Of a stretch of DNA of 64,000 nucleotides, positions 1-64,000 are shown piece by piece. The translations under genes were made by a program, and so were the position numbers. Source of the DNA: Gnetum montanum (lineage: Eukaryota > Plantae > Gnetophyta); NCBI GenBank assembly GCA_015680685.1, contig MNCI01001925.1, positions 527,573 to 591,572 of the forward strand. Direction: 5' to 3'. Positions within the stretch are counted from its first letter, which is position 1, and the number at the start of each line of letters is the position of its first letter. The notes under the pieces were generated by a model that saw only the letters and a list, made by a program, of their open reading frames with translations, was not told where the DNA came from and made no database searches.

Positions 1-973
1 CAAATTTTTTTGGGTTGAGCTGCAGGTCATGCCTAAGACATCATTTAAGGATTACCCTTAGGTCCTCTAGGTGATCTTTTGACTTCCTAGATTTAACAAC
101 TATGTCATCTACAGAGTCGTTCAATCTCTCTAAGAGGTAATCGTTAAAGATATACATCATGGTGCATTGATAAGTTTCTCCAACGTTTTTTAGCCCGAAA
201 GGCATCATGGTGTAACAGAAAGTTCCCCAAGGGGTCATGAAAGTTGTAGTTAGTTGATGTTCTGGGTTGTTACATATTTGATTATATTTTGAAAACCCAT
301 CCACAAAGGATAGTAAAGCGTGGCCAGCTGTTGTATCGATAAGTTGGTTGATACCTGGTAATGGGAAATTGTCTTTAATTGTTGTCTTATTTAGATCGTG
401 GAGGTCTATACAAATTCGTATTCCTCCCGTTTTCTTAGAAACAACAACAATGTTTGACACCCAGTCTGAATAATCAACCGTGTAGATGAAACCAGCTTGA
501 TATAGCTTGGTGATTTCATCACGCACTACTAACGTGATTTCAGGCTTAATCTTCTGTGCTTTCTGTCTAACGGCTTTGATACTCGGGTCTAATATGATGT
601 TATGTTGTATTAGTCACAAGTCTAAACCTAGCATGTCTTCGTACGACCATGAAAACACCACAATGTTATCTTGGAGTACTCGAGATATGTCCCTCTACAT
701 TTGTTGGTCAAGGAGGGAACTAATCTTCAGAGTTTTGTTTTCCCCTTTCTATGTAACCACAGAGACCTCGGTGAGGGAATCCTTGATCACATCACCAGAT
801 TCCAGGTCTAGGGTCTAGGCCAAATGTTCTAGCCAATCTAGGGATACTTCTGAGGTTGCTATGGTTATGTCACACGAGAGAGCATCAGTTCCTATCATTG
901 CAAGATTAGTTTGTCTAAAAGTTTTCCTGTATGGGCCTGTTAGAACTAGGGGTGAAACTAAAGCTTCATCCAT
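1..973 (-). pseudogene. pol: pol of element A, reverse transcriptase N-terminal half
   Basis: ORF 41..526 has WVSNIVVVSKK-G-IRICID-DLNK, FPLP-I-QLID, TPWGTFCY-MPFGLKN-G-TYQ and SVDD (YVDD decayed). The upstream leader aligns with 50449-50790 and 17265-17552. Confidence 0.92.
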
Positions 974-1433
974 TTTTTAACTGACTTGCAAAACCACCAA
1001 GAACGAAAGTTGTTACATTTTTTTTGTCACCATGATGAAATGATAGAAGGTCTTAGAGCTAAGTGTCCAAAAAGGTTGCTAGTTTAAGGTCTTAGCGGAT
1101 AGTTACAATATATACAATTTGTAACAAAATAGTGAGTCAGGTTTCCTAGGTATTAGCATAAGGTTTTTGTGGATTATGATGAAAGGTATAACGTGGTGTG
1201 TCTACTGTGACAAAATAGCTAATTTAGGATTTTGTGCAGACCATAGTTAATGTGACCGGATTTCGAGACAATAAGCTATGCATTAATTTAGGGTATTTTT
1301 GGACGATCATCAATGCGATATCTACAAGATTAATTGTGTGATCTTTAAGCTTCATGTGGAACTGACATGTCTATATTTTAGGAAATTTCCACATTGATTA
1401 GACATGAAAATAGCAAGTTTTCACCATCACGTT

Positions 1434-1441
1434 TATAAATA
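1434..1441 (+). promoter_or_regulatory. Candidate TATA box of the antisense gene (element A)
   Basis: TATAAATA at an equivalent position and orientation in three copies (1434 +, 18020 +, ~49715-49722 -). Confidence 0.5.
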
Positions 1442-2213
1442 GATTGTTCATCCTCAAAGTAAATTGTAAACGTTGCGAGGTTGAGTTAGGCTAAAGAAGA
1501 GAGAAAGCATAAGTAGAAAATTTTGTAAAGGTTATTTAGGCGTAACTATGGCACCAAAGACCAAATGCAGGAATGCCAATTTGGTGAGGATTGATGAAGT
1601 ACATGAAAGCTTGGGGTGAATTTTGAAGGTGCAAGTTGAAACATGGGAGGCTACTCCACTCGCCCAGTAATTCATTCTTCACCTTCCTTGTTGGGTTATT
1701 TTCACTGTTATGGTATCATAATTTGTATTTGCTTCAAATATGTGCATTGTACTACATATCAATTCCTTCCTATGCTAACTATGCTACTGGATTTTGTAAT
1801 ATTACTTCGGTCACCATTTTCAAAGACAGACCTTGCATCGTCGCAAGGGTTTGGGTGATCTTGAGTAATATTGTACAAACATAATACATAACTAGTCATG
1901 AGTCTAGGTGTTATACCCTTGTATAACCCAAGTGGGGTTTCGTTTCCTTACCCACGATGGTTGTGTGTTACACTAGGGCAATATGTGGTGTTACCTTTAT
2001 CACCTTTTTCAGAGACAAACCTTGCACCATCGTAAGGGTTTGGACAATTTTGGTACGGCATTTCTAGCGTATCTTGTGATTTTCTAGGAGTCAAGATAAC
2101 GAGAACCTCAATGTTGCTAGTGGATTCTTGTGAGCATTTTTTTTATTATTTTCTTCTAGCACTATTAGCATGTCTAAACTATTTTTTTAATGGTAATGTG
2201 TTTTATCGTAAAG

Positions 2214-5200
2214 GATCACGTGAAGGCCCATCCTAATCGTTTTGGTCATTTTGGGTGTTTTGTGTTATTTAAATGTCCCCATGGCCAATGTTCCTCCTCC
2301 CCATGCTCATGTATGAGGAGAGGCAGTTTGGTTCTACAAGGGCACATGGGAGTTTCTCTAGTTTTTACTACCTAATTTTAGGGTAATTATTTGGTCGCAT
2401 CTGTCGGCTGAAACGATTGTTGCCATTTTGAAAACGTTGTTGGTTGGATCATCGTAGAGTATCTTGACATTCCTGGTGGATGGGTCAGTTGAGTTCGTAG
2501 GTGGGAGGGATCACAAACAAAGCATCAAGGGTTTGAAATCATTATCTTCGATCTGGGAGATGCCTAGGTTTAACTGATATCATGCCTACAACATGCTATT
2601 CATGGCTCATCATCTCACGACCTATTTTTAGAACCCACCTGGCCTTGTGTACTATGCTTGTAGGTAAGTGCTTTCAAGATTTTACGATCTGCTAAATATT
2701 ATCTATTTTTTGTGTTGGGTATAAGAAATTGTCTATATTCTATGGCATAGGTTTTTTAACAATGCAGATGGTCTTCAAGGTGATAGGGACATATTGTCTA
2801 TGGCCAAAATAGCCAGAAAGGAATTCACTTCCATTGGCAATGTGCACACTAGTGTCCTAGGATAACTGGGATTTGAAATCCAACACTATATTATCTGGTA
2901 TGTTAAATTCTTTGGATCATCCTATCACCGTTGATGATGTGCAGGAGATAATTCCACTATTTCCCTTGCCCTCTGGACATGGTAAGTTACGCTACGGTGA
3001 TCAACGATGTGACCCTACAAAATGAGAATAGTGTATAAGATTTTGTTATTTTGTTGTTTTTTCTAACCTATTATTTTATATTTATATTTAAGGAATCACG
3101 GGAGGTCACAGTGGTAGCTTCTAAGTGTGAGGCAGCCAGTATCTTCTTCCGTTATGGTGACATAACAAAAGTGCAATGCTAGCTTTGCCATGGAGCTGCC
3201 CCAGCTACCATAACCAATAACCTCCAAGAAGCTAGAATGATTGAGCTATTTCTTGCTATAACCCTCAATGTCATAGTGGCCGAAATGTTGGCCCTAGTCA
3301 ACTCCTTTAGTGATGAAGCTGAGCATCTTCACATGCACGTGCGTAATTTTTGTGTGAGTTTTGATATTAATGCTCAACTGTTCGTTGACTTTTTTGGTGT
3401 TTCCTCTAATGGTCTTCCAGTGGAAGAAAGATCAAAGAGAGGTTCTAAGCATTAGAAGGACATAGAGGAGTTTCTAGGGGTTAAGAAAGAACCAAAATGC
3501 ATCTTGGCTGATAAAATCAAGATAGAGGTGGCTAACACCATTTATCCCCTCTTTCGAGCTTGCGCTTTCCCCAAAATACTCTCCCAAGGAAGGATCCTTG
3601 GCATAGAGAAGGCTTGGATTATGTGGGAGGTTATGGAGGGGACATGGTATAATTAGGACAAACACCTTGCTAAAGGCCTACAGGCTGAAATGGTTAAGCT
3701 TTGCAAGATGCTTGAGTCTCATTTCAAAATGCATTTTACCTTCTTCTTAGCTTGTTTACAGTATTTTGTCAAATTCTTGGTGGTTTATAGGGATGGATTC
3801 TGGGTGCAGTAAGATCATAACCAGATTTCCAAACCATGGATTTTTTAGGTCTTTTGCATCATCTGATCCCAAGATCCTCCTGAAGGTATTGGGAAGTCAG
3901 TTTCACTAACGACTAAGGATCTGGTGGTGCCTCCTACCTAAGGCCAAGACAGCATGGGTGGGGTACCCCCTTCCTACACTGGCAGTGCGTCAAGGGGAAA
4001 GTGCCTAGAAGTAGAAATAGTAGTTTCATCAGTTTAGTGGAAAAAGTGTCATTTGGCTATGGATTCTCCTAGTCCGACTAGTGAAGAGGGAAGGAAACTA
4101 TAAATTAAGTTTCACAGGAACCATCCCCTGGCTAGTAAGTAGAAAAATGCATGATTAATTTATGTATGTTATGCTACATATAGACATCATTGCGTCACGT
4201 AGTGCTTATGAAAAATAAGTAAGGTTTTTTGTTAACTATGATGTGTTTAATAGGAAAAGGAAAAGATGTAGAGGGATTGACCACTAAAATAGGGGGTCAT
4301 AGTCTTGCAATGTGGGGAAGGGACCCCATTTTTGAAAAAGGAGGCCCTTGTTAACAATGTAGGCAACACACAGGCTCCTATGCCCGAAGAGGAGATGGGC
4401 ATAGAGGACATCGAGGTCCTTTTGGATGAGCCCAGAAAGGAGGAGTGGTTCATCGCTGGTGAGTTTCCTCAAAGGGAAATCCCCCTACTATTACTCCTAA
4501 TGGTTTGTTGAATTAGAGCTTTGTGTTATTGTAATGTCTCAGTTTCTTTTATCTACTGTGATATGTTTAACTCTTTTTGTTTGTGTAGTAGGCACTTCTG
4601 ATAACAGTGGTATACCTTTGTGAGTAGCCTCAACTCAACATTGGGGTGAGGCTCTTGACAAATTTCCCTTTATTAAAGGCATTGTAAACGATATGATTGG
4701 TTGCTTAAAGTGAATTGATCCTAAGATTGGTACATCACCGTTCTTATGCAGGAATCATTGAAATTACAATATTACATTATTCTGTTGTGTCTAACTATTG
4801 ATTTTTCATGTTATAGGATCTGGCCTCAAATGGGATCCAAAAGAGCCCACTGACATAGAAACTACCCCTAAACCCTCATCAGAGGTGACCGAAGTGCCAC
4901 GCAGCCTTTACAATGAGATGTGTAAATGTGCGTTACACTATGCCCATTCTCTATGGGAGTGTTAGAATGTCAATGAAGATCTTTGGAAGAGGTTGCAGAA
5001 AGTAGAAAAAGAGAAAGCTACCCTGACTACTAGGGTTGCGGACCTTGAGTCCTAGAATGAATTTCTACAAGCTCAAGAGGCTAATGATGAGAATTGGTGT
5101 ACAGCTATGATTGACTACGCCCATTATTGGATGGTCGCCAGGAACAATGTCCAAGCCAGTCATGAGCTCATTGAGCAACCGATGCAAATGGATCTCCTAG

Positions 5201-5975
5201 CCCAGAAGAACCAAGACTGGAAGGATTTCAGTGTGAGGGTCCAAGAATGGGGACAGGCATAGAAAGACCATAAGCATATGTACAAATGAGAATGTGTTGT
5301 CTACCGCCAACATTACAGGGAGTCCACAATTGAAGCATGGTCCCTTTGGTTATTCCTTAATGTCATCGGTGCTTCTAGAGCATATGAAAAGTTTTAGGAG
5401 CAAGTGATAGTGAGTGCCTCTCTTGAGAGAGAGATAACCCTCCCTGACGAGAAGACTACTATCCCTTCCTTCTTTCCTAAACTGCCTTGGTGGACTCCTA
5501 TGGAAAAAGGAAAGATGAAGACTAGAACTAATCTAGGAGATGGCGTTTAGACCAAGCTCACTGAGGATGAGATCATGCAGTGCTTATTAGTCAGCCTGGA
5601 ACAAATTCCTTTTACGGCCAACACACGACCCTCATAGGTAAGCTATGTTATAGTTGTATTATTCTTATGGGTGATTTCTATGGTAACACTAATGTTTGTT
5701 TCATGTCAAATTGTAGGATCGACACGAAGAGGGTCCTCATGAAGAGGAGCACCATAGAGATGATGGCCCTCACGAAGAGGGTCCCCATGAGGAGGAGCCT
5801 CACAGAGATGATCATCTTCATGAAGAGGATCCCCATGAGGAGGATTCCTACAGAGAAGATTGCCTCCACAAAGAGACACCACGCAAAGAATCTCCTTATG
5901 AGGATGATCCTCATGAGGCTAAGATGGAGTCAAATGGCATATATAGAAGTGGTAACAAAGGGGATGTGTAGTATG
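2214..5975 (+). pseudogene. Antisense multi-exon accessory gene of element A (FCP1/NIF-like domain, PMD-like domain, coiled coil, acidic repeat tail)
   Basis: Exons ~2214-2663, 2751-2981, 3093-4135, 4253-4502, 4592-4729, 4818-5637 and 5718-5975, separated by AT-rich GT..AG introns. Translations align with the copies at 19473-23030 and 48883-45180. Several in-frame stops. Confidence 0.75.
5718..5920 (+). repeat. 15-bp coding tandem repeat (PHEE[E/G/D]-type pentapeptide, about 13 units)
   Basis: cctcatgaagaggag / ccccatgaggaggag / cctcacagagatgat units in the last exon of the antisense gene. Confidence 0.75.
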
Positions 5976-6111
5976 GAAATATTGGGCAAACATTTTGTTG
6001 TAATGAGAAGAAATAAAGCATAACTTTCTTTTTGATCAAAGTGATTGTAAAATAAATTTTTTTAATTTTTGATTTTATGAAGAAAAGTGTATCGTCAGAA
6101 AGATTACACAT

Positions 6112-6757
6112 TTTAGGCCACTGCGGGCCATTAATAGTTTAAGGCCATTTCAGGTTGGGCCATCATATGCATAATAGAATAAATAGAATTGCCATTTTTA
6201 GGCCATAGTGGGCCATTAATAGTTTAAGGCCATTTTGGGTTGGGCCATCATATGCATAAAATAATAAAAATAATTGCCAATTTAAGATTGTAGTAGGTTG
6301 TTAATAGTTTAAGGCCATTTTGGGCTGGCCCATTATATGCATAAAAGAATAAATAAAATTGCCAATTTTAGGTCGTAGCATGCCATTAATAGTTTACGGC
6401 CATTTTATGCTGGGCCATCGTATTCTTAAAAGAATAAATAGAATTTCCAGTTTTAGGCCATAGTGGGCCATTAATAGTTTAAGGCCATTTCGGGCCAGGC
6501 CATCATATGCGTAAAAGAATAAATAGAATTGCCAATTTAAGGTTCTAGTAGGTTGTTAAGAGTTTAAGGCCATTTCAGGCTGGGCCACCGTATGCATAAA
6601 AGAATAAACAGAATTGCCAGTTCTAGGTTGTAGCATGCCATTAATAGTTTAAGGCCACTTCGGGCTAGGCCATCGTATGCATAAAAGAATAAACAGAATT
6701 TCCAGTTTTAGGCCATAGTGGGTTGTTAATAGTTTAAGGCCATTTCGGGCCAGGGTG
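6112..6757. repeat. Tandem array of ~89-bp units (about 7) between the protease stop and the 3' end of the antisense gene
   Basis: Repeating ggccattaatagtttaaggccattt..ggctgggccatcatatgcataaaagaataaatagaattgcca. Confidence 0.9.
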
Positions 6758-6862
6758 CATATAAAAAAGCATAACGAGAAAAATGCAACCAAAAAGGACT
6801 TAAATTACGTAACAGTAAACAATGTGGACTGATATAACATGTCACACTAACATGTTCATTTG

Positions 6863-9800
6863 CTAGCTCTGTAGCTACTTCTTGATTATTTTTAGGTTTA
6901 GAAATGCATATGGACAAGGAGGCTTATTACAGAATTCCTCTACGCTACCATCTTCTCCCCGGAATGGTAGTTCAGCCCAAGTCAAGCTTTCACTGGCCAC
7001 CATGTCGACCTGTTCAACTATTGGGATAGGGTTTTGATCTTCAGGGATTTCAATCTCTGAACCTTATTCCATTTCCACGTTGTTAACTGCTTGAGGGGTC
7101 ATTTTATCACCATTGATGATCATTTCCCCTCCTACATAGGGCAAGTGGATCTCTTGATGAATGGGTGATGATACTGCCCTTAATTGAGCTAACCAAGACC
7201 TCCCTAAGATTAGGTTGAAGCTAGGCATCTGCTTGACAATGATAAACACTACGTTTGTGGGAAATTGATTCCCTACTACAAAGTTGATGTGCATAGTTCC
7301 CTTAACTTGCACTCATGCCCCATTAAATAACTTCAAAGATGATGTTGTCATGGGATTAATCTGGTCGATCAAACCCAATTTGTCTACTATGGGGAATGGA
7401 ATGACATTGGTAGCAGCTCCATCATCTATGTGTACTCTCCAGATCCTGTACTGGCTAACCTAGATAGTGATGAACATGGATGCTGTTGTCACCTAATCCT
7501 TTTCTGGGTCATCCTTAATGGACTTATCATGAAATGTCAATTGGGAAGGGCATGGTTGTTCAGCAGTGGGGGGAAGCGTAATCGAATGGATTGTTTCTTC
7601 CTCCACTGGCAAGCTCTTGTCCATGAGTATGGACTCTAACATGTGAACCATGGCTTCATAATGCTTTTGTGATGTCATCAGTAAGTCATAGAGGCTCAAC
7701 ATTTTATTTTTCTATTTAAGAGCTTGCTTAACTTGCATAAAAGTGTCAAGGAGATCATGCCCATGATATGGTTGTTTGTTACCCTTCTCTTCTTCCATTT
7801 GTCCTAGGAGATGGATCTCTAAGGGAGGAATGGTTTCTGATTGAGGGTTGCATTTTCTTGGGCAGGGAGAAGATGGTCGCATTTGTGTAACATCATCATT
7901 TTTAGTGGAAGGTGGGGCCAAGGGCACCAAGGAAAGGGATGTAGGCTTAGGAAATCCCAGCATAAGGCGGTCCTTGACTGTGTTATCTATCATACGTCCT
8001 TCTCCTTTCCTGATAGGTTGTGATTAGGGCATTGACTTAGAGATTTTCCCTTGTGTAGTAGGAGCAACTGATGGCTTTGGGACCCTGATGACAAAGGGTG
8101 CCCTAGGTGTGGGTGTAGGCTGGGCCTTAGCTTTACCGACAGTGGGTTGTGGAAAAAAAGTCTAAGAAGGAACTCAAAGATAAAAGGTTTTTGCTAAGCC
8201 ACACCCATCAATGTTGATGGGATTTTCATCTGAGGTGGTTGAGGAGGCACACGTAACATAAAGGGTTTCTTTGGTTATGCCTGGCCATTGCATTCTATGC
8301 CCACTACGTTGATAGTGTACACTAAGTTATTTATGTTTAACGGGTCTTGGTACACATGCATGGATTGGTTTTATGGATGGACTGGACTACTACTATCTAG
8401 GATCAATTTACCTTGGTCGATCATGCATTGAATGTCATCCTTCAATGCCCAATAGTAATCTGTGTCATGACCACATAGTTGGTGGTAGTTGTAAAAATGA
8501 TCTAGCCTGAAATTCTTCGGGACTAGTAGTTCATTAGGTAGGGCCAAGGAGGGGTTCTTAAGTAGCTCACAGTGCCGTTTGTGGCACTTCAGAGCCTCTT
8601 AGGACACTGTATTGTGTTGGATGTGGCGAGTTCCCAGTAGTTTCTTTAGAAGTTTTGAAGATTTTACAGGTAGAGCTATGTAATTTGAGCAATCTTTACG
8701 CTCAAAATTAGGCTTCGACTATGGTGATGCGTTAGGGATGGATGCTGTTTCTTGATCGATACTATTTGAGCTAGTTGTAGCCTCAGCAGGTACCATAGGT
8801 GCTTTCTTTTTGTTATTTTTATAGCCCCTTCGACCATGGCTACTACTATTTTTGTTGCATCTTTGCCCTTATCTTTGCTCTTGTTATGGTCATTTTTGTA
8901 GACCACATACGCTGGGTCTTTACTAGCCTCTACCGTGTCTTGAATGCTTTTAGTCTGAGAGAAGGCTTAGGTGAGGGAGTAAGAAGCAAGGTAATATAGT
9001 TTAGACTTAATAAAGTTGTTAACTGCCCCCTTGAAGATTTCCAATAGATGAGCCTCCATGATGGGTTCACGAATTTCATTCAAGATGGTGCTCCATTGGT
9101 GTATGAACTTTTGAACTAGCTCGAGCAGGTCTTGTTTAACTCCCATTAGCTAGTCTAGCATGACTTCTTCTTTCAGATTGTATTTGAAATGAGTCATGAA
9201 CTGAGTCAACAGATCTTGCAAGGTCAATATGGAAGAGCGTGGAAGTGCACAATACCAATCTAAATCTTTACCCGTTAGGGACATAGCAAAGAGACAGATG
9301 ATGGTATGTGGTCATTATTGTAGCAACAAAGACTCTGACCTAAAGGTGACTAGATGAGCATTGGGATCGCCTTTCCCATAGTATTTTATAAAATGGGGAA
9401 GTGGCATCCCAGGTGGTAACGATAAGATAGGTACTATCGGGCTGATAGGATCATCATGGTAGAAATCCATGACCTGTATTGTATCAGAACTGGTAGCCTT
9501 GAGGTGTTAAACCTCTTTGGTAAGGGTTTGAATAAGCTAGAAGGCTTGGTCCAAACCCATGAGTGGAGAGGTTGGTTGTGGAATAGTAGGGGGAGCCACG
9601 ATGGATGGCAGGATAGGGGTAGCATCATGGCCTGTGAGTGATGTAGTTGGAATTGTCCCTATAGGTAGTACTTCCTGTGTCATCCACCACCTAGCAGGTG
9701 GTGCAGGTGGGGTGACTACTGTTGATTGTGACATAGGAAACACTATTTGCATAGCCGATGACATAGGCCATGACCCTGTAATTAGATTTACTACTTGCGG

Positions 9801-10622
9801 GATCTGGTGTTGATGATGAGTGAGATGGGACATTTGCATAGGCTGTGCAATAGGGGGTGATGTATTTGGATCCCACCATGCAGTAGTGGCAGGTCCTATC
9901 GTGTAATTTGGAATGAATGTAAGAGCTACATGTAATTGCAAAGTAGGCACTTCATGCACATATGGTGACATAGGAACATGTATGTGATGAGATGGATTGG
10001 CTAATTGTGACTGTGGAGGAATCTTCTGTGAAGGAATGTCACCCAGGAGGGTAGCTAGAGAGAAGAAATGCTGATGGAATGCATGCACCACATGATTGGC
10101 CGTAGTCAATGATAACGGCGTAGTGACCATAAATAGTGGGTTTACACGAGATGTCATGGAGGGAGCAGCCATGACAAAGCTAGCATGACTACCTCCCTCG
10201 AAGTGAGAATCTAGGTCCTCCTACCCATCATGGGATGCTTCATCATAGAAAAACTCATCTCGTTGTTCTGCTGATGCCCTAGCCATTAACAATTGGTCCA
10301 GCATCCACTGTTTCTAGTCTGTTAGAGGTATGGAAGCATTCGGTGAGGCAACAAATTCCTTCCCATTTCAGTAGATGAACTTGTATTTACATTTCATTTC
10401 GAGTTCCTGTGAGTACATAGGTAGATTCGCCATTAGCTTGGCACATAGGAAGTTCTAGTATTCAGTGCGCTAAGTGTGTTCCTCAGGCTTCTTATTTTGA
10501 ATTCTAAGAGATCGGTGTGGCTGCACTGGACTAGCCGGTGACTCAGCAACAATATGCGTAGCCTACACCATCTAGGGGTTTTTGAGGTTAGTAGTGGTAA
10601 CGATGGTGATCGCTATAGCCAT
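6863..10622 (-). pseudogene. gag: gag-protease of element A
   Basis: Gag core (KYYGKGDPNAHLVTF, DWY), knuckle YHQLCGHDTDY and protease IDDGAATNVIP...FNLILGRSWL. Near-collinear with element Z (59642-63363). Many stops. Confidence 0.88.
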
Positions 10623-10854
10623 TCTCTACGTAGCTAGAAAGTAATGATAATAGTGCTGAAGATCACAAAGGAAAAGGCAAATTGAAGGTAGACGTGGGCT
10701 TTCTATCCTACTAGATTCCAAATGAATCGTTAGAGCGACTGATCTGTAGCACAAAATCACGTAAATAACCATGAAGTTATTACGTTTACATCAATTGATA
10801 ATGGATACAAATAGCTTACAAGACTACCCATGAAAATGCAGATCAAAGGTTCTA

Positions 10855-10872
10855 GCCCTCCTTCTAGTGCCA
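10855..10872 (-). promoter_or_regulatory. Primer binding site (tRNA-Asn type), element A
   Basis: Minus strand TGGCACTAGAAGGAGGGC, 6 nt from the LTR end; complementary to the plant tRNA-Asn 3' end ...CCTCCTTCTAGCGCCA with one mismatch. Confidence 0.8.
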
Positions 10873-10878
10873 GAAAAT

Positions 10879-12113
10879 TGTAACAATGAAAAATGTCAGT
10901 TGTTGAAAACACTAAGGGGACTTTCCGTGTACATAGTTTTAACCCTAGATCTGTGTAAGGGCCATGCTAGAGAAAAAAAATCCAAGGTGCCCTGAATTGT
11001 CTTATCAATCAGATAGGGACTTACTTAGTTAGTAAATTTGTCAACCATCATATAACGAGGTGACGATTTGACATGAAAATATATTATTGATCTATGAGAA
11101 AACAAGATTTGTTCCAAGATTAGATTTTGAAGGTAATGTAAATTATGCAAAATGATTGTAGGATTCAATGTGAACAGGGCGTAATGAATTGAATTTAGAA
11201 CATGTAGAATCCCAAGATCTGGGATCCACCTTATAAATAAATATGATGAATACAATGAGATTTACAAGTGGACTCTGGTTTGGATGAAGTACCCACAACC
11301 AACAAGAAGCTACTTAGAGATGAAAAGAGCAAAGGCCAATCTACCTTGTTTACTAGCCAATCTGGGCACAAGGGAGTCATGCTCGAAGAAAAGTGTCTAC
11401 TTACTTGAAGTCTCTAGTCAAAATCTTCTCTCTGTCACCGTCGATGCTCTTCTATTGCCAACTCTTTCTTGTCATCTCGCCAATCTTTACCCAAAACTAT
11501 CAAAATTTCCAACCCTTTGAGCATCATTCGCCAGGGTATTTATAAGATTATGGTTAGGAGAAAAAACATGATTTGGATTACGCGTGTCCTGAGCCCACAA
11601 AATACCATTGAACTAATGTGTTGTAGCTGAAGCTTATGGTGCTACGCTGTGCTATGCTCTGAAGCATAGTATAGCATATCTACCCTTGCCTTTAGCATTG
11701 AATTTACAGATCTTTGATAGCATATTGTCCTGCAGCTACACTACGATATACTAAAGAGTGTATCGTACCATAATGACTGCTACTGCTTGAATTTTATTAC
11801 CTTTGTTGCTACAACTAAGTCAACTGTGCTGCTTGCATTATGCTATGTCATGCTACATAGCATAACCCAGCGTATCATGATAATAGTTAATATTTTTGAC
11901 ATGGCTAGCTTCCGAAGTTGAAGTGTTATTGTTATGCATCCTTTGTTCTGTTATGTCTTCTCAAGTCTACTACTCTGAGCTGTGTAACATAGCGTAGCAG
12001 GCCCTTAGCCAAAAAAAAGAAAACTTGCTAAGATGTGCCACTTGTGAAAATCTTTTGCCTAAACTTCGAAACTTTGCTGAATCATCGAGGTCTCGAAATT
12101 TCATGGTGTTTCA
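10879..12113 (-). repeat. 5' LTR of element A
   Basis: Minus strand starts TGAAACACCATG and ends ...GTTACA next to the PBS. TATA-like TATAAATAC near 11537-11546. Shares the U5 motif aagtccctatctgat with the other LTRs. Confidence 0.82.
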
Positions 12114-13481
12114 GGCATGAGCTATGCTTATGTATGTGATGATTTTTGTGTGAGTTATAGGTTCAGCTCAATCCACTATTGAAGTGGGCAAAGTCGAAAA
12201 CATGCTTGGTGTTATGCTTAAGGCTAAAACAGCTAGTGCATTAACTATGGAATTTTCATTTTAGGGTATATGTTGGACATCTATGATTGAAAATTTTTTA
12301 AGCAAGTGCTTTACCAAATCATATTAAGGTTTTATATGTTGTTCCTTACAAGTGTAAACCTCTATGACTTGGTTCATAACTAGCTGCGAATTACCTTAGA
12401 CTACTATGTTTTGAATTCTTAACCTTTGAGTTGCTAAGATGCCTCTAAGGATCTATGACTTGGTTAATAACTAGCTACGAATTACCTTAGACTACTATGT
12501 TTTGAATTCTTAACTTTTGAGTTGCTAAGATGCCTCTAAGGAGACTTTCATACTCCACCATGTTGTTGTACAAGGAAATACAAAGTGGTATGTGAAGGGT
12601 CACAGCTCCCTAGAGGGGAATGTGATAATGGCAGTGACATTACCACCTTGTGTGCTTGAAGCATCATTAAAGTATGAAACAACCTTAAAATTTGTAGGTA
12701 CTTGACTTATGCTGCTAGCATGCTCATCTAGGAATTCTAGATCTATTGTTCCCTAATCATCTATGGGTGAAGCCATCAGTTATGCACCTATTGCTTGACC
12801 TTTTGTGAATGTTTGTGCTATGTAGTGAATGTCAAACTTCACAGTTATTGCCTTCCACCTTGCTATTCTACTACTTTCATATATGTTTGTTGTAATAGCC
12901 CTAAGTACATTGTTTTTGAAGATGACATTGACTTGACTATGGAAAAGGTAGTGTCTCCACTTTATAAGCGCAAAGAATAAGGCAAGATAACTCTTCTTCA
13001 CATCATTATATTTTTCCTTATGTGCTACTAACTCATGGCTTAAGTAGTAAATATGGACCTTAGAGCCATCATCTCACTTTTGGAAAGTAGGGAACTAATG
13101 GACATGTTTGAGGAGCAAGGTAAATATAGAAAAGGTTTATCTCTTTGCATATGGTAGACTGTTGGAAGTTTAGCTAGCTTCTTTTTTATGTTGTCAAATG
13201 CCTCTTGGCATTGAACTTTCCACTCAAATTTGATCCCCATTTTAAGAAAATGTTGCATTGGCTGCAACTTATCAGTCAATCTTATGATAAATATACATAT
13301 GAATTGTAGTCTAGCTTGTAACCTGTGTAACTCCTTAAGGTTTGCTAGTGATGCTAAGTTGGTGATAGCCTTAACCTTTTTAGGGTCTATATGTATTCCT
13401 ACTTCTAATACCAAAAATCCTAACATGTGACCAGTTTTGATGCCAAAGACAAACTTTTTTGGATTAAGCCTAAGGTCATGT
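12114..13481 (-). pseudogene. pol: pol of element B: RT C-terminus, RNase H and archaeal-type RNase H
   Basis: HDLRLNPKK-VFG, LGFLV, YLALFFALIKWRHYL, SSRIARW and KGQAI. The aRH region aligns with 52190-52640. Confidence 0.88.
12361..12541. repeat. ~91-bp tandem duplication inside the aRH region of element B
   Basis: tctatgacttggtt..ataactagct..gaattaccttagactactatg...gatgcctctaagga occurs twice back to back. Confidence 0.9.
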
Positions 13482-13511
13482 TGTTGGCACATTAGGCCAT
13501 TTCATGGAACA

Positions 13512-13700
13512 AATTAGAACACAAGATTGAGAATTGCAGCTGGAGTAGCAATAGAAATTGAGCATCTACACGATAAGACAAGCCCACATGTTATATATAT
13601 CGTGATCTAAAATGGCCTACAGGAACAAGCCACAACGCAACCTCTTATGAGGGATGTTGTGATAGCACTTGGTTACTTATCTTCTCAAACATATGATTCT
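13512..13700 (+). pseudogene. Captured fragments of a PBS1/PBL-type (RLCK-VII) protein kinase
   Basis: N*NTRLRIAAGVAIEIEHLHDKTSPHVIY(fs)RDLK resembles [33 protein letters not shown]. It is joined to LQEQATTQPLMRDVVIALGYLSSQTYD, resembling [27 protein letters not shown]. Confidence 0.82.
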
Positions 13701-14749
13701 CTATTTCGATCATCCCTTAACATTAAACCCACTTTTTCAAGTCAGAATGCAAAGATGGAGAGAAAATTAACTGCCAGAATAGACAATCATCAAGTGTCTA
13801 AAATGGAGCAAATTAATGCCAAGGATTTTAAACAACCCTCATTATTGGAGGATTCCAGAAAAATTGAAACGCAATGTTTTGGACGTGATGGTTCTGGGGA
13901 AATAATGGTTTTGGAGGACATGGAGAATAATTCAGAATAAAAAACACATGGATGATGTCATTGTTAAGGAAAATTTTGTATTGTATGCTTTTGAGGAAAC
14001 TGATCAGGAGAAGGTTGATACACTAGTGCACCTACTAAATCTTCTCTTAACACTTTGGCCTACAACGGACTTCTGCGATTAAAAGCCAACAAAAAAATAA
14101 TTACATAAGCATCATTTTCTTTCAAGGATTCTACTGGGAAAATATTTAGTTTCCAAATTGAGGAGGTCTTCAACTAATTCAGAAACCCTGCAATTGGACT
14201 GTATCAATTTACTAATTTATCATGGGGAAGAAAGGTGCTCGAGGAGTACGGCAGAGGTGGTGCACTTCCAAGGTTCCACTCTCTGAGCCTTGATTTTTGC
14301 CATCATTTGTGGAAACTACTAAGTTTGGGGATGCTTGTTTTGAGGCTTCCATGGGCTTCTTTTATGCATGGATTCATTTAGGAAGAACAGACACTCCAGA
14401 ACAGCAGCCTGCCCCTTAATGCCTGCTCTATCTTGCATCTACTGATCTTACCATCACTGAGTCAACCAATGCTCCTATTGGATGGGCTACACTGCCAATC
14501 ATCACCATGAATCATGGAATCCTCAAGCTTAAAAAGGAAAAATCTGCAAAAATAGCTAAAAATCAGGAAAAGGAAGCCATTGGGGCAAATCTTGGCCGTC
14601 AATGGCCACCACAAGGGGTACAACTGTCTCTCCTTGTAAAACCCTACACAGGAGCGCTAGGGAATTTTTCATTTTTTATTTGAGTTGCAAAAGAGGCAGT
14701 GGCAGTGGTCAGGTAGCAACGAACAACTGATGATCCAAAATTCCACACA

Positions 14750-14858
14750 GACGCAGCCCTAGGACACCAAAGATGTCGGCGCCATCACTGGCCTCAACAT
14801 CATGCACATCAACAACAAACCGACCATGGTAGCAATCGTGTATGGGCTAGGAAAGAAG
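14750..14858 (+). pseudogene. Captured HSP70 ATPase-domain fragment
   Basis: [31 protein letters not shown] versus the HSP70 consensus [31 protein letters not shown]. Confidence 0.85.
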
Positions 14859-16600
14859 ACCTCGGGCTAGTCCAAGGTAGAGTAGTGGTAGCAAAATGGA
14901 GGCTGAGCAATGGTGGAGGGTTTTGAAAATGTTGACGACAAATGGCGGAGAGTTACAAGTGATGAAGTGCAACTTTTTGGTCTACACACCTTACCACCAA
15001 GTACCAGAAAGGAGGGCATTCGCTACTACGCTCAGTGCAAGATGCACAAATATTACACACTCCATGATTACTATCTCTATTGCTATGATTCCAATAAAAT
15101 ATTTTATGATTTAAAAAGGAAAGGATAGTTATGGAATATTTTTGTAACATCCTATAAAAGGAGACATTTGGCTATTATTCCTATGGAAGTTGTAACTTTC
15201 TATTATAGTTACAACTATAATATTTATAATTAATTTTAATTTGGATTGCCATGAAGACACTTGTCAACTATAGCCTTTTTTATCTCTATGGTGGTTACAA
15301 CCATCCAAGATTTTTTATAACTTACCTAACTTGTTGGGCAAGTAACCTCCTAATTGGTTGGCCAAGTTACTTGGGAGAGAAGTTAGGTACGGTATTTTTG
15401 AATATGTAACTTACCTAACTACCTTCGAACCCTATAAAAAGGCTTCAAGGATCAAGGGGGAAGGGGTCTCATATGATCATCAATTGGGGTCTCATACATC
15501 ACACTTTTGAGAAGACATTGGGATCACACTTGTGCTCTCACTTGGAGACACTTTGAGTCTTGGGCGAAGAGCATTATAAAGAAGAAATTGTGATTGCTTG
15601 ATGACTTGCTAAAGAAAAGATTTCAGCCTCTTTGTCATGGTCCTATGAGTTATGTTTTATTTTTGTTTTGTTTAAATTGTTTAGCTAGTGGTTTAGATAG
15701 TATCATCCTTGGCAAGTAATTTTGGGATTTTAAATTGCTCTTATTATTCTTGTTTCCCGATAGAAAATTTCTGTTAAAATTTTGCCATAGAAGCGCTTGT
15801 GTTTAAAAGCCTTAAGAGAATTTTAGTATTAAATTTTGTTATTATGCAATGTATATAAACCGCTATTGGAATTTTTGTAAGAGAGCCTCTGCTTGTAGTC
15901 ATGCCGTTGAACAATTCAGTAGTCAAGAGGGTTCAGAAAATCTTTGGTATTTTGATAAGACTAGAATAGCTTCTTTTTATCTTTAAAGTGAATTTCTGTG
16001 GTATTTCAATCAGAAATTGTCAAGTCTTTCAAAGTTTTTGTTGAATGCAATTGTTGGCATCCATTATCTAGCCAAGATAGAGTCTTGTACGTGGTAGATT
16101 ACGTAGCAAATTTTTGGTAGCATAGTAGGATTGCCTTGAAGAATTGCTTATTTTAGCTTTGGAAGTTTGAACAATTCGTAGATATTGAATTTGGGATAGC
16201 TTTATTGCGAAGTGTTTACTCATGTCATTTTACCTTGTTGAAATATTTGAGGTCTACACAAATCTACTTTCTTTTCTTTTCTGTCTATTTCCATCGAATC
16301 TTGCTCTATTTCTAGTTTTCTTGTGGAACTATCTCTTTCTCTGGGGAAAATTAGGAGTAGATTTGCAGAGTTGTGCTCAAATGTTTTNAAATCTCTTTAA
16401 GATAAGTCATTTGTAGTTTACACACAATGCAATCATTTCATATTTCACAACTACATGCCGCAACAGCACACACACATACTTACATTAACTACTAAGTCTA
16501 TTTGGAGGTATCTGGGCCTTGGTGTTGCCAGAGACCAGCAAGCACCTAAATCCTATTCGAGGACACTCATTGGCGGTCGCGTCCCAAACAGTCACCAACA

Positions 16601-17552
16601 CATGTCTAAGGCAATGTTTGAGGACATGGTTCAAGTCATCTATGTGGTCATGAGATACTTTGGACTTAACTACTATGTCATCAATGTAGTCACTAACAAA
16701 TTCTAATAGATAGTTACTAAAGATGTATTTCATTGCATGTTGATATGTTGCTCCTACATTCTTTAGTCGAAAGGGCATCATTGTATAGTAAAATGTACCT
16801 GAGGGGGTTATGAAAGTAGTGCTAGGATGATGCTCTAGGTTGATCTGAATTTGGTTGTATCTCAAGAACCCATCCATGAAGGACAACAAGGCATGACTGG
16901 CCATAGTATCAATGAGTTCATCAATACTAGGAAATGGGAAATCATCTTTAATGGTCACCTTGTTTAAGTCCTAGAAGTCTATGCAAATGAATATACTTTA
17001 GTTTTTCTTGGGAACAACTACAATGTTCAAAACCCAATCAGTGTATTCAGCTACCCAGATGAAACCAACTTTGTAAGGCTTGGTGATCTCATCATGGATG
17101 GGCAATGCAACCTCAAGCTTAACTTTACAAGATTTTTGTTTAACTAGTTTAACATGTGGATCTAGGATAATGTTATGCTATATTATACATGGGTCTAAAA
17201 TTGGCATGTCCTTGTAGAACCATGCAAATGCCTTGACATTTATACTAAGAACTTTAGAGATGCTTTATTGGGTTTGAGGATTTAATAAGAAACTAAGTTT
17301 CAATGTTTTTACCTCACTTTTACATGTTATTATAGAGACTTCTATGAATGGATCCTCGATCATGTCACCTACTTCTACGTCTAGAGCTCCAGCTAGATGT
17401 TCTAGCCAATCTAGCCATGTCTCTAGGGATGCTATGTTGGTATCATAGGTAAGAAATTGGAAGTCCAAAATTTTTGTATTTATGCATCTCATGAGTTTTC
17501 CATAAAGTATAGTTAAGACTAAGGGCAAATTAAGACTCTCATATGCATTCAT
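16601..17552 (-). pseudogene. pol: pol of element B, leader and reverse transcriptase
   Basis: ORF 16485..16958 has FPFPSIDELID, SFMDGF-YNQI, MPFRLKN-GATYQ and YIDD. ORF 17265..17552 is the pol leader. Confidence 0.9.
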
Positions 17553-18849
17553 TTTTCAAGAGATCCTACAAAATAACTAGGGAAATGTCAAGCATCACCT
17601 ATTTTCATAAAGCAAAATGCATAGTAAGTGAATTGCATGGAATAAGGAAGATAATGATATGAAAACTTGATTAACTATGAAATATGTAAAAAAATTTGTC
17701 TATATATATATATATTTCTTTTCTATAGCCTTTATTGACCATGAAATTGCTAGTTTAAGGTCATAACAGACCATAGACTATGCGTGGGATGTAAGCCTAA
17801 GTAAAGCTTGAAAGGTTTGAAACGTGGAACCGAGTTAAACATTTATCAGGTAGCAAAAAAAATGTTTAAAAAAATATCTTTTCTAAGTGTAGGAAGTTGA
17901 AAAAGTTAGAAAATGTTTCTAACTTTGGGTGTTATGCTATGTGGAACACAAGATGTTCCATGTTATGCATGGGACATGGGACATCCTAGGAGGGTGACAT
18001 GTCACTTGACCCTAAATGGTATAAATAGAAGTTTCACCAATGGTAGACCTATCATTTTCACCATTAGAGCCAATAGTCATCTAAGCATAGCATAGCCAAG
18101 GTAGAGTGTACCGGCCACAGATGAAAGCTAAAGCATGAAAATAGGAAAGCTAGAGCATAGCTGCTGAAGATGGCATATAGGAGTGAACATAGACACTTGG
18201 GCAAGCGTACCTTGTGACATCTTCCTAGGGCATGCCTTGAGGAACACCAAGAGACACTATCTACTATGAAGGCCATCACACTACACTCATGATGTTTTTA
18301 TTCCTTTCTTTCCTTCATACATGTCTAGGCTTTGGATTTTTTAGGGTTTTGGTTTCTTGAAAGAAAGCCTGTCATGGGAAAGGACCATCACTGCCATGGC
18401 CAAGGAGGGAGTGCACACTGTGCATTTCTTTTCACTTTTTTTTTTGCCCATTTTCCTTTTGTTTTGGCATCAAGGATTTGTGGGCATCATATGCCATGAT
18501 GCTAGGCAAGGGTTTCAACAAGGGTTTCTATGCATCTAGCGCTATGGGATGGGACTAGGATGTTTGTAGCATCCCACACTATAGGATGGAACAAGGGTTT
18601 TATATGTATCACAAGAATAGCACGCCTTGAGGGTTTTGGCCACTCTAGATTTCACATCATGGAACAAGGGTTTCCTACATGTCCCATACCATGGGATGGG
18701 GTAGGATTTTCTACATGTCCCACATTGTGGGATAGGAAAAGGGTTTCATGGATATCCCCCACCATGGTGCAAGACATGGGCTTTTCGTGTCTTGTGTCAC
18801 AAGACAAGAGTTAGCCAAGGTGGTCAAAGGTCATGTATGTCATTCTTGG

Positions 18850-19225
18850 GTACCCTTGAGAGTGTGACAAAAGGCTAGAAAAAATTTTGGCACCACTACA
18901 TTACACACATGGGAAATTTTGCAAGTTTTGCAATTGTCACACAACTTGTGAGCGTGACCAATACTTGAAAATTTTTTTGTAAATTTTTGCCAATAACTCT
19001 ACAGTTTTCACGCTCTCTAGAAGCATGACCAACACTTAGAAAAATTTTCAAATTTTTGGTAGCTGTTCCACAGTTGTCACACTCCCTAGGAGCATGACAA
19101 ACACTTTGAAAAATTTTCATTGGAAAGAATCACGCTCTACGAGGAGGGTGACTAATGGTTAGAAAATTTTTGAGTTTGCAACCATCATGCTCAACATAGA
19201 GCATGACCAATAGTTAGAAGATTTG
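18850..19225. repeat. Degenerate ~65-70 bp tandem repeats in the 5' region of the antisense gene of B
   Basis: Recurrent gagc[a/g]tgaccaa.acttagaaaaattttc motif, about 6 times. Confidence 0.6.
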
Positions 19226-19472
19226 TGATATTTTATTTAATATTATGATATTTAGGAAACATGTATGTATTAGTGTTGTGCCCCATTTGGAACTAGGCAT
19301 TTTAGATGGTGGTGCCAACATCCCTTCCCTACGGGGCTTGGGGAAAAGTTAGTTATGTTGCATGTAATAAACTATTTTTTCCTTTTCTCTTATTTTATGC
19401 ATCATTTATCTATTACATTTTTTTTGTTACCTTTATCTAATACTAATGCTTTCATTACTGTGGCATTGTAAG

Positions 19473-22400
19473 ATCCTACTAATACCTGCTCTCATTGTGG
19501 TTGAACTGGTGGGATCCTATGTTGTATGAGTGATCTTGTGACAAATGTTCCCACATCACATGCATGCATAGGATACCAAGTGGTTTGGCTTTCGGAGAAT
19601 GCACAAGAATTCTTAAAATTCCTACTTTGCCACTTCAAGGTGATCATATGGTCATACTTATTAGCTAAAGCAGTAGGTGTCCTAGTTGAGATGTTGTTTC
19701 CTAGGGCAAAACGAGGCATCTTGAAATTCATGTCAGATGAACCTACTAAAGGTGAAGGGATAAGTAGCTAGAGCTAGCACCCAAAAGGCCGTAGGTTGTT
19801 GTCTTGGATTTGGGAGATTCCCAAATTAAAATGCTACCATAAATATAATACTGTATTCCTTTCTTGTCATGTTCACATGACCTTCTAGAACCCACTTGGG
19901 ATGGTTTACTATGTTGGAGGGTGAGCCCTATTGTGATTTCTTATTTTTCTCTTTCTCTTTTTTAACACTATCTATTGTCTCATGACTTAGGATGCTTACT
20001 TCCTTTTTTCCCTATTGCCAAATTTTTTGATGATGAAAATAGCCTCCACAATGGAGAGGGGATATTAGCCCTAGTCTAAATAGCCCTATAAAAGTTCTCA
20101 TCTACTAAGAACATGCATGCTAGATTTATAGGGAAAATTGGGGTAGATAAAATGAATTACCCTAGTAGGTACTCCAAATCCTATGTGAAGTGCTAGGATC
20201 TTGGATGGTTGGATATTGAGTGGGCATTCTAGATTCCAAGTGTAGAAAAGGTTTCAATACCACTACTATTGTTCTACACATCATTTGTGCCATGTAAGTT
20301 GTATCATCCATTTACTTTCATGTAGTTTTAATTTTATATTTTCATCATGTTACTAATTCTAGTTTTGTTTATTGTAGTCGCAACTAAGTCCGAGGACGTC
20401 ATAGTGGTTGTCTTAGGATGCACTGAGGCCAATCTTCTTTTCAAGTATGGTGAGGTTGATGGTTCACAGCTTTGGCTATGACACGAGGCTCTAGCAACAG
20501 TAATCCAAAATCTTCAATGGGTTGGGCTCATGGACCTTTTCTTAGCCATGAACCCAAACATTTTGATAGCAGAGATGATTGCCCTAGTTGACTTTTTCAT
20601 CGAGGGTGTCAAACATTTCTACACACAAATTCACAATGTGTGGGTGGTCTTTGAGATTACGGATGAACTCTTTTAAGATCTCTTTGGCATCCCCTGTAAA
20701 GGTCTACTAGTAGGTGAGAAAAGAAATGAGGAGTTAAACCATAGAGGGGACATTGAAGAGTGGCTGGGCACTGAGAAAGGCCACAAGGGTATACATATGA
20801 AAAAAGTGAAATTGTTGGTGGCCCAACACCTGTATCCCTTCTTTCGGGCGTGTGCATTTCCTAAGCTACTTTCTCAAGGAAAGGTCCTTGGGGTGGAGTA
20901 GGCTTGGGTTATGAGAGATCTGATAAAGGAAGAGACATAGTATAACTAGGCCAAATATCTTGTTGATGGCCTATGAGTTGAAATTATCAAACTATGTAGC
21001 AACCTCAAGGCATGATCTCATGTACATTTTGCATTCTTCATAGAGTGCCTGTGAAGGTTTGTAGAATTCCTAGTGGTTCATGAGGATGGCCAATGAATGA
21101 TGTAAGATCACAACCAAATTTCCAAGCCATGGATCCACCATTTGTTATATACGACATAGTCACAAGACCCGTAGAGGCTATTGGTGAGTCATTTTCAGTG
21201 ACCACCAAGGACCACACAGGGCCATCCTACTATGTGCATGATAGTGCTAGAGAGGCTCCTCCTACAAACACAAGCAATGTAACAAGGGGGGATCAAATCA
21301 TCATTGAAATGGTAAGGTCAAAAATGTAGATCAAGAAGCCTCACCCCATGGAGGAGCTAGTGTGCAAAGTTGAGGAAAGGGGCAAGAAGCTACTCTTTAG
21401 ACTTAACAAAGCATGATTAGAAGTAGCTAGTAAGTATTATTATATATATATTTCTTACTCTCTTTTTCTTATCTAATATTCTAATTTAGATTTGTGTGAC
21501 ATAGGCAAGAAGGTCCCTATAGTAGAAGAGAAGGCCTTAGAGGATGATGTCCCTCAACTCGAGGGACACATGGTAGACAAGGATGCCACTAAATTTTTGA
21601 GGTAGCATGAAGAAGAGGGGTTGCAATTTAAGAATAGTGATTTTGATCATTTTTTTGAAGGCATGTAGATGGGCAATTCCTCCATTCTCACCCCTAATGG
21701 TTTGCTATGTATGAGCTTTTCATTTCCATCTTCATTATGCTTTTCCTCTCCCTCTTTTCCTTTTTTTATTTTATTTTTTGTTTTTATGACCTTGAAATGC
21801 TTTATATTATAGTGGGCAATGCTTTTGTTGAGTGTCCTGAATCTACATCCACTTTCCACTCACAACTGTGGGTAAAAACTCTAAACAAGTTTGCCTTCAT
21901 GCAAGGAATAATGGATGACATGATCAATCTCCTAAATTAGATACATCCTAAGATAGGTGTGTTTTTATATTATTATTATTATTTTGATTTTTTTGCTTTG
22001 TATTATAACTAATGTTTCACCTCTTGGTATAATAGGCTCATGAATTAAATGGGACCCAAGGAAAGTGATCTAGGTTGATATTGTACCTGAGTTCCCTCCT
22101 AAGGTAAAATAGGTGCCTCATTCTATATATGACGAGGTAAGAAAGTGTGCACTACACTCCACACAATGGTTGTGGTAGTGTAGGTGCATGAATGAGAAGC
22201 TCTAGAAATAAGTGCAAGAGCTCTGGGAATAGAAGGAAATCCAAGAAGCCCAACTGGAAGATTTTTAGTCATAGTATGAATTCATGGTGGACTGAAACAA
22301 ATTGGATATCAACTGGTGTATGGTTGTGATTGACTACACTAGATACTAGTTTTCTGTTAGGGGCAAGAACAAGGCTACTTATGAGGTTATTGAGTAGTGC

Positions 22401-23030
22401 TTGCAGATGGACCTCTTAGCTCAAAAGAAATAAGATTGGAAAGACTACAGTGATAAAGTATATGAATGGGGAAAGACTAAGAGAAACCACAAGTATCATT
22501 ACAAGATGGAATGTGTAGCTTATTTTAAGAAGTACCAGGATGAGTCTATAGAGCACCGATGTCAAGACATATTCCTTGATGCCATCGATGTGATGTAGGC
22601 TTACAAAATGTTCATGAACTATTTGCTGGTTAGTGTGTCCCTAGAGCGAGAGATCACTATTTGTTTTGGAGAGGTTACATCTGCCAAATTTTTGCCAAGG
22701 CTACCTATATGGATAGCCATGGAGAAAAGGAAGAACCTTGCAAGCATTGATTTGGGAGATGAGGATTGGACACACATGTCAAACAAGAAGATCCTTCGAC
22801 ACCTAGTGGCTAGCCTTAACAGGATGTCCCTAGATATGGATGCAAGCCCATATCAAGTCATTTTAACTTACTTTATTATTTTCTATAAGATTTCACATGT
22901 TATCCCACTTATTGACTAGTCTATTTTTTCCTTTTTTCATTATGTAGGATCTAGGTGAAGATGTAGAACCAAATAGAGTAGCAGATAAAGATGGAGGGGA
23001 AGAGCCTTAGCTTCCCATCATTAATGAAAA
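19473..23030 (+). pseudogene. Antisense multi-exon accessory gene of element B
   Basis: FCP1-like exon 19473-19920 (VVWLSENAQEFLKFLLCHFKVIIWS), PMD-like exon 20378-21429 (YN*AKYLVDGL) and coiled-coil exon 22037-22856 (MDLLAQKK). Intron positions match copies A and X. Confidence 0.75.
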
Positions 23031-23209
23031 TTTAAAAATTTGAGATGTAACCCTATTTTTGGAAAATTTTATGTCTTTTGATGTGGATGTAATCCTGGAC
23101 TATGTATTTTATTTATGATTTAATGAAAAGCACGATATTTATTGATCTCTTGTGGTATCATATTAGCTTATAGTTTAGTTGATCTCACTTTGGACTTTTG
23201 TTGATGTAA

Positions 23210-23360
23210 ATAGGCCCTTTATGGGCCCCAAGCTAGTTTAAGGCCATTTCAAGCCATCAATAGTTCAAGGCCATTCTAGGCCATCATGTAAAAGGAAGTC
23301 AGTTGCTAGTTTTAGGCCTTGCTAGGCTATGCAATAATTTAAGGTCATTTCAGGCCCTTC
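23210..23360. repeat. Short GGCC-core repeats after the protease stop (element B)
   Basis: tagtttaaggccatttc-type units homologous to 6112-6757. Confidence 0.65.
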
Positions 23361-23501
23361 CTATTTTTGTTATTTTTTATTAATTTTTTAGTAGCTAAAA
23401 AAATTGTAACTAATGCAAGAAGAAAACATAATGCAAATTGGAACTACATAAACAATGGGACAAGAGATAGGTTGGGTTACTAAATAAAATAGGGACATGC
23501 C

Positions 23502-26500
23502 CTAATCGCGCAGATGTTTCCTAACCTGATGTAGGTTAAGTGGTGAATAAGGCTTGGAGGGCACTAGAATGTACTTCCCTAGCCCATCATCTACCTCTAG
23601 AAAGGGAAATTCTACCCATAAAGCTTCCAAATGGAGGTCAATCATTTTATTCGGCTGCTTGGCTAAACAACATTGACTTTCATTGCAAATAGGTGGTGTG
23701 TCTTCAGAGATTTCTACCTCTAACCCCTATTCAATGTCTACATTGTTGGTGGTTTGAGGGGCTATGTTGTTAGCAAAGTTGACCACTTCCCCACCCTTCT
23801 AAGGTAACTAGATCTTTTTGTTGATTTCTGAAGAAATAGCCTATAGCTGGGCTAACTAGGACCTCCCTAAGATTAGGTTAAATCTAGGCATCTCTTCAAT
23901 CATGATAAATTCTACATTAGTGGGGAATTGCTTCCCTACCATGAAATCAATCATGACTATCCCCTTGATAACCATACATGTTCCATTGAAGGATTTTAAA
24001 TAGGTTGTTATTGTTGGCCTGGTTTCATCCACCAGGCCAAGCTTATCGACAATGGGGAATGGGATAATTTTGGTTTCTACGTTGTCATATACATGCACCC
24101 TATGAATTTTTTACTAACCCACATGAATTGTTATGAACATGGGTGTGGTGGTTACTTGAACTTTCTTAGGGTTAGCTTTGATCACTTTAGCACAAAAGGT
24201 CAAGAATGTTGACCTTGTTTCTTTGGTTGTAGGCAAGAGCATTATGACATGGATAGCCTTTTCCTCTCCTGGCATGTCTTCCTTAATAGAAATGGATGCC
24301 AACATGTGAACCAAAGCCTCACAATGCACATGGGAGGTCATAATTAGATCATATAGGCTCAAAGTTGTATTCCTTTTTTTTAGAGCCTGCTTGACCTATG
24401 TGAGTGCATCTAGAAGATCTTTTCCACCAGTAGGTTGTTTAGTGGTCTTTATCTCTTCCATGCATCTTAAGAGACAGATCTCTTAAGGAGGAGACTTGGT
24501 TTTTGGTTGAGCAGTGGACCTTTGAGCCTCAATGCTTGCTTATTAACTGTGCATGACTTAGACGATGAGGCCATAGGAATAGTTGAAAAGGGGGTAGGAT
24601 TAGGGGGACCTAGATATATGTGTTCCCTAGCCATCTTGTCAACTAGATGCTCATCACATCTCCTCAAGTGGGCAGGTCCTGATGTAGTCCCCATCACTAG
24701 ACCTTGGGTAGATGGTGGATCCATATATTTTGACATCCTTATGGAAAAAGGTGTCTGGGTTGTTATTGCTACAACATGATATGGGGCCCTAACCATGAAG
24801 GATGTCACAGGTGCCTAAGGTGATGCCTTGAGGACAAAGGAGGCCTGTGGCCTAGTTGACGTTGAGGCCCCAACATCATCGAAGGGCACACAGACCATAA
24901 ATGGATCATGTGTTGGCTCTGCATCATCATCAATTCTAATAGCATTACTAATATACCCTACACTACTAGTGTTTAATGGGTCTTTATAGACTTTCATAAA
25001 CTAGTTCACTGACTGGACAAGATTACTTTCATCAAGGACTAGCTTGCCTTGATCGATCATGCATTGGATATCATCCTTCAATGCTAGCTAGTAACCCATG
25101 TTGTGGCCATGAAATTAATGGTAGTTGTAGAATCAGTCTAGTCTAAACTTTTTGGGTACTAGAGGCTCATTGGGAATAGCCATATAAGGGTTTTGGAGGA
25201 CCTCATAGTATCTCTCATGGCACTTGCAAGCATCCTTCAACATTTTCTTGTGTTGAATGCACCTAGCACTTAGAAAATTGATCTAAAAGCTTTGATGGCT
25301 TGATTGGAAAATGGGTGTATTTTGAGTTATCCTTGTAGTTAAAGTTTGTTTGCCTTACTGTCACTAAGGATGTAGGTTGGTTGGTTCCCGCATTGTCAGA
25401 ACTTAATGTTTTATTGTTGTTGGCTAAGGCCTTAGATGCCTTAGTTGCTTACTTGTTGTTTCTGGGCTTCACATTATTAGCCACAACCACCACAATGGTT
25501 TTCGTGTCTTTTCCCTTTTCTTTGTCTTTCTTTGCATGCTCATATTTGTAGGCTATGTAAGTTGAGTCCTTGTTCGCCTTTGCCATGTCCTATATGCTCT
25601 TTGTTTGAGAAAAATCCTGGCTAAGGGAATGCAAAGATAAATATTATAGCTTCAATTTAATGAAATCATTTACTACATTCTTAGAAATGGCTAATACATG
25701 GGTTTTAGTGATTGGATCATGAATCTCATTTAGGGAGGTGCTCCAACATTGTATGAATTTTTGCACTAGCTCTAACACTCCTTGCTTAACATCCATGAAT
25801 TGGTCTAGCATGGCTTTCAGCTTCAAGTTGTACTTCAAGAAAGTTATGAATTATCTTAGCAACTCCTCCAGAGTTGAAATGGATGCTTGAGGAAGCACAG
25901 GATACCAATCTAGAGCTTTGCCAGTCAAATCCATGGAAAATACATGGATAATTGCATGCAACCATGCTTGCAGTACTAAGCACTCAAAATAGAAAGTGAC
26001 TAAGTAAGCATTCGGGTCACCCTCACTATTATATTTTGTGAACTAGGGAAGTTGGACCTTAGGAAGTAGTGTCAGAAAAAGGACTATAGGGCTGATGGGG
26101 TCATCTTGGTAAAAGTCCATTATGTGGACCATGTGTGAGTTGGCTGCTTTAAGCTACCTGACCTTTTCTATGAGAGTTTGGATAAGATAGAATGATTAGT
26201 CTAGGCTCAGGGATGTTGTAGAGGATTGCATCGATTATACCATTTGTGGTACTCTCAAACTGATCCATAGCCCTGTAGTGGGTTATGCCATCACATGTGA
26301 TGGTTGGTATGTTTTCTACTACATGTACTACAACACATGGGATAATTGAAAAATGGGTAAAGGTATTGCTGCCCACCATATAGTTGAGGTTGGAGCTGTT
26401 GGTGGTGGGATTGATATGATTGGGGTAATGGAAATGTAACTCATTTGTGCCTACAATATGGGCATGGTGTGCACATATGGCAGTGTTGGTGTCACAAATG

Positions 26501-27150
26501 CTAGCTACAAAGGTTGAATAGACTATGCAAAAATAAAAAAAGAAAAGGAGGAAGAATGACCTACACTCTATTATGTAGCAAGACCTAGTGGCTAGCCACC
26601 ACCAACAAGGTTTTAGGCTGTGGAAGCATCACAGCTACCTCAAAGAAGGAAAAAGACTATGATTGGTGTGGTAGGAATACATAGGTAGACTATGGGGTTG
26701 AGACATAGAGCAGGATGCCACCATTGGAATGGGATTCAAACTCCTCCTACCTATCCTATAGAGATTCATCATAGTTGAATGTCGAGTCCTACTCTTTTGG
26801 CCCATTCATTTGGATATCTTTATCCAAAATCCATTTGAAAGTTTTATTGAGTGGTATAACCGCGCCAGGGGTGGGAAGGAACTCCCTTTCATTCCAATTG
26901 ATAATTTCCAAACTGTGCTTTTCTTTCATTTCCTAGCGGTCCAATGGTAGGCCTGCCTAAATCTTTGTACACAAAAAGTTGTATCATTCATGATCAACTA
27001 TCTTGTGTTCTAGTGATTGGTGCCACAATCTATGAGACTACTATTGTGGTTACACTAGGCTAGGCAATTTCTTGACATCTACCATGTGTTGAATGGGGTG
27101 AGCAGCCTCCAAGCTCAAGGTGGAAAATAAGGTGTTAACTAGGTTCATTT
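23502..27150 (-). pseudogene. gag: gag-protease of element B
   Basis: KYNSEGDPNAYLVTF, KYNLKLKAMLDQ and protease FNLILGRS; collinear with the other gag-PR copies. Confidence 0.85.
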
Positions 27151-27597
27151 TCATTGCATAAGAAGATGTGAGAAAAAGAGATTCTTGAAAGAGATGTTTA
27201 AGTGCATAAAATTTGAGATAAAATGGCTAAGTATGAAAATTGTAAAGGAAATAGGCCAAAAATGGCTAAGTCCAAAAACACTAAAAAAATAGTTATCTCT
27301 GATGTTATGCTTATCATGCTCTAAGGGACTATTATGGTTATAGGGTATCACACTCTATAGAACACTTAGAGCTTGATGCAATGAATAGTATGGGCTTTTT
27401 GTCCTAGGGGGTTCTAGGGGAACCATCAACTAGCACCAATTTGCACCAACTAGAATGTAGATAACTCTTGTGCTAGCATATGATCTAGCTAGTATGATGG
27501 TAGGTGCATAGGGATGATATATCTATGCTAGATTGTTGCCAGTGACAAGGGTATAGAAAGCATGTGGGACTACTTCTGGCACACAAAAGAAATGGGT

Positions 27598-27615
27598 GCC
27601 CTACTTCTAGTGCCA
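27598..27615 (-). promoter_or_regulatory. Primer binding site (tRNA-Asn type), element B
   Basis: Minus strand TGGCACTAGAAGTAGGGC, 5 nt from the LTR end. Confidence 0.75.
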
Positions 27616-27620
27616 AAAAT

Positions 27621-29500
27621 TGTGACATCTGAAAATGTCAATTCCTAGAACACCAAGAGGTCTGCAGATGTATATCCTAACCCTGAATCCATGTAAGGGC
27701 CATGCTGGGGGAAATAGAAATGAGATGCCCTTAATTGTCTAGTTGATCAGACAAGAACTTATGTGGTGTAATAATAACTATTTGTAAATAGAGTTTTTAG
27801 TGATCTTCATATGGGTGTCAGGAAAATAAGCAAGAATGTAATGTATCATGAATATGCAAATGCATATCAACAATAGAAGAAAGTGCAAGAGTAATGCTGA
27901 AAAATTTGAAAAAAATGCTAAGAATATAAAACTAGAATTCAAAGATGAAGAAATGCACCACCTAAATATTAGGGAGCATAACTTTTGATTAAATAATGTT
28001 TGAAGCTAATACATAGCATTTAGAAAGGTATAGCAGTAATGTAGCAGTGTGGTTATAGTCTCTGGGACATCACAGATGCAGTGCTAGAAGTTACAAGGAA
28101 TTCTAAACCTACTGGGTTGGTAGTCATCATGCTATGTAGGTACAAGAAAAACTATGTCATGGTACATGCCAAGGTATCAAGCTCAGATGCAAGAGTAGTG
28201 ATGATGCTAGGAGTGCTCTAATGCTTAATGCTCAAAATGATTTGTTAATCAACTACTAAAATGCTTATTATCAAGGTATTTATAGGGCTAGGGTTGATGT
28301 GAGATGTGGACTAGATGCCACATGGCTTGGTTCCCACATAGCATGGACATGGTCAAGTTATGCTAACATGCTATGCTCAAAATGTTATGCTCTAAGTGTT
28401 AAGCTCAAGGTGTTATGCTCTATAGGATAGGAATAGGAAATTAGAAACTACCAAACTATGACCACACTACCTACACTACATGTGTGAGAGTGTGAGAGAC
28501 TACCATGTACCTACAAACAATGTCAAAACAAATGCAACTTGGAGACTACACTCTAGAACTACTTCTTCCCTCTCCTTCAATTAGAGTCAAGCATAGGAAT
28601 AATTTTGGGGATCAATGGGAGGTGTAAAATCAAGAAAAACTGCTAATCTTAGCTACTAGAGGGATGTTGGAGCTGAAATGAAGGTCAATGCTAAGTTCTA
28701 GAAGCTTCTATATGCATTCATAGGCATTTTCCAAGTGTCATGCTATCTAAGTTGAATAGCATAGTAGAGCATAGTGTGAACACTTAGTAAAAATTTATTA
28801 GATTTTGACTTGTCAAGCTGTCTATGTTGCATACTATAGTAGAGCGTAGCACCAATACTTTGATGAAGTTTGCCAAAATTTGCAATGTTTCTTCATGGCA
28901 CATTGATCAAACTTTGGAATGTAGTAGAACAAGCAGCCTCTGAAGTCAAAAAATTTCCAACTGCATCTTCCATGTTGAGATAGATTGATAGATCCTTGTT
29001 CAACACTTAGATAAAATTTGGCCTTGAAAGCTATGTTACATTGGCTATGTTGTGGAGTGTAGTAGAGCATGATAGCCCGAAAGGTAGAAAATTTGTCAAA
29101 CTATTTCTTCCATCCTAAGCACATTTAATAGACTCTAGCTTGGTACTTGGTTGGACTAGCAACCAGGACATGTGTCAAGATAGGAAAGCTAGAGAGCATA
29201 GCAATCTTGATGGTCTGGCAAATAGAAAATTTTCCAAACTATTTGGTTCATTCCAAGTAACCCTTTGACTACTTCTGGCTTGACATTTGTGTAGATTGAC
29301 CATGGAAGTGTGTGCTAAGTTGGTTATGCTATGGAGTGTAGCAAGCAGAATTAGAAAATTTTTGAAAATTAGGACTTCAAGTGTGCTACACTATCTATGT
29401 TTCATAGCATGATACCAAACATAGAAAAATTTTGCCCAAGTTTTGACACTTAGACAAATTTTCCATTGAACTATAGGAGCCTGAAATTGGTGGTGTTTCA
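27621..29500 (-). repeat. 5' LTR of element B
   Basis: Minus strand starts TGAAACACCACC and ends GATGTCACA beside the PBS; TATAAATAC near 28277-28285. The outer boundary is inferred from the family terminus motif. Confidence 0.7.
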
Positions 29501-30606
29501 ACTATGCTCATACTAAACTACACTCTATACTATTGAGCATATTATTAGGGTAGGTAAAAATTTAATTGGTTCCCAAGGATATCAAAGCATGTTTTACCCT
29601 TGGTAAATTTGTCATTGTCAATGGTGAAAATGCAACTTTCTAGGGTGTAGCATAATTGTAACAGCATAGTCACTAGATTGTCACACTAAAGTGGATGTCA
29701 ACATCCTAGCCTAGCCAATGTGGGAATGAGTCCTAGAATGCCTACCATAGGCACATGTGGAGGAGTGAAGGGCACCATTGATCACTAGGTACCCTAAATA
29801 AACTCACCCCCTTTTTCATTTTTTTTATGTTTCTTTAGCTTTCTACACTTAGATTCTTGGGGTTGGGTTTTGGTTTTGTAGGCAACACTCTACCCTAATA
29901 GGGGCCTCCATAGCTAAGGTTGTTTGGGCCATTGTGGCTAGTGAGTGTGCATAGTGTTGCAAAGGTTTAGAAAATGAATTTTTCTATGATGGCAATGAAT
30001 GTAGATGTGAGGGTTTATGTTGTGATGGCCATGGCCATGGCTACTATGGTGTTTGGTATGCCCACAAGGAGGAGGAGAAGGTCATGGACATGTGTGGGTC
30101 TTTGCTGCTTTTCCTTTTATGTGGCATGTAGGATGGGCAATTGGTGGTTTTGGGGATGATCATGGCTACTAGGGTTTATGCCATGATGGTTGTGGCCACT
30201 ACAGTAGTTAATGTGGCTACTAGGAAAAAATGGAAAAAGTTAAGGATAGCAGGCATGGAGAAGTGAATTAGGTTTTTGGTGGTGACCCTAGGGCTACGAC
30301 TTACAAGGCTAAGCTATGGCAAGCCTTTGCTATAATTTCTCTATGCCCCCCTTATTTTAGATTTTATGAACTTTCAATGGGGACCAGTGTTGTAGTGGAA
30401 ATCAAAATGGCACACTGTGCAGTGGGGGAAATGGGAAAGGATTCTTGGAAATGTTTTTTTTTGCTAAATTTGGGTAAGGGTAGGGATGAGGATGGGAGTG
30501 GCAGCCATGATGGCATGTGTTAGGGATTGGTCATAGTGGGGATTATCCCTTGATTTGTTATTTTTTAGCACTTTTTGGCATGCGTTGGGATCATGAATGC
30601 TAGTCA

Positions 30607-32125
30607 TGAAACACCATAAAATTTCAAGGCACTCTTGTTTCACTAGGGTCTTAGAGCTAAGGAAAGGATTTCCACAAGTGTAGCCTTATGATCCTTTGGT
30701 AGGAAATGAATGCACTGAGGTTAGACTATTTAGTTCAGCAAGTTTTCTACCGCAAGAGCTGATAGGCCCGATGGACTCTTTGGCTTGCCCACCTAGGTGA
30801 TTCACCCTGCTGACAGTCTACTCAGAAACCATGCTTGGAGTTGTCGGCAGTGCTCAAGATGGAAAAAATAGTTCGACAAGTTTTCTAGTTGATAGGTCTA
30901 GTACGTTGCAAAACGTACTAGACCTTTGGAGAATCAAACAAGTGTCCAACTACAAGTTTTAGCAAGATATTCATGCAAGGTAAAATCACAATTCGACCAA
31001 CACAATGTGATATGCTATGCTACGCTATGTAGCATAGCACAACATATCAACGGCAAAGCAAGCAAAGTTTTCTCATTGTAGTTTTGACAGAACTGCAAAT
31101 TATGTTGGCTACTATGTTATGCTATGCTACATAGCCTAGCATACCATAGCAAATATGCAAATTGATAAAATGCTCCTAAAAGTTAACCCCACATACGCCA
31201 AAGCTTTTAGCAAAAGTTAGTGATTTCAACGCAAGTTTCTTTTTCAAACCGGTGGCTACGCTGTGCTACACTACATAGTGTAGCACAACATAGCAAGTAG
31301 CTATGCTACACCAATGTGCTTCATTTCTCGTTTGCATTGTTGGTACACCTGATTCTAGCATCTCTAGTTTTGACTACATGGTGGTAGCGTAGCAGGTTCA
31401 CAACTGGTTTTGTAGATCCACGTAGTGGGGGCACATTAGCATTTTGTGGGTCCAGGACACATGGCATCTAAACCGCATATCTTGCTTACTCTTGGCCCTA
31501 TAAATACCAAGATGAGCAATGCTCAAAGGGTTGGACAATTAAGGCATTTTTGACAAGTTGGGAAATTTGGTTGGCAAAAATTTGGTTTGACAATCCTAGT
31601 TGACATCCATTGTACTTTTATTGTTTGCATTGACATCTTGTGCATTGGCTCTTCAGCATTGCCTTTTAAGTTCACACTTAAAGGCATTGCTGGAAAATTT
31701 TGAGTGTTTTGGTCATTCTTGAATTCTCTGTGCACCTCCAACATTGTATAACTTGTTGTACACTCCAAACAAAGAAGAGAATCAAACTTGCAATTTTGCG
31801 GTGGTGCATTTCCTTATCCCAGCTTATTCTATTATTTCTTCATTATTATCGTTGTTTAACATTATTTTCATTATTATCGTTGTTTAACATTATTTTTTTC
31901 ATTCTTGCATTTATTGATCATCGATTTTTCCTCGTGTATCTCGTAATTAAATCAACATTCACATAAGGTTAAGTTACATCGATTAAGTCCCTATCTAATC
32001 AACCAGACCATTCAAGGTGTCTCATTTCCATTTTATATAGCACAACCCTCGCATGGATCTAGGGTTAAACTGTTCACCCGACAACCTCTTGGTGTTTCCA
32101 ACCACTGATGTTTTCGGTTGCTATA
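30607..32125 (+). repeat. 5' LTR of element Y
   Basis: Starts TGAAACACCATA and ends ttttcggttgctata (CA decayed to TA) 5 nt before the PBS. CTATAAATA at ~31498. Confidence 0.8.
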
Positions 32126-32130
32126 GTTTT

Positions 32131-32146
32131 TGGCACTAGAAGGAGG
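32131..32146 (+). promoter_or_regulatory. Primer binding site (tRNA-Asn type), element Y
   Basis: TGGCACTAGAAGGAGG immediately after the LTR. Confidence 0.8.
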
Positions 32147-32727
32147 ACCTTTTAGTGCTTTATGGGTAGTCGTGCATGCTCTATGTACCTCGTTACCTAT
32201 TAGCATAAACGTGACACCCTTGTGGTTGTTTACACACCATGTGGTACAGGTTCGTCATAACAACAGTTCCTTTGGAACCCTGCAGGATAAAAAGCCTCTA
32301 ATTGCCACTTGATCTCTTTATTTTCCTTGTTTGCAAACTGCTTTTAGCCTCACAAAAATGATTTCTTCAACCACCATTGTTACACCTCTAACCTTGAGGT
32401 TCCATTTTCGGTTCAAGGTACCAGAGGTGCCAAGAAACCACCTAGCCTAGTTCTAGGACCACGCTAATATCTCAAGATCCAAAATTGATCACCTAAGAGC
32501 TTGGCAGAGCATGTCAAGCTTTACAATTTTCTCTGTGCTAAGTTCCAGGAAAATCTACCATTAGACACCCAAGAACTCGAAGAAAAATGTAACTTCGAGT
32601 TCATTAACCATAACGGAAGGGAATTTATTCCCACCCCTGGTGTTTTCATTCCCCTCACACAAACATATCAGTGGATCTTAGATCAACTAATACAGATAAC
32701 TAGGCCTAGGAAGCCGCAAGACATGGT

Positions 32728-34289
32728 TGTACTGTCTGAAATCATCGGTCTCCAGCTGGAATGAAACAGAAACCTAAAGATCCCTGGACATGCACAGAAG
32801 ATCCTACCTTCGCTTGGGGGGAAGCTGGAATTAACGAAGGTAGAGTACCTTGAGTGGTCCGCACGTAGATTAGGCAAGGATTTCCCCAAACGTACACTGA
32901 TATATTGTATGCTGGGTTATACGTAAATGGCGTAATAGATGTAAAATCAAGCATAAACGTATAAGAATGTAAACAATAAGCACACAAGAACGAATAAAAA
33001 CTATAACAAATCTTGCCCAAAAATGCAGAAATAGTATTGCATAATAAAAATTACAATGCACCGGTCTAGACGTAGTTGTGGGTCTGACACAAGGCGGATG
33101 AAGAGCCTCAGTGATGCGGAGGGAAGAGGGTATGCTGGTTTGGACTGCAGGCACAGTGTGAAGGCTATATGCTCAGTGTTCAGGGTCGAAGTCCAGGGTA
33201 TAGGATTTTTTGCTCTGATTTGTTCAACATCTCTAGTTTTTTTTCGTCTTCCCAAAATTGCCTCTCCTTGGTCTAGTGAAAAATTGGGGTTTTTAACAAG
33301 TTTTTGGGCGTTGGATTTGGATCTGGAAGGGTATGAGTGGTCGTGGGTGAGAGGATTTCAGGTTGGATGACATGGATGCCAGCGTACATGGATGCCAACG
33401 TATAGCATGCCAGCGTACAACATGCCAGCATACATGGATGCCAGCGTACAGCATGCCAATGTACATGGATGCCAGCGTACAGCATGCTAGCGTACACCAA
33501 AAATATACCCAGCGTATACACATGAAAATGCTTTATTTTAAGGTCAAAACTTGATTTTTGGGTGCCTAAGATCTACTAGGAACCCTGGCGAAGGTCCTAG
33601 GGGGCCTAGACACTTAGTTCTGGCACATTTTGACTCATTTCTGGGGCCCAAAAGTTGCTCTACGTTGGCTGCACCCTGGGCGTATACGCTGGCCGTACTG
33701 GAATGAAAAACCATCATTTGGAGCCTAAAACTTGATTTTCAAGTTCCTAAGAGCTTCTAGGGACCTTGTGGAAGGTCCTGGGGGCTCTAGACTCTTAGTT
33801 CTAGCATGTTTTTACTCATTTCTGGGGCCCAAAATTTGATCTACACTGGCTGCACCTTGGGCGTATATGTTGGACGTACAGGAATGAAAGACCATCATTT
33901 GGAGCCAAAAATTTGATTTTCAAGTGCCTAAGAGCTGTTAGGGATCTTGAGGAAGGTCTTGGAGGGTCCAGACTCTTAGTTCTAGCATGTTTTGACCCAT
34001 TTCTAGGGCCCAAAAGTTGCACTACACTGGCTGCACGCTGGGCGTATATAGGCCAGCGTACAAGATGCATACTTAGTGAAAACCAAGTATTTTGAGCTCA
34101 AGATTTGCCAAGTTTGATGCCAGATGTCATTATCATCTTTTTTGGATCCCAGGGAACCATTTCTTGCTTAGTTTGACTCTGTTTGAAGCAAACTATGAGG
34201 TCCTCAAGCTTTAGTCGTGGTGGGGAGCATCATGACTTAGCTCGATTCTTTTTGGAGAAGTACTAAGCTCAGAATTTTGTGGTGTTTCA
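32728..34289 (-). mobile_element. Solo LTR (1562 bp) of a related family, inserted in the gag of Y
   Basis: Minus strand TGAAACACCAC...CAGTACA with a perfect TSD ATGGT (32723-32727 / 34290-34294). No internal sequence; gag resumes after it. Confidence 0.88.
33371..34062. repeat. Tandem repeats within the solo LTR: short catggatgccagcgta units followed by three ~182-bp units
   Basis: 33371-33520 has (catg)gatgccagcgtaca repeats. From ~33520 to 34062 there are three copies of aaaacttgattttc...ggggcccaaaag...ggctgcac..gggcgtata. Confidence 0.88.
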
Positions 34290-34382
34290 ATGGTGTCTCA
34301 CTATGACAAGGTGTTTCAAGATGGGTAAGAGGACTTGGACTCCCATTCTAAGGGTGGGGGTCGAACTAACCCTACGACTATG

Positions 34383-37175
34383 TGTTGGCACATTTCAGCC
34401 ATTTTATGGAACAGAGACATGAGATGATTGAGATTTTCTAAATATTTCAATACAAATATTTGAAATGGAAAGATGTAATATGAGAAGGTATTAATTTCTA
34501 TTACTTGTTTTAAAAAAATAGAGAGATGGATATGACTCAATGGTAACATTAGGATGGCACTAGCTCTGCATCTCATGATAAGAGGTCCTGTCACACATTT
34601 TTCAGCATGTGGGGATTTTATTAAATTTTCCCGTAGACTAAGAGAAGGATGTTAAAAGACAAGCATAAACTTTATTTAGGTTCCTAATGGAGATGTTGAT
34701 TTTTCTGTTGCATTGCACAAATTGAAGCATCAGAATTGTATAACTGGATTTGCATTTCCTTTTAAAACAAACGTCTTCATGGAAAGTAAGTAAGATTATC
34801 TTTGATTGGTCAAGTCCTGCACAGGGACAATTTGTCACAGTTTGTTTTGAAGGACCATTTTGTATCAATATATCCTGACGAAACCCTCGATCGGATGCGT
34901 TACTTACCTTTCTATGCTCTAAAAAATGGATTTCCTGCAACAGTGGCAGCTATACTTATGTTTATTGAGCATTTCTATGGCGCTATGCACGCATGCGCAA
35001 TTCAGGGCCAACGCCTTGCTCCACAAAGCGTGAGCGAAGGACAGAGGCGTATCGACGGATGAAGAGGGTGGCAACGGCACTAGCACAACGTTATTGATGT
35101 ACCCTAACAGAAATACACGAACATGGCAGTCATGAAAATGGGTACAGAGACTTTGCCGATGTCTGTCAATGAAGAACAATACCCTTAATCAAAAACAGAT
35201 ATAACAAAAAAAAAAACATCACATCTTTGCCTGGCTGCGCCATGATCTGGTGCTATTGAAGTCTGGAGTGATTCCCCCATCGCTGCACTGATCTTTAGGG
35301 TTTCTGACACCGAAACCCTCAAACCTAAACCTGTGTTTTAACATTCTGATCCATATTATTTTGTGTGAACCTGTAAAAAATAATCGCCTCTGTCCCACGT
35401 GTAAAGGTCTGGCTATGGTTGTACTGCAAAAATCCGTGAGCAGAAAGCAAAGGCTGCAAAGAAATTAGTTCCAATGACATGCGCGTTTACAGCTCATCCC
35501 TGTAATTTCCAATAATTTGTGCAGGTTACTTCCTCGCCAAACAGGGCTTTTTCTTTCAAAGGACTCATTTTAAATTTTTAGGCAGTATGTCATTCACTCC
35601 ACCTGCAACCTACCTTCCATAACAGTAGCCATGTCCAACGCCAATGCATTCGGTATCGCATACCAATCCGGTGAATGCGGAAACAAAGACACAAAGCCAT
35701 ATCAAGACAGGTGTCTAGAGATATTTTGGGCCGATGGTGGTAAACCGGAGTTGCAGTTTATCAAATAAAATTTTAAATAATCATAGTATCATATACACTA
35801 AGTGTGAAGCCCCGGTTATAAACTTACCCTTTTTTTTAAATTTAATTATCCCAAGACTTCAAAACGTTATTGTTTTTAAATATTATTATATAAGTTACTA
35901 CCTACAAAATACTTGTAATATTAATGTTGAAATGTTTATAATATTTTAAATATTTGTAGTATGTATTAATGTTAGCATGAAATTCTCCTAATTTTATGCA
36001 TAACTTCCTAACTCCCTAACTACATAACTTTCTCCTAGCTTGTTGGGCAAGGAATCTTCTAATTGGTTAGTCCAATTACTTGGGAGAAAAGTTAGGTGAG
36101 ATATTTTTGAGATATTTTTGAAATTGTAACTTCCCTACCTACCTTTGAACCCTATAAAAAGGTTGGGGGGATGAACATTGGGGGGATCACTTCTCACATC
36201 ATCAACATTGGGGTCTCATACATCACACTTTGAAGGCTACTAGTTAGCACTTGGGCTCTCACTTGGAGACACTTTGAGTCTTGGGCAGAAGAGCATTTTG
36301 TAAAGAAGAAAGTGTGAACGATTGCTTGTAAGATGGCTTGCTAGAATAAAGATTTNNNNNNNNNNNNNNNNNNNNNNNNNNNNNNNNNNNNNNNNNNNNN
36401 NNNNNNNNNNNNNNNNNNNNNNNNNNNNNNNNNNNNNNNNNNNNNNNNNNNNNNNNNNNNNNNNNNNNNNNNNNNNNNNNNNNNNNNNNNNNNNNNNNNN
36501 NNNNNNNNNNNNNNNNNNNNNNNNNNNNNNNNNNNNNNNNNNNNNNNNNNNNNNNNNNNNNNNNNNNNNNNNNNNNNNNNNNNNNNNNNNNNNNNNNNNN
36601 NNNNNNNNNNNNNNNNNNNNNNNNNNNNNNNNNNNNNNNNNNNNNNNNNNNNNNNNNNNNNNNNNNNNNNNNNNNNNNNNNNNNNNNNTTTACTCGTGTC
36701 ATTTTACCTTGTTTAAATATTTGAGGTCTACACAAATCTTCTTTCTTTTCTTTTCTGCTTATTTCCATCGAATCTTGCTCTATTTCTAGTTTTCTTGTGG
36801 AACTATCTCTTTCTCTGGGGAAAATTAGGAGTAGATTGCGGAGTTGTGCTCAAATGTTTTCGCAAAATTTTATTTGTTACAAGTAGATATTATAAGGACT
36901 GCATAGACTAGGTAGTTGAACAAAATAGGAAATTTTCAACAACTCACAGTACTTGGCAAAGTTGGCTAAATCTCTTTAAAGTCATTTGTAGTTCACACAC
37001 AATGCAATTATTACATTTTACACAACCACACGCCGCAACAGCACACACACATACTCACATTAACTACTAATTTTATTTGGAGGTATCTAGGCCTTGGTGT
37101 TGCCAGAGACCAGCAGGCACCTAAATTCTATTCGAGGACACTCGTTGGCGGTCGCATCCCAAATGGTCACCAACA
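34383..37175 (+). mobile_element. W2: second copy of the W element with a different internal cargo
   Basis: Termini TGTTGGCACA...CACCAACA and TSD CTATG/CTATC (4 of 5). The first ~30 bp and last ~1.15 kb match W1. Confidence 0.82.
36356..36688. other. Assembly gap (N run)
   Basis: Continuous Ns; both flanks match W1. Confidence 0.99.
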
Positions 37176-38347
37176 CTATCCTTCCCAACATGGCCTCCTG
37201 GTTGAACCCACTCTTTGCAGCTATTCCCTTCATGCTCATGTCTGCACCATTTCAACTCACACTTTCATTGGCAATATGTAGCCATGCTATGCCCTCGGTG
37301 TATCACCACGCCTATTCCTGCATATCACTCATAGGCAGTACCCCCTTGCAATTTGTTCCCTAATCCATGCCTACATCATATCACACATCGATCATGGCTA
37401 CCTTGCCCTACGTACATATGGTACCTACATCGCAGTTGTGTACAGTTTCAGCATCCATTCTAGTGTCTACACCTATTATTCCATTAGTGGTGGGTCCAGC
37501 TCCAACCATTTGGTGGACCCCATTCACTTCCCCCCTATTTTGTAACCTTTGCAAATGTTCCACTACGCTCACCACAAAACGTACTAGATCTCACAAGTGG
37601 TACAGCCAAGTGTAGGACCCTATTCTATCCCACCGATTATGCAAACCACCAACCCCATAGCACCACCAGCAGCTGCTACTCCAACAACACCATCCACTAG
37701 GTGGTGGATACCATAAGCAGCACCCTTTGTAGGGGTTGCCCCAACGACGTTTCCTATGAGCTAGGCCATTGTCCCTTCCATGCCAGCAATGGGAGATGAA
37801 CCTGTAGCTCCCCAACCATCTACGTTGACCTCGATTCTGGATCAAGCATTTCAACTTATTTAGATCCTAACTGAAGAGGTTTGACACCTCAAAACTACTG
37901 GTTCTGATACGGTGCAGATCATGGATTTCTACCATGACGATCCCATCAGCACGACAGTCCCCATGCTAACATTACCCTCAGATTCCACTCCCCCACTTCA
38001 CGAAATAAAACGGGGAGGGTGATTCCAACATGCATGTTGTCACATTTAGATATGAATCCCTTATTTTGCAACAATGGCCACACACAATCATCTGTGTATT
38101 TGCTGTCTCTAACGGGCAAAGCCTTGGAATGGTACTGTGCACTCTTTTGCTCCTCTATCTCAACCCTAGAGGAGCTACTGACCCAATTCATAACTCGTTT
38201 CAAGTATAACTTGAGAGCAGAGGTTACACTAGATTAGTTAATGAGTGTGAAGCAAGATCCCCTGGAACCATTCTAGAAATTCATACAATGATGGAGCGCT
38301 ACCCTTAATGAGATTGAAGAGCCTATCGTAGAGGGTCATCTACTAGC
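37176..38347 (+). pseudogene. gag: gag of element Y, middle part
   Basis: Pro/Thr-rich region, then MDFYHDDPIS, LTGKALEWY and FKYNLRAEVTLD; cut at HLLA| by element X. Confidence 0.85.
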
Positions 38348-40174
38348 TGAAACATCCTAAAAAAATGCAAGGTCATCCTGACCTCACTAGGCTCTTGTAG
38401 TTCACACAGTACCATGGCAGTTCATCGGGAGAAGAACATTCTAAGTCTAGGATGGCCAGTTTAGCAAATTTTCTACTTTGGGCATGGATAGGCCTTGTAC
38501 TATCCTACCTACCCATTAAAGTAGCCTAAACAGCTGGCAGCCTACTCAGAAATGGTGTGCAGAATCAGCGGCAGTATCCTTGGTGCACAAAAAGTAGTTC
38601 GGCAAGTTTTCTAAGTCACGAAGCCTGCTACACTATGCTATGATATATAGCATAGAAAGCTTTAGAAAACAATGGTAGAACAAAATGCTATGCTATGCTA
38701 TGCAATGTCACACAGCGTTATTTAGCAACAACTTCAGTACCTGCTCTCCTCGCCCAACTTCGAGTGCTGCGGTGATGTCTCTTTTTGCCAAGAAGTGGCA
38801 GACCATGTCTGCTGCTACGCTACACTAAGCTACATGGCACAGAAAGGTGTAGCAATCCTACAGAAGGGACAGAAGGTAGTTTGAAAGGCAAAATCAGCAA
38901 ATTTCGTAAAACTTGCATCGTAGGAAAATGGGTTGCAAATCAGCAAAACTATCGCGATTAAGGCCAGTCACTACACTACGTTATGCTACATAGTGTAGCA
39001 TCACATAGCAAGTATGTGACATATGGTAGGATGAATAGAAATATTCTATGCCATGCCAAGCAAGCCATGTCACAAAGCATAGCATAGCCTGCAAGTGGTT
39101 GTGCAACATCAATGCACTTCATCGAATCGGACCACTGGCACACGTCTCTAGGAGCTAACAGTGTAGTTGCGACATAGTAGGATTGTAGTTATTGCATGGT
39201 AAGCTCACATTGCAACAGTCACAGATGGCTCAAGTAACACTAGTGAGGTAACACAATTCTACAACACATAGCATTCAAACAATCCCTTTTGCTTACCTTC
39301 AGCCCTATAAATATCCCGACAAATAGCACACAAAAGGTCTGAAAAAATTTTCTTGGCTAAGAAAAAGAGAAAGGTACCTGCGATTTGGAAAAAGAAAAGA
39401 AAAATTCAGCAATCTGTAAAGTTAGCAATTTCAAAAGGGGGTTCGCATCCTCCTGGAAGAAAAAGGCTCTTCCCCCTCACCCTCTTTTTTTTGCCAATGT
39501 TGTAACAATCATACCGATCTGTTTAACACTGTAAATAGAGAACCTCTCCGGCTAGCATAAGGTCTCGATCTTCATTCTACCACCTTGGTAGGATCCTATA
39601 TTATTTCTACATGAAGTCTGTGCCCAAGAGCATAGCTCTTTCTGCTTCCTGGCATGCTTTGGTTTTCCTCAAAACTTTTGCACTCTATCACGTTGTGCAG
39701 CCGATTGTATCCACCGTGACAAGATGGATTTGTAGCTCTGAAGCAGTGCAGGTTTCTAACCATATCTTACATTACCTCTCATTTACTATCTAGCTTTCTT
39801 GCATTATTTTTTGTCTTATTTACCTTCAAGCATCATCTCGTATTACTGTCACATTTACATTTCTCATGTTCAGCATCACTTCGTATTACCATCGTATCTC
39901 TACTTTATTCATTATTTCGCATTACTGTTGCATTTTTATCGTTTCTTTCTTTTTCTGCTGTATCTACCTGTAAGCATTATCTTGCAATTTGTACAATTTA
40001 TATTGCAAAAGGCTATATTGATGCAGATGTAAGTCCCTGTCTGATCGACTAGACCATTCAAGGAACCTCGTGTTTGCACACACCCAGCAACACCCTCTCG
40101 TGGCCACGAGATTGGAACTGTTGTGTCTGCCGACCCTGGCATTCTTCCAAGCACCGACGTTTTTAGTCACTACA
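38348..40174 (+). repeat. 5' LTR of element X
   Basis: TGAAACATCC...AGTCACTACA; direct repeat of 55191-56989; CTATAAATA at ~39305. Confidence 0.93.
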
Positions 40175-40180
40175 GTTTTC

Positions 40181-40196
40181 TGGTGCTAGAAGGAGG
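40181..40196 (+). promoter_or_regulatory. Primer binding site (tRNA-Asn type), element X
   Basis: TGGTGCTAGAAGGAGG, 6 nt after the LTR. Confidence 0.82.
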
Positions 40197-40229
40197 ATCT
40201 TTTGGTGCCTTTGCCACATGTCACGGTAG

Positions 40230-40945
40230 TTTTGTGAGCCTTCTGCACCCTGATACACATGAGCATAGATGCAACACCCTCTTGTGGTTGTTTGCACTCT
40301 GTGCAATGCAGATCAGTCGCTCCAATGGTTCCCTAAGAGCCCTATAGAACACAAGGCCTCCAATCGTTGGTTAACTAGCTAATTCTATAGTTGTCTTACA
40401 TGTGTGCTGCACCCCATCTCATGTGGTGTAGACTGGTTGCCTAGACGGCCCCTCCAGGACCCTACGAGACATAAAGTCTACCTAATTGCTAGCTAGCTTT
40501 CCCATCCTACAATTGTCTTGCCTATGTTTTGTACCCCATTCCGTGTGATACAAACTGGTTACCTCGACAGTCCCTCTGGGATCCTGTGAGACATAAAACT
40601 TATCTGGTCTCTAGTTAATTTGCTCATCTTATGGTAGTCTCGTATGCCTTCCACACCCCGACTTGCATTAGCATAGACTCGACATGCTTTGTGGTTGTTT
40701 ATGGTTCATGCGGTGTAGATAGGTTGCCTCGATGGTTCCTCTGGAACCCTATGAGATAATAACCCTTTAGATGGTGATTTACCTTGCCCCTTCTCTTTAC
40801 AGTAGTTTTGCATGCGTCTTTCACCCTATCCAGCACAGGTGAAAATGTGACATTCTTTGAGGTTGTTTGCACCTTGTGTGGTGCAAGTCGGTCGCCTCAA
40901 CGGTCCCTCTAGGATCCTGCAAGACGTAAAGCCACCTTTTATCAT
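40230..40945 (+). repeat. Degenerate ~120-150 bp tandem repeats in the 5' leader of X
   Basis: About five copies of gtg.tg.agac.ggttgcct.gacggt.cctct.gga.cct.tgagacataaag. Confidence 0.75.
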
Positions 40946-41007
40946 TTTTAAATCCTTCTATTCTTCTGCATTTTCTAGCATTTTTTCGCATAATCACATA
41001 CTTGACA

Positions 41008-44000
41008 ATGGCTTCCTCCACCACTGCCATTGGTGCCTCCAACACGGAGGTGCCATTCGCGATCCAAGACACTACTAGTGATGAACAATGACTAAATCCA
41101 ATGCCAGAAGCACGTCGGTCTCTTAGAATCAAAAACTGAGGACCTGAGGGACTAGCCCAACAGCATGATCATTATAGTTTCCTTTGTGTGAAGGTGCAGG
41201 CTAACCTGCCCTTGGATTTACACTAACTCAAAGAAACATGTAGCTTCAAGTTCGCTTACTACAATGGGGAGGAATTTGTTCCTAACCAGGGCATTTCTCT
41301 ACCTTTAACACAAGCGTACCAAAGGCTACTAGATCAACTAATGTAGTTGACAATGCTTAGGGAGTAACAAGACACAGCATCCAACCAGGATGACACCTTT
41401 CAAGATAGCCAGGAGGAACTCGATTCCTAATCTAATGAGGGAGGCCCATCCAAGCTCATTCCTATCCCGCCTACCTAGTCCTTCTGGGCCAACCCACTGC
41501 CTATCATTGTCCCCTTTATCATCACACCTATGCTTCAGCATCCTACAACCAAAATTGCAATGGGTAGCCATACCACATTCATAACACCTCATCACCCCTA
41601 CCTCTCGGTTGCACTCACAGCATCTGTGCCACCGCAAACTATTTACCAGCGAGCTACCACAATATGCAACATGCCTATTACGGCTACCCTACCTCATGTC
41701 CATACTATACCTACTTTGCAACTGCACATAAATCCTATACCAATTTCTACATATGCATCCATTTCACCCACTATGATGGCCCTAGGCCCATCCACATGGT
41801 GGACTCCTCTCGCTTCTTCATCTATTTTGCAATCGTCGTAGATGTCTCACTACATTTTCCCTCAGGTCTACTTGACCCTGTAGATGGTACATCGTAGCAT
41901 GAGGCCATGGGCTGTCCCACCGATGATCCAAGAAGCCTATATGACGACTCAACCCACTATTACCACTCCCATAATACAACCTAGTAGATGGTGGACAATG
42001 CAAATAGCACCTTTAGTAGGGGTGGCCCCAACGACACAGCCAATGGGTCAAATCACCACTGCTACCATGCCACATGTGCGAGTTGTCTCCGTAGTTCCTC
42101 AGCCATCTACAATATCGCTGGGTCTGGACCAACCATTTCAGCTCATTCAGACCCTAATCGAGGAAGTAAAATGCCTCAAAGTTGTTGGGTCTGATATGGT
42201 ACAAGTCATGGGATTTTACCAAGATGACCCCATCAACCCTGCAATCCCTGCTTTGATATTACCACCCGGGATGTTCCTTCTACACTTCATGAAGTACGAT
42301 GGAGAAGGAGATCCCAATACACATCTGGTCACTTTTCGGTTAGAGTCTTTATTACTACAACAATGGCCGCATATGATCATTTGCATCTTCACAATGTCCC
42401 TAGCTAGGAAAGCCCTTGACTAGTATCGCACATTACCATGTTCATCCATTTCGACTTTGGAAGAACTCTTGACCCAGTTCGTGACATGCATCAAATATAA
42501 CTTGAAGACAAAAACCATGCTGGATCAACTGATGAGCATAAAGCAAGACCCACTAGAACTATTCCAAAAATTCATTCAACATTAGAGTGCAACCCTTAAC
42601 AAAATCTGTGAACCTATCGCAAAGGCTCACTTGTTAGCCATCTTTAAGGGTGCAGTGAATGACTTCATCAAATCAAAACTATATTACCTTGCTCCATGCT
42701 CACTTAGCCAAGCTTTTGCTCAGACAATAGGCATACAAGATGCAGCAGAGGCAAGCAAAGACCCAGCTTACATCACTTACAAGGATAGTTTTCCAAAAAA
42801 TAATAAGGGTAAGGCCCTAAAAACCATGGTGGCTACTATGGTTGCTGAGGCTAAGCCCAAACATAGCAATAGTGGAAACAAGAATAACAAGAAACTGTCC
42901 ACACTTGTGGACGACTTAGTGCCTAAACCGGGCCAAGCATCACAACCTGCCACACTTGATACATCTACATATACCAAACCTAACTTTGAATGTAAAGATT
43001 ATTCAAAATACACTCCGCTGCCTCTCAAACCTTCAGAACTCCTGAAGCAAATGTTGGCAGCGAAATACATCCAACACAACCGGATGTCAAAGGAAGAAAA
43101 CATGAGGCATCAACCCTACTACAAGCTCCTTAGAAATCCCTCTTTAGCCCTCCCCAACAAGCCTCCAATTCCTAGGGTTTTTAGGCTAGATAGGTTTTGC
43201 GAATACCATCAATTATGTGGTCACACCACGAATTATTATTTATCATTGCAAGATGACATCCAAAGATTGATTGACCTAGGACAATTGGTGATAGATGAAA
43301 GTAGCCTAGTACATCCTAGAAGCCAATCCATGCATGTCGACACAGATCCACTCAATGCCAATAATTCCAGTTATGTAATCAATGCCATCGGTATTGACAA
43401 TGATCCCATGCCACCCTTCTAGCTGTTTGTGATTCGTGTGCCTCAGCGTAGTGCACCAATGCCACCAATGGTTGGTCCAAGCTCGTAGTCACCCTTCATC
43501 CTGAAAGCCCCACAAGGGGCATCTACCTCTGCACTGCCTATTGATGGGGCCACACAACCCCATCAACTAACACCTATAGCTCCATTCATCATTAGGGGCC
43601 CAACGTCTTCGACAACCCCCATCCCGTGCAACAACATTAAACAACCTCCTCGCCCCACAACACGAGAAATCTACTTGGTAGGCAAGGCATTGAAGGGAAA
43701 TAATATCAAAAGTATCTCCAAAACTATGCCTTAATCCTTTAAATTTACACCTTTGTTACCAAAGACGAAGGTCGACACGATTACACAGCCTACGGCATCT
43801 TGCTGCCAAAAATCTGAACCTAGGTATGGGGCCATCTCCCCTTGGGAGATTCATCTTCTAGGGTGAATCGAGAAGGAGGGTATCAAACAGATGGGTAGCC
43901 AAGACTTCTTGGATGCCCTCATCTAGGTTGGGCAATCCCTAAGGTAGAGAAACACCACATTAAGCCTATTTGGCCTAGTCATGACATCTGCCCCTCACCA

Positions 44001-44820
44001 CGAGGCTCTAGTCCACATGTTAACAGCAATTCTGGTCGATGAAAACATGCTGACAGATGAGAAAGCAATCCACTTGGTCATACTTCCCGCTGTACCTAAA
44101 AATTTCACAATACCTACATTAGCTTTTAGCAGCGACACCATTAAGAAAGATCCCAAAGAGGGTCAAGTGACTACGGCACCTCTCTTCATCACAATTCAGG
44201 TCAGCCAATATTGAATCCAAAGGGTACATGTCGATAATGGGGCAGCCACAAATGTCATCTCCTTTCCTATTAGAGATAAGCTAGGATTGGTCAACCAGAT
44301 CAAACCAACAGTGATGGTGTGTCTGTGGTCCTTCAATGGGGCACGTGTCTTGGTGAAGGGTATAGTTCATGTAAACTTCGTAGTAGGGGATGAGCTCCCA
44401 ATAGATGCAACATTCGTCATGGTCGAAGAAATGCCTCGGTTTAACCTAATCTTAGAAAGATCATAGTTAGCATAACTTAGGCCCATCTCCTCGCCTATAC
44501 ATCAAGAAATCCACTTACCATACGTGGGTAGGGAGGTGATAATCCATGGTGACAGGGTGGTAATGCGAGTAATCAGCAACGTAAACACAGAACAGGGTTC
44601 AGAGGTTACAACCTCTGAAGATGAAGTGCCTGTTCATGCATGCACCAATCATACAATGAAGGGATTGGCCCAACAAGGTGACCATCAAATTGAAAACGTA
44701 TGGGTGGAGTTGCCCTTTCAAGTGAAGGATAGTGACATGAGTGAAGGCCCTGGTGAAATACCTCAACCTTACGTCCCAATCAGCCCACGAAAGGTCAAGA
44801 GGAAGCTATGCATAGCGTAG
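41008..44820 (+). pseudogene. gag: gag-protease of element X
   Basis: KYDGEGDPNTHLVTF, CEYHQLCGHTTNY knuckle, protease VHVDNGAATNVI and FNLILERS; stop at 44818-44820. Confidence 0.92.
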
Positions 44821-45179
44821 CAGCCTTGCGACCTCACACCCAGTTGCCATCCTTGTATATTCGCTTTCTACTTAGCTCATCAGTGTGTCGTCCTTTTGGC
44901 ATGCTATGCTGATGTCCTAAAATGGCCTAAAACTAGCATTATCATCTTTCACTTTACTCAACGGCCCAAAATGCCCTAAAACTAACAAAAGGCCTGAAAT
45001 GACCTAAAACTAGCATACAAGAGTGTGAAAAATTTACATAACATACATGATAATACAAAATTGGTTTCCTTTCTGAAGTCTTGCATTTCATTCAAAATTT
45101 TTCATCTATTAGCAGTGTCTGTAAATTCTTTCAAAAAAGAAAAGAGTGGGAGTCGACCACCATGCTCTAATGAATTATC

Positions 45180-48100
45180 TCCGTTTGCATCGCCAGTTCA
45201 TCCACTTGTGCATCACTTGCTCCTATATTGCCCCTTGTCGACACCTCATTCCTTCCCTCCATGGGCCTCACACCTTTGTTGAGAGACTGTATCCCAAAAG
45301 ATAAAGTAGTTAGTAGGGACAACAAGTGTGATAAATGATAGCTTTAGCAAAGCAATAAAGCAACTAACCTGAGGGGACCCTCCGTTGATCACAAGAGTTA
45401 TTTGGTCTAGACCAAGCCTACGACAATGCTCAATCTCCTCCATCGAAATATCCATCCAATGCCTATCACTAGGTTCAACATTCATAGTGGGAACTTTCTC
45501 CCTTTCCAAAGTTGTCCACTTTAGAGGTTCCTCAGAAAGAGAGGTGGTCGTGGTATCTCCTGTAGGAAGGGTCACCCCCAAGTCTGGAGATTCTGTGACC
45601 TTCACCTACACTTTAAATTTGGCATAGGCCCCAGAAGCACCGATGGCCTTCATGAACATCTCGTATGAGAATGTCTCCATAGCAGCATCCTTAAAAAATC
45701 TTTGATGGGTTTCATTTTCTAGCTTGTATGTATATTTGTGATCCCTCTGGATCTTCCCCCATTTGAAGATCTTGGCACTGAAGTCCTTCATATCCTGGCA
45801 CTTCTGGGCTAGCAAATCCATCTGCATTTGCTGTTCGATTATTTCATGGGTGGATTCTACATTCTGATGGATGATAGTCCAAAACCTAGCATAGTCGTCT
45901 ACAGCCCTTTGTAACTCAACAGGGTTAGGATTATGGTTTATGAGGAAATTGATCCTCGACCTAAGGTTCTTTACCTCAGCAACTAGTTCTGCCTCTCTCT
46001 ACTCGCCCTTGTGGACCCATTTCCATAGGTCCTTGTTAGTACGTCTGGATTCCCATAGAGAGCACGCTGAGTGCAAGATACATTTGTAAGCCTCGTTAAA
46101 TATATGACGAGACACTTTGATCATGTCAGATGAGAGTGTGGGCACTGCGCCAATCTCCATAGGTCAAGTTGGGTCCCACTTGAGTCGAGAGGCTATTCAA
46201 TGTAGAAAGTGTAACAATCATGTTAACGTGACATGAATCAATACATTCAAGAGTTTTAGCGTAGTAGCATGGGGGCTATCAACACTTCTACTTACTCACA
46301 TGAGGATCTTCCTGCTGAAGGTGTTTCATCATGTCATCAGCAAGCCCCTGATCAAATGTAAACTTGTCAGGAACTTCAGCCCATGACTCCGTCCAGGGTG
46401 GAGGAGGTCCTGAGACATCAGTAGTAGCACCTGTTACATAATTAAGCATGTCACCAACAGCTGGAATGGACTATGGTAAGGCACATCCAAAGCCTAAACT
46501 CACCAGCATCTGACTGCTTTCTTGTTTCTTGCCGATGCAATACAATCGTGGTAGGTTCGGTAGAAGGCCCAGCCAAGTCCATAGAAAATCCTACCTCATG
46601 CGTTGGTGCTTTTCCTTTTAGGAGAGGACCATCTTTTTTATTTTGGGAAGACACCTCTTTGTTGTTAGGAAGAGTCTCCCTAATAGCAAGAGTCCTTGTC
46701 CTAAAGACAAGAGCTCCATTATTCCTAGCTAGGGCCCTTTCTTCCAAAGTCGGGGCCCCTGCATCTTTATTTGTCGCCCTTGTTCTGAGGGCTGACACTT
46801 CCTCATTTTCTTCTTCTTCTTCTTCTTCTTCTGTTTCCCACAAAAGGGTATAAACATGACAAATCAAGATAGGTTAACTCAAAAATGATAACATGCTACA
46901 AAGCACTACCTAACTAAGCATAGAATAGCAGGCTCCCTAAACACTCACCAATGGGGTGCTGCATTCACCGCAACTTAAACCGTAGTCTTCATTCCTCTTC
47001 ATGAGGGCTTTCCCTAGCAGGGGAAGGTCTCTTTCTCCATAACTCTGTGAGCACGGTCTCAGCCATGAGATGTTCACCCTATGTCATGTTGCTAAGTATG
47101 GCAGTGGGGGTCTCCCCTACGCTGTCCTGGCCACAAGCACCACAAACCGCTAGACCATTAGTCGTTACGGAAAATGAATCCCTAACCATTTCTAGATGAG
47201 CCTGGGCTTGCATGGTCCGAAAGACTTGTCGAATCCATGGCTTGGGAATCTGGTCCTGATCTAGCTTTGACTAGACTCCATCCTCCTGGACCACCAAGAA
47301 CTCCACAAAGCACTTTAAACAACCTATGTAGAAAGCATAGTGTATGTTAGAGCGGGACTCTGTTTGCTCACGAAGCCCCAAAATCTTGCCCTGCAAACCA
47401 CTACATAGGAACTTAGCCCAGTTATAATAGGCCCTTTCCTCCATGACTTCCAGCATTACCCAAGCCTACTCAAGCCCCAAGACCTTTTCTTGGGTGAGCA
47501 GTTGAGGGAATGCATGGGCACAAAAGACTAGGTATATCCCCATGGTAGGACCGTCCTTAAGTTTGTCTATAGGGAATCCTTTCTACTCCTTGGTGAGCCT
47601 CAGCCACTCCTCGATATGCTGCTTTTGGAGGGTCAACTCCTGCTTACCCTTCGACATCACATCAGGGCCATCAGTGGGAATGCCAAAAAAATATGCAAAT
47701 AGCTGGTCATTGATGTCAATGACCACCCGCACACCCTGCATGTACGTGCAAAAGTGGCTTGCCTACCTAGAAAAGGAATTGATCAAGGAAAGCATTTCGG
47801 TATCAGGGATGCCCAGATACGACACCATAAATAAATCCATAATCCTAGCCATCTGGATTCTTTTGAGCAAAGGGCCCAGAGCCCCTCGTTCTAGTTAGCT
47901 CTAGCTTGCTGATACTTCACCATATTTGAATTAGATGTTTCCCTCTTGCCTTTTGGCAATCACCACTATCACTTCATGAGGCTTCTTTGCTCCTATAGAA
48001 ATGATCACTAAACATGCTTAGCATAAAAGAGAAAAAGCTTGAGCTAGTAGTGCCTGCTTGTTAATCCACCAGGTCTATATGATGAGGAGAATAGTGGGAG

Positions 48101-48883
48101 CTCAGCTGCCAAGACTGGTTCGAGCGTAACTTGTTTAAAAGGTTCTCTTCACTCCTTGTCTAGCCAACCCTTCATCCTGAAATTACCATAGAAAGAGGTG
48201 AGTGTGCCTAGGTAGGAATGATATCCTTCCCTGCAATGAGCAATAATGCCTGCTCACAGGCTCTTGGCAAAGGCAAATTCCTATAGGGCTAGCTGTGCTA
48301 TGGCCAACTCGCTCGGTTGATCATGAATCCCTTCATCATCAAGATAGAACCTAGTGATAAGTGCACACTATTAACACTCAGCCAAGCATGGCCAACGTTG
48401 CACAACCAAGCAAAGTAAAGACATGAAACTCACCCATCAATAGAGTAGATGGTCCCTTGTGGGTTCAAAAAGTACATCGTCACATGGCGTGTGAGGTACA
48501 ATGTGTTGTAAGGATGATAACATTGGTATTCTGGCATATCCTAGATCTAGGCCAAGAGCCTCAACCTTGTGGAGTGTTGGGTAGACCCTCCTCCCGGCCT
48601 GCTTGTGGTTGCATCATCAAAAAGATATCTTAGGATGCCCAGATTTGTCCCTGGCAGCAAAGCCTCTATTATGCCAGATGCCTGTGTCTCATTCGAGGAG
48701 GACCAAACCATGAGACTAAATTGGCTAAGAAGGAATTACAAGAAGTCTCATGCCCTGTCCCTAAACCAAACCACTCGATCTTCCAAACGTATTGAGGGAG
48801 GGGAAACATTGGCCATAGGTTTGCCTACATGACATAAGACTCCTTCAAGATCCAAAATGATCAATCTAGACCTTGGCCCTACC
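45180..48883 (-). pseudogene. Antisense multi-exon accessory gene of element X
   Basis: Exon 48883-48434 reads RLIILDLEGVLCHV...VVWFRDRA*DFL*FLLSQFSLMVWSSS...YHPYNTLYL...LNPQ. Introns include 48433-48351 and 46948-46831. PMD-like exon 47992-46949; coiled-coil exon ~46192-45370. Confidence 0.8.
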
Positions 48884-49714
48884 CTGCACGACGGAAATAG
48901 CAAATATGGACATCAAATATGAACATAATACATATGCAACATAGCAACGCTTAGCCAACCATAAATGTAGCATAACATAATCCTTGTTCATCATAGCATA
49001 GCAAAGATGCAAAAGCCTAGCATAGCAAGAACATGCAAGTAACTTAGCATAATAACAAAATAACTAACAACATGCCCAAACAAAAATATGCACCTACGTC
49101 ATACATAACCAAACCCTCCCAAGGGTTTTATATCATAGCATGCCAAGGTTTAGCAACTTAAAGGACCTTGGTCTCGCACCCGTGGCAACTGCCGCGACAG
49201 TGATGGCCTTGCATGCAACCACAACGAGACCCTTGCACAACAGTGATAACCAAAATAAAGAGAGACTGCGATAGCACAAAAGCCAAAATGACACGGTCAT
49301 AGAAAATACAAGTAGCGAAACAAATGAGATACAAAGCCAGAGTAGAAAATGGCAGAAGGTGTAGGGAGAAAAGAATAGAGAAGACATAAAAAACTCTCTG
49401 AGTCAACAGTATGCCCNGGGAGAAAAGAATAGAGAAGACATAAAAAACTCTCTGAGTCAACAGTATGCCCTCTTTCACTGGAACGCGCATCCACGGCCCA
49501 CGCCTCAGAGTCTTCTTTGCCTCCCTGACCTTCGCAAGCATCAACTAAGTCTTAGGAGCCATAGCCCTGCTTGTAGATTTACAACCTTCATCTTAGAAAT
49601 TTGCCTCTATAATGGATTAACAGAGTGACTCCACACCTCGAGATTGCCGAAGTGCTTCAACAAGGATTATGTGCTTTTAGGGAAAAAATGGTGAAATTAC
49701 TAGGATTCAATCCC

Positions 49715-49722
49715 TATTTATA
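49715..49722 (-). promoter_or_regulatory. Candidate TATA box of the antisense gene (element X)
   Basis: Minus strand CTATAAATAGGG, positionally equivalent to copies A and B. Confidence 0.5.
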
Positions 49723-50448
49723 GCAGTAATAGCAATATGAGGAAACTTCCCTTCTCTCTCCCCAATTAAGTCGGGGCATGGCGTGTGGCGTAGCATGCTT
49801 GCCACGACATCACGACACTATTAGCATTGAAACCTCGACACACTTCAATTCAGTTACTTGCCTTCTTGAAAAAAATAATAATATGATAATATTTGTTTTC
49901 GATTAAAGGTCTGAAAAGACCTTAAACTAACAAACCTGGCATGATTACGCTCCTTAGGATTCAAACACACCAATTTTCACTCATAACGATCTTAGTCCGC
50001 AATGACGTTAAACTAGTTATGCTTCTTACATCAGTAGTCACCTAGTGCATCTCGACATAGGCGGTAGCATATTTCCTAATAGTTTCATGCCTTCATTTCT
50101 GCATTGGCCACCCGATACATCTTGTACTCGCAATTTCATTTCTTTTATCATTATTTAGCACAGCAAGACTTTTCATGTCACAATATGGCAATCCAAAATG
50201 ACAATAAACTAGTAGTTTGACATCCACATACAACTTTGCACATTACATCAACAATGTCTATATCTTCAACAATTCTAGATTCTTGTGCCTGGGCGGTACG
50301 CCATGGCTTTAAACTAGAAAACTCTTAATCTTTACATCACCTTATTTAGCAAGTCACATCTCGGTGTTGCTTTGTAGATTTACATTCCACACAATCACTG
50401 ATGACCCTTACCTAGGCTCTCATCTTATGATGGTAGGTCAAGCAAGAT

Positions 50449-53400
50449 ATGGAAATCGACCATGCCCTGTCCACACCTCTAATATTAATAGGGCCACAAG
50501 GCAAGCTCATAAGATAGTTAAACCCCAATGCAATTAACTAGGGTTCGATTATGATTAATACTACAGTGACCTTAGAAGCACCCCTGGATTGGCCTAGACA
50601 CCTGGTCCATGCCCTAGATTTAGAGGCCGGGGATGTAACCGAGGATCCTCTTGTCGAGATACCTGTAACCATGACAAGAAGAAAGGTAAAGACATTAAGA
50701 CTTAGCTCCCTCCTAGACGCACAAATACATGATGGCATAGTTAAAACCTTGCAAGAACACATTGATGTCTTCACATGATCATACAGAGATATGTCGGGTT
50801 TGGATCCATGGCTGATTCAACATAACATTTTCCTAGACCCCCACGTAAGGTCAGTCAAGCAAAAGGTATGCAAAATTAATCCAGAAATTGCACTAGCCAT
50901 AAAGGATGAAATCACTAAGTTATACCGAGCATGTTTCATCCGAGCAGTTGACTATTCAAAGTGGGTGTCCAACATCATTTTGGTTTCAAATAAAATATGA
51001 GGGATACGAGTATGTATATATTTCTAAGATTTGAATAAGGCAATGATCAAGGACAACTTTCCACTACTGAGCATCAATCATCTCATCGACACCATAGTTG
51101 AACATGCTTTGCTATCCTTCATGGATAGCTTCTTAGGATACAACCAAATTTGCATCAACCTAGAACACTAGTTGTCAACAACCTTCATGACTCCATGGGG
51201 GACCTTATACTATACCATGATGCCCTTCAAGCTCAAGAATGCTAGAGTGACATACCAGCGATCCATGACCTACATATTCAATAACTACATCCTAGAAACA
51301 TTAAACGATTATGTAGATGATATAGCAGTTAACTCCAAAGAGGCAGTCAATCACTCACGTGATCTAGAGTTAGTCCTCAAGTGCTGTCAAAGGCATGATT
51401 TACATCTTAATCCTAAGAAGTGCATCTTTGGAGTAAAGACCAGATGCATGTTAGGGTTTGTAATATCAGAGGCTAGAATATGGGTGGACCCAGACAAAGT
51501 CAAAGCCATTGTCAACCTAGCACCTCCCACAAACCTTAAGGAGTTATGTGTTTTACAAGGAAGAGTGCAATTAATTCGAAGGTTTATAGCAAGATTGACC
51601 AATAAGTTACACCCCATGCAACATCTTCTGAGAAATGGGGTTAACTTCGACTGGACAGCCCAATGTCAACAAGCCTTCGACAACCTAAAGAAAGAGCTCT
51701 TGCACCTCCCAACAGTGTACCTGTCGCAGAGGGACAAGCCATTCCTCATATACCTTTCTACCTCTGATGCATCCATAGTGGCACTGCTATGTCAGAAGAA
51801 GGATGATGGCTCTGAGATACTAGTGTATTACTTGAGCCATGCATTAATATCATACAAGGAAAATTACAATGAGGTGAAGAGGAATTGCCTAGCCTTAGTG
51901 TTTGCACTAAAAAATTGGTGGAACTACCTATTTTGTAGCACAATCAACATCATTTGCAAAATCAATGTACTCTGGGCTATCATTGGCAACCTGTACGAAA
52001 GCAGTAGGATAGCCTGATGGAAGGCCATAACTATAGAATTTGACCTAGGCTATGTAAGCCAATCATTGACAAAGGGCCAAGCCATAGTGACCCAACTTAT
52101 GGCCTCGCCAATCAACAACCAGGAAACCATTGATCTCGAGTTCCTAGATGAATACATTAGCAATGTTGCCATCATCTAGCTACATTTCAAGGCAACCTTA
52201 CACTTCAATGGTGTCTCAACCATGCGAGGAGGTAGTGCCACTACCATAATCACATTCCTCTCTAAGGAAACGTACCCATTGGCTTATTGCTTCCCATTCC
52301 CATGCACCAATAACGTGGCGAAATATGAGGGCCTACTCAGAGGCCTCTTAACTGCCCACGCACTGCATGTACAACACCTGGCGATCCGGGGAGATTTACA
52401 ACTAGTCGTAAATCAAATCACTGAAGTCTATGCCTACAAGGCCGTGCATCTGCAACCCTACTGCTACCTAGAAAAAGTTTTACTAAAACAATTCATGACC
52501 ACTGATGTGCAACACATGCAGTGCAACAAGAACACTATAGCAGACACCTTAGCTACCCTTGTGTTAAACATGCCATCTCATTCCTTGGCAAACCTACCAA
52601 CTGCAATCATAGAATGCGCAGAACCTATCACTCGAGTGGAACACGTGGCATCTATTGATGCTGCAGGAATCCCCAAGTGGTATGATAACATTAAAGCATA
52701 TTTACAACATGGCAAACCCCCAGGTGGATTAACATCGAGTTAGAGAGATCCAATCCGCAAGCGTGCCTGGCAATATATGCTCATGGGAAATGACACCCTG
52801 TGCCGGCAATCCTATGATGGGATATTGTTGGCATGTGTGGGTGGTAAGTAGGCACAAAAGGTAGTTACTAAGGTTCATGAAGGGTTGTGCGGTGGACACA
52901 TAGCACCCAGGGCTATGGCAACAAAAATCAGATGCCTAGTGTATTATTGGCCCTACATGGAGCGCGACTACTTGTCGAAAGTCAAGACATGTGACACATG
53001 CCAGAGATATGAAAATATCATACACATAGCACCTATAGACCTGCACCCAACACAAATTACATGGTCTTTCCAATAATGGGGACTAGACCTCATAAGGCCC
53101 ATCACCGCCACAGAGTATTTTTACTAAGTGGGTGAAAGCTATTCCCCTGAGGGAAACTACATCCTAGCAAATATGCCACTTCATCTTCAATAACATCATG
53201 ACTAAGTTTGGGCTTCTGATGATTATTGTGACTGAAAATGGACCACATTTCAACAGTAAGAAAACCCGGGCCTTCTGTAGCAACCTAGGCATTAAACAAT
53301 TATTTTCTTCCCCTTACTATCCATAGGCAAACGGGTAGGCAGAGGCTACAAATAAGTCCATTATCAACTTCCTGAAGCGGATGCTTAACAACAACAAGAG

Positions 53401-53884
53401 GCGGTGGCACGAGCAAATACTATACGTCCTCTAGGCCTATTGAATGACTTGCAGAACCGCGACAAGTAAGACCCCTAATAGTCTTGTTTATGGATCTAGA
53501 GATGTGTTGCCTCTTGATTTACAAGTATCCTCACTTCAAATGATCCTCTCCAACGTCGTGAGCGAAGCCCAGAACAACGAATCATGAACCATCGACCTCG
53601 ACTCGGTGGAAGAGGAACGCGTGCAGACAATGAGATGTATCGAGCACAAATCAAAATAAACAACAGCAAAAGAACTATGCAGACCCGCATCGATGGCCAG
53701 TGTAGAAGGGAGACCTTGTCCTCAAGGCCATCTGTGAGTACATAAGTAAGTTCTTAGGCAACTGGGAAGTCCTTACGTGGTTGCTAAAGCCTTCGGGAAT
53801 GGAGACTTCAAACTGGTAAACATGGATGGCAACGATTTCACCAACCTGGTGAACCACATCTACCTCAAGCCGTACTACGTCTAA
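50449..53884 (+). pseudogene. pol: pol of element X: RT, RNase H, archaeal-type RNase H, integrase
   Basis: YVDD in RT; TSDAS in RH; aRH with CTNNVAKYEGLLRGL..IRGDLQLVVNQ; integrase VHEGLCGGH..CDTCQR, WGLDL, VTENG and NG*AEATNK; ends YLKPYYV*. No chromodomain. Confidence 0.95.
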
Positions 53885-53899
53885 GGTGCAATGAGAGCA

Positions 53900-54180
53900 C
53901 CAGGCACCATCCACTATGATGATAAACTAGCAGTTGCACCATGTATCATCTGCAATGATGATAAACTAGTAGCACCGAACAGCATCCGCTATGATGATAA
54001 ACTAGCAGCAACCATCTATCACAACGTAAAACTGGCACTGTTAGTCCACTATGACTATACACTAGCATTGCACGTCTGCCATGATGTAAAACTAGTGTGT
54101 ACGGTCTGCTGGGATCTCAAACTAGCATAGTGGTCTACTGGGACCCTAAACTAGCACACGGTCTACTAAGACCTTAAACT
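53900..54180 (+). repeat. Degenerate ~30-40 bp tandem repeats right after the integrase stop
   Basis: Repeated atgatgataaactagca / taaactagca motifs, about 8 times. Confidence 0.75.
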
Positions 54181-55174
54181 GGGTTTGTGTTGCATACTCA
54201 ATATGCACCCCCACCACCAGATACATGTCGAACGAAGAGGCATGATACTGGCGCATGGGCTGAACATTGCTACTCCAGGATGCAGTTCTCGATGTAAGGA
54301 GAACATGGTCTGGGGCATACGTGCTGCCACCTTTGGTGTCATGCTGACCCTTCGAAGACATCGTACGATGTCACACTTTCCCTTCGAACCTACCATTACC
54401 ACGGCCCATCACCGTGATGGTAGTTCCTGGGCTCGTTCCTGCTTCTGAGGTACTGACAATATTGTGGCCTAGCCACAATATTGTTGCGCTTCAGTTCCCC
54501 ATCAAGTTTTTGGCTCGTGCAGTGTTCAACTATGTGGTAGCTGATCTCATAGCTGAACTGAGCATGCATTTCTTTGGTGGGGATTCTAGTGCATCTGCAT
54601 CCCTGGTGCCCTGGGAACCAGCTCCCCCCATGACCAGTGCTGCCAAGACTGTTGTTGGCCTCCTTGCTTTGGGCATCTCACACTAGCAATGATGCCCAAG
54701 TGTAATAACAATGCCAGCAACTTACAAAAAATCATCCCCGTAGATGCATCCCCCTACAGCAGCAAAGGCTACAACGTCCCAAAGTGAGTGCCTTGACTAA
54801 CATGATTGTTTGAGAGTGCAAATTCCAATATGCACGTAACACAACTCGCCATATGGAAGGCTTCAATAGGCAGGTTAGAACATTCCATGGATGTAATACA
54901 GCTTATCCTACGGAGGGGAGACCTACCTACAGGAGGTTGAAGAATAGTGCCAGCCAGAGATGAAAATGCAAATGAGCCCCTCATAGCACTCCAACGAGGA
55001 ACTTAACTAAACATCATCTCTAATCTCTACCTTAACCTCCACAAAACCAATGCAACACCCTCAAGCACGGCCAAGTGACATACCAGTACTGACCAAGAGA
55101 CAACCTCAGCATTTCTCTTACTGCGGTGTTTCGTATTCTTTACCGACATCCATCGAGCTTGTTCTCTAGACATC

Positions 55175-55190
55175 AACAAAGAGGGGCCAA
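55175..55190 (+). promoter_or_regulatory. Polypurine tract of element X
   Basis: AACAAAGAGGGGCCAA immediately before the 3' LTR. Confidence 0.75.
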
Positions 55191-56989
55191 TGAAACATGC
55201 TAACAAAATGCGAGATCATCCTGACCTCACTAGGCTCTTGTAGTCCGCATAGCACCATGATAGTTCATTAGGAGAAGAACGTTCTGAGTCTAGGATAGCC
55301 CGTTTGGCAAATTTTCTACTTTGGGCATGGATAGGCCCTGTAACATCCTAGCCACCCATTAAAGTAGCCTGAACAGTTGGTAACTTGCTCAAAAATGGTA
55401 TGCAAAATTGATAGTAGTATCCTGGGTGCACAAAAATAAGTTCAACAAGTTTTCTAAGTCATGAAGCCTACTATGATATGTAGCGTAGCACGCTTCAAAA
55501 AATAATGGTGGAACGAAATGCTACGCTACGCAATGTCACACAGTGTATCATAGCAACAAATTCACTACCTGCTCTCCTGACCCAAATTTGAGTTCTGCAG
55601 TGATGTCTCTTTTCACTAGGAAGAGGCGGACCATGTCTACTACTACGCTACGTTGAGCTACATGGTGTAGCAAGGCATAGCAATCCTATGAAAGGAATAG
55701 AAGGCAGTTCAAAAGGTGAAATCAACAAAGGTTGCAAATTAGCAAAACTATCGTCATTAAGGCTAGTCGCTATGCTACGTAGCGTAGCATCATGTACCAA
55801 GTACGTGACATATGGCGGGATGCGTAGCAAGATGCTACGCCATGCCAAGCAAGCCATGTCACAAAGCACAGTGCGGAATGCAGGTGGTCATGCAATATCA
55901 ATGCACTCCATCCAATCGTACTGTTGGCACATGTCTCTAGGAGCTGAAGACGTAGTTGTGATATAGTAGGATCATAGTTATTTCATGGTAGGCTTGCATT
56001 GCAACAGTCTTATAAGCCCCCAACAGTCACAGACAGCTTGAGTAACACTAGTGAGGTATCACAAGTCTGTGATGTGTAGCATTCAAACGGTCCCTTTTGT
56101 TTACCTTTAGCCCTATAAATATCTCAGCAAACAGAACACAAAAGGTCTGAAAAAAATTTCTTGGCTAAGAAAAAATGAGAAAGGTACCTATGATTCGGAA
56201 AAAGAAATGAAAAAGCCAGCAATCTGTAAAGTTAGCAATTTCAAAAGGGGGTTCATGTCCTCTTGGAAGCAAAAGGCTTTCCCCCCCCCCCCCCCTTCTT
56301 TTTTTTGCTAGCGTTATAACAATCATACCCATCTGTTTAACACTGTAAACAGAGAACCTCTCCTGGCTGGCGTAAGGTCCCGGTCTTTGTTCTGCCACCT
56401 TGGTAGGATCCCGCATTGTTTGTACATGAATTCCATGCCCAAGAACATAGCTCTTTCTACTTCTTTGCACACTTTGGTTACCATCAAAACTTCTGCACTC
56501 CGTCACGCTATGCAACCGATTGTATCCAACCTGACCGAATAGATTTGTAGCTCTGAAGCGGTGCAGGTTTCTAATCGTATCTTACTTTACCTCTCATTTA
56601 TTGTCTAGATTTCTTGCATTATTTTCTATCTTAGTTACCTTCAAGCATCATCTCATATTACTGCTACATTTACATTTTTCATGTTCAGCATCTCTTCGTA
56701 TTACCATCGTATCTCTACTTTATTTATTATTTTGCATTACTGTTGCATTTTTATAGTTTCTTTCTTTTTCCGCTGTATCTACTCGTAAGCATTATCTTGC
56801 AATTCATACAATTTATATTGCAAAAGATTGTATTGATGCTGAAGTAACTCTCTGTCTGATCGACCAGACCATTCAGGGCACCCCGTGTTCACACACACCC
56901 AGCACCGTCCTCCCGCGGGCATAAGGTTGGAACTATTGCGTCCGCCAACCCCAACGTTCTTCTAGTCACTAATGTTTTCAGTCTCTACA
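55191..56989 (+). repeat. 3' LTR of element X
   Basis: TGAAACATGC...AGTCTCTACA; direct repeat of the 5' LTR with many substitutions and a few indels. Confidence 0.93.
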
Positions 56990-56994
56990 ATAGC

Positions 56995-59163
56995 CATCTT
57001 TAAGGGTGCAATTAATGACTTTATTAAGTCGAAACTATACTATCATGCTTCACAAACTCTTAGTTAGGCTTTTTCCTAGACCAAGAGCATACAAGCTGCG
57101 GCCGAGAGAAGTAAAGGCTTGGCCTATGTCACATACAAGAGCACATTTACAAAAAGGACAAATATATGGGCAAGGCTACAATAACCACAGTGGCCACTAT
57201 GGCAAATGAAGCCAAGCCCAATAATAAAAACAATAAGAAGGTGGCCACTATGCCAACCAACCTCGCACTTGCACCCAGCAATGCCACTCAAGCCTTTACG
57301 TCGACACCTGAAGCATCCAATTCACCTAAGTGTAACTTTGAGCGTAAAGATCGCTCTAAGTACACCATGCTACCTATTAAGCCTTTAGAACTTCTGAAGT
57401 AATTACTAGGGGTAGGGTATAGTCAACATAAGTGGATTTCCGGGGAGACGACCAAGAGACATCAATGGTACTATGAGCTTCTTAGGAACCCCTCCTTGGC
57501 TTTTCCCAATGAGGGCCCTATTCCTAAGAATTTTAGGTAGGAACAGTTCTGTGAATACCATCAACTTTTTGGTTACAAGATGAATTATTGTTTGGCATTG
57601 AAGGATGACATTTAAAGATTGTTTGATTAAGGGAAGTTGGTTCTAGATGAAAGCAACCCTGTGTGCCTCAAAAATCAATCTATGGATGTTTACATAGATC
57701 CACTCAATGCCAATAGCACTATCTACATCATCAACACTATCGACATGGATAGTAATCTCAAGCTACCCAAGCAACTATTTGTGGTTCATGTGCCTCAGCG
57801 TAGTGCACCCACTTCAACAGTAGCTAAAAAAATTCCACAGCAATTTTTTGTCTTAAGAGTCCCTCCTTGGATATCCGTCCATGCACTTCCTATAAACAAG
57901 ACCACACCACCATCCCTATTAACACCCAAAGCACCATTCATCATCAGGGGGCCAAACAATTCAACTATCCCCACCCCACATAAGATAGCACTACAACCTT
58001 CTCATCCACATAAACGAGAAGAGCGCTTGATAGGTTAGGTGACAACGGAAGTTACTGCTCTAGGTCCTTCCAAGACTACCCCCTCATCCTCCACGTCTAC
58101 TTCCTCGTCAACCAAAGTTAACACTACTATGTGCTTACCATCATCGCCACCTCACCCAAAAGGGTCTCATCCCAAACTTGAAGATGTTCCTCCTTTGGAA
58201 ATTCATCTCCTGGGATGAATGAAAGAGGAGAAGGATAGTGAACAATAGGAGGGTGGACAAGACCTATTAAGCACTCTTACTCAAGTCAAGCAGGCTCTAA
58301 AATAAAAAAACACAACATTTAGCCTATACGACCTAATAATGACTTCAACTACACATCATGAGGCTCTAATTTTCATGTTAACAGTAATACCAATTGATGA
58401 GAACATGCCAGCAGAAGAGAAAGCAATTCACTCAGTTATGCTTCCTTCTACACCTGCAGAACCCCAGCCATCCCAATTGACATTCTATGATGATTCCATT
58501 AGGGAGGACCCTAAAAAGGGTCAGGTGACTAAAACACCTCTGTTCATCATAATTTGGATTGGTCAACATAAGATCCAAAGGGTACACATTGATGATAGGG
58601 TTGTTACGAAGGTCATCCCATTCCCCATTGTGGATAAACTAGGTTTGGTGTACCAGATCAAACCCACTACAATGTCATGCTTGAAGTCATTGAACAGGGC
58701 ATTAGTCATGGTAAAAGGAACTATCCAAATTGACTTTGAGGTAGGGGACTAGTTTCCCACAAAGGCAACATTTACTGTGATGGAAGAGATGCCTGGGTTT
58801 AACCTGATCTTGGGGATGTCCTGGTTAGCCTATCTTAGTGCTATCTCTTCACCCATACATCAGGAGATCCATCTACCCTATGTAGGCAAGGAGGTGATGA
58901 TCCATGGTGACGAGGTAGCAACAAATAAAATAAACAATGTGGATATAGAGCAAGGTTCAGAGGTCATAACCTTTGAGAATGAGGCACCTATCTTCATCAG
59001 CGCTAACTTCTTAAAGAAAGAGTTGACCCAATATGCTGGCTCAGAAAATGAAAATGTGTGGGCTAAGTTTCCTTTCCAAGTAGAAGACAATGATATAGAT
59101 GAATTCCATGGTAAATCTTCTCATCCTTACATCTCACCAAATCCATGATGGGTTAGAAAATAG
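56995..59163 (+). pseudogene. gag: gag C-terminus and protease of element Y
   Basis: IFKGAINDFIKSKLYY, FCEYHQ and protease region FNLILGMSWL. Confidence 0.88.
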
Positions 59164-59299
59164 TTGTCCATAGCATAGAAACTTCGTTTCTTCTTACCCA
59201 GTTAAGATCTATCATATATTCATCTCTTGCTCACTTCACATCCATCCATCTACACTGAGTGCCTAACTAATTCTTTTTAAACCATTCCCATACTCATCG

Positions 59300-59545
59300 T
59301 TCACATCATGTTATGGCCTGCTACGACCTAAAACTGTCAAAACTCACTGTTCACATTATGTTATGGCCTACTATGGCCTACAACTATAAAAATTTTCCAA
59401 TTACATTATGTTGTGGCCTGCTAAGGCCTAAAACTGATACAATCATCCATTTACATCATGTTATGGCCTAAAATGGCCTAAAACTAGCCACGACCTGAAA
59501 TGGCCTAAAACTAGCAATGGCCTGAAATGGCCTAAAACTAAGGTG
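59300..59545. repeat. GGCC-core tandem repeats after the protease stop (element Y)
   Basis: acat.atgttatggcct...ggcctaaaact units. Confidence 0.75.
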
Positions 59546-59641
59546 AAAAATAATAAAAAATCAATCACATAGGTAATGCGATCTTGCCTTTTCCCTTGCG
59601 ATCTTTATCCTTGTTTTCATTACTCTCGAACTGTGTAGAGA

Positions 59642-62600
59642 ATGGCTGCATCAACCACTGTTGTTGACACTGCTAACCTCAAGAATCCTTGGACTCTGCA
59701 AGCTACACCTCCTGTTGTTGAGCCACCAACTAGTTTGGTGTGATCACGTCGCTCCCTCAGGATTCAAAACAAAGAGCCTGAGGGGCATGCTCAGCATAAG
59801 GAACATTGCAATTTCCTCTACGCTAAACTTGCAGCAAATCTGCCTATGTATCCATAAGAACTGAAAGAGAAATGAGAGTACAAGTTCATATACTACAATG
59901 GGAAGGAATTTATTCCTTTTCCAAATGCCACTATACCCCTAACACATCAAAAACAATGGATCCTAGATCAAATTTTGATGGCTAAGACATTGACAGAACA
60001 ACGAGAAGAGTTATTCCGTGATGAAGCACTTCATGATGTATAGGATGATCTAGATTCCCACTCTGAGGGGGGCAGTCATGCTGATTTGGCTATGGCCCCT
60101 CCCTCCAGGACATCTCGCATAAATCCATTTTTTATGATCATCATGTCGTTAACATTGTCTAATACTAATTGAGTCTCGCACTTGCCCCAACTACATTTTC
60201 TCTCTCCAACTACACTCCTGGGTGATGCTCTGCCACAAATCATTCCTCAACAGGTGCAGTTAGCTAATCCACCTCATCGTACACCTACACCCACGTCACT
60301 CTATGTACACATGATACCTACTTTGTAGTTACATACAGCACCCACATTCATCCCGACTCACGTGACAGGGCCCACCACTACAGCATGGTTGGTTCCAAAC
60401 ATGTCTCTCGTTGTGCATCCTACACAGATGTCCCATCTTCCCCATCATCAAAACTAGGTTCCGCAGGTGCTAAACCCTACTACAAGGTCATTTTCCATCC
60501 CCTTGTCCACACAAACAACATATCCAATGGCATAGCCAATGGTGGTCACCCCATCTGTGACACCTACTGGGTTGTGGATTTCACAACCGGCACCGCCTGT
60601 AGGGACAATCTCAATAGCACCACCCATTGGCCAAGCTTCTGCCCCTATTCTACCACCCAGCATGGCTCCTCTTGTTGTTCCATAAATGAGCTCTTCATCT
60701 ATGGGTCTGGATCAAGCCTTCTAGCTTATTTAGACCCTTACAGAGGAAGTTAACTGCCTCAAGGCTATTAGTTTTGACACAATATAGGTCATGGATTTTT
60801 ACCATGATGATCCTATTAGTTCAGTAGTGCCTGTTTTATCATTCCCTCCTGGGATTCCACTCCCTTATTTTATGAAATACAATGGGGAAGGTGATTCCAA
60901 TTCCCATTTGGTTACTTTCATGTTAGAGTCATTGTTATTGCAAAAATGGCCACATACTATCATCTGTGTCTTTGCTATGTCCCTAATGGCTAAAGCTTTA
61001 GATTGGTATCAAGCACTCCCGCGTGCTTCCATATCAACTTTGGAAGTGTTGTTAACTCAGTTTGTGAGTCATTTCAAGTACAACTTGAAACCAGAAGTCA
61101 TGTTGGACCAGCTCATGGGAGTCAAGCAAGACCCGCTTGAGCCAGTTCAAAAGTTTATATAGCGGTGGAGTGCCACTTTGAATGAAATCCGTGAACCCAT
61201 CACGGAGGCCCATCTGTTGGCAATTTTCAAAGTGGTAGTTAACAACTTTATCAAGTCTAAGTTATATTATCTTGCTCCCCATTCCCTTAGCCAAGCCTTC
61301 ACTCAGACTAAGAGCATCCAAGATGTGCTAGAGGCTAGCAAAGATTCGGCGTATCTGGTCTACAAAAATGCACACAACAAAGGTAAGGACAAAGGCAAAG
61401 CTATGAAAATGACAGTAGCAGTGGTTGTTGAGGGGGCCAAGAAGAAAAAAAATAACAAGAAAACATCTACAGAGCCTGTTGAACCCACGACTAGCTCAAA
61501 AAGTGTTGATCAAGAAACTCTTTTCTGCCCCTAAACCACCTCCACAGCCGAGGCCTAAATTTGAGCCTAAGGATTGCTCAAATTATGTGGCTCTACCTAT
61601 AAAGCCTTCAAAAATTCTAAAGAAATTATTGGGAACTAGCTACTTCCAACACAAAGCGGTGTTTGAGGAAGCGCTAAAATGCCATAGGCACCATTGTGAG
61701 CTGCTCAAGAACCCCTCCTTGGCCCTACTGAACGAACCCCCAGTTCCAAAAAAATTTAGACTAGACCGCTTTTGTGACTATCACCAGCTGTGTGGTCATG
61801 AAATGGATTATTTCTGGGCATTAAAAGATTATATTCAATGCATGATCGATCAAGGTGACCTGATCTTAGATATCAGTAATTTGATCTATCCAGAAAACCA
61901 ACCCATGCAAGTGTACCAGGACCCGTTAAATGCAAATAACACAGGGTACACTATCAACGTAGTGGGTGCAGAGGGCGATGACTAGACATAGCCAAAGAAA
62001 CCCTTTGTGTTTCGTGTGCCTCCTTGCCTTCCTTAGACAAAAATCCCATCAACATCGATGGGTGTGGCTCAATAAAAACCCTTCATACTCTGTGCCCTGT
62101 CTTCTACCTTCATTCCACACCCCACTATCATTAAAGTCGTGGCCTGGCCTGCGCCCATGCCTAGGGAACCCCTTATCATCAGGGTGCCAAAGCCATCAGT
62201 TTCTCCTACTACGCAAGAGCAAATCTCTAAGTCAACACCCCAATCACAGCCAAGGACCAACTTACACTGGGGTTCCCAAAACCTACACCCCTCACCCCAG
62301 TGCCCTTGACCCCACCTTCTTCTAAAATAGATGATGTTATGCAAATGCAACCACCTTCTCCCAACCCAAGAAAATGCAACCCTCAACTAGAAGCTGTTCC
62401 ACCTCAAGAAATCCATCTCTTCAAACGACTGAAGAAGAGAAGGGTAACAAACAACCAGATCATGGGCATGATCTCCTTGATGCTTTTACACAAGTCAAGT
62501 AGGCTCTTAAATAGAAAAATACAATGATGAGCCTATATGACTTGTTGATGGCATCCCAAAAGCATCGTGATGCTATGGTTTTCATGCTAGTGTCCATACC

Positions 62601-63363
62601 AGTGGACGAAAACTTGCCTATAGATGAAGAAGCAATCCATGCGATTATGCTTCCCTCCATTGCTAAACAACCACAGCTCCCCCAACTGACATTTCATGAA
62701 GAATCCATTAAGGATTACCTAGAAAAGGGTTAGGTGACAATAGTGCCCATGTTCATCACTATCTGGGTCAGCCAATACAAAATTTGGAGAGTACATGTAG
62801 ATGACAAGGCTACTACCAATGTCATTCCATTCCCTATAGTGGACAAACTAGATTTTCTCAACCAGATCAATCCCACAACAAAATCATGTTTGAATTCATT
62901 CAACAAGGCAAGAGTGCAAGTTAAGGGAATGGTACACATCAAATTTGTAGCAAGGGATTAGTTCCCTACAAACAAAGTATTCATCATCATTGAGGAGATG
63001 CCTAGCTTCAACCTAATCTTAGGGAGGTCTTGGTTAGCTCAATTAAGGGCAGTCTCATCACCCATTCATCAAGAGATCCACTTACCCTATGTGCGAGGGG
63101 AAGTGATCATCCATGGTGATAAGATTACCTCTCAAGTGGTTAACAATGTAGAAATGGAGCAAAGGTCAGAGGTTGAAGTCTCCGAAGATCAAACCCCCAT
63201 TCCAACAGTTGAACAGGTAGACATAGTATCCAATGAAAGCTTGACTTGGGTTGAGCTACCCTTCCAGGGAGAAGATGTTAGCATAAAGGAATGCTGTAAT
63301 AAGCCTCCTCTCCCATACCCATCGCCAAACCTAAAGACAATCAAGAAACAACTACAGAGCTAG
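59642..63363 (+). pseudogene. gag: gag-protease of element Z (same subfamily as A; no LTR or PBS upstream)
   Basis: ORFs 60791-63363 give the gag core, CDYHQLCGHEMDY and protease FNLILGRSWL; collinear with the reverse complement of 6863-10622. Confidence 0.9.
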
Positions 63364-63469
63364 CAAATAAAAATGTTAGCATGACATGTTGTATCATTCC
63401 ATAGTATTTCTTGTTAGGTAGTTTAAGCTCATTCTTTTTTTTTCCATTGTTGCTATCACCCTTATGACG

Positions 63470-63790
63470 AACTGGCCCACAATGGCCTTAAACTAGTTGT
63501 GGCCTGCAATGGCCTTAAACTAATTGTAGCCCACTACGGCCTAAAATTGAAAACTTGGTTTTTATTTATCTTATTCTTTTATGCATATGATGATCTAGCT
63601 TGAAACGGCCTAAAACTAGCAATGGCCCGAAATGGCCTTAAACTATTCATGGCCCGAAATGGCCTAAAACTAGCAATTTCATTTACGACTTATGCTTGAA
63701 CTAATTGACAGCCTGCAATGGCCTTAAATTAGAAATTTCATTTATGCTTCATGCTTAAACTAGTTACGGCCTATCATGGCCTAAAATTGG
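63470..63790. repeat. GGCC-core tandem repeats after the protease stop (element Z)
   Basis: aatggccttaaacta / aatggcctaaaacta units. Confidence 0.75.
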
Positions 63791-64000
63791 TGATCTCATT
63801 TACGCTTTATGCATAGAAACAAAAATAATAGAACACTAAACCCAAAATTTTTGCATTAAACACATTGAAGAAGTATTGTCTTTTACTCCACTTCACTACA
63901 ATAAAATTGTGGTTAATATAACCATGCTATGTATTTCCTCTATGGCCACTATCACCCGTGTCATCCAACTCCACCTCTGCTTCAAACAAATCATCTTTTT

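Follow-up and report, generated by a model that had tools for sequence, protein, structure and literature searches.

The window analysed here, a stretch of 64,000 nucleotides from Gnetum montanum (contig MNCI01001925.1), contains a full-length Ty3/gypsy retrotransposon of 18.6 kb on the plus strand (38348..56989), which we refer to as X. The element is bounded by a pair of plus-strand LTRs of about 1.8 kb (38348..40174 at the 5' end and 55191..56989 at the 3' end) that start with TG and end with CA, and is flanked by a 5 bp target duplication with one mismatch (4/5 letters). The two LTRs are 80% identical, with a K2P distance of 0.19, and the element is old. X is nested in the gag gene of a sister element, gag fragments of which are found on either side: the element that received X starts at 37597-38342 and resumes with its gag-protease (gag-PR) region at 56990-59145, which is followed by another gag and no antisense gene. 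A second further gag-PR region of the same family is located at 60467-63330, and a 334-base gap of N at about 36355-36688 looks like an assembly artefact.

Within X the order of genes is gag, protease, a 5.8-kb spacer, reverse transcriptase and RNase H (RT-RH), an additional archaeal-type RNase H (aRH) and integrase. The decayed gag and protease region (41884..44787, plus strand) was mapped by tblastn with the sister copies; a match to Retrotrans_gag was weak (E 0.013) and fell in the sister copy at 60788-61162. The protease of X gave no match to Pfam, and is a putative one by its position and protease-like motifs. RT and RNase H (50661..52014, plus strand) were recognised by Pfam RVT_1, RT_RNaseH and RT_RNaseH_2, the aRH (52180..52740, plus strand) by RVT_3 (E 2.6e-11), and the integrase (52744..53800, plus strand) by Integrase_H2C2 (E 1e-9), with a match to rve below the cut-off (E 1.2e-6). 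Two sister elements on the minus strand, A (gag-PR 10680-6908, RT 761-5) and B (gag-PR 26228-23547, RT 17223-16602), share the layout of X.

The presence of an aRH between RNase H and integrase, with a protease that is tied to gag, is the mark of Ogre/Retand-type Tat elements (PMC6317226, accessible part; PMC4408406). X has the PR-RT-RH-INT order with an aRH, as well as TG..CA LTRs with a 5 bp duplication, and on this domain order and these LTR features it is a Tat/Ogre-like gypsy element. The sequence that follows its 5' LTR (40175-40200) may be a primer-binding site of the tRNA-Asn type. According to the accessible part of PMC6317226, the dominant primer is tRNA-Arg for Ogre and tRNA-Lys or tRNA-Arg for Retand, while tRNA-Asn accounts for 4% in Retand and 15% in TatII. 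Five elements in the window have in common a tandem repeat in the interval that separates the protease from the 3' end of the antisense gene described below (6110-6754, 23232-23368, 44924-45015, 59425-59540 and 63442-63732), the unit of which is about 85 bases in A.

Antisense to the element, in the spacer of X, there is an AG/GT-flanked exon of 450 nt (48434..48883, minus strand) that encodes a NIF/FCP1-type HAD domain. An earlier note on this DNA had placed a transposon-borne, phosphatase-like domain at these positions, and they are the exact limits of a minus-strand exon, with an acceptor reading ..TGCAG/G at 48884/48883, a donor reading GG/GTGAGT at 48434/48433, a reading frame that runs from 48882, and phase 2 at either end. 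Homologous exons are found in A (2214..2663, plus strand) and in B (19473..19920, plus strand). That of A is bordered by an acceptor AAAG/G at 2213/2214 and a donor AG/GTAAGT at 2663/2664, and that of B has a donor at 19920, a decayed acceptor and a frameshift near its 5' end. The exon thus lies inside a full-length LTR retrotransposon, in a layout that two sisters share, and is indeed transposon-borne. All three copies in the window are old and broken, with 4, 6 and 3 stops in X, A and B, respectively (13 in total), and none is intact. When translated with the letter X at stop codons, they are 34-40% identical as proteins, and the motifs that had been quoted for the X exon are present in its translation.

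The NIF exon belongs to a multi-exon gene that runs antisense between gag-PR and RT in 3/3 elements, with both flanks present (slots 44790-50420 in X, 860-6900 in A and 17440-23550 in B). The NIF exon had been thought to begin the protein, which is probably not so, as X and A have upstream of it a probable leader exon of some 40 codons with the start MAPKT. In X this probable exon (49450..49562, minus strand) carries the pattern ATGGCnCCnAAG, which occurs in the window only there and at 1548 in copy A; its donor is decayed and it is presumably spliced. A TATA-box-like site, TATAAATAG, stands at 49714..49722 on the minus strand. Counting both strands, the window holds three occurrences of this sequence (1434+, 18020+ and 49722-), where about 1.5 are expected at random places, and each stands upstream of one accessory gene, in the sense of that gene; the MAPKT start follows after 114 bases in A and 160 bases in X. 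Because of the TATA-like site, the ATG leader and the conserved exon limits, we regard the antisense gene as probably a unit of its own. At 49367-49470 a single N is surrounded by a duplication of 50 bases, which looks like an assembly artefact.

Downstream of the NIF exon, a probable short exon with AG/GT flanks and approximate limits (48070..48350, minus strand) shows weak similarity among X, A and B. It is followed by two exons conserved among the copies, of about 330 and 290 codons. The middle exon (46960..47990, minus strand; about 47010-47987 in X, 3090-4085 in A and 20359-21165 in B) is 40-48% identical among copies, and matched nothing in Pfam, in the PDB or, as a three-copy alignment, in a word-index search of the protein database. 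The late exon (45270..46195, minus strand), 30-42% identical among X, A and B, is charged and helical, coiled-coil-like by eye only, and has no match in Pfam. One stretch of the middle exon resembles what we take to be the motif of the plant mobile domain (PMD), a reading that found no support in Pfam: neither PF10536 nor PF04195 matched any of the three middle exons, where decay may have carried a match below the level of detection. The accessory gene of A ends in a repetitive His/Glu/Asp-rich tail of HEEGP-like units (5720-5930) that is not present in X or B. By eye, a possible splice acceptor stands a short way before the ATG of pol in X, A and B, but no conserved donor that would join gag-PR to pol is visible in the three copies, and an Ogre-type intron is at most a possibility.

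The assignment of the exon to the NIF/FCP1-type HAD domains is secure. The X exon matched Pfam NIF (PF03031) over residues 7-110 at E 4.5e-7, with a score of 30.1 bits where the cut-off is 21.8, as the earlier note had predicted; A and B, searched singly, gave no Pfam match, so that 1/3 copies passes. A profile built from the three copies and searched against 1.84 billion representative proteins found 256 proteins at E<=0.001 (best E 1.5e-12), and 40/40 of those scanned among the 150 relatives listed were NIF proteins. Alignment of the three copies with 35 relatives by hhalign gave 99.6% over 144/149 columns (E 2.2e-24), which bears out the proposal that the order of motifs is that of the FCP1-homology family. 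A profile made from the relatives was also turned back on the window, where in six-frame translation it matched X, A and B at 72, 56 and 48 bits and the next best place at about 1 bit, although it is not independent, since it was built from the matches of these exons. Word-index searches of the protein database, run with the X exon and with an alignment of the three NIF exons, gave no match, and a PDB sequence search with the X exon gave nothing useful.

Structure prediction points to the same family. When only the three copies were used for folding, the model had a mean pLDDT of 55 and was confident in its N-terminal half only; FCP/SCP-family chains nevertheless made up 19/19 of the Foldseek rows listed, to rank 24 (best E 3.4e-3), among them CTDNEP1, SCP1-3, Fcp1 and TIM50, and VIA-align of the model ranked SCP1 first with a modest Z of 6.2. 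Adding 76 relatives raised pLDDT to 87, with a pTM of 0.81, and gave 28 Foldseek matches at E<=0.001, with TM scores of 0.53-0.67 in the FCP/SCP rows, but this second model is not independent because NIF sequences guided the folding. The HAD Rossmannoid fold with the β-hairpin of FCP/SCP proteins is predicted by these models and their matches, and a HAD fold is what had been anticipated.

A link to the RNA polymerase II CTD phosphatases had also been suggested, and it is not supported by the relatives recovered. Among the nearest 150 listed, motif I has Asp in 143/150 and Asn at the position of the second Asp in 141/150, and only 2 of the 150 have DxDx[T/V]. Motif II is S/T in 149 and motif III K in 147, and the two Asp residues of motif IV are kept in 145 and 134, respectively. 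Those that have names are listed either as hypothetical proteins or under the title 'uncharacterized FCP1 homology domain-containing protein C1271.03c-like'; they come from land plants and other eukaryotes, with Sphagnum, Selaginella, Euphorbia and Asteraceae among the sources. Against solved structures, the profile of these D-x-N-G-x-L proteins matched UBLCP1 (E 4.6e-14) more closely than SCP1 (E 7.6e-7). We conclude from these alignments that the nearest relatives of the element domain are the D-x-N-G-x-L ('C1271.03c-like') NIF subfamily and not the CTD phosphatases.

The domain of the elements resembles these proteins in its order of motifs over all 149 residues, in a non-canonical type of motif I, in the WSS of motif II and in the NT..NP region. 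The best identity is only 25-28%, however, and whereas the D-x-N-G-x-L proteins mostly keep the Asp of motif I, the Lys of motif III and the Asp-Asp of motif IV, the element copies have lost the Asp-Asp and, in part, the first Asp. The C-terminal extension of about 60 residues seen in the host D-x-N-G proteins was not detected beside the NIF exon; by eye the host domain had seemed to carry on into the next exon, and a profile search found no sign of it there. In a FastTree phylogeny of 74 rows (the 3 copies and 71 of the 150 listed relatives), X, A and B formed one clade (0.997) on a very long branch. The phylogeny that had been proposed as a check therefore groups the three copies, while supporting no sister lineage among host genes: the neighbours of the clade had values of 0.60-0.77, it was not placed with land-plant genes, and no donor can be named.

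In HAD phosphatases, the first Asp of motif I is the nucleophile and the second the acid-base, and the acids of motif IV hold Mg (PMC8069645, accessible part). The motif I DxDx(T/V) of active enzymes is absent from X, A and B. As had been reported, motif I is DLEGV in X and VILGV in A; the reading ELxG given for B stands for E-L only, the third residue being unreadable at the frameshift. The position of the nucleophile is thus Asp in X, Val in A and Glu in B. The Ser of motif II (Ser61) is kept in 3/3 copies, and the motif III position is Arg, Lys and Arg in X, A and B. The C-terminal DD was rightly noted as missing from all three copies: where the relatives have DD, motif IV reads TR in X, AH in A and SC in B, and 0/6 codons encode Asp.

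It can be seen that the missing DxDxT is mostly inherited, because 141/150 of the listed relatives already do not have the second Asp. Set against these relatives, the loss specific to the elements is that of the Mg-binding Asp-Asp of motif IV and not that of DxDxT. Each of the motif IV codons is at least one transversion away from an Asp codon, and four of the six need two or more changes, whereas decay between the LTRs of X comprises 225 transitions and 62 transversions. A survey of motif IV over a 96-base stretch in three DNA runs, which carry three organism labels, recovered 448, 468 and 481 related contigs, showing that the family is abundant; in another run, X13, 0 reads fell on this stretch, which is uninformative. 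No variant row was seen at the motif IV codons in the three runs, which is weak evidence because all rows listed lie mid-stretch and 83 loose ends are unlisted; 4 of the 18 loose ends listed cover motif IV, and none has an Asp codon. Because transversions are needed where LTR decay consists mostly of transitions, and no Asp codon occurs in the listed cells of the related contigs, the loss of motif IV most likely predates the decay of the X, A and B copies. The earlier description of the domain as catalytically dead can be upheld in so far as the motif IV acids are missing and a pseudo-phosphatase is likely, but not on the grounds of DxDxT, the absence of which comes largely from the D-x-N-G subfamily. 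Without the Asp-Asp of motif IV, the NIF domain of these elements is very probably non-catalytic and likely serves as a binding module.

Divergence at codon positions 1, 2 and 3 of the NIF exon is 0.42-0.47, 0.30-0.38 and 0.55-0.63. The excess of third- over second-position divergence is 0.24-0.30 in the three pairs of exons, a difference reached by 0/200 neutral simulations at equal divergence for each pair. Values of pN/pS are 0.42-0.65 for the NIF exon, 0.42-0.55 for the other accessory exons and 0.25-0.28 for RT, and the frame, length and splice phase of the NIF exon were kept in three lineages in which synonymous sites are near saturation. By this codon-position signature, the NIF domain was kept by purifying selection and was a working part of a protein while the three lineages diverged. 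Four runs contained RNA reads from related copies (177, 93, 40 and 68), nearly all of them less than 95% alike. No splice joint was seen in these reads in 4/4 runs, at thin cover, and some reads extend into the intron; in run X11 the strand bias is the same over the accessory-gene region and pol, so that the RNA cannot be assigned to a strand.

Taken together, we favour as probable a reading in which X, A and B represent a Tat/Ogre-like family with an antisense, multi-exon gene that is led by a likely non-catalytic NIF binding module. The NIF domain would go back to a cellular D-x-N-G gene, from which an ancestral element took it up long ago. The antisense gene would be transcribed from its own internal TATA promoter and then spliced, to give a product with a short basic leader, the NIF domain, a helical domain, an acidic linker and a helical tail. 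With no Mg site, the pocket should be unable to form the phospho-aspartate intermediate or to run the HAD reaction, and the NIF fold may instead dock a host protein or a phosphorylated ligand for the helical domains downstream, so that the product might regulate expression or silencing of the element. A more specific version is possible and is put forward tentatively: the elements may form an undescribed Tat lineage with a separately promoted and spliced antisense gene in the spacer, or intron, that separates gag-PR from pol, whose host-derived pseudo-phosphatase acts as a decoy for a phospho-signalling or silencing complex.

The catalytic residues and the selection data also bear on other explanations. 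The domain might act as a decoy for the Pol II CTD phosphatases, attaching to the phosphorylated CTD and directing how the element is transcribed, spliced or silenced. The phosphate-contacting Ser of motif II and a basic residue at motif III are kept in 3/3 copies, and SCP1-3, CTDNEP1 and Fcp1 are the top structural matches of the predicted models; however, these are just the family members with solved structures, the full-length structural alignment gives only 13-19% identity to SCP/Fcp1 chains, and by sequence the relatives are the uncharacterised D-x-N-G subfamily. We therefore consider a CTD decoy improbable, and its binding partner is more plausibly one shared with the host D-x-N-G proteins than the Pol II CTD. 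It is also unlikely that the domain still works as an enzyme, or binds metal, through a reconstructed site formed by Cys17 after motif I, by His123, and by His133 directly after motif IV. X does keep the motif I Asp, and C17, H123 and H133, as well as Y122 and Y125, are invariant in 3/3 copies that are 34-40% identical, where the relatives mostly have Ser at 133 and Asn, Ser or Asp at 123. Yet three sequences give many invariant columns by descent (32/149), and the motif I position (Asp, Val or Glu) and the motif IV positions differ among the copies.

The exon could, finally, be a passenger, either a fragment of a captured host gene or of a nested element, which ceased to function early on and persisted only as a stable spacer, or a region in which the antisense RNA is what matters. 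No intact copy, spliced read or protein-database record was found, and antisense RNA itself has been proposed as a regulator (PMC7264820). A passenger would not be expected to show a codon-position pattern beyond 200/200 neutral simulations per pair, nor to keep frame, length and splice phase across three lineages near synonymous saturation, and we hold this explanation to be quite doubtful. For the binding-module reading there is precedent in TIM50, in which a NIF-type fold is used as a binding module. The element domain has its fold and Pfam PF03031 in common with TIM50 and with the FCP1, SCP, CTDNEP1 and UBLCP1 phosphatases, and differs from these phosphatases in having neither DxDx(T/V) nor the motif IV acids.

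Among known elements, Ogre and Retand share with X the aRH between RNase H and integrase and a protease that is with gag, apart from RT; they also share with this family the 5 bp duplication, long LTRs, tandem repeats and an antisense extra gene (PMC6317226, accessible part; PMC4408406). The accessible part of PMC6317226 places the extra ORFs of Tat elements 5' of gag or 3' of pol, with PMD, Transposase_28, SMC-like and DUF domains, and NIF is absent from the CDD list of extra-ORF domains in that part. The gene of X, A and B is unlike these ORFs in its position between gag-PR and RT, its several exons and its NIF domain. A putative intron between gag and pol has been described for Ogre (PMC9289625, accessible part), and no report of a gene within the Ogre gag-pol intron was found in the literature searched, as far as it was accessible. 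The earlier note knew of no NIF domain in LTR retrotransposons, and none was found in the open literature searched, with subscription papers and large supplements outside the search. As far as this literature goes, the new features are the NIF domain and the slot between gag-PR and RT; antisense accessory genes of Tat elements are of a known kind.

A parallel to a captured host domain is an ORF of orchid Ogre-related elements that encodes an AlkB m6A demethylase, a host enzyme domain likewise fixed in an extra ORF of the Tat clade (PMC9289625, accessible part). The orchid domain is an active one with close similarity to host genes, whereas the NIF domain described here is highly diverged and has lost catalytic residues. 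The antisense extra genes of plant LTR retrotransposons are of unknown origin and function, with no clear similarity to cellular proteins, and their products have been proposed as regulators (PMC7264820). For the antisense gene of X, A and B a cellular relative is clear, the fold is defined and the loss of catalysis can be tested, which offers a handle both on the origin and function of such genes and on an uncharacterised NIF subfamily of eukaryotes. PMD proteins reportedly act in silencing with the phosphatase-family protein PP7L, which is itself inactive; this is a lead only, no PMD having been detected in the middle exon with Pfam. Among the D-x-N-G relatives, four short ones (P0021, P0024, P0044 and P0110) have eroded motifs I or IV, and the subfamily may contain further members that are degenerate or mobile.
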